Shown here piece by piece: positions 1 through 33,990 of a stretch of DNA of 33,990 nt. The position numbers and the translations under genes are program-made. Under the pieces are notes generated by a model, which was not told the DNA's origin, ran no database searches, and worked only from the letters and a program-made list of their open reading frames with translations. This stretch comes from an uncultured Atopobiaceae bacterium. GTDB taxonomy: Bacteria > Actinomycetota > Coriobacteriia > Coriobacteriales > Atopobiaceae. Each line of letters begins with the position of its first letter. Within the stretch, counting starts at the first letter, position 1. The DNA is taken from positions 1-33,990 of the forward strand of contig CAMYZR010000001.1 of the NCBI GenBank assembly GCA_947303905.1. The letters run 5' to 3'.

Positions 1-1
1 C

Positions 2-955
2 GCAGCCCGCGGCAGCCGTCGTGCCGAGCGCGGCGAGCGCCGACGCAGCCGCGGCGAGGGCAGGGGCAACCTGTTCCCGCTCCTGATTGCGATTGCGGCC
101 ATCGTTGCCGTCTACCTCGTGGTCTTCTCGCCGATCGATCGCTCCATCGCCCTTCCCAAAGACGAGCGCGAGGGGCTTTCGCAGGAGCTCAAGGGCCACG
201 TGCCCGGCATGCCTTACTACGTCCTTGCCCTCGGATCCGACGCGCGCAAGGGCGAAACCGTCTCGCGCTCCGACACGATGATCCTGGTGCGTGTCGACCC
301 GCTCGGTGGCAAGCTGACGATGCTCTCGATCCCCCGTGACACGATGGTGGAGATAGAGGGCTACGGAACGCAGAAGATCAACGCCGCCTATGCCTTTGGC
401 GGGGCAGCTGGTGCGGTTCATGAGGTCAGCTAGCTCACGGGAGTTCCCATCTCGCACGTGGCGGTCATCAAGTTCGATGGCGTCGAGGGTCTCGTGGATT
501 CGCTCGGCGGCGTGACGGTCGATGTGCCGGTGGATGTCTACGACCCAAGCTACACGGGGCTTGTGCTTTCCGCCGGCAAGCAGGAGATGGACGGACATAC
601 CGCCCTGCTCTTCTCGCGCGTGCGCCATGGCTTCGACCTGGGCGACTACCAGCGCCAGATCGACCAGCGCATCCTCATCCAGGCCATCATGAACAAGGCG
701 CTCTCGCAGGGGCCGACCAAGCTTCCCAGCGTGGTGAGAAACATGACCGGCCTTCTGGGCACCACCCTGCGCTGCTACTCCATACGGCCGCTGATGCTCA
801 GGCTCAAGGTCGGCGGGGCAACGGTCTATCAGGCCACCGTACCCTCCACCACGGCCATGGTCGACGGCGTGAGCTATGTGGTCGCCGACGAGGAGGCGCT
901 CTCCAAGATGATGGACGTGATCAAAGCGGGAGGGGACCCCTCGACGCTGAGCTAG
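2..955 (+). pseudogene. LytR-CpsA-Psr (LCP) family cell-wall glycopolymer transferase. The 5' end runs off the window, and one in-frame TAG (431-433) interrupts it.
   Basis: Frame 2 is open from nt 2, by my own translation. It encodes an Arg-rich tail, a TM helix (LFPLLIAIAAIVAVYLVVF), then LCP core motifs: YYVLALGSD..SDTMILVRVDP..LSIPRDT..KINAAYAFGG, followed by FDGVEGLVDSLGGVTVDV..ALLFSRVRH..DYQRQIDQR. Track ORFs 119-433 and 458-955 share a frame (458-119=339). Only TAG plus 8 sense codons (LTGVPISH) separate them. Confidence 0.7.
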
Positions 956-966
956 CCGATATTCTC

Positions 967-995
967 TTGCAACCCACAGGCGTCTCTCTTACGCT
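967..995 (+). promoter_or_regulatory. Putative sigma-70-type promoter for the downstream envelope gene string (TTGCAA-17 nt-TACGCT)
   Basis: Hexamers were read directly at 967-972 and 990-995, about 57 nt upstream of the 1053 ATG. A 7-bp hairpin (TCGCCCC/GGGGCGA) lies in the presumed 5' UTR. This is a sequence-pattern guess only. Confidence 0.3.
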
Positions 996-1052
996 ATCCT
1001 GTTGTGAAACGTTGCTCGCCCCGCTCAGGGGCGATGAGTCGGGGAGGCGCCT

Positions 1053-1763
1053 ATGGGTGGCATCAAGCGGTTTTGCCTGTTCGTGTTTGGACTTGCTGGG
1101 GTGCTGTGCCTGTGCGCCCTTGCGCTTCCGTGGGTAGGGCCCTACCAGAGCGAGGCCGCCGCTCTCATGGCCAACCCGTACTATTACCTCGCATCGCAGG
1201 CCTTGCTTGCCGTTACGGCCTTCGGCCTCATCGTCACGCTGCTCGTGTCCATCTTCGCACCACGCAAGCGCAAGACGGTGGTCATCAGCAGCGATGGAGG
1301 TGACCAGATCACCGTGACCAAGACGGCCATCTCGTCCCAGGCAACCCATGTCATCGAGGACGGGGACCGCTACGTTGCCGAGAAGGTGCGTGTCGGCCTC
1401 GGTCGCGGTGGCAAGATCGAGGTTGCCGCACGCATCAGGCCACGTCGTGTGGTGGACGTGACCATCGAGGGCAAGCGACTCCACGACGACCTCGCATCGG
1501 GTCTCGCCACGATCTGTGGTGACCGCGTGCAGCATGTGAACCTCGAGTTCGTCGAGGCGGAGATGCCCGAGCCCGCCCAGGACGTGGTGGTGGAGACCGT
1601 CGATTCCCTCGAGGTGCCCGCGTCGGTGTACGAGCATGCGGCGAGCCTCGCCGAGGCAGAGGAGCCTGCTGACATCACCGTGCCGCTGAGCAGCGTCATG
1701 CCAGCGCCGGCGAGCGAGAAGGACGAAGACAAGCCGACTGACGTTGACGGGGAGGTGGCGTAG
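1053..1763 (+). CDS. amaP: Alkaline-shock-response membrane anchor protein, AmaP-like
   Basis: Two N-terminal TM helices (FCLFVFGLAGVLCLCALAL; ALLAVTAFGLIVTLLVSIF) precede a soluble region (ITVTKTAISSQATHVIED...IEVAARIRP). The SD GGGGAGG lies 6 nt before the ATG. The gene order amaP-DUF2273-asp23 matches the staphylococcal asp23 operon (established knowledge). Confidence 0.6.
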   Translation: MGGIKRFCLFVFGLAGVLCLCALALPWVGPYQSEAAALMANPYYYLASQALLAVTAFGLIVTLLVSIFAPRKRKTVVISSDGGDQITVTKTAISSQATHVIEDGDRYVAEKVRVGLGRGGKIEVAARIRPRRVVDVTIEGKRLHDDLASGLATICGDRVQHVNLEFVEAEMPEPAQDVVVETVDSLEVPASVYEHAASLAEAEEPADITVPLSSVMPAPASEKDEDKPTDVDGEVA

Positions 1764-1766
1764 ACG

Positions 1767-2183
1767 ATGGCCAAGGTCAAGCTAACGATCGCAGAGCCGA
1801 GCGAGGACGAGCGAGTGCAGCCTGAAGTCGAGCCGACAAGCGACCATGAGCGTCCGAGCGCAAGCGAGCAGCCGAGTGCCGCTCAGGGCAAGAAGCCTTC
1901 TGCCGCCAAAAGTCCCGCGGACTCCTCGAACGAGAAGAAGCAGCCGGCGCAAGGCCCCGCCGCCTTCCTGTCCAAGGTTGCGCCCGGCCACGAGAACGCG
2001 CTGCTTGGTGGCCTTCTGGGACTCGTCGTAGCCGTGCTTATGTTTGTGGCCGGCTTCTGGCGCACGCTGTTCGTGGTGGTCATGGTGACGATTGGTGTCG
2101 CCGTCGGCCAGTATCTTGATGGCACGCCCAAGATCATCAACTTCATCCGCCGTGTGATCGTAGAGTTCCGCGGCAACAACTAG
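1767..2183 (+). CDS. DUF2273-type small membrane protein with a long low-complexity N-terminal extension
   Basis: The C-terminal half has two TM helices (GGLLGLVVAVLMFVAGFW; LFVVVMVTIGVAVGQYL). The N-terminal ~65 aa are Pro/Ser/Glu/Lys-rich. There is a 3-nt gap after amaP, and the gene sits between amaP and asp23. Confidence 0.6.
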   Translation: MAKVKLTIAEPSEDERVQPEVEPTSDHERPSASEQPSAAQGKKPSAAKSPADSSNEKKQPAQGPAAFLSKVAPGHENALLGGLLGLVVAVLMFVAGFWRTLFVVVMVTIGVAVGQYLDGTPKIINFIRRVIVEFRGNN

Positions 2184-2225
2184 GTTGTAGTCACTAACGC
2201 AAGTTAGCCAACGAAGGGAGCACAC

Positions 2226-2813
2226 ATGAGCACTATTGACGAGACCAAGCTCGAGGAGCAGGCGACCGAGGAGCCGCTGCAGGTTTCCGTCGAGGACGAG
2301 GTCGTCTCCGAAGGCCTTGACCTTGAGGAGGACCTTGAGTCCGAGGATTCCCTCACGTTCTCCAACGGAGTCATCGAGAAGATCGTCGCGCTGGCCATGC
2401 GTGACGTGCCCGGCGTCGTCGGCATGAAGGGCGGCTTCCTCAACCTCGTGCAGGATGCCTTTGGCGTGCGCGACGCTCGCCGCGGCGTGACCGTCGAGGT
2501 TACCCCCGACAGCTCCGTACGCGTCAACATCTCTGTCTTCATCGCCTACGGCTCCTATGCGCCGCAGGTCTTCGAGGATGTCAAGCACGCCGTCGTGGAT
2601 GCCGTCACCGGCATGACCGGCCTGGAGATCGCGGGCGTCAACCTGCGCATCGAGGACGTTCTGACCCCCGAGGAGATCGAGGCGCGCCAGCCCAAGCTGC
2701 CGGCCACCGAGGAGGCCGAGAACCTTCCCGAGGCAGTCGGGGAGGCCGAGGTCGAGGAGGCCGAGGTCGAGGCTGAGACTGAGGGCGACGTCACCGTCGA
2801 GGTTGCCGGATAG
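2226..2813 (+). CDS. asp23: Asp23/Gls24 family envelope stress protein
   Basis: The family signature is present: LTFSNGVIEKIVALAMRDVPGVVGM...GVTVEV...VNISVFIAYGSYAPQVFEDVKHAVVDAVTGMTGLEIAGVNLRIEDV. Both tails are acidic. The SD GAAGGGAG lies upstream. Confidence 0.85.
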   Translation: MSTIDETKLEEQATEEPLQVSVEDEVVSEGLDLEEDLESEDSLTFSNGVIEKIVALAMRDVPGVVGMKGGFLNLVQDAFGVRDARRGVTVEVTPDSSVRVNISVFIAYGSYAPQVFEDVKHAVVDAVTGMTGLEIAGVNLRIEDVLTPEEIEARQPKLPATEEAENLPEAVGEAEVEEAEVEAETEGDVTVEVAG

Positions 2814-2816
2814 CCT

Positions 2817-4169
2817 ATGAGGCTCATAAGCGCCGCTGCCACTAGTCTGGGACGGCTCGTACACTGGGGGCTGACGAACGTGTTGCATCGCAACGCTTCT
2901 CAGCTCCCAGGTCGTATTGCGCTTGCCCTTGACCCACAGCTGATTGCCCATCTGCGAGACAGGGCGACCAAGGGATCGATAGTCGTCTGCGGGACGAATG
3001 GCAAGACCACAACCAACAACGTGATTGCAGCCTCCCTCGAGGCCTCCGGCATGCGGGTGCTCTGCAATCGCGCGGGCGCCAACATGGTCGCTGGGGTGGC
3101 TTCGGCGCTTCTGTCGGGTGGGACTGCAGACTTGGCGGTGCTCGAGGCCGACGAGCTCTCTACCATTCACATCTTGCCGCAGCTGCGCCCGGACTACCTT
3201 GTTCTGCTCAACCTCTTCCGTGACCAGCTCGACCGCGCGGGAGAGATCGACCACGTGCAGGACACCATTGTGGCCGCACTGGCCGCCTCCCCCTCGACGA
3301 AGCTGGTGACCTGCGGCGATGACCCGCTCTCCATGGGTGTGGCGGTGCGTGCGACGCAGGCGGGCACCAAGGTGCTGACCTTTGGCATGGGAGAGGATCT
3401 GGGGCTTGCTCCGGACCGCGTGCCCGAGGCGCGCTTCTGCCAGGCGTGCGGCACCGAGCTTCGTTACGAGTATCGCTCCTATGCGCAGCTCGGCAAGTTC
3501 GCCTGTCCCAACTGCGGCTTTGCCCGCCCCGAGCTTGATTTTGTCGCTACGGCGGTCGCAGTGGACCGTGAGGGTGTGTCGTTTGATTTCAGTCGCCCGG
3601 GTGAGGGGACAAGGCGCATCCATGCAGACTTCGGTGGCGTCTACATGGCGTACAACCTTCTTGCCGCCGCTGCCGCGGCGTCGCTCGCGGGTGTGGATGC
3701 CGCGCACTTCCAGCAGGCGCTTGACGGATACCATCCCGCCAACGGACGTCTGCAACGCTTTGGCGTCGACGGCCGCGAAGTGGTGCTCAATCTGGCCAAG
3801 AATCCCACGGGGTTCAACCAGAACCTCTCGCTTCTGCTGGCGGACGAACGTCCCAAGGCAGCCTTCTTCGTCGTCAATGACAACTACAACGACGGCAGGG
3901 ACATCTCGTGGATATGGGACGTGGACTTCGAGCGCCTGGCTGGTGACGAGGGCATGCACCGCGTGATCGCGGGCGGGCATCGGGCCAATGACGTGCAGGT
4001 GCGCCTCAAGTACGCGGGCATCGGGGCAGCCATTGCGGGTAGCGTGGGCGAAGCCTTGGGCCAGTTGGCCGATCTCCCCGACGAGTGTCCGCTCTACGTG
4101 CTCACCAACTACTCCGCGCTTTGGCCGGCAAGAGACGAGCTCGAGAGGCTGGGGGAGCGTCATGGGTAG
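2817..4169 (+). CDS. murT: Lipid II isoglutaminyl synthase, Mur-ligase-like subunit MurT
   Basis: Matches: P-loop VCGTNGKTTTNNVIA; FRDQLDRAGEID; the Cys4 ribbon CQACG...CPNCG typical of MurT; NGRLQRF; LAKNPTGFNQ; NDGRDISWIWDVDFE (DUF1727 region). The gene starts 3 nt after the asp23 stop. Confidence 0.9.
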   Translation: MRLISAAATSLGRLVHWGLTNVLHRNASQLPGRIALALDPQLIAHLRDRATKGSIVVCGTNGKTTTNNVIAASLEASGMRVLCNRAGANMVAGVASALLSGGTADLAVLEADELSTIHILPQLRPDYLVLLNLFRDQLDRAGEIDHVQDTIVAALAASPSTKLVTCGDDPLSMGVAVRATQAGTKVLTFGMGEDLGLAPDRVPEARFCQACGTELRYEYRSYAQLGKFACPNCGFARPELDFVATAVAVDREGVSFDFSRPGEGTRRIHADFGGVYMAYNLLAAAAAASLAGVDAAHFQQALDGYHPANGRLQRFGVDGREVVLNLAKNPTGFNQNLSLLLADERPKAAFFVVNDNYNDGRDISWIWDVDFERLAGDEGMHRVIAGGHRANDVQVRLKYAGIGAAIAGSVGEALGQLADLPDECPLYVLTNYSALWPARDELERLGERHG

Positions 4170-4908
4170 CGGAAGGGCCCTGCGTGTGGTGCATCTCTAT
4201 CCGGAGCTGCTCAACCTCTATGGGGACTCGGGCAACATCTTGGTGCTCAGGCGCCGCATGGAATGGAGGGGCATCTCCTGCGAGGTGGAGGAGGTGCACA
4301 CCGGTGATCACCCGTCATTCGTCGACGCGGACATCGTGTTCATTGGCGGTGGTTCAGACCGCGAGCAGCGGATCGTCTGCGACTATCTGCTCGAGGTCCG
4401 CCGCGAGCTTGCGGCCTTCGTCGAGGATGGGGGCGTGCTCGGGGCGGTCTGTGGCGGCTACCAGCTCCTCGGCCACAGCTACCTCATGGGCGACGAGGAG
4501 GTGCGCGGGCTCTCGCTCGTCGACCTCTACACCGACCGCGGAACGCCGCGCCTCATCGGAAACATCGCAGTGGAGAGTCGCATCTCGCCACAGCCCATCG
4601 TTGGCTTCGAGAACCATGGCGGGCGCACGCACTTAGGCCCAGGGGTCGAGCCTATGGGCAAGGTGCTCCATGGATACGGAAACGATGGCACGACCGGCGA
4701 GGAGGGCTGCCTCTACAAGAACGTGGTGGGCACTTACGTGCATGGGCCGCTGTTGCCCAAGAACCCTGGCGTTGCCGACTATCTCATCGCTCGTGCCCTG
4801 GAACGCCGCTTTGGCGTGGCTGAGCTGGAACCGCTGGACGATGCGGCAGAGCTTGCGGCGAACAAGGTGATGTACGACCGTCTGATGGACGAGGAGGCCA
4901 GGGGCTGA
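4162..4908 (+). CDS. gatD: Lipid II isoglutaminyl synthase, glutamine amidotransferase subunit GatD
   Basis: Matches: LRVVHLYPELLNLYGDSGN, GAVCGGYQLLG (nucleophile Cys), YVHGPLLPKNP. The ATG at 4162 is M59 of track ORF 3988-4908 and overlaps the murT stop by 8 nt. This is the usual murT-gatD coupling. Confidence 0.88.
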   Translation: MGSGRALRVVHLYPELLNLYGDSGNILVLRRRMEWRGISCEVEEVHTGDHPSFVDADIVFIGGGSDREQRIVCDYLLEVRRELAAFVEDGGVLGAVCGGYQLLGHSYLMGDEEVRGLSLVDLYTDRGTPRLIGNIAVESRISPQPIVGFENHGGRTHLGPGVEPMGKVLHGYGNDGTTGEEGCLYKNVVGTYVHGPLLPKNPGVADYLIARALERRFGVAELEPLDDAAELAANKVMYDRLMDEEARG

Positions 4909-4957
4909 CGGCACGCCGTTGCGTCTTACCGTTCTCCAAGACGTAACATGACGTGGG

Positions 4958-4985
4958 TTGACATCTCCTAGTACTTCGGTAGGAT
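4958..4985 (+). promoter_or_regulatory. Putative sigma-70 promoter (TTGACA-16 nt-TAGGAT) driving the cysK leader
   Basis: A perfect -35 TTGACA sits at 4958-4963 and TAGGAT at 4980-4985. The predicted transcript start at about 4992-4993 coincides with the ATG of the short ORF at 4993, making it leaderless. Confidence 0.45.
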
Positions 4986-4992
4986 ATTCCAC

Positions 4993-5076
4993 ATGAAGTC
5001 TTTGGCGAACATATTCCGCTGTTGTTGCACATGTGCCGTGCCCGGGTCTGGTATGGCCTGCCGCCGCACACGTTAG
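4993..5076 (+). CDS. 27-codon polycysteine leader ORF (MKSLANIFRCCCTCAVPGSGMACRRTR), probable cysteine-sensing leader peptide
   Basis: I translated it by hand: ATG 4993 to TAG 5074-5076. Cys codons are TGT TGT TGC (5020-5028), TGT (5032-5034) and TGC (5059-5061). There is no SD, and the ATG sits at the predicted +1. The ORF lies between a promoter and an intrinsic terminator, directly upstream of cysK. Confidence 0.5.
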   Translation: MKSLANIFRCCCTCAVPGSGMACRRTR

Positions 5077-5133
5077 GCGGGCCAAGGCTCGGGCGTAAAG
5101 CCACTCCCCCCTCACATAGAGTCCAAACCGCGT

Positions 5134-5169
5134 GGGCAGGTGCCCACGATGGTACCAACCTGCCCTTTT
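5134..5169 (+). terminator. Intrinsic terminator/attenuator in the cysK 5' leader
   Basis: GGGCAGGT (5134-5141) pairs with ACCTGCCC (5158-5165), followed by TTTT (5166-5169). The cysK SD AGGAGG (5170-5175) comes immediately after. A competing local hairpin exists: CGTGGGC (5131-5137) / GCCCACG (5142-5148). Confidence 0.6.
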
Positions 5170-5180
5170 AGGAGGCACCC

Positions 5181-6092
<912 letters not shown>

Positions 6093-6126
6093 CCACCGAG
6101 GGGACTCATCACAGCTGATTGCCGTT

Positions 6127-6181
6127 GACGGGTCGCGTTGCCTGCGGTTATGGCCACGGGCGACGCGACCCGTCCTTTTTT
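6127..6181 (+). terminator. Rho-independent terminator of cysK
   Basis: A 12-bp perfect stem, GACGGGTCGCGT (6127-6138) / ACGCGACCCGTC (6163-6174), is followed by a T6 run (6176-6181). Confidence 0.8.
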
Positions 6182-6332
6182 GCCTCGATCTTCCGCGCAC
6201 CTCAAACGAGTCGCCGCATCCCCTCAAACCACCGACAAAGCGCATCGGGCTGCTGGTGGAGCCTCGGCTAACTTATCGCGTCTTGTCATCTATGATGGGG
6301 ACGTGCCTTCGCACGCACCACAATCACGTACG

Positions 6333-8390
6333 ATGGGGGTCCCCGTGGACGCAAACTCTCGCAGCATCCTTGGCCTGATCGCCGAAATGAACACGCGCTT
6401 TGTCGTACCGGTCTACCAGCGTCCCTACTCGTGGGGCGAGCAGCAGTGCCTCCAGCTGTGGGACGACATCCTGGCCTGCGGCAGGCAGCGGGAGAACTTC
6501 CACTTCACCGGCTCGATCGTGACCATCCAGGACGGGAGCATGTCCGAGCAGGGTGTGACGCCGCTTCTGCTCATCGATGGCCAGCAGCGCATCACCACCA
6601 TCACGCTTCTGCTGATCGCCCTTGCTCGCCTCGTCGACAAGGAGCAGACCGACCTGCCCTTCACGCGCGAGGAGATCGTGGACTCGGGCTATCTCACCAA
6701 CCATTTCCGGACGGGGGCCGACCACTACAAGCTCACGCTCTCCAAGACCGACCAGCCGGCACTGCGCTCGCTCATCGACAACCTCGAGGACCCTGCGGTG
6801 CCGGTGGAGACCACCTCCGAGCGCCTCATGGAGAACCTCGCCTTCTTCGAGCGGCGCGTGGAGGCGCTCAGCGACATCGCATCGGTCTGGGCGGGCCTGC
6901 AGCGCCTGGAGGTCGTCTCCATCGCGCTCTCGCAGGGCCAGGACAACCCGCAGGCCATCTTCGAGTCGATGAACTCCACCGGCAAGGACCTCTCCTCGGC
7001 CGACCTCATCCGCAACTTCGTCCTCATGGCCTATCCCGTGGCGGAGCAGTACGACATGTACCAGACCTACTGGCGTCCCATCGAGCAGATCCTGGGCGCC
7101 GATGCCTACGGCGGGACCTTTGACGACTTCATTCGCAGCTACTTCACCGTTGCCTACGCGCCCGAGTCGATGGCCAAGGCTGACGTGTACCAGACCTTCA
7201 AGCGCTATGTGCTGTTCAATGGCTACCACCGCAACGACCGCATGAAGAACCTCTCGCTCAAGGTCAAGCGCTTTGCCGGCTACTACGCGCGCGTGACCAC
7301 CGGCGAGGTGGACGACGCGGAGGTGGCCGAGGTGCTGCACCGGCTGTCGCTGCTCGACATGCCGGTGATAAACCCGCTGCTTCTGGCGCTGTTTGACAGC
7401 TACGACCACAAAGCGCTGTCGCGCGAGGAGTTCTTGGACATGGTGGCGACCATCGAGAGCTACCTCTTGCGCCGGGCGGTCTGCGACTGCGAGACGAGCG
7501 TGCTGTCGCCGTTCGTCGCCTCGCTGATAGCCCGCCTCGATGCCGTGCGCAGCGAGGGCGGCAACGTGGCCGAGGCACTGCAGGCGATGCTGCTCAACGA
7601 GGCGGGCACCCCCAGGCGCTTCCCGACCGACGCTGAGTTCGGCCGTGCGCTCGCCACGCGCGACTGCTTCGGGTTCTCGCGCGTGTTCTACCTGCTGGCG
7701 CGCCTCGAGGGTGGCATGGGAGGCTGCTGCCTGCCACGCAAGGGCAGCTGGACGGTCGAGCACGTGATGCCCGTCCATGCCGTGAGCGACGAGGGCTGGG
7801 CCGAGGTGCTCGGTCCGGACGCCGAGCGCGCCTTCGAGGAGACGGTCAACAGCCTGGGCAACCTCACCCTGACGACCTGCCTCTTCGATCTGCAGGACGC
7901 AAGCTTCGCCGACAAGCGCGAGCGCGTGCTAGGGGCGCAGGGAGATGCCCGCTTGGCCATCTCGCAGGCCATCGTCGAGGCAGAGACGTGGGGCCCCGAG
8001 CAGATTCGTACGCGCACGCAGGAGCTGGTGGACGAGGCACTCGGCCTTTGGACCATTCCCGACCTGCCTGAGGAGGCCTGTCGGGCCTATCGTCCGTCCC
8101 GTCGCGCTGCGGCAGGGGAGCAGGCGAGCTTCTCCGACCTCTTCGAGGCCGGCCTCGTGGAGATGGATGACGTGCTGGCCAGCGCGAACCCGCTCTACCC
8201 GGGCAAGGCCACCGTCACCTCGCGCGGCAAGATCATGCTCGCCAACGGCGAGATGTTCGACGACCCGACCGAGGCGTACGAGCGCTTCCTCGCCATGCAG
8301 GGAGCGCTGGTGACCGGCCTCAACGGCTGGATGTACTGGCGTCGCGGCGAGGGCGGGCCGCTGCTCGACACGCTGCGCGAAGGCCTCTAG
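6333..8390 (+). CDS. GmrSD-like DUF262 (ParB-like NTPase) / DUF1524 (His-Me finger nuclease) protein with a C-terminal RAMA-like domain; probable type IV (modification-dependent) restriction or other defence nuclease
   Basis: DUF262 motifs: VPVYQRPYSW and LLIDGQQRITTITLLL. DUF1524 motifs: WTVEHVMPVH...VNSLGNLTLTT...ASFADKRE. The last ~100 aa (FSDLFEAGLV...GKATVTSRGKIMLANGEMFDDPTEAY...LNGWMYWR) resemble the RAMA domain. The start is ambiguous: ATG 6333 has no SD, and in-frame GTG 6345 is preceded by GGGGG. A possible -10 TATGAT lies at 6290-6295. Confidence 0.8.
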   Translation: MGVPVDANSRSILGLIAEMNTRFVVPVYQRPYSWGEQQCLQLWDDILACGRQRENFHFTGSIVTIQDGSMSEQGVTPLLLIDGQQRITTITLLLIALARLVDKEQTDLPFTREEIVDSGYLTNHFRTGADHYKLTLSKTDQPALRSLIDNLEDPAVPVETTSERLMENLAFFERRVEALSDIASVWAGLQRLEVVSIALSQGQDNPQAIFESMNSTGKDLSSADLIRNFVLMAYPVAEQYDMYQTYWRPIEQILGADAYGGTFDDFIRSYFTVAYAPESMAKADVYQTFKRYVLFNGYHRNDRMKNLSLKVKRFAGYYARVTTGEVDDAEVAEVLHRLSLLDMPVINPLLLALFDSYDHKALSREEFLDMVATIESYLLRRAVCDCETSVLSPFVASLIARLDAVRSEGGNVAEALQAMLLNEAGTPRRFPTDAEFGRALATRDCFGFSRVFYLLARLEGGMGGCCLPRKGSWTVEHVMPVHAVSDEGWAEVLGPDAERAFEETVNSLGNLTLTTCLFDLQDASFADKRERVLGAQGDARLAISQAIVEAETWGPEQIRTRTQELVDEALGLWTIPDLPEEACRAYRPSRRAAAGEQASFSDLFEAGLVEMDDVLASANPLYPGKATVTSRGKIMLANGEMFDDPTEAYERFLAMQGALVTGLNGWMYWRRGEGGPLLDTLREGL

Positions 8391-8398
8391 TCCAGCTG

Positions 8399-8707
8399 CT
8401 ACAGCTCGTCGGTCTCGTCACGCTCGCGGTTGTAGAAAGCCGTGATGCTGGCGTTCGCGTGCTCGCTGATCTTCTGCTCGACGTAGCGCTCTCGCATCTG
8501 AAGGATGGCGAGCATCTCGTCGGCGATCTCCTCGGGTGAGTGGGGATTTGCCCCACGCAGGTAGGAGGTCATGCGGCGCAGCGACCACTCGCCACCGAGC
8601 TGGCTGGCAATCACCTCGCCGAACTCTCCGGGATAGCCCAGCTCCTCTATCGCGGCGATGAGGTCCGCGCGTGCGGCTTCGCGCATGGCGTCTGGCTGCG
8701 GGCTCAT
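8399..8707 (-). CDS. Hypothetical 102-aa protein, translationally coupled to the upstream methyltransferase
   Basis: Sequence: MSPQPDAMREAARADLIAAIEELGYPGEFGEVIASQLGG... This is M107 of track ORF 8399-9025. Its ATG (8707-8705) overlaps the methyltransferase TGA (8706-8704) as ATGA. I recognise no family. Confidence 0.55.
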   Translation of the reverse strand: MSPQPDAMREAARADLIAAIEELGYPGEFGEVIASQLGGEWSLRRMTSYLRGANPHSPEEIADEMLAILQMRERYVEQKISEHANASITAFYNRERDETDEL

Positions 8708-9471
8708 GCGGCACCGCCCTTGTGGGCACGCACGGCGAGAAACGACGGAATGCCCAGCTCTCCGAGCCGGCCCTCCTCGTTGACGTCGTCGTAGAGGTCG
8801 TCGATGACGAGTCCTGCGCGCAGTATCGACCCAAGCAGCTCGCCGGCCGTGTGGGAGAACTGCACGCCACCGTCCTCCTCCTCGAGCACGGCCATCAGGG
8901 CGGGGTCGGCGATGGGGTCGAAGGGCAGGCCGCGCACGATGCGCTCCTCGTCCTCGTCCACGACGAAGTTGATGCCCGTGTCGAGGCCTGCAAGCAGCAC
9001 TCCACCGGGGCGCAGCACCCGGCATACCTCGCGCCAGATGGGCTCGACCTCGCGGACGTAGCAGAGGCTCACCGGGTTGATGACCAGGTCAAACGAGGAG
9101 TCGTCAAAGGGAAGCGGCTTGGTCATGTCAGCCTGGCAGACGGTTATCTCGTAGCCCTCTCGCGCGGCGACGGTCCGCTCGCTCTCGATCTGCGAGCTCG
9201 CGTAGTCGAGTACGGCGCAATTTGCGCCCGCGGCCGCGAGGATGGGCATCTGCTGACCGCCTCCCGCAGCGAGGCCCAGGACGTCGGCGCCCTCGAGTGG
9301 GGGATACCAGGTGGCGGGCACGGGCTTTGTGGGCGTCAGCACCAGTTGCCAGTCGCCCTCTGTGGCACGCAGGTACGCCTCATGGCTCACGGGTTGTCCC
9401 CAAAGCCATCCCTCGGCCACCCAACGGTCTATCGTAGCTGCGTTGATGTCCTGATACCGCCGTTCGCCCAT
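8704..9471 (-). CDS. Class I SAM-dependent methyltransferase (Methyltransf_11-like, small-molecule/protein type)
   Basis: Motif I VLGLAAGGGQQ, post-I VLDYS, and LVINPVSLCYV...LRPGGVLLAG are present. The start is taken at M36 (9471) of track ORF 8704-9576. There are no DNA-methyltransferase motifs (no DPPY/NPPY, no PCQ). Confidence 0.75.
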   Translation of the reverse strand: MGERRYQDINAATIDRWVAEGWLWGQPVSHEAYLRATEGDWQLVLTPTKPVPATWYPPLEGADVLGLAAGGGQQMPILAAAGANCAVLDYASSQIESERTVAAREGYEITVCQADMTKPLPFDDSSFDLVINPVSLCYVREVEPIWREVCRVLRPGGVLLAGLDTGINFVVDEDEERIVRGLPFDPIADPALMAVLEEEDGGVQFSHTAGELLGSILRAGLVIDDLYDDVNEEGRLGELGIPSFLAVRAHKGGAA

Positions 9472-9574
9472 GCGCCGCTCCCTTCTCGTCGCAAGCTCCC
9501 GCAGGGGGCATAATGGTCTGAAGAATACCACTACCAGCGGACATGCGATGGCAGGCGTGAAGAGGGGAGGCATC

Positions 9575-10750
9575 ATGTCGGACTACGGCAACGTGCTGGT
9601 GATCGGAAGCGGCGGCGTAGGCAAGTCGACGCTCATCCGCAAGGTGCTGGGCTCTGACGTGAACGAGACGGGCGGTGGCCTGACGCACGAGGTCCATGTC
9701 TACGAGAGCCTCTCCGTGCCGTACCGTGTCATCGATGCGGGGGACCTGGGTGGCAGCTTCCTGGCACGTCGCGCGGGCATCAGGGCGGTCAAGCGGTGGT
9801 CGAAGGCCAATGCGCTCGATGGCAACGCGGACAACGACATCAACGTGATCTGGTACTGCATCGAGGGCAAGTCGCGCAAGCTGATCCGCCAACAGGTCAG
9901 CGAGCTCGCGCGGGCCACCGACGTGTGGTACTCGGTGCCCATCATCGTGGTCATAACCAAGTCGTATGCCGAGCTTGAGCGCGAGGAGAACGTGGCCCTC
10001 GTGCAGCAGGCCTGCAACCGCCGCCGTCGCCTCAAGCGCAACGTGCGCGCCATCATACCCGTGGTGGCCGACACCTACCAGCTCAGCAGCACGACCTTCG
10101 TGCCGCCGTCGGGTCTGCCAGAGCTGCTGGAGGCCACCGACGAGCTCATGCCCGAGGGCGTTCGCGCGGTGAAGACCGATATCGAGGCCTTCACGCTCAA
10201 GCGGCGCCGCGCGGTGGCACGCAGCATCGTGGCGGCCTCCACTGCCGCCGGCGTCACGGTGGGGGCGGTTCCCATACCCATCTCCGATGCGCTCATCCTC
10301 ACGCCCATCGAGACCGCCGAGGTCAATGCGCTGGCGACGCTCTACGGCATCGGCAAGGACAGCAGCTCCAAGAAGCTCCTCAGCACCATCCTCGAGGTGG
10401 GCACCGTGAGCACGGCGGCCAAGGCTGCCATCAGCGCGCTCAAGGCGGTGCCAGGCATCAACTTCGGTGCCAGCGTCATCAACGCGGCCATTGCGGGCAG
10501 CATCGTCGCGGCGATAGGCGAGTCGACGACGCGCGTCTTCGAGCGGATCTACGTGGGCGAGAAGACCCTCGATGACACCGAGTGGGTGAAGAGGGCGCTC
10601 GAGTCGAGCCTCTCCAAGGACTTCATCGCCAGAGGGACCAAGGTGCTGGGAAAACTCTCGGGCGTCTCCGCTGGCAAGGACCAGAAGGCCGCCATCGCGG
10701 GGCTTCTGGTTGGCGCGTTCACCCACAAGTCCGGGGAGTCCGACGAGTAG
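9575..10750 (+). CDS. P-loop GTPase fused to a DUF697-type membrane-associated C-terminal domain
   Basis: G1 is VIGSGGVGKST, G3-like is DLGG, and G4-like is ITKS. The C-terminal segment AASTAAGVTVGAVPIPISDALILTPIETAEVNALATLYGI, plus Gly/Ala-rich amphipathic segments, is typical of DUF697. The start at 9575 follows SD GAGGGGAGG. The gene is divergent from the methyltransferase. Confidence 0.7.
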   Translation: MSDYGNVLVIGSGGVGKSTLIRKVLGSDVNETGGGLTHEVHVYESLSVPYRVIDAGDLGGSFLARRAGIRAVKRWSKANALDGNADNDINVIWYCIEGKSRKLIRQQVSELARATDVWYSVPIIVVITKSYAELEREENVALVQQACNRRRRLKRNVRAIIPVVADTYQLSSTTFVPPSGLPELLEATDELMPEGVRAVKTDIEAFTLKRRRAVARSIVAASTAAGVTVGAVPIPISDALILTPIETAEVNALATLYGIGKDSSSKKLLSTILEVGTVSTAAKAAISALKAVPGINFGASVINAAIAGSIVAAIGESTTRVFERIYVGEKTLDDTEWVKRALESSLSKDFIARGTKVLGKLSGVSAGKDQKAAIAGLLVGAFTHKSGESDE

Positions 10751-10776
10751 GCGAGCCGCAACTATCGGCAAAACGT

Positions 10777-10822
10777 GCAGCCCTGAGGGATTATTGATGC
10801 CTCGGGGCTGCATGCGTTTTTT
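10777..10822 (+). terminator. Rho-independent terminator after the GTPase gene
   Basis: GCAGCCCTGAGG (10777-10788) pairs with CCTCGGGGCTGC (10800-10811), with one G-U pair. A T6 run (10817-10822) follows. Confidence 0.7.
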
Positions 10823-10869
10823 CAGGTAAGGTGTAACAGGTCAAACCAATGCCAGGATGAGGAGATGTC

Positions 10870-12129
10870 ATGGCAGGAAAGCACAGTGCGCCAAAGCCGC
10901 AGGCGCAGCAGCCAGTTCAGACGATATCGGGTCAGCCGATGTACGTTCCCGCAGGGTCGGTGCCGCGCAAGCGTCGTCGCCGCGGCTGCCTTCTGGGGCT
11001 GTTCGTCACCCTGCTCATCGCCGCAGGCGTTGCTGCCGGCGCGTACTTCATTCTCAACCCGCCGCGTTACGACGTGACGGTCAACGGCCAGACGGTCACC
11101 GTGGACCGCGGCGCCACCATCGCCGACGTCATCGAGGCCGGTTACGCCACACCCACCGCGGGCAACCTGATGGCCATCGACGGGAGCGTGGCGCAGGAGG
11201 GTGGCGGAGACGCGTTTGCCGCCACGGTCAACGGAACGGCCACCACCGATGCCAAGACGGCTCTGGACAAGGATGCGGTCGTTGAGATCACGGACGGCGC
11301 CGACCAGGTGGAGACCGAGACGGTCACGACCGAGGCCATCCCCTTCGAGACCGTCGGCAGCGAGCGCACCGCCGATGCCTACTGGACCGGCTCTCTGCAT
11401 GTGAACCAGAAGGGCGAGGAGGGCGAGCGTACCGTCCGCACGGGCGACGTGTCGGGCGTGCAGATCGCCGAGCAGACCAAGGCTCCCGTGGACGAGGGCT
11501 ACCGCGTCTACACGGCCAACGTGGGGGAGGACAAGGTCATCGCACTGACCTTTGACGACGGCCCCTGGCCTGACACGACCGACGCCATCCTGGACGTGCT
11601 GGAGGCAAACGGGGCCAAGGCAACCTTCTTCACCATCGGCAACCAGGTGGCTCCGTACGCCGACCAGGTCAGGCGAGAGGCTGAGCTGGGATGCCAGGTC
11701 TGCACGCACTCGTGGGACCACGCCAGCGGCAGCGGCCAAGGCGTGAACCTCACCTATATGTCCGTCGACGAGCAGATCAACGAGATCACGCAGGGCTACG
11801 CAGCCATCAAGGAGGTGCTGGGCGAGGAGCCGTCCCACGTCTTTAGGGCTCCGGGTGGCAACTACTACGGTGACATCATCGCCACTCTGGCACCCTACGT
11901 GGACGCCGAGGTTGGCTGGGACGTCGACACGGAGGACTGGCGCCTTCCGGGCTCCGACGCCATCTACACGGCCATCATGAGCGCACAGCCCGGCCAGGTG
12001 ATTCTCATGCACGATGGCGGCGGCGACCGGTGGCAGACGGTCGAGGCCATCAAGCGTGCGGTTCCCGAGCTGGTGGCCCAGGGCTATAGCCTGGTCACCA
12101 TCGACGAGCTGCTCGCCTACGAGAGCTAG
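10870..12129 (+). CDS. Membrane-anchored polysaccharide (peptidoglycan) deacetylase, NodB domain, with an N-terminal DUF348/G5-like region
   Basis: The N-terminal TM helix is LLGLFVTLLIAAGVAAGAYF. NodB motifs: TFDDGP, HSWDH, RAPGGNY, ILMHD. The middle region (TVNGQTVTV...; HVNQKGEEGERTVRT) looks DUF348/G5-like. The SD GAGGAG precedes the ATG. Confidence 0.82.
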   Translation: MAGKHSAPKPQAQQPVQTISGQPMYVPAGSVPRKRRRRGCLLGLFVTLLIAAGVAAGAYFILNPPRYDVTVNGQTVTVDRGATIADVIEAGYATPTAGNLMAIDGSVAQEGGGDAFAATVNGTATTDAKTALDKDAVVEITDGADQVETETVTTEAIPFETVGSERTADAYWTGSLHVNQKGEEGERTVRTGDVSGVQIAEQTKAPVDEGYRVYTANVGEDKVIALTFDDGPWPDTTDAILDVLEANGAKATFFTIGNQVAPYADQVRREAELGCQVCTHSWDHASGSGQGVNLTYMSVDEQINEITQGYAAIKEVLGEEPSHVFRAPGGNYYGDIIATLAPYVDAEVGWDVDTEDWRLPGSDAIYTAIMSAQPGQVILMHDGGGDRWQTVEAIKRAVPELVAQGYSLVTIDELLAYES

Positions 12130-12145
12130 TCTCGCTGGGGTTTTG

Positions 12146-12718
12146 ATGGACCTGCACGCTGCGATCGAACGTTACGCTCCTTTCAACGAGCAGGAGGCGC
12201 GCGACCGCCGTCTCCTGCTGGCCCTTCTCGAGAGCGGCCAGGAGCTCTACACGCGCGAGAACGAGGTCTGCCACCTGACGGCCTCTGCGTGGGTCGTCTC
12301 ACCGGACCGTCAGCGCGTGCTCATGTGCTACCACAACATCTACGACTCGTGGTCGTGGCTGGGCGGACATGCCGACGGGGAGCGTGACCTTGCTGCCGTC
12401 GCCCTGCGCGAGGTGCGCGAGGAGACCAGCCTCACGCATGTGCGGCTGGTCTCGCCCGACATCTACTCGCTGGAGGTGCTCACGGTGGACGGTCACGAGA
12501 AGCGCGGGGCCTACGTGAGCTCGCACCTGCACCTCAACGTGACCTACCTCGTGGAGGCGGACCCGTCAGAGCCGCTGCGCACCAAGGCCGACGAGAATAG
12601 CGGCCTTGCGTGGTTTGGCCTCGACGAGGCCGTCCGGCGCTCGAGCGAGCCATGGTTCAGGGAGCGGGTCTATCCCAAGCTCAACGCCAAGCTTGCGCGG
12701 TTTGAGGCAAACGACTGA
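12146..12718 (+). CDS. NUDIX hydrolase
   Basis: The Nudix box is GGHADGERDLAAVALREVREETSL. The start is taken at M45 (12146) of track ORF 12014-12718. Confidence 0.8.
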   Translation: MDLHAAIERYAPFNEQEARDRRLLLALLESGQELYTRENEVCHLTASAWVVSPDRQRVLMCYHNIYDSWSWLGGHADGERDLAAVALREVREETSLTHVRLVSPDIYSLEVLTVDGHEKRGAYVSSHLHLNVTYLVEADPSEPLRTKADENSGLAWFGLDEAVRRSSEPWFRERVYPKLNAKLARFEAND

Positions 12719-12728
12719 GGAGGTAGTC

Positions 12729-13205
12729 ATGGCGAAGACGCTCCTGAACGACAAACTGTCGGCGTCCTATCCAAAGGGATTTCGCGTCATGGACGAGGAC
12801 GAGAGGCAGAAGGTCTTTCCTGCTGCCAATGCCAACCTCTGGGCCATCTGGGACAAGCGTCATCACGTGATCATCTCCGTGCAGTGGCATGAGGCCAACG
12901 CCCTGCTCTCGAAGCTGGTCGACACCAAGAGCCTGACCAAGCGCGTGCAGGTCCAGGCGCGCAAGGCATACAAGGACATGGGATACGAGGACAGCGAGCT
13001 CTACCGCGCCACGGTCTGCGGGGAGACCGCCTGGGGAGTCGACTTTGCCTATCAGATGCAGGGTGTCGACCAGGTGGCAAAGGCGCTCGTGTTCAAGCAC
13101 GATGCGTGCACGTACACGCTCTACTGCTATGGGCGCAAGAGCAACGCGGCAACAGCCACCCGACTCTTTGACGACTTCCTGGCTTCGCTCAGCTTCTCCA
13201 AGTGA
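12729..13205 (+). CDS. Hypothetical 158-aa protein
   Basis: An ATG at 12729 follows SD GAGGAGG. The ORF has normal codon and amino-acid composition and no recognisable motif. It lies immediately upstream of the peptide-export operon on the same strand. Confidence 0.5.
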   Translation: MAKTLLNDKLSASYPKGFRVMDEDERQKVFPAANANLWAIWDKRHHVIISVQWHEANALLSKLVDTKSLTKRVQVQARKAYKDMGYEDSELYRATVCGETAWGVDFAYQMQGVDQVAKALVFKHDACTYTLYCYGRKSNAATATRLFDDFLASLSFSK

Positions 13206-13337
13206 TTGCCCCTGTGGTCTAGCGATAGGGCACCACACCTACTTCTGCCTGTCTAAACTGGATAAATACGATATGCTCACCCAATACGAGCAACGCATCG
13301 TTTATGGCTATGCGAACCTACGAGAAGGGGACGACCG

Positions 13338-13844
13338 ATGGCTGCCGATGCCTCCTCCATCTTTAACAAACAGGCGGTGGAACGCCTGCGCAGTCCCGAT
13401 GACCTTGACCGATATCTGAGGGCGACCACCCCTGGCGTGTGGATGGTGCTGTTTGCCGTCTTCGTCCTGACCGTGGGCCTCCTGGCCTGGGGCGTGTTCG
13501 GGTCGGTCTCCGCGAGCGTCTCGACGACCGGCGCAAGCATCAACGGCGTGGTGTACTGCATGCTTGACGGTGACCAGGTTGCCCAGGTGCACGAGGGCGA
13601 CCCCGCCTACGTCGACAGCCAGCAGGCGCATGTGGCACGGGTGAGCAAGGTCCCCCTGTCAGTTGCCGAGGCAAAGGGCGTGCTTTCCAGCGACTATCTC
13701 GTGGAGGCGCTCATGCCTGGCGAGTGGGGCTATCTGGTCGTACTCGATGGCGCCTCCTTGGAGGGGGAGGGCATACCCGTGACAGTGAGCATCACTACCG
13801 CACGCATCGCGCCGATCTCTCTCGTCTTGGGAGGCACGCAGTGA
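13338..13844 (+). CDS. Short HlyD-like 'NHLM/NHLP bacteriocin system secretion protein' (membrane-fusion-type adaptor lacking the coiled-coil hairpin)
   Basis: The N-terminus FNKQAVERLRSPDDLDRYLRATTPGVWMVLFAV matches the conserved start of the NHLP-system HlyD family (TIGR03794, as I recall). A single TM helix and a small beta-rich domain follow. The stop overlaps the next gene's start as GTGA. At 168 aa it is much shorter than the ~400 aa I associate with this family. Confidence 0.65.
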   Translation: MAADASSIFNKQAVERLRSPDDLDRYLRATTPGVWMVLFAVFVLTVGLLAWGVFGSVSASVSTTGASINGVVYCMLDGDQVAQVHEGDPAYVDSQQAHVARVSKVPLSVAEAKGVLSSDYLVEALMPGEWGYLVVLDGASLEGEGIPVTVSITTARIAPISLVLGGTQ

Positions 13845-16006
13845 GCAGGTTGCCCAAGGTCCCGCAGGTCATGCAGATGGAAGCCCTGGAGTGCGGAGCG
13901 GCCTGCCTGACCATGATCCTCGCCTACTATGGGCGCTGGGTCCCTCTCGAGCAGGTACGAGCAGACTGTGGCGTCTCGCGTGATGGCAGCAAGGCGAGCA
14001 ACGTCCTTGCGGCGGCGCGCAGCTACGGGCTGGCGGCGAAGGGCATGTCCTTCTCGGTGAGGGCCCTGACCAAGCGCTCGCCCTACCCCTGCATCATCTT
14101 CTGGAACTTTAATCACTTCGTGGTGCTGCGCGGCATAAAGGGCAAGTACGCCTACCTCAACGATCCGGCGCGCGGTCAGGTGCGGGTCCCCCTCGCCGAC
14201 TTCGAGAAGTCCTTCACGGGCATCGCGCTGGTCTTCGAGCCAACCGAGGCCTTCGAGAAGGGCGGCGAGGCTCCCTCGGGCTTCAAGTCCTCGCTGTCGT
14301 ATATCGCCGGTGCGGGGTCTGCCATTGCCTTTGTCATGGCGACCGCGGCCATCTCGTCGCTGTTGGGCATCTTCAACACCTCGCTCAGCCGCGTCTTCCT
14401 CGACCGTGTGCTCTCGGGGGACAATCCCGAGTGGCTCGTGCCTCTCACTGCGGTCATGGCCCTCATTGCCGTGCTCCTGACGATCGTCAACGTGCTCAAC
14501 GCGGTCTATCTGGTGAACATCCAGGGGAAGCTTGCCGTGGTGTCGTCCTCGCGCTTCATGCGCCACCTCCTGCACCTGCCGATGGGCTTCTACGCCCAGC
14601 GTATGGTGGGCGACCTCCAGCAGCGTCAGGCGGCAAACGAGACCATCGCCTTCTCGCTCATCGGACAGCTGGCGCCCGTGCTCATCAACTCGGTCATGCT
14701 ACTGCTCTACCTGGCCATCATGGTGCGCTACAGCCTGGTGCTCACGCTGGTTGGCATCGTCACGGTGGCACTCAACGCCTTGGTGGCACGCTACATCTCG
14801 AGCAAGCGCGTCAACGTCGCCCGTTCCGTCGTGACCGACTCGGGCAAGCTCTATGCCGTGACCGTCGCCGGGGTGGAGATGATCGAGACCATCAAGGCGG
14901 CAGGTGCCGAGAACGGCTACTTCCAGCGTTGGGCCGGCTATCAGGCAAACGTCACCGACGGCAGCGCGCGCATGACCGCCATCAACGAGTACCTTGGCGC
15001 GGTACCCACGGTTCTCTCGCAACTCGGCAACATCTCGGTGCTGCTGGTGGGCATCTGGCTCATCGTCGCGCGGGGATTCACGCCCGGTGCGCTTCTGGCC
15101 TTCCAGGGCTTCTTGGGGTCCTTCATGGCGCCGGTGACCCAGCTGATCGGGCTGGGGCAGACGGTGCAGGAGATGCAGACCCAGGTCGAGCGCGTCGAGG
15201 ACGTCATGCGCTACGAGAGCGACGTGCCCGAGGATTCGTCGGAGGAAGAGGAGATCGAGGCGGCGTCCGCCTTCGGTCGCGAGAAGCTGCGCGGTGCGGT
15301 GGACGTGAAGAAGGTCACCTTCGGCTACTCCCCGCTGGACAAGCCGCTCATCGAGGACTTCGACCTGCACCTCGAGCCGGGTCAGTGGGTTGCGCTCGTG
15401 GGTTCGTCAGGCTGTGGCAAGTCAACCATCGCCAAGCTCGTCTCGGGGCTCTACAAGCCATGGAGCGGGGAGGTCCGCTTCGACGGCACGCCGCTGGACG
15501 AGATTCCGCGCTCGGTGTTCCGCGGGTCGCTCGCCGTGGTCGACCAGGACATCGTCACCTTCGACGACACGGTGAGCCAGAACGTGAAGCTGTGGGACAA
15601 GTCCATCGAGGACTATGAGGTCATCATGGCCTGCCGCGATGCGGACGTCCATCAGGTCGTGGCCGAGCGCGAGGGTGGCTACGAGAGCCGCATCCTGCCC
15701 GGCGGCCGCAACTTCTCTGGCGGCCAGCTGCAACGCCTGGAGATCGCGCGCGTGCTGGCGCAGGATCCCACGGTCATCATCTTGGATGAGGCGACCAGCG
15801 CGCTTGACGCGCAGACCGAGGCGGAGGTCATCAGGCGGATTCGCAACCGCGAGATCACCTGCATCGTGGTGGCGCACCGCCTCTCGACCATTAGGGATTG
15901 CGACGAGATCATCGTGCTCGACCAAGGCAAGGTGTTGGAGCGCGGCACTCATGACGAGCTGCTGGCAAACGACGGTGCCTACGCCGAGCTTGTGAGGAGT
16001 GACTAG
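13841..16006 (+). CDS. Bacteriocin/peptide export ABC transporter with an N-terminal C39 peptidase domain (peptidase/permease/ATPase; NHLP-type ABC1)
   Basis: The C39 catalytic set is intact: QMEALECGAACL (Cys), NFNHFVVLRG (His), LNDPARG (Asp). A six-TM permease region follows. ATPase motifs: Walker A GSSGCGKST, signature FSGGQLQR, Walker B ILDEATSALD. The GTG start at 13841 follows SD GGGAGG. ATG 13871 is an alternative start. Confidence 0.88.
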   Translation: MSRLPKVPQVMQMEALECGAACLTMILAYYGRWVPLEQVRADCGVSRDGSKASNVLAAARSYGLAAKGMSFSVRALTKRSPYPCIIFWNFNHFVVLRGIKGKYAYLNDPARGQVRVPLADFEKSFTGIALVFEPTEAFEKGGEAPSGFKSSLSYIAGAGSAIAFVMATAAISSLLGIFNTSLSRVFLDRVLSGDNPEWLVPLTAVMALIAVLLTIVNVLNAVYLVNIQGKLAVVSSSRFMRHLLHLPMGFYAQRMVGDLQQRQAANETIAFSLIGQLAPVLINSVMLLLYLAIMVRYSLVLTLVGIVTVALNALVARYISSKRVNVARSVVTDSGKLYAVTVAGVEMIETIKAAGAENGYFQRWAGYQANVTDGSARMTAINEYLGAVPTVLSQLGNISVLLVGIWLIVARGFTPGALLAFQGFLGSFMAPVTQLIGLGQTVQEMQTQVERVEDVMRYESDVPEDSSEEEEIEAASAFGREKLRGAVDVKKVTFGYSPLDKPLIEDFDLHLEPGQWVALVGSSGCGKSTIAKLVSGLYKPWSGEVRFDGTPLDEIPRSVFRGSLAVVDQDIVTFDDTVSQNVKLWDKSIEDYEVIMACRDADVHQVVAEREGGYESRILPGGRNFSGGQLQRLEIARVLAQDPTVIILDEATSALDAQTEAEVIRRIRNREITCIVVAHRLSTIRDCDEIIVLDQGKVLERGTHDELLANDGAYAELVRSD

Positions 16007-16049
16007 GGGTCGGTCCTTGCGGACGGACCGCACCGAAGGGAAGGTGCGC

Positions 16050-18236
16050 ATGGCCTTTTTTGGGCTGAAATCGCAGATTGAGATGCGCAAGGAGCTCGAT
16101 GCCGACCTGCTTGAGCGCTCGTATGCGGAGCTTGCCGCAAGTGTGGGCGGCATGCGCAACTCGCCCAGCTTCAGGTCGGATGACCTCGAGCTGGTGGATG
16201 GTGCCGTGCGCACGTGCCTGCGCTACTGCGGGGTGACTCCTGGGACGGCTCCCGACAGCCTGACTGACCTCGAGGCGCGGATGGAATGGCTCTGCCGTCC
16301 CTCGGGCACCATGCACCGCTCGGTGCGACTCGATGGCGATTGGTATCACGATGCCTTTGGCGTCATGTTGGCGCGCCTCGACACGGGCGAGCCCATCGCG
16401 CTGCTTCCACACACGTCGGGTGGCTACTTCTATCACGATCCCACCACGGGGCGGCGCTGCAAGGTCAACGCGAGTGCGGCCTCCCACATCGAGCCCGATG
16501 CCACCTACTTCTATCGCGCGTTTCCGCTGGAGAAGCTGAGCGTCAACAGCCTCTTCCTCTACATCATGCGCGTGCTCGACCGCAGCGACTACCTCTTCGT
16601 CGTGGCGGTCGCGGCCGTCTCCACCCTGGTCGGCCTCCTGCCGGCCTGGGCGAACAACCTTGCCTTTGGTACGGTCGTGCCGAGCGGCCAGGCCAACCTC
16701 ATCGCCCCGATCGGCATGCTTCTGTTGGGCGTTGCCTTGTCGAGCACCCTGTTTGGCATCTCGCGCACCTTGGTGATGGGTCGCGTGTCCACCAAGCTCC
16801 GGACTGCGACCGAGGCGGCCACCTTCTCGCGCATCCTCTTGCTGCCGACCTCCTTCTTCAAGGAGTACGCGTCGGGCAACCTGGCGACCCGAGTCTCGCA
16901 GGTGACGACGCTCGTCGACCTGCTCACCTCGCTTGTGTTGGGCACCGGCCTCACGAGCGTGCTCTCGCTGGTGTACATCGGCCAGATCGCGCTGTATGCG
17001 CCTGTGCTTGCGGTGCCCGCGCTGGTGGTTGCGGTGCTGCAGGCGCTGCTCTCCGTCTTGGTGACGGTCATATCCGCCAAGCGGCAGCAACAGGCAGTGC
17101 AGGCGTCCACACGCCTCTCGGGTCTGGTGACGGCGCTTCTCAATGGCATCCAGAAGATCAAGCTTGCAGGAGCGGAGGACCGTGCCTTTTCCAAGTGGGC
17201 CCACGAGTACGCGGGCTTCGCCCGTGCCACCTACAATCGTCCCACCATCGAGCGCGCGCTGCCTGCCTTCATCTCGCTCATCAGCATGCTGGGCTCTATT
17301 GTCATCTTCTACCTCGCCGGAACCTCAGAGGTGAGCGTGGCCGACTACATGGCCTTTAGCGTGGCCTTTGGCCAAGTGACCGGTTCGCTCATGGCGCTTT
17401 CCGGCACCGTGAGCCAGATTGCCCAGATCGGGCCCACGCTCGATGTCGTCAGGCCCATCCTCGAGACGTTGCCCGAGATTGGGGAGGACAAGCCCAGCGT
17501 GGAGAGGCTCAGCGGGGCCATCTCGGTGTCGGGCGTGTCGTTCCGCTACGACGACAGGTCGCCTTACGTGCTCAGGGACCTCTCCTTCGACATCCGTCCG
17601 GGCGAGTACGTTGCCATCGTCGGCAAGAGCGGGTGTGGCAAGTCGACCATCGTCCGCCTGCTCTTGGGCTTCGAGAAGCCCGAGCGCGGGAGCATCTTCT
17701 ACGGTCGTTACGATGTCAGCAAGGTAGACCTCAGGAGCCTCAGACAGTCGATTGGCTCGGTTATGCAGGATGGCCGGCTCTTCTTGGGCGACATCTCGTC
17801 CAACATCACGATTGCGGCGCCGAGCGCGACGCTCGATGATGCATGGCGGGCGGCGGAGATCGCGGGAATCGCTGATGACATCCGCCAGATGCCGATGGGC
17901 ATGCAGACGATCCTGAGCGAGGGCTCGGGTGGCGTATCGGGCGGGCAGCGTCAGCGCATCATGATCGCGCGTGCCGTGTGTGGCGACCGCCGTATCCTCA
18001 TGCTTGACGAGGCGACGAGTGCCCTGGACAACATCACCCAGAAGCATGTGTCCGACTCCCTCGCGCAGCTCAAGTGCACGCGCGTGGTTGTGGCCCATCG
18101 CCTGTCGACCGTGCGTCATTGCGACCGCATCCTCGTGGTGGATGACGGGCACATCGCCGAAGAGGGCAGCTACGACGAGCTCATCGCCCGTGACGGCCTC
18201 TTTGCCGACCTGGTGAGGCGCCAGCGTCTGGAGTAG
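16050..18236 (+). CDS. Second peptide-export ABC transporter permease/ATPase with a degenerate, non-catalytic N-terminal domain (NHLP-type ABC2)
   Basis: The N-terminal ~170 aa lack the C39 Cys/His context. TM region follows. ATPase motifs: Walker A GKSGCGKST, signature VSGGQRQR, Walker B MLDEATSALD. The start is taken at M18 (16050), after GGGAAGG. Confidence 0.85.
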   Translation: MAFFGLKSQIEMRKELDADLLERSYAELAASVGGMRNSPSFRSDDLELVDGAVRTCLRYCGVTPGTAPDSLTDLEARMEWLCRPSGTMHRSVRLDGDWYHDAFGVMLARLDTGEPIALLPHTSGGYFYHDPTTGRRCKVNASAASHIEPDATYFYRAFPLEKLSVNSLFLYIMRVLDRSDYLFVVAVAAVSTLVGLLPAWANNLAFGTVVPSGQANLIAPIGMLLLGVALSSTLFGISRTLVMGRVSTKLRTATEAATFSRILLLPTSFFKEYASGNLATRVSQVTTLVDLLTSLVLGTGLTSVLSLVYIGQIALYAPVLAVPALVVAVLQALLSVLVTVISAKRQQQAVQASTRLSGLVTALLNGIQKIKLAGAEDRAFSKWAHEYAGFARATYNRPTIERALPAFISLISMLGSIVIFYLAGTSEVSVADYMAFSVAFGQVTGSLMALSGTVSQIAQIGPTLDVVRPILETLPEIGEDKPSVERLSGAISVSGVSFRYDDRSPYVLRDLSFDIRPGEYVAIVGKSGCGKSTIVRLLLGFEKPERGSIFYGRYDVSKVDLRSLRQSIGSVMQDGRLFLGDISSNITIAAPSATLDDAWRAAEIAGIADDIRQMPMGMQTILSEGSGGVSGGQRQRIMIARAVCGDRRILMLDEATSALDNITQKHVSDSLAQLKCTRVVVAHRLSTVRHCDRILVVDDGHIAEEGSYDELIARDGLFADLVRRQRLE

Positions 18237-18275
18237 GCGGTTATTGGGTGGCCATGGTTTACCGTGGCAATTGCG

Positions 18276-18320
18276 AGAAAAACGGGCGGACGCATCCGGT
18301 TGTGGATGCGCCCGCCCGTT
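18276..18320. terminator. Strong hairpin between convergent genes; works as an intrinsic terminator mainly for the minus-strand membrane-protein gene
   Basis: A 17-bp stem with one mismatch, AACGGGCGGACGCATCC (18281-18297) / GGATGCGCCCGCCCGTT (18304-18320). On the minus strand it is followed by TTTTT. The U-tract on the plus strand is weak. Confidence 0.7.
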
Positions 18321-18344
18321 GCGTTGCTCTATGCGAACTGTCGG

Positions 18345-18992
18345 TTAGAGGGCGAGAGCGTTGCGGGAATGGTTCAGGAAGCCGAGGTACAGGAAGTACA
18401 TGACCACGCTGAACATGAGACCGGCGAACGAGAGGATGAGGGCGAAGGTTCCCTGCGGAAGCATGCGGGCGATCTGCTCGAAGATCTGCGCGCCGACGAG
18501 CAGCCACAGGATCTGGTTGCCGCGGTTGACGAGGTCGTTGCGTCCGATGCGGGTCATGAGCTTGCTAATGCCACCAACTGTGAAGATCGTGACGAACAGG
18601 GATGCAAGCGTGCTGAGAAGCTCGAAGAAGCTGCCTAGAAGGTTGGACTCGCCGTTCACGCTCTGGATGACGCTGGCGATGATTGCCAGGGCAAGTGCTG
18701 CGATGCTGGAGATGAAGGCGGCGCGCAACTGGGTGGGCTCGTCCTTGCTTGCCTCGTTGAGGCCGATGATCGAGAGAATGAGGCTGATCATCGGCAGGAT
18801 AATCCCGGGCAGCATGCTCAGAAAGGCTCCCAGTGCAAGGCTGCTGGTGACGGCGGCCTCGACTTGGCCCTCGCTCTTCATGCCGAAAAAGCCTACGGCG
18901 ACGCCGATTGCCAAGAGAACAACTCCGATGAGCTGGAGAAGCTCTGCCAGGTAGATCTTGCCGATGCCCTTGTACGCGTTCGGGAATTTCAT
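18345..18992 (-). CDS. Hypothetical polytopic membrane protein (215 aa, about 6 TM segments)
   Basis: Hydrophobic segments include LLQLIGVVLLAIGVAVGFF, LGAFLSMLPGIILPMISLILSII, FISSIAALALAIIASVI, LASLFVTIFTVGGI, ILWLLVGAQIF and FALILSFAGLMFSVVMYFLYLGF. The SD GGAGGAA precedes the ATG. I recognise no family motif (no CPBP EExxxR/H motifs). By eye its GC is lower than its neighbours'. Confidence 0.6.
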   Translation of the reverse strand: MKFPNAYKGIGKIYLAELLQLIGVVLLAIGVAVGFFGMKSEGQVEAAVTSSLALGAFLSMLPGIILPMISLILSIIGLNEASKDEPTQLRAAFISSIAALALAIIASVIQSVNGESNLLGSFFELLSTLASLFVTIFTVGGISKLMTRIGRNDLVNRGNQILWLLVGAQIFEQIARMLPQGTFALILSFAGLMFSVVMYFLYLGFLNHSRNALAL

Positions 18993-19316
18993 AGGTGTTC
19001 CTCCTCTTTGTTGGCGCCATCAAGCTGTGATGGCTCCGTGCCCGTTTAGACGTCGAACTTAATACACAACTGCGGGCGTGTTGTCTCAAGATAGTCAGTT
19101 TTTTCTGAAAGCAGGATTGTTAATGGCTGATGGCAATTACTTTTGATTGGCCTTGGCGTGCCATTTGGACATTTCTCCTGCCTTTGTGGTACCAGATGCC
19201 CGACCGGCGGGAAAACTCTCGTCGAGTCGCATAAAATAGAGAAAAGTTTGAGACAGACTGCGAGCGCCGGCAGTACTAACGGGCAAAGAAAGAAACTCCG
19301 GCGTAAGGGGATGGAC

Positions 19317-19526
19317 ATGAACGACAAGATGATCGAGCGCGTACTGTCGAGAGACTATTCGGTTGGCAAGCAGGCCTTCAAGGAGAATCTCCTGCAGCGT
19401 TGCCTGGCCGAGCTGGATCAGGGTGATCAGGGGATGGAGCTTGCGGACGACGAGCTCGACATGCTGGCTGCGGCAGGCGTCCCCTTCCTGGATGAGAATC
19501 CGTTCAATCCGCTCAAGAGGCCGTAG
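19317..19526 (+). CDS. 69-aa candidate exported-peptide precursor with a double-glycine-type leader; predicted core (G)VPFLDENPFNPLKRP
   Basis: Sequence: MNDKMIERVLSRDYSVGKQAFKENLLQRCLAELDQGDQGMELADDELDMLAAAG-VPFLDENPFNPLKRP. The segment ELADDELDMLAAAG aligns to the GG-leader consensus (L-12, E-8, L-7, hydrophobic -4, small/small at -2/-1). SD AAGGGGA lies 6 nt before ATG 19317. A strong terminator lies 48 nt downstream. The longer track ORF (from 19143) has no SD support. Confidence 0.55.
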   Translation: MNDKMIERVLSRDYSVGKQAFKENLLQRCLAELDQGDQGMELADDELDMLAAAGVPFLDENPFNPLKRP

Positions 19527-19573
19527 GCCCATAGCCCAAGCCGTCATACAGACGCGATACCGCGTATGCGAAA

Positions 19574-19605
19574 GCGCCTCAGACCATGTGGTCTGAGGCG
19601 CTTTT
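19574..19605. terminator. Intrinsic terminator between the convergent peptide gene and the phosphatase gene
   Basis: A perfect 13-bp palindromic stem, GCGCCTCAGACCA (19574-19586) / TGGTCTGAGGCGC (19589-19601), is followed by TTTT (19602-19605). AAA precedes the stem, giving a weak U-tract for the opposite strand. Confidence 0.8.
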
Positions 19606-19630
19606 CTGTTGCCCGATGTGGGTGAGCCCG

Positions 19631-22255
19631 CTACCAGCTCTTGCTGATGGCGACCACATTCGCGTTGCCGTCGCGCACGTAGCTCATGTCGTCGGTCAGC
19701 TGCTTTGCCATGAAGATGCCCAGGCCGCCGATCATGGTGTCGGCGATGGAGGTGGGCTTGTCCGGGTCGTCCTGGGCAAGCGGGTTGAACGGTGTGCCCC
19801 AGTCGGTGATCTGGACGGTGATGGTGTAGGGGTCGGGACGATAGATGTACTCGACGCGGCAGGTTCCTGGGCTGTCAGAGCCCTCGTAGGCGTAGTTGCA
19901 GACGTTGACGAACAGCTCCTCGATGGCCACGTCAAGCTGGTTCTGCGCGACGATGGGGCAGCGGCGCCTCCCGAGCTCCTCATGGACGAAGGAAAGCACG
20001 TCGTCGAGTTGGTCCAGCGTGGCGTCGACCGTGATGGAACCCCTGACCTCGGGAGCGATCCCGTACTCGAGCGAGAGGATCGTGATGTCGTCGGACTGCT
20101 CAGTCCCGTTTGCCCATGCGTGGACGTCGTCCTTCAACGCATCGGTTATCGCATGCGGGTGCATCTCGGTGTGCCTCATGAGAAACTCCTCAAGCCGCTG
20201 GCCTCCGTATTGCTCTTCCCTGGTGTTGAACGCCTCCGTGACGCCATCGGTGTACAGCAGCAGCTGGTCGCCACGGCTTAGTTTCAGGGTGCTGCTACGG
20301 AACTTGGCCGTGTCGAAGGTGCCCAAGAAGAGTCCTCCGCGCGACTGGAGCCAGTCCCATCTGCCGTTGTGGCGCAGCATCGGCGGGTTGTGCCCGGCGT
20401 TGACGTAGGTGAGCTCGCCCGTCTCGTAGTCGAGCGTGGCAGCCCACACGGTCACGAACATGCCGGCCTCGTTGCCCTGGCAGAGGTGCCAGTTTGCCGT
20501 CTGGATGGCTTCGGCGAGGTCCATGTCGCTGCTCATGTAGTTTGCCAGCTCGGTCTTTGCCGCCATCATGAACAGCGACGCCGGAATGCCCTTGCCGGAT
20601 ACGTCGGCGATGAGGAAGCCGAGCGTGTGGTCGTCCAGAAGGAAGAAGTCGTAGAAGTCTCCGCCCACCTCGCGCGCCGGTGACATGCTGGCGTAGATGT
20701 CAAAGGCGTCGACCTCGGGGAAGGGCGGGAAGGTCTGAGGCAGGGCACTCTCCTGGATGGAGCGCGCCGTGCTGAGGTCGCGGTCGATGCGCCCAGCCTC
20801 CTCGGCAATGGCGTTCTTGAGCGCGGAGACGGTGGCGTTGATGCCGGAGGACAGGCTCACGAACTCCACCGAGTCCTTCACGCTCACGCGTTGGTCGAGG
20901 TCGCCCTGGGTGATGAGCTTGAGCGTCGCGTTGGTCTCGTCGATGCCGCGTACGACCACGTTCTTGAGCAGGAGCATCGCCTGGACGTACACGGTCGTGA
21001 ACAGCGCGATGAACACGAGGGAGAACGCGATCATCATGCGGCTTCTCCAGGCAAAGACCTCGGTTGCGGGAAGGGCGGCCATCACCTGGTAGTTGCCCGA
21101 CTTGCTCATGCGCATGTAGCCAACTTGGGTCGCGCGCAGGTATTCCAGCTTCGAGCCACCCATATACCAGCGAGTGACCATCGGGCGGTCGTAGATGCTC
21201 TCATCGAAGCCGTCCTGCAGGCCACTGCCCACGACCTCCTCGAAGGATTGTCCCAAGAAGGACTCCTCGCTTGACGAGACGATGGTCCCGTTCTCAGCGA
21301 TGACGGATACGCCGTGCTTGCCGAGGGGCAGTCCCGTGGCGATGCCGCCTATCGTGCTCTCGTGCAGCTCCTCGATCCGGGCGTTGGTGAACTGCGAGCG
21401 GCGTGCGATGCCCTCGAGCATCTGGTCGCTGCGCTCGAGCTGTCCGGCGAGGTAGTCGATCTGGCCCTTGATCTGGTTGTTCGCGCTCACGAGGCACGAG
21501 CTGCTGATGAAGGTGTAGCCCAGCGCCGCCGTGATCAGGTATGCCATGGAGACAACCACAGCCAGCCATCCCTGGAAGGTGGCGCGCAGGGTGTGCTCGC
21601 CCTTGAGCGCGTCGATGTTGCGGTCGAGGGCGCCTGCGGTGGTGGACAGGGCCATCATCAGGATGAAGTCGGCCACGATCTGCGAGACGACCTCGCGATT
21701 GCCGGTGAAGTCGCTGAGCAGGTCACCGGGGACGGAGAGGTTGAGCAGGTCGTTGATGGCGTTGACTGAAACCGAGAACACGAACGTGAACAGCACCGAC
21801 CCGACCAGGCAGGCACTGGCCAAAACGAGCAGGCCTTGCAGGTCGCCTCGCTCGTTGCGCCTGCGGTCGGCTATCGCGAAGAGCACGCCCATCACGGCGC
21901 CGATGAGCGCGAACAGGAACACCGAGTTGGTTGGTGCCGCGAAGTATGCCTCGTAGGCATCGAGGGGAAGCAACGTGGCATGGAGCATCTCGGCAAGTCC
22001 TGCGACGAATCCGATGATGGTGCCAGCCAAGGTGCCAAACAGGAGCGATCCTGCGGTGATGGGGGCCAAAACAGCGATGACGTGGGTGCTTCCGATGACG
22101 AGATAGTTGGTTTGGGTGGCGACCATGGAACAGGACAGGATGATGAGAAACACGACGGAGGTGATGCGCACGCCGCGTGTCGCATCGCCCATGAGCCCCT
22201 TCCATCCCAGAAGGCTGCCTATGCCCCGTTTGTTGGCTTGCGTTGTCGCCGCCAT
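19631..22255 (-). CDS. Membrane sensor fusing a PP2C (SpoIIE/RsbU-type) phosphatase to a C-terminal RsbW/SpoIIAB-like HATPase (anti-sigma kinase) domain. Architecture: multi-TM, periplasmic-type loop domain, TM, HAMP, PP2C, HATPase_c
   Basis: The N-terminus has about 6-7 TM helices. A ~150-aa non-hydrophobic segment lies between TM helices (Cache-like by position). A HAMP-like segment follows (VVRGIDETNATLKLITQGDLDQRV...). PP2C motifs: GGDFYDF, IADVSGKGIPASLFM, YVNAGHNPP, LLLYTDGVTEA, SDDITILSLEY. HATPase_c_2-like tail: AIEELFVNVCNYAY...ITDWGTPFNPL...IGGLGIFMAKQL. The start is taken at M25 (22255), after SD GGGGAG. Confidence 0.8.
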   Translation of the reverse strand: MAATTQANKRGIGSLLGWKGLMGDATRGVRITSVVFLIILSCSMVATQTNYLVIGSTHVIAVLAPITAGSLLFGTLAGTIIGFVAGLAEMLHATLLPLDAYEAYFAAPTNSVFLFALIGAVMGVLFAIADRRRNERGDLQGLLVLASACLVGSVLFTFVFSVSVNAINDLLNLSVPGDLLSDFTGNREVVSQIVADFILMMALSTTAGALDRNIDALKGEHTLRATFQGWLAVVVSMAYLITAALGYTFISSSCLVSANNQIKGQIDYLAGQLERSDQMLEGIARRSQFTNARIEELHESTIGGIATGLPLGKHGVSVIAENGTIVSSSEESFLGQSFEEVVGSGLQDGFDESIYDRPMVTRWYMGGSKLEYLRATQVGYMRMSKSGNYQVMAALPATEVFAWRSRMMIAFSLVFIALFTTVYVQAMLLLKNVVVRGIDETNATLKLITQGDLDQRVSVKDSVEFVSLSSGINATVSALKNAIAEEAGRIDRDLSTARSIQESALPQTFPPFPEVDAFDIYASMSPAREVGGDFYDFFLLDDHTLGFLIADVSGKGIPASLFMMAAKTELANYMSSDMDLAEAIQTANWHLCQGNEAGMFVTVWAATLDYETGELTYVNAGHNPPMLRHNGRWDWLQSRGGLFLGTFDTAKFRSSTLKLSRGDQLLLYTDGVTEAFNTREEQYGGQRLEEFLMRHTEMHPHAITDALKDDVHAWANGTEQSDDITILSLEYGIAPEVRGSITVDATLDQLDDVLSFVHEELGRRRCPIVAQNQLDVAIEELFVNVCNYAYEGSDSPGTCRVEYIYRPDPYTITVQITDWGTPFNPLAQDDPDKPTSIADTMIGGLGIFMAKQLTDDMSYVRDGNANVVAISKSW

Positions 22256-22269
22256 GCTGTCTCCCCGCA

Positions 22270-22295
22270 TATTTGCCTGTGCATAATGGCAAATA
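22270..22295 (-). promoter_or_regulatory. AT-rich inverted repeat TATTTGCC-N10-GGCAAATA just upstream of the phosphatase SD
   Basis: Read directly from the sequence: perfect 8-bp arms at 22270-22277 and 22288-22295. It lies in the 123-nt gap between the STAS gene and the phosphatase gene. It could be an RNA hairpin or a protein operator. Confidence 0.35.
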
Positions 22296-22378
22296 CCTCT
22301 CACGTGAGGAGAGCTCCAACAGAGCATGCCAGACGTGAGAGGATACTTGTCTCGACTTGAGATGAACTGACCTTGTCG

Positions 22379-22681
22379 CTAGCTGACGATGGTCATGACC
22401 TCGGAGAGTCCCGTCATCTCAAACACCTCGGTGACTTCGGCAGTCGGGTGGAGCAGACGGATCGAGCCACCGCGCTGCATAGCGAGCTTCTGGGTGCTGA
22501 CCAGCACGCGCAGGCCAGCGGAGGAGATGTACTCGAGCTCGGAGAGATCGATGTCAAAGTTGACCGCGCCCGTGCCAAGCTGACGTACGGCATCCTCGAG
22601 CTCGGGACTCGTGGCGACGGTGAGCTTGCCCTTGACCGCAATGGCGCCCGTGTTGCCGTCAAGATTGGTGGTGATGTCCAT
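22379..22681 (-). CDS. STAS-domain anti-sigma-factor antagonist (RsbV/SpoIIAA-like)
   Basis: The protein is 100 aa. It carries the conserved phosphorylatable-serine context DLSELEYISSAGLRVL, and VTEVFEMTGLSEV at the C-terminus. SD AAGGAG lies 6 nt before the ATG. Confidence 0.85.
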   Translation of the reverse strand: MDITTNLDGNTGAIAVKGKLTVATSPELEDAVRQLGTGAVNFDIDLSELEYISSAGLRVLVSTQKLAMQRGGSIRLLHPTAEVTEVFEMTGLSEVMTIVS

Positions 22682-22701
22682 GCTTTGCTCCTTGCTGTCT
22701 C

Positions 22702-23232
22702 CTAGGAAGCGACTGCGCGCATCTTGGCCATGGCGCGCGAGAGCTTGGTTGATATTGTCGATGCGTTCATGCCCATAATCTGGGCGATTTCGGTGTTACG
22801 TAGCTGTTCGTAGTACTTGAGGTATACCAGCTGACGCTCCTCGTCGTCGAGTGTCGCGAGCAGCTGCGAAGCGAGCTCGGCGTCGCCAATCTGGTCGGTC
22901 TCGGCCTCCTCCGCGTAGGCGCCTTCGGCGATGTCCTCGATCGGGACGTTTTCGGGCGTGCGCGAGAAGTAGTCGCTGATGCAGTTGTTGGCAATCGAGA
23001 TGACCCAGGTGGAGAACTTGGCACGTGTGGGATCGAAGCGGGAGAAGTAGCGGGCGGCACGCAGGTACGCCTCGGAGGTGATGTCCTCGGCGGCCGTATG
23101 GTTGCCCACGCGGCGGAAGATGTAGTTGTAGACCATGGAAAAGCTTTCGCGGTAATAGCGCTCGAAGTCGCGATGCATGTCCCGCTTGTTGTCGCCACCT
23201 TCGACCAGTCTGAATCTGCTCGCTCGTGCCAC
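22702..23232 (-). CDS. ECF-type (sigma-70 family, regions 2 and 4 only) RNA polymerase sigma factor
   Basis: Region 2: YRESFSMVYNYIFRRVGNHTAAEDITSEAYLRAARYFSRFDPTRAKFSTWVISIANNCISDYFSR. Region 4: ERQLVYLKYYEQLRNTEIAQIMGMNASTISTKLSRAMAKMR. The GTG start at 23232 follows GAGG. ATG 23178 is an alternative start. Confidence 0.85.
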   Translation of the reverse strand: MARASRFRLVEGGDNKRDMHRDFERYYRESFSMVYNYIFRRVGNHTAAEDITSEAYLRAARYFSRFDPTRAKFSTWVISIANNCISDYFSRTPENVPIEDIAEGAYAEEAETDQIGDAELASQLLATLDDEERQLVYLKYYEQLRNTEIAQIMGMNASTISTKLSRAMAKMRAVAS

Positions 23233-23386
23233 GTGTGCCTCGCAATGCCATCAAATAGTTACCCTCATCTTCCCATGATACCGCTTGATGCCGTTTGCGG
23301 GGACAATGCCTTGCACGGCCTATAGGAAGTGCGTATAAGCGGTTGGATGGTTGAATTGCTGATGCTGGAGCTACCTGGTTGAAAGA

Positions 23387-24358
23387 TCAGACGACGACGT
23401 GCGTGAGCTCCCTGCCGTCCAGCCAGCGGGCGAGGTTCTCGCAGCAGATGTCACAGATGCGCTCCTCGGTGGCAGCGCACTTACCGAAGCTACCACCCGC
23501 CGTGTGAGGCGTGATGAAGCAGCGTGGCTCGTGCCAAAGGGGATGGCCTTGGGGGAGTGGCTCTGGATCGCACACGTCGAGGGCCGCACCGCGCAGATGT
23601 CCCTCTGCCAGCACACGGGCAAGCGCATTGCAGTCGATGAAGTTACCTCGTCCCACGTTGACGAGAATCGAGCCCTCGCGCATGAGACGCAACCTGCGCT
23701 CGTCGAGCCACCGGGACGTCTCGTGTGTGTTGGGCAGGCAGTTGACGACCACGTCAGCGCAGGGCAGCTCGTCCTCGGCCTCATCGAGCGTGACGAGCCG
23801 CTCGAAGTGGGGCCGCGTGACGGAGATGTCGCGGCAGACTCCCACGCAGTGGCAGTCGAAGCCCGAGAGGCGCTTTGCCGTGTAGCTGCCGATGTCTCCC
23901 GCGCCAAAGACGAGCACCGTCGCGTCCTCGAGCGAGGTTACAGGCCCCGACCATGCCCACAGCTCGCGCTCCTGCTGGCGCGCGTAGAGTGGGAAGTCCT
24001 GGGCGATGGAAAGTATCTGACCGACCACGAACTGGCTGATGATGTGCCCGAACGCGGCACCCGCCACGTTGGTCAGGCGCGTGTCGGCGGGAAAGGGTAC
24101 CTTGCCTTGCGTATAGAGGTCGCTTCCGGCCCAGGTCATCTGCACCCAGCGCACGGGTGTGCCCTCGGCGAGCAGGGCTGGCGAGGGCTCGCCGATCACC
24201 ACGTCCGACTGGGCGAGTAGCGGACGCAGCTCGTCCTCGTCCATCTGTCTTCCAGGTACCTGTGTGAGCACGGCCCGGCCAGCGGCTGCGCTGCGCAGAC
24301 GTTCCATATGGTGTGGATTGAAGGGAACCATGATAAGCACGCGGGTCGTATCGGGCAT
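23387..24358 (-). CDS. D-isomer-specific 2-hydroxyacid dehydrogenase family, NAD-binding
   Basis: The Rossmann motif is VLVFGAGDIGSYTAKRL. The catalytic region is NVGRGNFID...AALDVCDPEPLP...ITPHTAG. The start at M14 (24358) follows SD GGAGGAAG. Confidence 0.85.
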   Translation of the reverse strand: MPDTTRVLIMVPFNPHHMERLRSAAAGRAVLTQVPGRQMDEDELRPLLAQSDVVIGEPSPALLAEGTPVRWVQMTWAGSDLYTQGKVPFPADTRLTNVAGAAFGHIISQFVVGQILSIAQDFPLYARQQERELWAWSGPVTSLEDATVLVFGAGDIGSYTAKRLSGFDCHCVGVCRDISVTRPHFERLVTLDEAEDELPCADVVVNCLPNTHETSRWLDERRLRLMREGSILVNVGRGNFIDCNALARVLAEGHLRGAALDVCDPEPLPQGHPLWHEPRCFITPHTAGGSFGKCAATEERICDICCENLARWLDGRELTHVVV

Positions 24359-24469
24359 GCGTCTTCCTCCGTGGTGTGGTGACTGCCTTGTCCACAAGTA
24401 TGGCGTACCCGGCGTGCCCGTTCACGCCTCACCATCAGCGCAGGCTTATGCGAGACCGCGAAGCACTAG

Positions 24470-25990
<1,521 letters not shown>

Positions 25991-25993
25991 GAC

Positions 25994-26500
25994 ATGCCAG
26001 GAAGAATACCGCAGGGCTTTTTGGACGCACAGGCCGAGTTCGTGCAGCGTGTGAGCGGCGACTGGGCCCTCGTTACCGCTGGCACGCAGCAGGATGGCTG
26101 GAACACGATGACCATCGGCTGGGGAGAGGCTGGCGTGCTGTGGAGCCTGCCCACGGTGACGGTGTACGTGCATCCCTGGCGCTACACGCACCAGTTCATG
26201 CTGGACAACGACTACTTCACCGTGCAGCTCTTTGACAACGAGTACAAGCCTGACCTGGGCATCCTCGGGTCAAGGAGCGGGCGTGACGGCGACAAGGTGG
26301 CGCTCACGCGGCTTACGCCCAAGCCGATCGAGCATGGCATGACCTTCGAGGAGGCAACCACCACGCTGGTCTGCAGAAAGATCTACACCCATGCCATCGA
26401 CTTGGATGCCATGGCACCGGACATCCGCGAGCGCCTGGGGGCCTTCTATGCCAAGGAGGGTCACACGGTCTTCGTGGGCGAGCTTGTCGACGTGCTCTAG
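25994..26500 (+). CDS. Flavin-reductase-like (FMN-binding split-barrel) family protein
   Basis: The segment WALVTAG...GWNTMTIGWGEAGVLWSLPTVTVYVHPWRYTHQFM...YFTV is typical of the small flavin reductase-like family. The gene starts 3 nt after the GH1 stop. The assignment rests on remembered family resemblance only. Confidence 0.55.
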   Translation: MPGRIPQGFLDAQAEFVQRVSGDWALVTAGTQQDGWNTMTIGWGEAGVLWSLPTVTVYVHPWRYTHQFMLDNDYFTVQLFDNEYKPDLGILGSRSGRDGDKVALTRLTPKPIEHGMTFEEATTTLVCRKIYTHAIDLDAMAPDIRERLGAFYAKEGHTVFVGELVDVL

Positions 26501-26542
26501 CTGCTGGCACGAGACGGGCCCTCGGGTTCGTCGGGTCTGCTC

Positions 26543-27478
26543 CTACTGGATACCAGCCTGGTGCGTAGCGAGCCACTCGGCTGCCTTGTGCGCAAAGTAG
26601 CAGGTGCCACCCTCGCTTTTGGCCTGCTCGTAGTACGGGCGGGCAGCCGCGTCATCGCCCTTGAGCACCTCGAGCTCGGCCCGACGGAAGGCGACACTCG
26701 TTTGCTGCTCGGGCAGCTTTGCCAGCCCGGTGAGCCTGTCGAGCAGCTCCTCGGCCGCCTGCAGGTCGCCGTCGGCAACGGCGAGCGCCTCGTCGGTAAA
26801 GAGCAGCGCCATCTCGGCGCCCTCCCTAAGGGGCCCGCGCGACTTGCGCAGGGATGCGGCAAGATCGTCGCGCAGGCTTCTCACCTGCGGCCAGTCCTTC
26901 TCGATCGTGGCGAAGCCGATGCCGACGTTGTCGACCATCGGCCTCATGGCACCGGAGGGCTTGGCGGTGGCCGTGGCCACGTTCAGCAGCTCGCGCGACT
27001 TCTCGACGTCACCCGTGAGCATGGCCGCCTGGGACGCGATGAGCATATGCTGTGCTTTGGCGCGACGATTCTTGATGCGGCCAAGGAGATGGTCTTCCAC
27101 CTTGAGCATCTTGGCGGGGTCGCAGTCGTGGGTCACGATGCCCTGGAAATCGGCGTATGAGCGGATGATGAACAGGTATTCGAGGGCAACGCATGCCACG
27201 ACGATGGGGATGGCGAACAGGAGCCTTGTCCAGTCGGCCTCCCCGAGGACATACGGCCAGCAGGCGACGAGCGTGAGGCCGGCGGCCAAGGCGGCGCCAG
27301 CGCAGCGAATGAGCAGGTCGCGGTTCTTGAACTTGATGGCGCACTCGTACGGCCTGAGATTGGCGAAGGACGAGTGTCGCGTGGTGTCGCCAGTCTGCAT
27401 AGGCGCATGACCTCCAAGGACGTCTCCCATACCTCGCCATATGATACTCGCGTCAAACGAATGTGTCTCGCCATGCAT
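26543..27478 (-). CDS. Hypothetical membrane protein with a helical-repeat (TPR-like) C-terminal region
   Basis: Two TM helices (LLIRCAGAALAAGLTLVACW; LLFAIPIVVACVALEYLFII) precede Ala/Leu/Glu-rich helical repeats. The start is uncertain: 27478, 27430 or 27400. Confidence 0.45.
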   Translation of the reverse strand: MHGETHSFDASIIWRGMGDVLGGHAPMQTGDTTRHSSFANLRPYECAIKFKNRDLLIRCAGAALAAGLTLVACWPYVLGEADWTRLLFAIPIVVACVALEYLFIIRSYADFQGIVTHDCDPAKMLKVEDHLLGRIKNRRAKAQHMLIASQAAMLTGDVEKSRELLNVATATAKPSGAMRPMVDNVGIGFATIEKDWPQVRSLRDDLAASLRKSRGPLREGAEMALLFTDEALAVADGDLQAAEELLDRLTGLAKLPEQQTSVAFRRAELEVLKGDDAAARPYYEQAKSEGGTCYFAHKAAEWLATHQAGIQ

Positions 27479-27576
27479 CCATCCGTCTCCCGAAATGCCA
27501 GCTATACACGATAGTCTGCGTTTGCGCGCGTATTAGGATGAATCAAATGGGAACCTGTGTTTGAGGAGTGGGTGTC

Positions 27577-28398
27577 ATGATTGAGAAGGTCACGGCAGTC
27601 ATCGCCGATGTGGACGGAACCATCAACATCAAGGGCAGCGCGCTGATGCCCAAGACGCTGGCGGCAATCAACGCCCTGCACGAGCGCGGGATCCTTTTTG
27701 GTACGGCCTCCGGTCGACCGCTCGACCATCGCTCGCTGGACAAGGCCAAGCAGTGGGGCCTCGACTTCGAGTTCGACATGGCCATCGGCATGAACGGCGG
27801 CGACCTGTGGGATGCCAACCACGAGGGCATCGAGCACATGATGCTGCTGGACAAGGAGTACATAGACGACATCTGCTCCTTCATGTGGCCGCTCGACTGC
27901 AACGTCATCGTCTACGAGAACGCCTACGACCACGTGCTGGTCAAGCGGATCGACAAGCAACTCCAGCAGAGCATCTACCGCAACGGCTCGATCGTGGAGG
28001 TGGTCGAGCCCGAGGTGATGGCCCAGAAGGACACCGGAAAGATTGAGGTGCAGTACGAACCGGAGCTCGACGAGGAGATCATGGCCGTGGTCAACGCGCA
28101 CCCGTCCGTGTACTGGGACTCCGTGCGCACCTTCCCTGGCACGGTCGAGTTCGTCAAGCCGGGTCTGGACAAGGGCGTCGCACTGCGCCGCTACTCCGAG
28201 CGCAACGGCATCCCCCTGGGCGAGATCATGACCTTCGGTGACATGGACAACGACATCGCGCTTCTGCGCGAGGCCGGTTGGGGCGTCTGCATGCAGAACG
28301 GCTGCGATGCGGCAAAGGCCGTTGCCGACGCCGTCACCGAGTACGGCGTGACCGAGGACGGCATGGGCCGGTATCTGGAGCGCTACGTGCTCGTGTAG
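27577..28398 (+). CDS. Cof-type HAD-IIB family hydrolase (sugar-phosphate phosphatase-like)
   Basis: HAD motifs: I = IADVDGT; II = GTASGRP; IV = FGDMDNDIALL. ATG 27577 lies 8 nt after GAGGAG. Confidence 0.82.
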   Translation: MIEKVTAVIADVDGTINIKGSALMPKTLAAINALHERGILFGTASGRPLDHRSLDKAKQWGLDFEFDMAIGMNGGDLWDANHEGIEHMMLLDKEYIDDICSFMWPLDCNVIVYENAYDHVLVKRIDKQLQQSIYRNGSIVEVVEPEVMAQKDTGKIEVQYEPELDEEIMAVVNAHPSVYWDSVRTFPGTVEFVKPGLDKGVALRRYSERNGIPLGEIMTFGDMDNDIALLREAGWGVCMQNGCDAAKAVADAVTEYGVTEDGMGRYLERYVLV

Positions 28399-28420
28399 GG
28401 AGTGGGGCGGCTGCCGAGCG

Positions 28421-29110
28421 TCAGCGCCTGTAGTGGAGCCCGAGGCCCGAGTTAGGCAGCTGGCGCACCTCCGCGAGCTCGAACTCGAGCGGGTCGGCGC
28501 GCAGGCCGCGGACCGTCTCGAAGAGCGAGGGCTGGCCGCTTGCAACCTCTGCCACCGGTGCGATAATCAGCGAGAGCTCGTCCACGCACTCTGCCGCGGC
28601 AAAGGTCCCGTTGGCAAAGCCTCCGCCCATGAGCAGGATGCGCGACACGCCAAAGAGCCGCAGGAGCTTCTCCGCGGCCAGCTCGGCATCAAAGCGCCCG
28701 CGACCTGCGAGGACATAGCTCACGCCAATGCCGCGCAGGTAGGAGAGGTATCCGGGGTTCACGTCCTCGCGCAGCAGCTGCACGATGTGCCCGTTCAGGT
28801 TGCCGCGGGCGGTGTCGGGAGCGTCAAAGCGCAGCGTTCCCTCCGGATCGACCACCGCAAAGTAGAAGTCTGCCTCGCGCGCGACGTAGTCTCCGGGTGG
28901 CACGGGCCTGCGGACCTGCGTCGGGCGCCCGGCATGCACGCCGGAGAGCACTTCGGCGGCCGTGGTTGCACCGTAGATGATGCACTCCGCATCAAGCTCG
29001 TCGCGAATGGACCCATATGCTCCCACCAGGTCGTATGCCGAGGAGAAGAACTTCCCTGCCACCCGTCCGTCAATGGACTGCAGGATGTGGACGATGATAT
29101 GCGGACGCAT
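28421..29110 (-). CDS. RibD C-terminal domain / dihydrofolate-reductase-like family protein
   Basis: The segment ILQSIDGRVAGKF...IIYGATTA...ILLMGGGFANGTF...DELSLIIAPV is typical of RibD_C reductase-fold proteins. The start at M16 (29110) follows SD AGGAG. Confidence 0.7.
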   Translation of the reverse strand: MRPHIIVHILQSIDGRVAGKFFSSAYDLVGAYGSIRDELDAECIIYGATTAAEVLSGVHAGRPTQVRRPVPPGDYVAREADFYFAVVDPEGTLRFDAPDTARGNLNGHIVQLLREDVNPGYLSYLRGIGVSYVLAGRGRFDAELAAEKLLRLFGVSRILLMGGGFANGTFAAAECVDELSLIIAPVAEVASGQPSLFETVRGLRADPLEFELAEVRQLPNSGLGLHYRR

Positions 29111-29194
29111 GGGCGCTCCTGTCGCTAGAGGATGACTCACTACAGGATAGTCCATACGCGCGTGACTCGTATTGATGAGCCATAAATCAGACGC

Positions 29195-29500
29195 ATGTCA
29201 AAAGATATGCAATATGAATTTGTTATGCCGCGTCAGCGGGACTACAGTTGTTCTGACGAGATGGACCAGACAAAGGAGAGGCGCGACGTGACTGAGACGG
29301 TAGAGAGCGGATTGCTCGACGCGGGCTGTGCCGCCGCTTTCATCGAGCGGTACCGCGTGGCAGAGGCGGCGGGCGACACGCAGGCGTGTCTCGATCTGCT
29401 GCGTAGGCATCGCTGCGAGCTCGTGTGCGCACTTCATGAGGCCCAAAAGCCCATCGACGTATGCGACTGGATCATCAGGGGCCTAGAGAGGGAGCTTTAG
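29195..29500 (+). CDS. Small hypothetical Cys-containing protein (up to 101 aa), coupled to the DUF3737 gene
   Basis: The ORF ends at TAG 29498-29500, 1 nt before the next ATG (29502). The helical C-terminal part is LLDAGCAAAFIERYRV...QACLDLLRRHRCELVCALHEAQKPIDVCDWIIRGLE. The start is uncertain, since internal Met codons are possible. Confidence 0.4.
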   Translation: MSKDMQYEFVMPRQRDYSCSDEMDQTKERRDVTETVESGLLDAGCAAAFIERYRVAEAAGDTQACLDLLRRHRCELVCALHEAQKPIDVCDWIIRGLEREL

Positions 29501-29501
29501 C

Positions 29502-30380
29502 ATGAAGGTCATCAAGGGTCAGCATCTTACGGGCGAGCGAGCCCTGTTCAAGGCACGCGGACTGCGCGTGGAGGGCTGTCGCTTCGACGAGGGCGAGTCG
29601 CCGCTCAAGGAGTCACTCGACATCGAGGTTGCCAACACCGTGTTCGGTTGGCGCTACCCGCTGTGGTACGACGAGCACGTCTCAGTCAAGGACAGCGCGT
29701 TTCTCGAGGTGGCACGCGCGGGCATCTGGTACAGCAACGACGTCGAGATCGCGGACTGCTCCTTCGACGCGCCGAAGGGCATTCGCAAGTGCCACAACGT
29801 GCGCCTCTCGCATGTGCAGATGCCGCACGCCGACGAGACGCTCTGGTGGTGCGAGGGCGTGCGCGTGGAGGACGTCTCGGTGACGGGCGACTACTTCCTG
29901 CAGGGCTCGCGCGACGTCTATGTCAAGAACCTGCACCTCAGTGGCAAGTACAGCTTTGATGGCTGCACGAACCTGGTGGTGGAGGACTCGCGCCTGATCA
30001 CCAAGGACGCGTTCTGGAACTGCGAGAACGTCGTGGTCCGCAACTGCTTTATCGTGAGCGAGTACCTTGCCTGGAACGCGCACAACGTCACCTTCGAGAA
30101 CTGCATCATCCAGAGCCTGCAGGGCCTGTGCTACGTGAGCGGCCTCACGCTGCGCAACTGCGACCTTATGGACACCGACCTCGCGTTCGAGTACTGCTCG
30201 GACGTGGACGCAGAGCTGCGCACACCGGTCGTGAGCGTCAAGAACCCCCTGAACGGTCGCATCGTCGCGCCGAGCATCGGCGAGATCATCTTCGACGATC
30301 CCGAAGTGAACCCCTGTAACACGGCAATCGTCCAGACGCAGCGCAAGGAGCCCTTCGTCTGCCTCTGCCGCGCCGTGTAG
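29502..30380 (+). CDS. DUF3737 family protein (right-handed beta-helix repeats)
   Basis: The sequence GERALFKARGLRVEGCRFDEGESPLKE...FGWRYPLWY...AFWNCENVVVRNC...LAWNAHNVTFENC...LRNCDL shows repeated ~22-aa beta-helix turns characteristic of DUF3737. Confidence 0.75.
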   Translation: MKVIKGQHLTGERALFKARGLRVEGCRFDEGESPLKESLDIEVANTVFGWRYPLWYDEHVSVKDSAFLEVARAGIWYSNDVEIADCSFDAPKGIRKCHNVRLSHVQMPHADETLWWCEGVRVEDVSVTGDYFLQGSRDVYVKNLHLSGKYSFDGCTNLVVEDSRLITKDAFWNCENVVVRNCFIVSEYLAWNAHNVTFENCIIQSLQGLCYVSGLTLRNCDLMDTDLAFEYCSDVDAELRTPVVSVKNPLNGRIVAPSIGEIIFDDPEVNPCNTAIVQTQRKEPFVCLCRAV

Positions 30381-30494
30381 CGAGCGGGTCCGCCCTGGGC
30401 TAGGTTACCAGGGCGTGGCAAATGGTGGACCTCTGCGGTTTTTCTCGCGGTCGCTGATACGATATGCGGGTCAGCTTCGAGGGAGGGGTCGCAT

Positions 30495-31430
30495 ATGTCG
30501 CGAGATACCGCAGAGGTTCGCCTCCTCGACAAGCCACTTGTCAACAAGCTCCTCATTCTCTTCGCGGCCCTCATGTGGGGCATCTCCTTCACCACCATGA
30601 AGGGCCTCGTCAATGAGATGCCCGTGTTCTATCTGCTGGCCGTGCGCAACGCCTTGGCTACGGTGGCCATGGTGGCATGGGTGCGCGGCCGGCTGCTGCG
30701 CGAGCGAGGCCGACGCACCATCCTGTTGGGCCTGGCGCTGGGCGTGACGGGCTTTGGAGCCTATGCCACCCAGACCGTGGGCCTCTCCATGACCACGCCG
30801 GGCAAGAATGCCTTCCTCACGGCATGCTATTGCGTGATGGTGCCCTTCCTCTCGTGGGCGTTTGGGCAGGGCCGGCCTGGCGTGCGTCACGTCCTGGCGG
30901 CGGTGGTGTGCGTCTGGGGCATCGGTTTGGTGGCTGCCGATGGCGGCCTCCCGCTCAACCAGGGGGACGTGCTCTCGCTGACGTGCGGCATCTTCTATGC
31001 GCTTCAGTTTGTGATCCTCTCCAAGTGGGGTGCCGGAGTGGACGCACTCGTGGCAACAACGTGGCAGTTTGCGGTCATGGCGGCGTGTGCGGGCACGACC
31101 TCACGGCTCTTTGAGGGCGCTTACGTACCGCCCATCCCAACCGCCTCCGACATTGCCACGATGCTCTACCTGGCCATAGTCTGCTCATGCATGTGCTTTG
31201 GGCTGCTCAACCGCGCAATGACGCGCGTCGACCCTGCGGAGGGGTCGATCCTCTCGGCACTCGAGGCTCCCTTCGGCGTGCTGAGCAGCGTGTTGGTCTA
31301 TCAAGAACGCGTGACGCCGCGCCTGCTTACGGGCTTTGCGCTCATCTTCTGCGCGGTCGTGATGAGCGAGGCAGGGGAGGAGCTGCTGGGCCGTCTGCGC
31401 CAGAGGCGGACTCGACCCGTGGCAGACTAG
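30495..31430 (+). CDS. DMT superfamily (EamA-like) transporter
   Basis: It has ten hydrophobic segments in two EamA halves: LFAALMWGISFTTMKGL..., and GDVLSLTCGIFYALQFVILSKW in the second half. Confidence 0.8.
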   Translation: MSRDTAEVRLLDKPLVNKLLILFAALMWGISFTTMKGLVNEMPVFYLLAVRNALATVAMVAWVRGRLLRERGRRTILLGLALGVTGFGAYATQTVGLSMTTPGKNAFLTACYCVMVPFLSWAFGQGRPGVRHVLAAVVCVWGIGLVAADGGLPLNQGDVLSLTCGIFYALQFVILSKWGAGVDALVATTWQFAVMAACAGTTSRLFEGAYVPPIPTASDIATMLYLAIVCSCMCFGLLNRAMTRVDPAEGSILSALEAPFGVLSSVLVYQERVTPRLLTGFALIFCAVVMSEAGEELLGRLRQRRTRPVAD

Positions 31431-31489
31431 CTTCGTGGGAGCCCATGTGCCATACAATGGTCTTGTCTTCTCGGGAGAAGGAGCGGGCC

Positions 31490-32107
31490 ATGGTCTTGAC
31501 CAGCGTTGTCCTCAATGTGGCAATTGCCGTGAGCTCGGTGGGTGCATGGATTTCCATCCTGCTGGGCACGGGCGACGACAGGTCTCTCTCGCACAGGGGA
31601 ATCGGCAGCCTCAAGTACTACACGGTGCTTTCCAACCTTTTCTCGGCGGCGGTGTCGCTTGTGTACGCAAAGGGCTTGCTGAGCATGATGACAGGCGCTC
31701 TGCCTGCTTGGCTGCTGGTTTTGCGACTCTCGGCGGCCTCGGTGGTGATGGTCACCTTCTTCGTGACGTTTCTGCTCCTGATACCCGTGTATGGATTCAA
31801 GGCCCTCTATAGTGGCGGCAACTTCTGGCTCCACCTGGTTTGCCCGCTGCTTGCTGCCGGCGACACCATCCTCTTTGCCCCGGTGGAGACCCTGCCTTTG
31901 TGGAGCACGGCGTTTGCAATGGTTCCCACGGCCCTCTATGCGGCGGGATACATCCGCGCGGTGCTTGTCCACGGTGCCGAGGAGAACGGGAAGGTCTATG
32001 ACTTCTACGACTTCTTGAGATGGGGCGAGGACAAGATCGGCCTGGTTGCCGCCGTAATGCTTCTGTTTACCTGGGCCATTGCCGTGGTGTTGTACCTCGC
32101 GAGCTGA
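31490..32107 (+). CDS. Hypothetical integral membrane protein (205 aa, about 6 TM)
   Basis: ATG 31490 follows SD GAGAAGGAG. This is M102 of track ORF 31187-32107. Hydrophobic segments include VVLNVAIAVSSVGAWISILLG, LKYYTVLSNLFSAAVSLVYA and LSAASVVMVTFFVTFLLLIPV. I cannot assign a family with confidence. Confidence 0.55.
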   Translation: MVLTSVVLNVAIAVSSVGAWISILLGTGDDRSLSHRGIGSLKYYTVLSNLFSAAVSLVYAKGLLSMMTGALPAWLLVLRLSAASVVMVTFFVTFLLLIPVYGFKALYSGGNFWLHLVCPLLAAGDTILFAPVETLPLWSTAFAMVPTALYAAGYIRAVLVHGAEENGKVYDFYDFLRWGEDKIGLVAAVMLLFTWAIAVVLYLAS

Positions 32108-32111
32108 GGGG

Positions 32112-32156
32112 GCTCCGTCCGACCGAAGGGATCCGTTCCCAATGGTCGGACGGAGC
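32112..32156. terminator. 13-bp perfect inverted repeat between convergent genes (terminator-like hairpin without a clear U-tract)
   Basis: GCTCCGTCCGACC (32112-32124) pairs with GGTCGGACGGAGC (32144-32156). The loop is 19 nt and contains a further GGGA/TCCC pairing. Confidence 0.55.
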
Positions 32157-32169
32157 TTGAACCCAATGT

Positions 32170-33800
32170 CTAGCGCCAGATGTACGCGACTGCCTCGTAG
32201 GGGCGAAGGGTGACCTGGTCTCCCTCGGACCTTGCCTCGCCGTAGTTGCCAATGAGAAGCTCTCCGCCGTCTACCGACAGGCCGGGCACGTCGTTGCCCG
32301 AGTAGTTGCACTGAACAAGCAGGCGCGTTCCGTCCAGCATGCGCTCGTAGGCGATGAGGGGACTGTCCTCTGCCACGTCGACGAAGCGCACGTCGCCTTC
32401 GCTGATGACGGGTTCTGCCTTGCGCAGCGTGATGAGCCGCTGGAAGTAGGACCAGACGGAGTTCTTGTCGGCCATCTCCGTCTCGGCGTTGATCTGGACG
32501 TGGTTGGCGTTGATGCCCAGCCACGGCGTGCCCGTGGTAAAGCCGGCGTTCTCGCTGGCGTCCCACGCCATGGGCGTGCGGCCGTCGTCGCGCGAGCGTG
32601 CGTGCACGATCTCGAACGCCTCCTCAGGCGTGTGCCCGCGCTCCTGGATGATCTGGTAGTAGTTGAGCGACTCCACGTCGCGGTACTGTTCGATGCTGGT
32701 GAAGTCAGAGATGGTCTGGCCGAGCTCCTCGCCTTGGAAGATGTAGGGCGTTCCGCGCATGAGGTGCGTCGTCGTGGGCAGGAGGGTGCTGGAGGCATAC
32801 CAATAGTGCTCGGTGTCGCCAAAGCGCGAGTTGGGACGCGGCTGGTCGTGGTTGGACCAGAACAGCGAGTTCCATCCGTCGCCCTCGGTCATGCCTTCCT
32901 GCCAGCTGCGAAAGAGGTCACGCAGCTCGCGGACATCGGGGTCCTTGAGCTCCCACTTGTCGCCACCCGCAAAGTCGACCTTGAGATGGTGGAAGTTGAA
33001 GGCCATTGCCAGCTCGTGGTTGTCCGGGTTCGTGTAGCGGACGCAGTTGTCAAGCGTCGTGGAGCTCATCTCGCCCACGGTGATGTTGCCATCGATGTCG
33101 CCGAGGCGCACCATCTCCTGCAGGTACTCGTGAATGTGCGGACCGTCCAGCCGTCGGGCTTGGAGATGAGATTGACCACGTCGAAGCGGAAGCAGCTGAC
33201 GCCCTTGGCCTGCCAGAAATGCAGGACGTCGGAGAGCTCCTCGCGGACCTTGGGGTTGTCCCAGTTGAGGTCTGCCTGGGTCGGGTCAAACAGATGCAGG
33301 TACCACTTGTTGAGGCTCGGCACGTAAGCCCAGGCATTGCCGCCGAACTTGCTCTCCCAGTTGGTGGGCGGCTCGCCAGGGTTCTCCTCGGTGGCGTCCT
33401 TTGCCGCGTCGACGAACTTGTAGTAGTCGAGATACTCGGGATCGCCGGTGAGGGCACGCTTGAACCACTCGTGCTCGGTAGACGTGTGGTTGAACACCAT
33501 GTCGAGCATGAGCTCGATGCCGCGGGCGCGCGCCTCGCGGGCGAGTTCCTCGAAGTCCTCCATCGTGCCGAAGATGGGATCGATGGCACGGTAGTCGGCG
33601 ACGTCGTAGCCGTTGTCGTTTTGCGGGCTCACGAAGAAGGGTGTGATCCATACCACGTCGACGCCGAGCTCCTTGAGGTAGTCGAGCTTGGATATGATGC
33701 CGCGCAGGTCGCCTATGCCATCGCCGTCCGAGTCGCAGAACGAACGGATATAGATCTGGTAGATGACCTTGTTGCCAAGCTGCTGTGCACGCGCGTTCAT
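32170..33800 (-). pseudogene. GH13 alpha-glucosidase / trehalose-6-phosphate hydrolase (TreC/TreA-like) split by a frameshift near 33148-33156
   Basis: N-terminal part (33800-33066): VIYQIYIRSFCDSDGDGIGDLRGI..LDYLKELGVDVVWITPFF.SPQ.DNGYDV.DY, MLDMVFNHTS and GVSCFRFDVVNLISKPDG. The C-terminal part continues in another frame: LDGPHIHEYLQEMVRLG..TVGEMSSTT...FNFHHLKVD...FWSNHDQPR...GTPYIFQGEELG. The two track ORFs (33066-33884 and 32170-33114) overlap out of frame. SD AAGGAG precedes ATG 33800. Confidence 0.8.
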
Positions 33801-33990
33801 GGGATGCTCCTTGACCTGATGAGCCTGTCGGATGGCGATACCTTTATGATACGAGACCGCCTTGGGCGAGATACGCTCGGGCAATGCAGAGACGTAGGCA
33901 GCACCCTAGACGGAGGTGGGGTGGGCGGCCCAGGCCGCACCCCCCCCAGGGAAGGGACAAGCCGAACTAACGGCTAGTAGAGAAGGGGGC

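Follow-up and report, generated by a model that had tools for sequence, protein, structure and literature searches.

A cysteine-codon-rich, predicted leaderless ORF and a candidate palindromic operator precede cysK in gut and rumen Atopobiaceae

Upstream of cysK in an uncultured Atopobiaceae bacterium, a promoter overlapped by a palindrome leads into a short ORF with a cluster of Cys codons, and both elements recur in related genomes. Judging from their sequence and arrangement, we consider it probable that they form a cysK control region with two sensors in series, namely the promoter palindrome and a Cys-sensing leaderless ORF, the latter probably allowing stalled ribosomes to report cysteine shortage. 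The DNA that was analyzed is a stretch of 33,990 nucleotides, referred to below as the window.

cysK encodes cysteine synthase A (PF00291) and occupies positions 5181 to 6092 of the forward strand; its closest named relatives are found in Atopobiaceae MAGs. Its Shine-Dalgarno (SD) sequence, AGGAGG, is located at 5170 to 5175 (+), and GGAGG(C) is conserved in all leaders. The promoter, as the preliminary description had located it, consists of the -35 hexamer TTGACA (4958 to 4963, +) and the -10 box TAGGAT (4980 to 4985) separated by a 16-nt spacer, and it is the only sigma-70-like match between 4600 and 6400 (10/12 positions; 0.3 expected). Seven nucleotides further (ATTCCAC), an ATG at 4993 opens an ORF of 27 codons plus TAG (4993 to 5076, +; product MKSLANIFRCCCTCAVPGSGMACRRTR), which is predicted to be leaderless and whose stop codon lies 104 nt before the cysK start. 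Also in agreement with the preliminary description, this ORF contains five Cys codons, four of them within codons 10 to 14 (TGT TGT TGC ACA TGT, 5020 to 5034, +), the predicted ribosome stall site.

To place this arrangement in a wider context, we recovered 40 cysK loci whose CysK is 80 to 99% identical to that of the window; in 35 of them the upstream DNA is long enough to include the promoter and the ORF start, and these fall into 12 leader lineages. All 35 assessable loci, from all 12 lineages, carry the module TTGACA-16-TAGGAT-7 nt-ATG, followed by invariant Cys11, Cys12 and Cys14 and then by a hairpin (P1), and the module is kept although the upstream neighbor gene switches between gatD and an acyltransferase. 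The -35 hexamer is identical in 12/12 lineages of this leaderless type, always with a spacer of 16 nt, and the ATG stands exactly 7 nt past the -10 box in every one. The preceding base is C in 11 lineages and T in the variant L122, so that a pyrimidine before a purine start belongs to the fixed promoter-ATG geometry. Spacing between the ATG and the Cys codons is likewise constant, with zero indels, despite wide divergence of codons 2 to 9. On the evidence of these alignments, the Cys-rich ORF is a conserved feature of a clade of Atopobiaceae from gut and rumen, and many of the relatives have the operon order short ORF-cysK-cysE. The module thus points to a leaderless Cys-responsive leader for cysK, as had been proposed from the window, and the Cys cluster has proved to be conserved among relatives. 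In a 41st locus (L115, 80%), the homologous ORF (..FANIARCQMCC..) comes with an SD of its own and with a canonical terminator, while three Clostridia MAGs (L057, L028 and L076) carry unrelated Cys-rich leader ORFs before cysK, accompanied in L028 and L057 by strong terminators. A search of 4850 to 5250 against all Rfam families (E up to 10) gave no match.

The significance of the Cys ORF stems from its position and conservation, not from the window alone. Four Cys in five codons is not rare, being observed once against 0.53 expected in six frames of the window, and a -10 box followed after 6 to 8 nt by the start codon of a Cys-rich short ORF is found once where 0.38 are expected per window; no second polyCys leaderless ORF was found elsewhere in the window. 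Among nine aligned peptide variants, Cys11, Cys12 and Cys14 are again invariant, so at least two consecutive Cys codons are present: the window reads CCC-T-C, and the Cys11-Cys12 pair is kept in 12/12 lineages. Codons 10 and 12 alternate between TGT and TGC, and codons 11 and 14 are TGT in every lineage, the rarer codon (TGC 63 and TGT 16 in the window genes). Selection at the codon level leaves a weak signal (pN/pS 0.68 in frame versus 0.85 to 0.89 out of frame), and no 3-nt periodicity was detected across the ORF; the conservation could thus be due in part to constraints on RNA or DNA. None of the nine peptide variants is on record by exact look-up in a collection of 15 billion proteins, and a metagenome scan with back-translated FRCCCTCAVP returned two loci only.

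From the conserved promoter geometry we infer a transcription start at A4993; the RNA would therefore begin with AUG and be translated leaderless. The earlier statement that this ATG lacks an SD would hold for such a transcript. On read-through RNA from gatD it would not, since the -10 box contains AGGA, which at 8 nt before the ATG could serve the ORF as a weak SD.

Several RNA elements follow downstream of the Cys codons. Hairpin P1 (5040 to 5094, +) pairs a 5' arm within codons 16 to 19, GCCCGGGTCT (5040 to 5049), with the 3' arm AGGCTCGGGC (5085 to 5094), begins 5 nt past Cys14 in all lineages and holds the ORF stop codon (5074 to 5076) in its loop. RNAalifold returned P1 as a consensus helix; pairing is kept in 94.7% of cells, G-U being replaced by A-U and U-G by C-G or U-A, and the covariation score of P1 was equalled by just 11/500 shuffles. 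Directly 3' of P1 stands the conserved GTAAAGCC (5095 to 5102, +), which includes the TAA stop of the 34-codon variants and whose GCGTAA is invariant in 13 leaders. Then comes a C-rich, G-poor linker (5100 to 5129, +) with 15 C and 3 G. Its C-minus-G excess of 12 compares with 4 to 15 across leaders, and values of at least 12 occur in 0.16% of background stretches; in 14/14 leaders the 30-nt maximum of this excess starts right past P1. This linker is similar to a Rho-loading (rut) site and also to an anti-SD sequence (CUCC). A second hairpin, P2 (5127 to 5153, +; ACCGCGTGGGC / aggt / GCCCACG-a-TGGT), is part of the minimum-free-energy fold (-18.4 kcal/mol); 94.5% of its cells are paired, three pairs are changed on both sides, and 3/500 shuffles matched it. 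RNAalifold reported no conserved structure downstream of P1, and the folding energy of the whole leader is unremarkable against shuffles (z = -0.79).

The second proposed sensor is the palindromic candidate operator CTCCTAG-N7-GTAGGAT (4965 to 4985, no strand assigned), whose right arm is the -10 box TAGGAT itself. It does not figure in the preliminary description. The clade consensus is (AT)ATCCTAG-N7-CTAGGAT(AT), and in the 12 leaderless lineages both arms are conserved while the 7-nt center is free to vary; a scan of the window found no other good copy. In 80 diverse gut-bacterial loci, the 300 nt before cysK show a 22-fold enrichment of the core TCCTA-N9-TAGGA (at most one mismatch); the loci with the core include many Firmicutes MAGs as well as L002 and L005, both of which lack a Cys ORF. 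This enrichment makes it probable that the palindrome is a repressor operator, most likely bound by a dimeric repressor. In Bacillus and Staphylococcus, CymR (Rrf2 family) together with CysK represses cysK promoters. The site described here likewise is dyad symmetric, overlaps the cysK promoter and recurs upstream of cysK, and we take it to look like a CymR/Rrf2 operator, its arms (A/T)TCCTA ... TAGGA(A/T) recalling the CymR box. That the binding protein is a CymR/Rrf2-type regulator is our guess; no Rrf2/CymR gene was found among ten small ORFs examined in the window, nor next to cysK in L002 or L005.

Such an operator alone could explain cysteine-responsive control, in which case cysK would be under the palindrome repressor only and the ORF would be a by-product kept for RNA stability, as initially transcribed sequence or for the sake of P1. 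The conserved arms around a variable center, the occurrence of the core at cysK loci without a Cys ORF and the weak coding-type selection are all consistent with this explanation. However, it leaves unexplained why Cys stands at codons 11, 12 and 14 in every lineage, why the reading frame is kept without any shift, and why Cys-rich ORFs have appeared independently ahead of cysK in L115 and Clostridia; moreover, an operator and an attenuator are able to coexist. We therefore regard control by the repressor alone as unlikely.

It had also been suggested that an intrinsic terminator at 5134 to 5169 (+), formed by GGGCAGGT (5134 to 5141) and ACCTGCCC (5158 to 5165) and followed by TTTT, abuts the cysK SD, and that the region has the trpL/hisL layout; on such a model, fast translation would lead to termination at this helix, and stalling would let an antiterminator block it. 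[quoted passage not shown] The helix with its four U is present in the window next to the SD, P2 overlaps and excludes it and could in principle serve as an antiterminator, and canonical terminators do stand in the homologous leader L115 and in the Clostridial leaders L028 and L057. The intrinsic terminator itself, however, is not supported. The terminator scan did not report the helix, though the same scan reported a terminator after cysK; its loop is 16 nt long, no more than four U follow it, and at -15.4 to -17.5 kcal/mol it is weaker than P2, which would fold first too, the overlap making the two mutually exclusive. Covariation of the helix is absent (70% of cells paired, with 471/500 shuffles equalling it), and its U-run reaches four in no lineage but those of the window and L081, counts three in L001 and is at most two in 9/12 leaderless lineages. 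Furthermore, no upstream segment was found that could outcompete P2 and release the terminator, nor any coupling of ribosome position to the choice between P2 and the 5134-5169 helix. Mycobacterial RNA polymerase reportedly requires a U-tract for intrinsic termination, which we also counted against this model. The 5134-5169 helix is thus probably not a terminator, and attenuation of the trpL/hisL type seems to us improbable. As a methodological point, a hairpin with few U beside an SD needs comparative support before it is labeled a terminator. The terminator after cysK (6156 to 6181, +; stem 6156 to 6175 plus T6), a canonical intrinsic one, exemplifies a genuine terminator in the present genome.

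A functional Cys-rich micropeptide (metal- or redox-binding, or the precursor of a modified peptide) that is merely cotranscribed with cysK would fit the fairly well conserved amino acid core ANIFRCCCTCAVPG and the invariant Pro at residue 17, but it is highly improbable, given that the C-terminal third of the ORF differs by lineage in frame, length (26 to 34 aa) and sequence while the underlying nucleotides stay conserved as the P1 3' arm, that the pN/pS of the ORF is near that of the other frames, that no modification or export genes are adjacent to the leader loci, and that the ORF is strictly associated with cysK or cysK-cysE.

For the two-sensor arrangement that we favor, the leader would operate as follows. 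When Cys-tRNA(Cys) is ample, the ribosome would clear codons 10 to 14, melt P1 and stop in the P1 loop, after which the leader would refold and cysK output would remain low. When Cys-tRNA(Cys) is scarce, the ribosome would stall at the Cys codons, its leading edge reaching the foot of P1, block new initiation at the 5' end and keep about 5005 to 5045 from the RNA fold, and this stalling would raise cysK expression. Among the possible output routes, we rank first a regulation of the initiation of cysK translation, which is the mode established for Ms5788A of M. smegmatis. Rho-type premature termination dependent on the C-rich tract 5100 to 5129 would come second, and weak intrinsic termination at 5134 to 5169 third.

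Folding predictions bear on the first of these routes. In the predicted ground state of the window, ACAUGUGCC (5029 to 5037) is paired with GGCAC..AUGU (5174 to 5184), and masking of the Cys tract by a ribosome would free the cysK start codon. When the footprint of the stalled ribosome was masked, the predicted accessibility of the cysK AUG in the window rose from 0.05 to 0.43-0.49; a similar rise was seen in 8/12 lineages, whereas in 4/12 masking leaves the cysK start bound. The same constrained folds of the 12 lineages gave no consistent change in SD accessibility. The minimum-free-energy fold of the window includes a duplex of the polyCys tract with the SD region, which has z ~0 against shuffles and is absent in 4/12 lineages; according to base-pair probabilities, the pairing partner of the SD differs from lineage to lineage. 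Long-range duplexes of the cysK start region with the Cys tract, the P1 5' arm or the P1 3' arm, of the P1 3' arm with the linker or the P2 region, and of the linker with the SD were compared with shuffles, and none was significant (mean z -0.4 to +0.6). Unrestricted RNAduplex runs on long segments yielded giant duplexes only, which are meaningless. Four- and five-segment switches built by hand from the GCCC/GGGC motifs in P1, P2 and 5158 to 5165 each failed on energy, kinetics or the direction of regulation.

The closest known systems are mycobacterial. Polycysteine leaderless ORFs de-repress downstream genes under cysteine limitation in M. smegmatis, and in M. tuberculosis one such ORF, Rv2334A, precedes cysK1-cysE (Canestrari et al., Mol Microbiol 2020;114:93-108, a reference that the preliminary description had given correctly). 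Like the members of the mycobacterial "Cys ribulon" (Ms5788A, Rv2334A), the present ORF is unannotated, would lie at the 5' end of the mRNA and has at least two consecutive Cys codons; it stands immediately before cysteine-synthesis genes, sharing their strand and operon, without an obvious terminator, and the short ORF-cysK-cysE order of many relatives matches Rv2334A-cysK1-cysE. There are also differences. The host belongs to Coriobacteriia, another class of Actinomycetota from the anaerobic gut and rumen; the Cys codons lie in the middle of the ORF (10 to 14 of 27 to 34), not at its C-terminal end as in mycobacteria, and a conserved hairpin comes after them at a constant distance of 5 nt; the promoter also bears a palindromic candidate operator; and the polyCys:SD duplex that defines the Ms5788A mechanism is here not above chance.

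Seliverstov et al. [quoted passage not shown] Those leaders share with ours the runs of Cys codons in short ORFs before cysteine genes, the lack of a conserved terminator and pyrimidine-rich spacers, which its authors considered possible Rho sites, but they are single-genome predictions for which neither a leaderless start nor a conserved hairpin is reported, and Coriobacteriia do not appear in the species list shown there. The trpL and hisL leaders, and the Cys-Cys uORF uORFC-8-2 before cysS in Rhodobacterales (Brewer et al., RNA Biol 2021), similarly place codons for the amino acid of their own pathway in a short upstream ORF ahead of hairpins; in contrast, they have their own SD, a conserved terminator of hairpin plus U-run and an overlapping antiterminator, whereas the leader described here is predicted to be leaderless and its terminator is neither conserved nor convincing. 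Another comparison concerns the C-rich linker, which follows a short ORF in place of a terminator and is G-poor and unstructured, as in two further leaders. In tnaC of E. coli and mgtL of Salmonella, a leader ORF controls Rho-dependent termination. Unlike in tnaC and mgtL, no structural switch that hides the C-rich tract upon stalling was found here.

With these precedents, the suggestion that such a leader is new for this type of organism and for cysK stands in its first part only: the novel part appears to be the host group, Coriobacteriia (family Atopobiaceae), while the cysK case is known from Rv2334A and the type of mechanism from mycobacteria. The contrast between the leaderless lineages with P1 and a C-rich linker and L115 with an SD and a terminator raises the possibility, which we put forward only tentatively, that this leader-peptide family swapped its output device in evolution. 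Unrelated Cys leaders with terminators, moreover, precede cysK in gut Clostridia, a phylum considered to rely on T-boxes and CymR. If the swap did occur, ribosome-based Cys-tRNA sensing would be widespread and repeatedly evolved in anaerobic gut bacteria, layered over a shared CymR-like operator, and the output of the leaderless clade would take a non-canonical route, for example via Rho or pausing at P1.

More generally, ribosome-based cysteine sensing, proven so far only in mycobacteria, would reach the uncultured Coriobacteriia of the gut and rumen. Leader ORFs of this kind still escape gene callers, as illustrated by the absence of the short ORF from the protein collection. A repressor operator and a translational sensor within one promoter region would give these bacteria two read-outs of sulfur status, one a metabolite or protein signal and the other charged tRNA.

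The 272-nt intergenic gap between gatD (stop codon at 4906-4908) and cysK (ATG at 5181) contains the promoter, the ATG at 4993, the 27-codon short ORF and the cysK Shine-Dalgarno (SD) sequence that had been listed for it in the preliminary description. The -35 element TTGACA (4958-4963) is separated by a 16-nt spacer from the -10 element TAGGAT (4980-4985), which ends 7 nt before the ATG of the short ORF (MKSLANIFRCCCTCAVPGSGMACRRTR; stop codon TAG at 5074-5076), and the SD AGGAGG lies at 5170-5175. This promoter is the sole sigma-70-like match in 4600-6400 (10/12 positions; 0.3 expected), and no Rfam family matched the region, even at E = 10. Across the six frames of the window, four Cys in five codons was observed once against 0.53 expected, and the combination of -10 box, start codon and Cys-rich ORF once against 0.38 expected. 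Because the Cys cluster by itself is statistically not unusual, the case rests on position and conservation. We also observed an AGGA inside the -10 box (4981-4984), 8 nt 5' of the ATG at 4993. The terminator scan detected none between gatD and the promoter, so read-through from murT-gatD could translate the short ORF in an SD-led mode.

The window CysK is nearest to proteins of Atopobiaceae MAGs (Coriobacteriia) from ruminant and other gut samples. We retrieved the loci (L-numbers below) for CysK proteins 80-97% identical to it, together with two extra loci from a metagenome scan with the back-translated peptide and one (L001) from a genome collection. The same promoter-ORF module was found in 35/35 loci with sufficient upstream DNA, representing 12 distinct leaderless lineages, with the geometry TTGACA, 16-nt spacer, TAGGAT, exactly 7 variable nt, a pyrimidine plus ATG, and an ORF of 26-34 codons. 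Its peptides include MKTLAYIFRCCCTCAVPGSAMAHRRTR (L083), MKTMANIFRHCCTCAVPEPSVAAGIAWR (L100), MNTLANIFRCCCTCAMPGSVMAGRTVRCAARTRA (L091), MLTMMDIAKACCTCSRPGSWVAGTCC (L105) and MLRRTDILQRCCLCAMPGSAMAAGVMPSEAKARA (L116). Cys11, Cys12 and Cys14 are invariant, and the distance from ATG to the Cys codons shows zero indels despite strong divergence of codons 2-9. The gene upstream of the module varies among relatives (murT-gatD or an acyltransferase), which indicates that promoter and leader stay together with cysK as a unit. Many relatives have the operon short ORF-cysK-cysE. The short ORF is absent from the more distant Atopobiaceae-type loci L002 and L005 (CysK 73-74% identical). Downstream of cysK-cysE, several relatives carry a GmrSD (DUF262/DUF1524, RAMA) gene (compared in L091, L096, L100, L114 and L116); in the window (6093-8390), L083, L087 and L105, cysE is absent, and after cysK come its own terminator and a GmrSD-type gene, in that order. 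The leader of L086 is mosaic: promoter, ORF and first hairpin match the L100 lineage, and second hairpin, SD and cysK start match the L083 lineage, which suggests recombination within the leader.

The observation is real and strongly conserved. The ORF shows a pN/pS of 0.68 in frame versus 0.85-0.89 in the other frames and no 3-nt periodicity, so that selection on the peptide is weak, and none of nine leader-peptide variants is present in a collection of 15 billion proteins. In its C-terminal third, frame and length shift between lineages while the nucleotides remain conserved; together with the weak peptide selection this does not suit a functional micropeptide, and it fits a regulatory leader in which start, frame and Cys codons alone matter. 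Judged from these alignments, the leader ORF is probably a cysteine sensor.

RNAalifold on 13 leaders returned only two consensus helices, the weak helix P0 enclosing the Cys codons and the hairpin P1 (5040-5094). The 5' arm of P1 (GCCCGGGUCU) is formed by codons 16-19 and starts 5 nt past Cys14, and an invariant GCGUAA follows the 3' arm (AGGCUCGGGC). P1 pairing reaches 94.7%, with changes from G-U to A-U and from U-G to C-G or U-A, and its covariation score was matched by just 11/500 shuffles. ORFs of 26-28 codons stop inside the P1 loop, and those of 34 codons at the UAA immediately 3' of P1. Leader codons 10 and 12 alternate between TGT and TGC among lineages; codons 11 (5023-5025) and 14 (5032-5034) are TGT in all of them, in a window whose genes favour TGC 63:16. 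This constancy may reflect stalling tuned via wobble decoding, or an effect of P0. Directly 3' of P1 lies the most C-rich, G-poor 30 nt of every leader (C minus G = 12 in the window, reached by 0.16% of background stretches), followed by a stable hairpin of variable sequence and then the SD.

As to how a stall would reach cysK, our analysis ranks translational occlusion first, Rho-type termination via the C-rich tract second and a weak intrinsic terminator third, all as candidates. Occlusion is the experimentally shown mode of the mycobacterial polycysteine leaderless ORF Ms5788A (Canestrari et al. 2020). In the window, predicted accessibility of the cysK AUG rises from 0.05 to 0.43-0.49 when the footprint of a stalled ribosome is masked. 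In the unmasked fold, ACAUGUGCC (5029-5037) pairs with GGCAC..AUGU (5174-5184), which accounts for the rise. This freeing of the AUG was predicted in 8/12 lineages and not in the other four; the complementarity of 5029-5037 to 5174-5184, like every other candidate long-range pairing, was no better than shuffled controls, and the predicted SD partner varies among lineages. When folding was restricted to the segment running from the P1 3' end through the SD, the SD paired with CUCC of the C-rich tract in 10/13 leaders, a level expected from composition alone. Rho-type termination was suggested for mycobacterial cys leaders by Seliverstov et al. (2005).

The intrinsic terminator that the preliminary description placed at 5134-5169 is probably mistaken. 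Its helix, GGGCAGGU (5134-5141) with ACCUGCCC (5158-5165) followed by UUUU, overlaps the hairpin P2 (5127-5153), and the two are mutually exclusive. P2 is stabler (-18.4 versus -15.4 to -17.5 kcal/mol) and more local; it is 94.5% paired in the five closest lineages, with three pairs altered on both sides, and was equalled by just 3/500 shuffles. The proposed helix is 70% paired, 471/500 shuffles being equally good, and the U-run after it reaches four in the window and L081 alone, with three in L001 and at most two in the others. The terminator scan did not report 5134-5169; the same scan reported the genuine cysK terminator (6156-6175 plus T6) and canonical leader terminators in two further cysK loci, L115 and L028. 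According to these results, this leader does not have a classical terminator as its conserved output device, and in this respect it departs from the trpL/hisL-type attenuator proposed for it.

The preliminary description missed a palindrome across the -10 box, with the clade consensus (AT)ATCCTAG-N7-CTAGGAT(AT) and, in the window, CTCCTAG-tacttcg-GTAGGAT (4965-4985). Its right arm is the -10 box, and its left arm sits in the promoter spacer, where promoter function alone needs no conservation; sequence conservation extends over both arms but not over the centre. Among 80 diverse cysK loci, the core TCCTA-N9-TAGGA (at most 1 mismatch) occurs 13 times in 23.8 kb upstream of cysK versus 10 times in the remaining 404 kb, a 22-fold enrichment. 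Such upstream sites occur in Lachnospiraceae, Oscillospiraceae and Ruminococcaceae MAGs and also in the ORF-less L002 and L005 (bearing loci are L001, L002, L005, L069, L018, L025, L063, L071 and others). The palindrome is probably a repressor operator and presumably resembles the CymR box of B. subtilis, possibly as a CymR-like operator. No Rrf2 gene was found nearby, among ten small ORFs of the window or beside cysK in L002 and L005. A weak copy with 3 mismatches (22688-22708), probably due to chance, lies at the 3' end of an ECF-type sigma factor gene (PF04542, PF08281; 22702-23232, minus strand).

Cys-rich leader ORFs also precede cysK elsewhere. L115 (CysK 80% identical) carries within 1200-1500 an ORF homologous to that of the window, (M)TLFANIARCQMCCRSARLSPVRRS (..FANIARCQMCC..), with a GTG start, its own AGGAG SD and a canonical terminator (1403-1422 plus TTTTGTTT; stem GUGGCCC-gaga-GGGCCAC plus UUUUGUUU); by homology, it belongs to the same peptide family but differs in how it starts and in its output device. 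Three further leader ORFs, in Clostridia MAGs, are SD-led, Cys-rich and unrelated to that of the window, and strong intrinsic terminators follow in two of them: L057 (Clostridia MAG, ~2204-2420) has a 12/12 promoter, the ORF MYGMMCCCQQSSCCGGQLCMAFHA and a 12-bp stem plus U7 (-20.7 kcal/mol), and L028 (Oscillospiraceae, ~2140-2345) has the ORF MRRAIVNRMMCCDMCCERRVCFAIPI and a 10-bp stem plus a U-rich tail; the third, L076, has its ORF upstream of 1498. These four leaders indicate that Cys-codon leaders before cysK arose more than once. For Firmicutes, our literature search turned up no report of Cys leader peptides.

In M. smegmatis, polycysteine leaderless ORFs have been shown by experiment to act as cysteine-responsive attenuators, and another ORF of this type, Rv2334A, precedes cysK1-cysE in M. 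tuberculosis (Canestrari et al. 2020, correctly cited in the preliminary description); the supposition that such a leader had not been described directly for cysK therefore fails. Seliverstov et al. (2005) predicted Cys leader peptides for other Actinobacteria, and a Cys-Cys uORF with a terminator precedes cysS in Rhodobacterales (Brewer et al. 2021). The short ORF-cysK-cysE layout of many relatives is identical to Rv2334A-cysK1-cysE, and our leader, with its predicted leaderless start, agrees with the mycobacterial class in every sequence-level feature. A duplex between the polycysteine and SD regions, as in Ms5788A, is predicted in the window, at a strength that shuffled controls equal. Particular to this leader are a constant distance from the predicted stall site to P1, the C-rich tract and the probable operator within the promoter. 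What appears new is the host group, Coriobacteriia, the kind of element being already known; the finding would broaden the reach of a known mechanism and add a clear architecture of dual control, and it offers leads on Cys leaders in Clostridia.

Follow-up and report, generated by a model that had tools for sequence, protein, structure and literature searches.

A leader peptide, an NHLP-type exporter, an ECF sigma factor and a partner switch form one recurring cassette in Coriobacteriia, probably a peptide-signalling circuit

Introduction

The closest described systems each resemble the gene cassette considered here in some of its parts. In the streptococcal ComC/ComAB/ComDE and BlpC/BlpAB/BlpHR systems, as in the cassette, the gene of a small precursor, whose leader is conserved and whose mature part varies, shares a transcript with the gene of its regulator, and there is a dedicated C39-peptidase ABC exporter. 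The Blp layout offers one more parallel: in relatives of the cassette the same regulator drives GG-leader cargo peptides that are able to share the exporter. The cassette, however, is found in the actinobacterial class Coriobacteriia, has a leader of ~55 aa ending in LAAAG rather than in GG, uses a two-subunit NHLP-type exporter with a truncated HlyD-like partner, and has no histidine kinase or response regulator; signal transduction would use a membrane PP2C/RsbW-like sensor, a STAS protein and an ECF sigma factor.

The NHLP/Nif11 leader-peptide export systems, reportedly described by Haft and colleagues in 2010, are said to be represented by TIGR03794, TIGR03796 and TIGR03797. The likeness concerns the exporter, whose first transporter (ABC1) is over the TIGR03796 cut-off and whose second (ABC2) falls short of that of TIGR03797 by no more than 3 bits, the long helical leader with the end E-L-x-D-x-x-L-x-x-[LIV]-A-small-small, and the Nif11-like GG peptides in loci related to the one studied here. 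On the other hand, the cassette precursor falls outside the families TIGR03793 and TIGR03798, modification enzymes are absent, the HlyD component is cut to 168 aa, and the cassette is tied to a sigma factor and a partner switch.

A SpoIIE-family PP2C phosphatase, a HATPase_c_2 kinase/anti-sigma and a STAS protein with a phosphorylatable Ser are common to the cassette and to the partner switches RsbU/RsbV/RsbW-sigmaB, SpoIIE/SpoIIAA/SpoIIAB-sigmaF and Rv1364c of M. tuberculosis, the last being a fused PP2C-kinase-STAS protein and the nearest solved relative of the cytoplasmic part of our sensor. Their sigma factors belong to group 3, whereas the cassette sigma is an ECF (group 4) factor; the cassette phosphatase-kinase spans the membrane several times and has an extracytoplasmic loop, and the partner-switch module is part of a peptide-export operon.

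The ECF sigma BtrS of Bordetella is encoded beside BtrU/BtrV/BtrW and a secretion machine, much as the cassette sigma lies next to PP2C, STAS and kinase proteins and an exporter, and it is controlled by the secreted anti-sigma BtrA, in a manner comparable to FlgM. Unlike the cassette, the Btr system has type III secretion and a large anti-sigma, with no leader peptide or C39 exporter, and its partner switch acts on secretion rather than directly on sigma. In the MibX/MibW system of microbisporicin, an ECF sigma located, as here, within a secreted-peptide gene cluster drives that lantibiotic cluster by feed-forward from ECF-type promoters (PMC4973701). There, the anti-sigma is a classical membrane protein and the peptide a heavily modified lantibiotic, whereas the cassette has the STAS/PP2C/kinase switch and neither a class I anti-sigma nor modification genes.

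Gene content of the window

We analysed a stretch of DNA of 33,990 nucleotides, referred to as the window (Table 1). The original prediction had placed four modules between 13338 and 23232 with no unrelated genes in between. All four are located there, in four separate transcription units, and the span carries only a HlyD stub, two NHLP-type ABC exporters, a 6-TM gene, the leader peptide and a sigma/STAS/PP2C-kinase operon. The histidine kinase and response regulator pair, said to be missing, was not found either when the main ORFs of the window were scanned with Pfam. We could also confirm that the sigma/STAS module converges on the peptide gene and that the two have a terminator region in common, a single hairpin.

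Table 1. Features of the window and the evidence for each
Feature	Position	Strand	Evidence or remark
NUDIX hydrolase gene; possible accessory gene heading the exporter operon	12143..12718	+	Pfam NUDIX, E = 2e-11
158-aa protein directly 5' of the exporter; recurrent accessory gene	12729..13205	+	Homologue in L038
HlyD-like accessory protein, truncated, 168 aa, one N-terminal TM helix	13338..13844	+	TIGR03794 partial match
ABC1, NHLP-type export ABC transporter with N-terminal C39 peptidase	13841..16006	+	TIGR03796, Pfam
ABC2, NHLP-type export ABC transporter permease/ATPase subunit	15999..18236 (alternative start ATG 16050)	+	TIGR03797
G+C-rich hairpin between converging ABC2 and 6-TM genes; likely bidirectional terminator	18282..18319	.	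Read from sequence
6-helix membrane protein (6-TM), invariant ASKDE loop	18345..18992	-	AF2, family clusters
Promoter-like site TGAGACAA-N13-GTGTATTA, 68 nt 5' of 6-TM start	19060..19088	-	PWM
Promoter-like site TGAGACAG-N14-CAGTACTA, 33 to 39 nt 5' of peptide start codons	19249..19278	+	Score 5.2, spacer 17
69-aa precursor: ~55-aa three-helix leader ending LAAAG and 15-16-aa tail (G)VPFLDENPFNPLKRP	19317..19526	+	Family clusters, AF2, hhalign
Hairpin, 12-bp stem, common to converging peptide and sensor genes	19574..19601	.	Followed by TTTTCTGTT on the + strand
Membrane sensor: 7 TM, ~150-aa extracytoplasmic loop, TM8, HAMP, PP2C (SpoIIE), RsbW-like HATPase_c_2	19631..22255	-	Pfam, hydropathy
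STAS anti-sigma-factor antagonist, 100 aa, conserved Ser motif DLSELEYISSAGL	22379..22681	-	TIGR00377, Pfam
ECF-type sigma, 176 aa, regions 2 and 4 only	22702..23232	-	TIGR02937, PDB matches
285-aa 2-TM protein, outside the originally predicted span	26543-27400	-	Promoter-like site upstream
Promoter-like site CGAGACAC-N13-GAGTATCA ahead of the 2-TM gene, outside the originally predicted span	27442..27470	-	Motif conservation

The NUDIX gene is also situated 5' of the exporter genes in two other loci, L022 and L038, and in L022 it has the promoter motif described below upstream. The 158-aa protein matched no Pfam or NCBIfam family; its homologue in L038 (47% identical) opens an exporter operon that has the promoter motif upstream. 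Judged by eye, this protein resembles a 161-aa ORF of the GG-peptide operon of L024, a pair outside the BLAST comparisons. The match of the HlyD stub to TIGR03794 is restricted to residues 16-66 (51 residues) and, with 33.5 bits, does not reach the cut-off. Stub identity is 51-56% across the exporter-bearing loci, L026 excepted (36%, partial alignment).

ABC1 scored 925 bits on TIGR03796 (cut-off 853) and has the Pfam domains Peptidase_C39, ABC_membrane and ABC_tran. With the catalytic motifs ECGAAC and NHFVVL in place, the C39 peptidase looks active; the GTG start at 13841 overlaps the stop codon of the stub and lies 3' of a GGGAGG ribosome-binding site. The ABC2 score on TIGR03797, 706 bits, was just under the cut-off of 709. 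Identity across loci was 72-80% for ABC1 and 62-71% for ABC2, with the ABC2 alignments beginning at residue 23.

The peptide start was placed at 19317 because L006 reads ACG at the earlier ATG. The precursor, present in one copy per locus, belongs to an unannotated family of at least 202 clusters at 50% identity (267 at 90%), in which a ~55-aa three-helix leader is conserved and the tail is short, variable and mostly acidic (median 17 aa, 82% net negative). The tails are Pro-rich and disordered-looking, and neither Cys, Ser nor Thr occurs in the tail VPFLDENPFNPLKRP. In the AF2 model, helices span residues 5-13, 21-35 and 46-55, followed by a disordered tail. The structure search gave no fold match for the leader, and no ASD-like or zinc motif was seen in it. 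The precursor, originally called a GG-leader peptide, matches neither TIGR03793 nor TIGR03798; hhalign placed LAAA onto the AGG of true GG leaders, a register that indicates cleavage between AAA and G and not at Gly-Gly, with a similarity to Nif11-like leaders limited to the cleavage motif (probability 25%).

The sigma factor scored 93 bits on TIGR02937 (cut-off 42.9) and its best PDB matches are all ECF sigmas (e.g., SigW, SigK, SigL), in agreement with the predicted ECF type. The STAS protein scored 71.7 bits on TIGR00377 (cut-off 53.45), with Pfam matches to STAS and STAS_2, and gave a weak MlaB hit (E = 3.6e-4). In the sensor, Pfam detected SpoIIE (E = 1.7e-49) and HATPase_c_2 (E = 4e-23), while hydropathy predicts eight TM helices with ~150 aa between TM7 and TM8, which accords with the sizeable extracytoplasmic domain attributed to it; this loop matches no known ligand-binding family. 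The PP2C motifs GGDFYD, DVSGKG, TDGVTEA and DDITIL, the N and G boxes of the kinase and the STAS Ser are all readable in the translations. When compared with L006, the TM and extracytoplasmic parts of the sensor were 89-91% identical and the HAMP, PP2C and kinase domains 98-99%; the input region is thus diverging much faster than the output domains. The input domain also varies by locus, from the 7TM-plus-loop type to a 5TMR_LYT sensor in L026.

For the 6-TM protein, we found no Pfam or NCBIfam family and no PDB fold match; its AF2 model (pLDDT 85.7) has six helices, and the family comprises 23 clusters. The protein was 58-77% identical in L006 and L007, compared to 79-100% for neighbouring genes. 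Its occurrence was limited to L038 and the clade of the window, and a homologue of 33% identity lies in an unrelated context, so its proposed role as a circuit module did not hold up; likely it is a clade-specific regulon member and sigma target, not a core part.

Recurrence of the cassette

The sample consisted of 14 distinct peptide loci, all on metagenome contigs from a single class. An ECF sigma orthologue lies within 3.5 kb of the peptide in 11 of the 14 loci, an exporter within 10 kb in eight, and a STAS/SpoIIE module is nearby in five or six. Since the loci share ancestry, these counts are inflated. Still, many diverged loci have these modules together (identities of ~45% for the peptide, 44-53% for the sigma orthologues adjoining peptide homologues, and 33-57% for the sensor), therefore the adjacency is far beyond chance.

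Three loci (L024/L025, L034, L035) have the co-linear operon peptide, sigma, stub, ABC1, ABC2, STAS, sensor; most neighbouring genes in it overlap or are at most 25 nt apart. Counting this operon, we observed at least six gene orders, and the cassette is partial or split in L022, L026, L028, L032 and L038. In most cases the peptide gene heads its operon. Most likely, the block in the window is a rearranged copy of a conserved Coriobacteriia cassette. The expected co-occurrence of the block across genomes was thus seen for the peptide, sigma, exporter and STAS-sensor modules, though not for the 6-TM protein.

No STAS or sensor genes were found near the peptide-sigma pair in L001, L022, L031 and L032 (four of the ten better-covered loci), and no exporter near the pair in L001, L020, L031 or the covered part of L008. 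It may be that these genes sit elsewhere in the respective genomes, or that the pair does not need them.

Promoter motif

Of 15 regions upstream of the peptide gene, 12 carry a bipartite ECF-like promoter, GGGAC-N17-CGTATAA, 33-52 nt ahead of the start. In 421 kb we found 14 sites with at most one mismatch, compared to 0.8 expected. The extra sites are all upstream of neighbouring operons in the correct orientation, for example the exporter operons of L022 and L038 and the GG-leader peptides of L024 and L032.

In the window, the top PWM match (14.1) is the site preceding the 6-TM gene, which suggests that this gene is a target. Its -35 and -10 elements are kept in L006 and L007 while the spacer is variable, and the L007 copy has a perfect CGTATAA (score 19.6). 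The same pattern, kept elements and a variable spacer, is seen in L007 for the site ahead of the 2-TM gene, after which a GGAGGT ribosome-binding site and an ATG follow. The site of the peptide gene is a weak match inside a 65-bp block invariant in the clade, and its distance from the start agrees with that in other loci. The motif is absent upstream of 13338 (exporter operon) and 23232 (sigma operon); therefore these two operons are not visibly autoregulated in the window. The suggested motif search upstream of orthologous blocks did reveal a sigma-type promoter, missing at these two positions; the earlier impression of no obvious motif common to 13338, 19317 and 23232 stands for the first and last and is modified by the weak site at 19317.

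Discussion

The likeliest reading, though one to which we give somewhat less than an even chance, is that the cassette works as a peptide autoinduction loop. The ECF sigma would transcribe the precursor gene from a promoter of the GGGAC-N17-CGTATAA type; where the operon is canonical, one such promoter would drive all of it, from the peptide through sigma, stub, ABC1, ABC2 and STAS to the sensor. The C39 domain of the NHLP-type exporter would recognise the ~55-aa leader and cut after LAAA or after LAAAG, and the short acidic tail would be exported. Outside the cell, the tail would meet the membrane PP2C/kinase sensor and act at its variable input region; PP2C would dephosphorylate STAS, STAS would capture the RsbW-like kinase domain, and sigma would be freed. 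The freed sigma would raise the output of the peptide and of local targets, namely the 6-TM and 2-TM proteins in the window and, in relatives, the exporter operon and Nif11-like GG-leader peptides. Gene content, conserved linkage, the promoter motif and the catalytic motifs are shown by the sequences; we infer the cleavage and export of the precursor and, more weakly, the RsbW-type control of the ECF sigma; that the sensor might sense the tail is the least supported step.

The loop is favoured by the conserved linkage, the promoter motif and the active appearance of the parts. The variation of the tail and the sensor input, next to conserved leader, exporter and output domains, points to pheromone-like evolution. 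Against the loop stand the loci with STAS/sensor or exporter missing near the pair, the non-uniform input domain, the lack of the motif at the sigma and exporter operons together with the weak score at the peptide, and the acidic, Pro-rich, disordered tail, which would suit a passive linker equally well. Moreover, binding of RsbW-type proteins to ECF sigmas is not described (PMC7406223).

One functional unit without feedback is a rather unlikely but serious alternative, in which the peptide would belong to the sigma regulon simply as a secreted product, e.g. as effector, decoy or GG-leader-like cargo, and the sensor would read another cue, such as envelope state, a nutrient or a host signal. 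Other exported GG-leader peptides, those of L024 and L032, are under the same promoter, so sigma appears to control secreted peptides, and both the locus-dependent sensor inputs and the loop unlike known ligand-binding families fit this explanation. It accounts less well for the link of the LAAAG peptide with sigma, seen in 11 of 14 loci and not shared by the GG cargo peptides, for the usual position of this peptide at the head of its operon, for ~17-residue net-negative tails unlike known bacteriocins, and for the fast evolution of tail and sensor input next to conserved leader, exporter and output domains. More improbable is a precursor that acts as a secretion-coupled sigma regulator similar to FlgM or Bordetella BtrA: the leader would hold the ECF sigma until C39-ABC cleavage and export freed it, with the STAS/PP2C-kinase switch gating the exporter or adding a second control layer. 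The peptide-sigma link is the most conserved one and persists with no exporter or partner switch nearby (L001, L031), no other anti-sigma candidate was seen in L031, L032 and L001, and the conserved 55-aa helical leader is about the size of small anti-sigmas such as NepR, leaving the tail free to vary. The weak MlaB match of STAS is also in line, MlaB being a precedent for a STAS protein that binds an ABC ATPase. But a C39 transporter sends out what follows the cleavage site, and the leader stays in the cytoplasm, so the conserved part would not be removed; a long conserved leader is equally expected from recognition by an NHLP-type exporter, as for NHLP and Nif11 leaders; the missing ASD-like or zinc motif and fold match speak against an anti-sigma, and the canonical operon already encodes an RsbW-like domain.

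Finally, the four separate transcription units and the motif-free sigma and exporter operons of the window could suggest that functionally unrelated modules are adjacent by coincidence. We give this almost no credence, as it is contradicted by the co-occurrence data: the modules lie together in at least eight independent loci, in varied gene orders that include a tightly packed single operon, and have a promoter motif in common.

The exporter, the leader peptide, the ECF sigma and the phosphatase/kinase switch belong to one cassette with its own promoter motif, which recurs in many gut and rumen Coriobacteriia. This cassette is therefore probably an undescribed peptide-signalling circuit.

Gene Content of the Cassette

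The original prediction had placed four modules at 13338-23232 with nothing unrelated between them, and ORF and family scans recovered exactly these genes. Its further claims on this region were borne out as well: HisKA, HATPase_c and Response_reg were absent from the main ORFs of the window in Pfam scans, with neither histidine kinases nor response regulators found; the peptide and sensor genes converge on a common terminator region with a hairpin; and the sensor has a sizeable predicted extracytoplasmic part, of ~150 residues between TM7 and TM8. The GC content of the window is ~63%, and the source is a rumen organism of Coriobacteriaceae type.

Features of the window and of related metagenome loci (L-numbers; L006 and L007 form a clade with the window)
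Feature	Locus	Coordinates (strand)	Remark
HlyD-like stub	window	13338-13844 (+)	168 aa, one TM helix
ABC1	window	13841-16006 (+)	GTG start at 13841, overlapping stop of preceding gene
ABC2	window	15999-18236 (+)
6-TM protein	window	18345-18992 (-)
Site of 6-TM gene	window		TGAGACAA-N13-GTGTATTA, 68 nt upstream of gene
Preferred peptide-gene site	window	19249-19278	TGAGACAG-N14-CAGTACTA
Replaced peptide-gene site	window	19208-19236	GGGAA-N16-CATAAAA
Leader peptide	window	19317-19526 (+)	69 aa; earlier ATG reads ACG in L006
Terminator hairpin	window	19574-19601	12-bp stem
Sensor	window	19631-22255 (-)	874 aa
STAS protein	window	22379-22681 (-)
ECF sigma	window	22702-23232 (-)
2-TM protein	window	26543-27400 (-)	285 aa
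Site of 2-TM gene	window	27442-27470 (-)	CGAGACAC-N13-GAGTATCA; then GGAGGT ribosome-binding site, ATG at 27400
158-aa protein	window	12729-13205 (+)
LytR_cpsA_psr protein, two ORFs	window	119-433 / 458-955 (+)
MurT/GatD genes	window	2817-4908 (+)	~8 kb from exporter
GmrSD-type type IV restriction endonuclease	window	6138-8390 (+)	GmrSD_N, GmrSD_C, RAMA domains
Alpha-amylase, two overlapping ORFs	window	32170-33114 / 33066-33884 (-)
MurT	L022	8841-10208	directly beside exporter
GG-leader (Nif11-like) peptides	L024	879-1079; 4063-4350	66 aa; 95 aa
GG-leader (Nif11-like) peptide	L032	15008-15259	83 aa
Hairpins and T-runs between peptide and sigma genes	L022; L035; L026	413-470; 4850-4900; 10223-10280
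647-aa protein	L008	7311-9254 (-)	between sigma and sensor homologue
Opp-type oligopeptide importer	L031	2056-7522	SBP_bac_5, two permeases, two ATPases

In the exporter, ABC1 aligned over its full length with TIGR03796 (924.9 bits, cut-off 853.3) and carries Peptidase_C39 (Pfam E = 1.8e-34), ABC_membrane and ABC_tran domains; the C39 Cys motif ECGAAC and His motif NHFVVL can both be read in its translation. ABC2 scored 706.1 bits with TIGR03797, 3 bits under the cut-off of 709.4, and this was its best-scoring family by far. The HlyD-like stub matched only positions 1-51 of the 421-position profile TIGR03794 (33.5 bits, cut-off 156), and tblastn found this shortened form kept in all related loci. 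These family matches place the exporter in the NHLP type, with a truncated HlyD partner.

Two genes at the window margins, for a LytR_cpsA_psr protein and an alpha-amylase, are split by frameshifts, pseudogene formation or assembly errors. A restriction endonuclease gene lies between the left margin and the exporter. The nearness of MurT/GatD genes to the exporter, seen also in L022, is probably residual synteny and not a matter of function.

Sigma Factor and Partner Switch

The operon facing the peptide gene codes for the ECF sigma, the STAS protein and the sensor. The sigma has only the Sigma70_r2 and Sigma70_r4_2 domains of Pfam and scored 93.3 bits with TIGR02937 (cut-off 42.9). Its ten best PDB matches were all ECF sigmas, SigW included, and it is 98% and 90% identical to the sigmas of two 'RUG' rumen MAGs. 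From a genome scan anchored on the sigma, three close relatives were used, while the other 11 loci were left out as unrelated ECFs.

Eight TM helices are predicted in the sensor, followed by HAMP, a SpoIIE-type PP2C domain (168.9 bits in Pfam) and HATPase_c_2 (82.2 bits). The STAS protein matched STAS_2 of Pfam (59.7 bits) and TIGR00377 (71.7 bits, cut-off 53.45). In the translations, the PP2C metal-binding motifs, the N and G boxes of the kinase and the Ser motif of the STAS protein are all intact. Among solved structures, Rv1364c, the fused PP2C-kinase-STAS regulator of mycobacterial SigF, comes closest to the cytoplasmic part of the sensor. The switch is of the RsbU/V/W type by its components (PP2C, HATPase_c_2 and STAS with Ser), but it is paired with an ECF sigma. 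The kinase domain may hold the adjacent sigma in the manner of RsbW. Interaction of RsbW-type proteins with ECFs is not described (PMC7406223), and a 2022 review of non-canonical ECFs names no such switch except EcfG/NepR/PhyR.

The input part of the sensor diverges much faster than the output part. Identity to the window sensor over TM1-7 and the loop, compared to HAMP, PP2C and kinase, was 89-91% vs 98-99% in L006, 43-47% vs 62-72% in L024, and 16-28% vs 41-55% in L035.

The Leader Peptide Family

A word-based search for relatives of the peptide gave only three clusters, while an exhaustive profile search gave 202 representative clusters at E <= 0.001, and a second profile search, with 105 members as the query, gave 267 clusters at 90% identity. 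All family members are 60-90 aa long, and many copies are left uncalled in annotations. The sole name that databases give to these relatives is 'hypothetical protein', from MAGs of Eggerthellaceae and Atopobiaceae. Scans of JGI metagenomes were poor in yield: the first, with an alignment of close peptides, produced 600 pattern matches with none confirmed, and the second, with another peptide alignment, produced three loci only.

The family consensus is M-x-E-x-x-I-x-R-x-L-x-x-D-F-S-x-G-T-E-A-F-R-D-x-L-L-x-R-C-L-x-V-L ... E-L-D-D-x-x-L-D-M-L-A-A-A-G, followed by a tail. The leader ends in LAAAG in 199 of 248 members and in LSAAG in 31 more of the 248; one member has VAGG at this place. The tail has a median length of 17 residues, is net negative in 82% of cases and is rich in Asp (12.5%) and Pro (11%). 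Its first residue is almost always Gly, and an aromatic residue is common three positions on. An AF2 model of the peptide, made with 113 sequences, has helices at 5-13, 21-35 and 46-55 and a disordered tail; a fold search with this model found no match. In the window clade the leader is almost constant and the tail changes (VPFLDENPFNPLKRP, VPFLEEDPFKRP and VPYLDENPFNPQV).

GG-leader peptides cleaved by C39 transporters are defined by Gly-Gly (or GA/GS) at -2/-1, hydrophobic residues at -4, -7 and -12, and Glu at -8. A regex search for GG-leader cargo found none in the window. The classical register L-12, E-8, L-7, L-4 fits the precursor only with a cut after AAA, so that the product would begin with Gly. 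When the precursor was scanned against Pfam and NCBIfam, TIGR03793 and TIGR03798 included, there was no match even at E <= 10, and in this it differs from the peptides covered by the NHLP and Nif11 leader models. A profile comparison with Nif11-like peptides aligned 18 columns only, at the cleavage site, with a probability of 25%; there, ...ELxDxxLxxLAAA of the precursors was aligned on ...ELxDxxLxxIAGG of true GG-leader peptides from related loci. The precursor represents a new leader family.

Conservation of Linkage Across Loci

We compared 14 distinct loci with a peptide family member to the window proteins by tblastn. They all come from a single bacterial class, as metagenome or MAG contigs chosen by their length and not at random, and several are cut at the contig end. 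In 11 of the 14 loci the peptide has an orthologous sigma (44-53% identical) no more than 3.5 kb away, in eight the exporter is found at up to 10 kb, and a STAS/SpoIIE module is near the peptide in five or six. The exporter is the best-conserved part of the cassette (ABC1 72-80% and ABC2 62-71% identity across loci); identities to the window were lower for the peptide (40-56%), the sigma and the sensor (33-57%).

Gene order near the peptide gene in related loci
Locus	Arrangement
L024/L025, L034, L035	co-linear tight operon: peptide, ECF sigma, 167-169-aa stub, C39-ABC, second ABC, STAS, TM-HAMP-SpoIIE-HATPase_c_2 sensor
L022	peptide, sigma, NUDIX, 341-aa protein, stub, ABC1, ABC2
L032	peptide, 69-aa ORF, sigma, 63-aa ORF, stub, ABC1, ABC2, GG-leader peptide, C11 peptidase
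L026	peptide and sigma; 5-10 kb off on other strand: 5TMR_LYT-HAMP-SpoIIE protein, STAS, separate 135-aa HATPase_c_2 protein, stub, C39-ABC
L028	stub directly after peptide
L008	peptide, sigma; sensor homologue 2 kb further
L001	sigma, membrane-anchored EEP-domain protein, peptide
L031	peptide-sigma pair only, within available sequence
L020	peptide only; contig begins 488 nt upstream

The block put forward in the original prediction thus recurred in part: peptide, sigma, exporter and STAS/sensor are found together, while tblastn recovered no homologue of the 6-TM protein from the other cassette loci. No HisKA, HATPase_c or Response_reg protein was found in the canonical operons (L024/L025, L034 and L035). 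Rather than occurring independently, the modules stay close over at least six gene orders and at least three families (family names as given by the sources). Such closeness, kept despite rearrangement and across families, is the mark of a functional unit. A literature search, with most subscription journals outside its reach, found no description of it.

Several further observations concern individual loci. The hairpins between peptide and sigma genes in three of them may terminate transcription partially and thereby keep the ratio of peptide to regulator high. The 647-aa protein of L008 looks HATPase-like by eye in its N-terminal part, and the rest resembles a polytopic dicarboxylate/amino-acid:cation symporter. 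The oligopeptide importer of L031 is complete and lies 2.5 kb upstream of the peptide-sigma pair.

Promoter Motif

Motif discovery upstream of the orthologous blocks, which the original prediction had proposed as a check, found GGGAC-N17-CGTATAA in 12 of 15 peptide upstream regions, 33-52 nt before the peptide start and with a spacer of 17 nt in every case. Sites with at most one mismatch numbered 14 in 421 kb (both strands counted) compared to 0.8 expected from shuffles. Ten of these are peptide promoters, and the rest are all correctly oriented 5' of a neighbouring operon: the NUDIX-exporter operon in L022, a 391-aa membrane protein adjoining the sigma in L031, and, in L032, both the 83-aa GG-leader peptide with Peptidase_C11 and a divergent gene. 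A weighted scan added the exporter operon of L038 (score 20.5) and the operon of the 66-aa Nif11-like GG-leader peptide in L024 (score 19.4). A search allowing two mismatches was dropped as too loose (21 sites observed vs about 14 expected).

SigW-type ECF sigmas recognise promoters of the form TGAAAC-N16-CGTA. The motif resembles these promoters, and the window sigma has SigW as one of its closest solved relatives. We infer that the adjacent ECF sigma recognises GGGAC-N17-CGTATAA and that the canonical operon is autoregulated.

In the window itself, no motif common to the regions upstream of 13338, 19317 and 23232 had been seen at the outset, and this is explained by our scan, because neither the sigma operon (23232) nor the exporter operon has a site of the GGGAC-N17-CGTATAA type upstream in the window. 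A generic scan of the region for sigma-70 and terminator consensus sequences gave no more than chance. The best PWM match in all 34 kb is the site of the 6-TM gene, with a score of 14.1 that is not significant alone because shuffled windows reach 10-19.6. In L006 and L007, the -35 and -10 elements of this site are conserved while the spacer is variable, with a perfect CGTATAA in L007. Likewise, the site before the 2-TM gene has conserved -35 and -10 elements and a variable spacer in L007. As window scores alone are not significant, the case for these sites rests on such conservation in the clade. The site of the peptide gene lies inside a 65-bp block invariant in the clade. Two candidates, both weak matches, were considered here, and one was replaced by the other, which is preferred because it has the TGAGAC -35 of the clade and agrees with the canonical form in its 17-nt spacer and in its distance to the start.

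Candidate Target and Accessory Genes

The 6-TM protein belongs to a small family of 23 clusters. A 50%-identical member lies between a SpoIIE sensor and the exporter operon in L038, and a 33%-identical one occurs in an unrelated context in an Eggerthellaceae MAG. Within the window clade the protein diverges fast (58-77% identity vs 79-100% for neighbouring genes). It has an invariant ASKDE loop. Pfam and NCBIfam scans assigned it to no family even at E <= 10, and a PDB fold search with its confident AF2 model (pLDDT 85.7) gave no match and was uninformative (best E = 0.4, TM-score <= 0.38). We take it for a lineage-specific sigma target and not for a core component. A third target is probably the 2-TM protein, which belongs to no family and was seen in the window clade only.

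For the 158-aa protein upstream of the exporter, Pfam and NCBIfam gave nothing. Its homologue in L038 (47% identical) heads the motif-preceded exporter operon, and the protein is possibly an accessory component that has escaped recognition. To the eye, a 161-aa ORF of the GG-peptide operon in L024 looks similar.

True GG-leader peptides under GGGAC-N17-CGTAyAA are present in L024 and L032. In L024, the 66-aa peptide is followed by two ABC_trans_CmpB genes, the 161-aa ORF and the second, 95-aa peptide; in L032, the peptide has a Cys-rich, zinc-ribbon-like core and is followed by Peptidase_C11. These peptides are probably cargo of the same exporter.

Discussion

Tentatively, an autoinduction loop is the most likely reading of the cassette. 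Sigma-dependent transcription would yield the precursor, and the C39-ABC exporter would cut it at LAAA|G and export the tail. The membrane PP2C/kinase would sense the exported tail, upon which dephosphorylated STAS protein would capture the RsbW-like domain and the sigma would be freed. Linkage, promoter motif and intact catalytic motifs are observed; cleavage and export of the tail are suggested by good analogy, while its sensing is the least supported step. The fast evolution of the sensor input, together with the changing tail, matches what is seen in pheromone-receptor pairs. It is no proof of such a pair because sensor input domains often evolve fast.

In the main rival explanation, the cassette would be a functional unit without feedback, the peptide being just one of its exported products and the sensor answering to a different cue. 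We consider this rather unlikely. According to another explanation, the helical leader would be a secretion-coupled anti-sigma, as FlgM or BtrA. The very tight pairing of peptide and sigma, which persists with no exporter or switch nearby in L001 and L031, speaks for it, but C39 exporters leave the leader inside the cell, and we regard an anti-sigma role as improbable. Coincidental adjacency of modules that stay close through such rearrangement is for practical purposes excluded.

The proposed autoinduction loop would work like the streptococcal Com/Blp systems, and relatives even have GG-leader cargo under the same regulator. However, the two-component pair that defines ComC/ComDE and BlpC/BlpHR is absent from the cassette, which for this reason falls outside that class. 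There is a substantial chance, though less than even, of a family-wide quorum sensing of new design in Coriobacteriia of gut and rumen, in which the secreted tail of an LAAAG-leader peptide would act through a membrane PP2C/RsbW-type sensor and STAS to free an ECF sigma. GGGAC-N17-CGTATAA would then define the regulon, with exported GG-leader peptides among its members.

Coriobacteriia (Eggerthellaceae, Atopobiaceae and Coriobacteriaceae) are common in gut and rumen, and we are not aware of any peptide-based signalling that has been described for this class. The precursor family of at least 202 clusters, the seven-gene cassette, the promoter motif and the candidate targets defined here are blank or 'hypothetical' in databases. 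The proposal can be tested directly, as the tails are synthesisable and the promoter motif is a ready reporter. A circuit of this design, if real, would be a first in two respects: a peptide pheromone whose signal passes through partner switching, and an ECF sigma under RsbW-type control. Should the wiring hold, peptide pheromones of Gram-positive bacteria would not be limited to two-component or RRNPP receptors, and ECF sigmas would come within reach of RsbW/STAS partner switches. Even without feedback, the motif and the cassette mark secreted peptides and a dedicated regulator in an understudied group.

Follow-up and report, generated by a model that had tools for sequence, protein, structure and literature searches.

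Closest described systems

Long leader peptides of the Nif11 and NHLP types leave the cell through the TIGR03794/03796/03797 system, and Nif11 peptides have been described beside this type of exporter in Eggerthella lenta (Haft et al. 2010, PMC2887384). The logo of the 13 residues that precede the Gly-Gly (GG) site has Leu at positions 2 and 7, Val or Leu at 10, and acidic residues at 1, 4 and 6 (Haft 2010, PMC2887384). The published cleavage sites of C39 peptidases are GG, GA or GS, and the rules for LahT specify hydrophobic residues at -4, -7 and -12 and Ala at -3. In streptococci, ComC/CSP and BlpC are short unmodified precursors with a GG-type leader and dedicated C39 ABC exporters (ComAB and BlpAB). 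ECF sigma-controlled lantibiotic clusters with a feed-forward logic occur in actinomycetes, namely those for microbisporicin (MibX/MibW) and planosporicin (PspX/PspW), and their peptides are lanthipeptides that come with LanB/C enzymes and a membrane anti-sigma factor.

The window (the whole 33,990-nt stretch of Atopobiaceae DNA that was analysed) contained a small gene that was compared with these systems; L-numbers denote loci. Like the Nif11/NHLP long-leader systems (PMC2887384), the locus has the same exporter type, with ABC1 above the TIGR03796 cutoff, a long leader (~53 aa), conservation that ends at the cleavage motif, a hypervariable core and the same 13-residue logo, and Nif11 peptides co-occurred with family members in L032 and L028. 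Unlike those systems, the family showed no match to PF07862, TIGR03798 or TIGR03793, it has Ala-Ala where they have Gly-Gly, its acidic cores are poor in Cys and lack nearby genes for tailoring enzymes, and the HlyD-like partner is truncated to ~168 aa.

The likeness to ComC/CSP and BlpC lies in the short, apparently unmodified precursor with a GG-type leader and a dedicated C39 ABC exporter, in a precursor gene that adjoins a regulator and is often just upstream of it, in a hypervariable, pherotype-like mature peptide, and in one promoter type for bacteriocin-like GG peptides and small membrane proteins. In contrast, the conserved neighbours here are an ECF sigma factor, a STAS protein and a SpoIIE/HATPase_c_2 protein in place of a two-component pair (histidine kinase and response regulator), the site is AA and not GG in a leader of twice the length, the taxon is Coriobacteriia, and the predicted mature peptides are acidic and Pro-rich, not cationic and hydrophobic. 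The MibX and PspX clusters are actinobacterial peptide-export loci governed by a dedicated ECF sigma factor, as the present locus presumably is, whereas the present locus lacks modification enzymes, has a peptidase-containing ABC transporter (PCAT) as its exporter and encodes a partner-switching module.

Gene and expression signals

The features of the locus are listed in Table 1. The ORF at 19317-19526 translates to MNDKMIERVLSRDYSVGKQAFKENLLQRCLAELDQGDQGMELADDELDMLAAAGVPFLDENPFNPLKRP followed by a stop codon (69 aa; sequence as first described) and is a real gene. GenBank already annotates its product as AHF26027.1, 'hypothetical protein', so it had not been missed by annotation as the earlier note supposed. 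A second in-frame ATG is present at 19311 (MDM...), and since this codon is ACG in the ortholog of L007, the ATG at 19317 is the conserved start. A longer ORF from TTG 19143 was rejected because the conserved promoter lies 3' of that codon.

Folding of the terminator hairpin (19574-19601) with its T-tract gave a centroid energy of -30.3 kcal/mol (z = -6.6), which 0/200 shuffles matched, and confirmed a terminator that a simple terminator scanner had missed. Together with the AAGGGG ribosome-binding site (19305-19310), this agrees with the earlier description of a gene with its own SD and a strong terminator.

Leader codons of the window and L006 differed by 17.5 synonymous and 3.5 nonsynonymous changes (pN/pS ~0.06), while the first 9 tail codons differed by 4 synonymous and 1 nonsynonymous change; purifying selection acts on leader and tail alike. 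Against L007, the tail diverged faster than the leader (5/27 vs 2/162 nucleotides; Fisher P = 7e-4).

Table 1. Position and annotation of the features of the locus, in order along the window
Feature	Position	Strand	Evidence or remark
Short HlyD-like exporter accessory protein, 168 aa	13338..13844	+	Matches only positions 1-51 of TIGR03794
ABC1: C39 peptidase/permease/ATPase	13724..16006	+	TIGR03796 924.9 bits vs cutoff 853.3; Peptidase_C39 E = 1.8e-34
ABC2: permease/ATPase partner without peptidase domain	15999..18236	+	TIGR03797 706.1 bits vs cutoff 709.4
215-aa polytopic membrane protein, no known family	18345..18992	-	Co-regulated neighbour
Second, divergent ECF-type promoter TGAGAC-N17-GTATTAA, for the 215-aa membrane protein gene	19059..19088	-	Site also in L006 and L007
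ECF-type promoter TGAGAC-N18-GTACTAA	19249..19279	+	~38 nt upstream of start codon; same dyad before family members in unrelated loci
Ribosome-binding site AAGGGG	19305..19310	+	6 nt before ATG 19317; read from sequence; conserved in L006 and L007
Leader, residues 1-53	19317..19475	+	Two N-terminal helices and recognition helix ELADDELDMLAAA; family alignment/logo, AlphaFold2, pN/pS, hhalign
Predicted released peptide GVPFLDENPFNPLKRP, 16 aa (15 aa if cut after Gly), plus stop codon	19476..19526	+	Conservation ends at boundary
Intrinsic terminator	19574..19609	+	12-14 bp G+C-rich hairpin, then TTTTCTGT
898-aa membrane protein: multi-TM N-terminal region, SpoIIE (PP2C) phosphatase, HATPase_c_2 (anti-sigma kinase-type)	19631..22327	-	Domain searches
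STAS anti-sigma-factor antagonist	22379..22681	-	Orthologs in L012, L014, L021, L026, L028 and L030
ECF sigma factor, 176 aa	22702..23232	-	Sigma70_r2 and r4_2, TIGR02937

Family and database searches

The ORF had been described as an orphan, which it is not: at least 273 clusters at 50% identity matched it. These homologs and the pN/pS of ~0.06 also answered, in favour of the gene, the proposed check on conservation and purifying selection. The named members were all from Coriobacteriia and were all labelled 'hypothetical protein', and the gene belongs to a widespread, unnamed family of gut and rumen Coriobacteriia. A metagenome scan showed at least 9 loci with the family pattern.

Pfam and NCBIfam scans of the protein and 43 family members produced sub-threshold matches only, to the plantaricin C family (E = 0.008) and an NHLP-clan model (E = 0.046). 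Nif11 (PF07862) and TIGR03798 were matched by 0/43 members at E <= 10, and no family-HMM match to NHLP TIGR03793 was obtained among the 43; the neighbouring peptide in L032, used as a positive control, scored 34.5 against a cutoff of 32.3 on TIGR03798. A profile search of PDB sequences produced no relative and only chance matches to light-harvesting proteins, and an Rfam scan of the whole window produced no match. A literature search on the motif and on ECF sigma factors with double-glycine, Nif11 or Coriobacteriia returned no description of the family.

Leader, predicted cleavage motif and tail

The family alignment showed ~53 conserved residues with the C-terminal end ELxDDELDMLAAA/G (the slash marks the predicted cut), followed by a hypervariable tail. 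Among 261 sequences, position -2 was Ala in 261 and position -1 was Ala in 255 and Gly in 6, while -12 was L/I/V in 258, -10 was D in 247, -8 was E/D in 200, -7 was L in 248, -4 was L in 249 and -3 was A/S in 258. The family therefore follows the rule of C39 substrates, whose leaders are hydrophobic at -4, -7 and -12, acidic at -8 and small at -3. The earlier note had placed L at -12, E at -8, L at -7 and L at -4 for a cut after AAA; these positions are correct in the sequence, and the pattern, whose conservation in homologous small ORFs it had proposed to check, is largely kept across the 261 sequences. Six-frame translation of the whole window revealed no other such motif close to the C-terminus of any ORF.

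On hhalign, LAAA/G was aligned with ISGG/G of co-located canonical leaders, the similarity being confined to the 15-20 residues before the site. The register AAA/G agrees with the 13-residue pre-GG logo (Haft et al. 2010, PMC2887384) and with the LahT rules. The family does not carry GG, GA or GS at -2/-1, and the Ala-Gly pair of the other register (cut after Gly54) is also non-canonical; the literature search found no documented case of C39 cleavage at Ala-Ala. Judged on sequence, the leader motif is a double-glycine pattern with an invariant Ala-Ala replacing Gly-Gly.

AlphaFold2 predicted isolated helices at 5-13, 21-37 and 46-55 (71-aa numbering; pTM 0.34), with helix 46-55 just before the site (-10 to -1; pLDDT ~80-85) and low confidence over the predicted released tail. 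The N-terminal ~40 residues were conserved in the family alignment, including a nearly invariant Cys, and this exceeds the needs of C39 recognition. Modification enzymes cannot explain this part, because none is encoded nearby.

The tails had 8-47 residues (median 17) and were Pro-rich, acidic (212/261 net negative) and not amphipathic. Cys was lacking in 236/261 tails, and Cys, Ser and Thr together in 33/261, so the core free of all three that was first described holds for the allele of the window and not as a trait of the family. The alternative predicted products, GVPFLDENPFNPLKRP and VPFLDENPFNPLKRP, would have [M+2H]2+ values of 920.491 and 891.981, respectively.

Other classes were tried and rejected for this protein. 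A Sec signal peptide with an AxA signal-peptidase site was rejected on an acidic, amphipathic pre-AAA segment without a hydrophobic core, a Pup-like or ubiquitin-like modifier on the lack of a C-terminal GGQ/GGE and on varying tail length, and a lanthipeptide, thiopeptide or sactipeptide precursor on Cys-poor tails and no tailoring enzymes conserved nearby.

Exporter and its linkage to the family

The catalytic Gln/Cys/His/Asp motifs of ABC1 were intact (QMEALECGAAC, NHFVVL and NDP), and its true start is probably near 13841-13871. The short HlyD-like form (138-171 aa) was kept beside the ABC pair in other loci. Exporter orthologs (short HlyD-like, C39 ABC1 and ABC2) adjoined family members in 10/~17 independent contexts, namely the group of the window, L004, L006 and L007, the pair L008/L022, and L012, L018, L021, L024, L026, L028, L030 and L031; in L018 and L031, family member and exporter were in single-strand operons. 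No exporter was found in the available sequence of L001, L009, L014, L017, L029 and L032. The search for homologous small ORFs near exporters that the earlier note had proposed was thus positive in these 10 of ~17 gene orders.

Canonical GG or Nif11 peptides were also present in three contexts. In L028, two canonical leader peptides (...VGG/...AGG) and the family member formed a tandem immediately before the exporter, and a divergently transcribed peptide of the GG or Nif11 type was present in both L031 and L032. The leader ending at LAAA/G, the linkage, the tandem of L028 and the hhalign register all point to the gene product as a substrate of the adjacent C39 exporter, as had been suggested. 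No modification enzyme is encoded in the 34-kb window, and taken together these observations also favour the earlier view that the product is more like a secreted linear signalling peptide than like a classical bacteriocin.

Promoter, sigma factor and partner-switching neighbours

The ECF-type promoter TGAGAC-N17/18-GTAyyAA preceded the gene across lineages. Tested on loci left out of matrix building (2x137.8 kb), the promoter matrix gave 12 hits of >=17, of which 8 were directly upstream of family genes or neighbouring GG-peptide genes (binomial P ~1e-15), and the window contained 2 exact matches against 0.45 expected. The motif was not found at the sigma operon or the exporter operon in the window, and no sigma-70-type promoter was found around the gene by a scanner that also missed the obvious terminator.

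Orthologs of the ECF sigma factor (41-99% identity) were near family members in 14/~17 contexts, and in 9 lineages the small gene immediately preceded that for sigma. This co-located sigma factor presumably recognises the promoter, an assignment made from adjacency alone. The sigma neighbourhood often included a STAS/SpoIIE/HATPase_c_2 partner-switching module, with orthologs of the 898-aa protein near family members in L014, L026, L028 and L030. The 215-aa membrane protein was 58-77% identical between loci with flanking genes 86-94% identical. The ECF sigma factor, the partner-switching module and the promoter were absent from the earlier note, and the link to sigma is even tighter than that to the exporter.

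Proposed role

The gene probably encodes a precursor that is processed by the PCAT to give a short, unmodified, exported peptide in an ECF regulon. Sharply ending conservation at an exporter-type motif, with a hypervariable tail behind it, is what marks a processed precursor. In the mechanism inferred here, transcription would start at the conserved ECF-type promoter under the co-located ECF sigma factor, which would itself be controlled by the membrane-anchored partner switch of STAS, PP2C phosphatase and anti-sigma kinase. ABC1 would bind the amphipathic leader helix ELADDELDMLAAA by docking L-12, L-7 and L-4 in its C39 domain and would cleave behind Ala53 (Gly54 being the less likely site), and GVPFLDENPFNPLKRP would leave the cell through the exporter made up of ABC1, ABC2 and the short HlyD-like protein. 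The peptide may then act as the inducing pheromone of a peptide-secretion regulon in which the ECF sigma factor and partner switch would replace a two-component system.

The signalling role by itself is put forward tentatively, at somewhat less than an even chance. A pheromone is the most plausible function because the arrangement resembles ComC/BlpC, with a gene often upstream of sigma, a hypervariable mature part, and a promoter common to GG/Nif11 peptides and small membrane proteins. Points against this reading as a whole are the invariant Ala at P2, the six contexts without an exporter in the available sequence, the conserved N-terminal ~40 residues with their nearly invariant Cys, the lack of the promoter motif at the sigma and exporter operons of the window, and acidic, Pro-rich tails unlike those of known GG pheromones.

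It is possible, though on balance doubtful, that peptide and exporter form the input arm of a quorum-sensing-like ECF circuit, in which the 898-aa PP2C/anti-sigma-kinase protein would sense the peptide, switch STAS and free sigma, or, more radically, in which the uncleaved precursor would hold sigma until capture or cleavage by the PCAT (a FlgM-like secretion checkpoint). Either version, if true, would amount to a signalling architecture that is not known for peptide pheromones and that would be peculiar to Coriobacteriia of gut and rumen.

Coriobacteriia such as Eggerthellaceae and Atopobiaceae are common in gut and rumen, yet their cell-cell communication is essentially uncharted, and the family offers a testable handle in the form of a predicted secreted peptide, an exporter, a promoter motif and a dedicated sigma factor with partner-switching input. 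The substrates of TIGR03796/03797 exporters would be extended beyond NHLP and Nif11 leaders. The family also raises the possibility that Ala-Ala is tolerated at the site by C39 peptidases, with consequences for genome-mining rules that demand GG, GA or GS. If the signalling role is true, this peptide-pheromone circuit would use an ECF sigma factor where others use a two-component or RRNPP system.

Alternative explanations

It is unlikely that the exported peptide is an effector and not a signal, either as an antimicrobial or competition peptide that stays unmodified and has its immunity protein in the 215-aa membrane protein, or as a RiPP with tailoring enzymes elsewhere. In favour of an effector, the exporter and promoter also serve GG and Nif11 peptides of bacteriocin-like type, the polytopic membrane protein co-regulated beside the gene evolves fast, and L014, L028, L030 and L031 have radical SAM genes a few kb away at most; this last proximity counts for little because radical SAM genes are abundant in anaerobes. 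Against this, the short tails (median 17 aa), acidic in 212/261, Pro-rich and not amphipathic, are unlike pore-forming class II bacteriocins, 236/261 have no Cys, and tailoring enzymes are neither conserved across contexts nor present in the window. The family member is the constant part of these loci and the bacteriocin-like peptides are the variable part, which suits an inducer better than an effector.

A cytoplasmic regulator of the ECF sigma factor is a rather improbable reading. The small protein would be an anti-sigma factor or adaptor whose two N-terminal helices bind sigma, the GG-like helix either coupling it to the exporter or being incidental; in a FlgM-like form, PCAT capture, cleavage or export would relieve inhibition. 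Sigma is indeed the most constant neighbour (14/~17 contexts), the gene stands directly upstream of it in 9 lineages like one of a sigma/anti-sigma pair, L001, L009 and L017 show no other anti-sigma candidate and no exporter in the available sequence, and C39 recognition alone leaves the conserved N-terminal 40 residues and the near-invariant Cys unexplained. However, no anti-sigma domain (zf-HC2, RskA and similar), zinc motif or PDB relative was matched, and the model consists of isolated helices (pTM 0.34). The partner-switch loci already encode an anti-sigma-type domain (HATPase_c_2), L024 and L028 carry the exporter with no sigma gene seen in the flanks examined, and the sharp end of conservation before a hypervariable tail speaks for processing. 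What PCATs export is the segment behind the cut, so the conserved N-terminal segment would remain inside.

A chance or non-functional reading frame between genes, to which the small size and the lack of a Pfam/NCBIfam family match might point, is refuted by 273 homologous clusters, a pN/pS of ~0.06 and the conservation of promoter, ribosome-binding site and terminator, and its probability is next to nil.

Small gene and its family

The best-supported model for the small gene (19317-19526, +, 69 aa) was that its product is a precursor processed by a peptidase-containing ABC transporter (PCAT). Three clusters came from the initial protein search and 43 from the profile search; when HMMER was run exhaustively over 1.84 billion representatives, 273 clusters passed E <= 1e-3 (196 of them E <= 1e-10), all of 60-140 aa; the ORF is thus not the orphan described in the earlier note. 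Nor had annotation overlooked it, as the same note supposed, since the protein is already in GenBank as AHF26027.1 (source: uncultured rumen bacterium). Family members were named only "hypothetical protein" in their sources, which were Coriobacteriales, Coriobacteriaceae, Eggerthellaceae and Atopobiaceae metagenome-assembled genomes. None of those examined matched a Pfam or NCBIfam model, and no relative among solved structures and no description in the literature was found.

Among 261 distinct family sequences, the conserved part was the N-terminal ~53 residues (leader; consensus M.E...R.L..DFS.GTE.FRD.LL.RCL.VL......EL.DDELDMLAAAG), and similarity fell away past the Gly at +1, counted from the predicted cut. 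The proposed LxxxELxxLAA(G)-type motif was conserved, with L/I/V at -12 in 258 of the 261 sequences, D at -10 in 247, L at -7 in 248, L at -4 in 249, A/S at -3 in 258, A at -2 in all 261, A at -1 in 255 (G in 6) and G at +1 in 255. The tails were 8-47 residues long (median 17), with 10.7% Pro vs 0.9% in the leader, a mean net charge of -2 (negative in 212/261) and 0.6% Cys (236/261 Cys-free); recurrent motifs were weak (an initial G-[DN]-P-[FY], and [LF]GDN in a subset). AlphaFold2 (149 sequences) predicted three helices (5-13, 21-37 and 46-55, 71-aa numbering) and a low-confidence tail, with no compact fold (pTM 0.34).

Predicted cleavage site

ComA and LahT recognise Leu-12, Glu-8 and Leu-7, and in their substrates the hydrophobic residues at -4, -7 and -12 of a two-turn helix are buried in the C39 groove, with Ala at -3 "almost invariably". 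For NHLP, Nif11 and class II leaders, the published logo spans 13 residues: positions 1, 4 and 6 are acidic, Leu occupies 2 and 7, Val/Leu is found at 10, and positions 12-13 are GG (Haft et al. 2010, PMC2887384). With the cut after the third Ala of AAA, the register of the earlier note (L-12, E-8, L-7, L-4), the family motif agreed with these rules, with the logo and with hhalign, in which ...ELxDDELDMLAAAG paired with ...VELSDEQLEAISGGG, ...LELGDDVLEAIAGG and ...VELSDEDLDSITGG, canonical leader peptides encoded beside family members, with Ala-Ala over Gly-Gly. The rare variants (Gly at -1; non-Gly at +1) were consistent with this register as well. The predicted site is therefore an Ala-Ala variant of the double-glycine motif.

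Reviews of double-glycine leaders name only GG, GA and GS sites, so the family, with Ala-Ala, lacks this defining feature at -2/-1. The family peptide would work like double-glycine leader substrates, but without such a site, which is the main weakness of reading it as exporter cargo. Since the family deviates from GG/GA/GS and also did not pass the HMM tests for Nif11 and NHLP, it is a new leader family, neither Nif11 nor NHLP.

Exporter and gene neighbourhoods

The window exporter belongs to the TIGR03796/03797 system, which has been linked to NHLP and Nif11 precursors, was noted in Eggerthella lenta and was expected to reveal more precursor families (Haft et al., PMC2887384). The Gln/Cys/His/Asp motifs of its C39 transporter (ABC1) were intact. 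The mechanical ABC1 ORF starts at GTG 13724 with a 120-nt overlap with the upstream gene, and the Pfam C39 match begins at residue 46; the sequence around ...VPQVMQMEALECG suggests a true start near 13841-13871. The short HlyD form (138-171 aa) was kept in all related loci and, in these Gram-positive bacteria, appears to be an adaptor in truncated form.

Thirty-two loci were gathered and sorted into ~17 independent gene orders (contexts). Orthologs of the three exporter genes (47-92% identity) adjoined the small gene in 10 of the ~17, bearing out its linkage to the exporter: the window type (window, L004, L006, L007), L008/L022, L012/L013, L018 (ECF > short HlyD > ABC1 > ABC2 > peptide, on a single strand), L021 (ABC1 > ABC2 > STAS > peptide), L024 (peptide > short HlyD), L026, L028, L030 and L031 (peptide > ECF > short HlyD > ABC1 > ABC2). 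Within the flanking DNA examined, the exporter was not seen in six contexts (L001, L009, L014, L017, L029, L032). Three tandem small genes lie directly 5' of the exporter in L028, the third being the family member and the other two canonical leader peptides (...ETIVGG and ...EAIAGG). Divergent from the family member are a canonical GG peptide in L031 and a bona fide Nif11 peptide in L032 (TIGR03798 34.5 bits vs cutoff 32.3). The cargos of these canonical peptides are 20-65 aa, and the promoter TGAGAC-N18-GTATAxA stands in front of them. When all six frames of the entire 34-kb window were searched for ORFs ending close to a GG-type leader pattern, the small gene was the sole match.

The product is unlikely to be an exported effector or a RiPP whose enzymes are unlinked, as the tails are short, acidic and Cys-poor and conserved tailoring genes are lacking; no tailoring enzyme (lanthipeptide, YcaO, radical SAM or other) is encoded in the entire window.

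Features of the window and of comparison loci (L numbers)
Feature	Position	Strand	Remarks
Short HlyD-like subunit, 168 aa	13338-13844	+	matches TIGR03794 only over positions 1-51 of 421
ABC1, C39-peptidase ABC transporter	13724-16006		TIGR03796 924.9 bits vs trusted cutoff 853.3
ABC2, partner without peptidase	15999-18236		TIGR03797 706.1 bits vs cutoff 709.4
215-aa polytopic membrane protein	18345-18992	-	own ECF-type promoter; divergent from peptide gene
Promoter copy, 215-aa protein	19088-19059	-	
Promoter copy, peptide gene	19249-19279	+	
Ribosome-binding site, small gene	19305-19310	+	AAGGGG
Terminator hairpin	19574-19601		G+C-rich, then TTTTCTGT; downstream of small gene; folding
898-aa polytopic membrane PP2C/anti-sigma-kinase fusion	19631-22327	-	same operon as STAS, ECF sigma
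STAS protein	22379-22681		same operon as ECF sigma
ECF sigma factor	22702-23232	-	orthologs 41-99% identity
Weaker ECF-type promoter copy	27441-27473; L006 18057-18089	-; -	scores 15.2; 20.5
311-aa TPR-like protein	26543-27478	-	
GmrSD-type restriction endonuclease	6138-8390	+	DUF262/DUF1524 plus RAMA; L014 ortholog 81% identity
Canonical double-glycine or Nif11 leader peptides	L028 8891-9769; L031 5090-5380; L032 766-966	L031 -; L032 -	by family members
~100-aa protein, then 406-aa GAF + ABC ATPase protein	L028 17313-19769; L029 2168-3751		
Opp-type oligopeptide importer	L017 2056-7522		SBP_bac_5, two permeases, two ATPases

Promoter, sigma factor and partner switch

The most constant neighbour of the family was an orthologous ECF sigma factor (14 of the ~17 contexts), whose gene lies directly 3' of the small gene in nine lineages. 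STAS and SpoIIE/HATPase_c_2 proteins recur near family members, and in L021, L026 and L030 the partner-switching genes are embedded inside the exporter operon. The ECF-STAS-898-aa operon of the window is convergent on the small gene; the 898-aa protein has a multi-TM N-terminal region, possibly with an extracytoplasmic segment, a HAMP-like linker, a SpoIIE (PP2C) phosphatase and a HATPase_c_2 anti-sigma-kinase domain. ECF sigma factors under an RsbU/RsbW/RsbV-type partner switch are unusual, and no PCAT or GG-peptide locus coupled to an ECF sigma factor and partner switch was found in the literature.

A promoter, TGAGAC-N17/18-GTAyyAA, was conserved across lineages 35-75 nt 5' of the small gene, with two exact copies in the window vs 0.45 expected. 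Across 2 x 137.8 kb of 14 loci outside the matrix-building set, 12 matches scored at least 17, and 8 of these were directly 5' of family members or adjacent canonical GG-peptide genes (binomial P ~1e-15). No sigma-70 promoter was detected for the small gene, and the spacing of the element exceeds what a sigma-70 promoter allows. It resembles ECF promoters, e.g. that of SigW (TGAAAC-N16-CGTA), and from adjacency we infer that the neighbouring ECF sigma factor reads it. The sigma factor, the partner-switching module and the promoter had not been picked up in the earlier note.

The divergent 215-aa protein had no family match and was 58-77% identical between loci vs 86-94% for flanking genes; it may act in immunity, as a receptor or in some other way. 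The weaker promoter copy lies at the 5' end of the gene of the 311-aa TPR-like protein, which may be a further regulon member.

An anti-sigma factor or adaptor of the ECF sigma would suit the sigma linkage, tighter than that to the exporter, the gene order like that of a sigma pair, and the N-terminal domain, whose conservation (including an almost invariant Cys) is otherwise unexplained. This was nevertheless judged distinctly improbable, given the precursor-type architecture, the absence of an anti-sigma domain, the exporter-only loci L024 and L028, and the export of the C-terminal part by PCATs.

Coding status and variation of the small gene

Re-translation reproduced the predicted protein exactly. 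The in-frame ATG 19311 would prepend Met-Asp; the L007 ortholog has ACG there, which makes ATG 19317 the conserved start. The claimed Shine-Dalgarno sequence and strong terminator were confirmed, AAGGGG serving as ribosome-binding site and the hairpin reaching ~-30 kcal/mol (z-score -6.6; 0/200 shuffles as stable). Purifying selection was found in the leader (window vs L006, 54 codons: 17.5 synonymous and 3.5 nonsynonymous, pN/pS ~0.06), and the first nine tail codons had 4 and 1, respectively. The frame is coding, and a chance ORF was refuted.

Between the window and L007, 5/27 nt differed in the tail DNA (19476-19502) vs 2/162 in the leader (Fisher P = 7e-4), and three tail codons (NPL) are missing from L007. 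This suggests allele turnover or recombination limited to the mature-peptide region, and resembles pherotype allele turnover.

Proposed mechanism and role

In the PCAT-precursor model, the C39 domain would dock the amphipathic helix and cut after Ala53, and the ABC1/ABC2/short-HlyD exporter would release the unmodified 16-mer GVPFLDENPFNPLKRP. The small gene would belong to the regulon of the dedicated ECF sigma factor, itself controlled by the membrane-anchored partner switch. A pheromone or inducer is the favoured role, held tentatively, because the locus follows a logic like that of streptococcal com and blp: a constant hypervariable GG-type peptide gene beside a regulator, a common promoter in front of small membrane proteins and of bacteriocin-like GG peptides that vary, and a dedicated C39 exporter serving those peptides.

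Other genes were seen near family members. The ~100-aa protein beside the GAF + ABC ATPase protein is STAS by Pfam in L028, with no Pfam match in L029, and an FtsX/MacB-type permease joins them in L028; found in two unrelated loci, the set may be another recurrent module. The complete Opp-type importer of L017, lying 2.5 kb 5' of a family member with no exporter nearby, could be a coincidence or a peptide re-import route. A defence gene, the GmrSD-type endonuclease, was shared by the window and L014.
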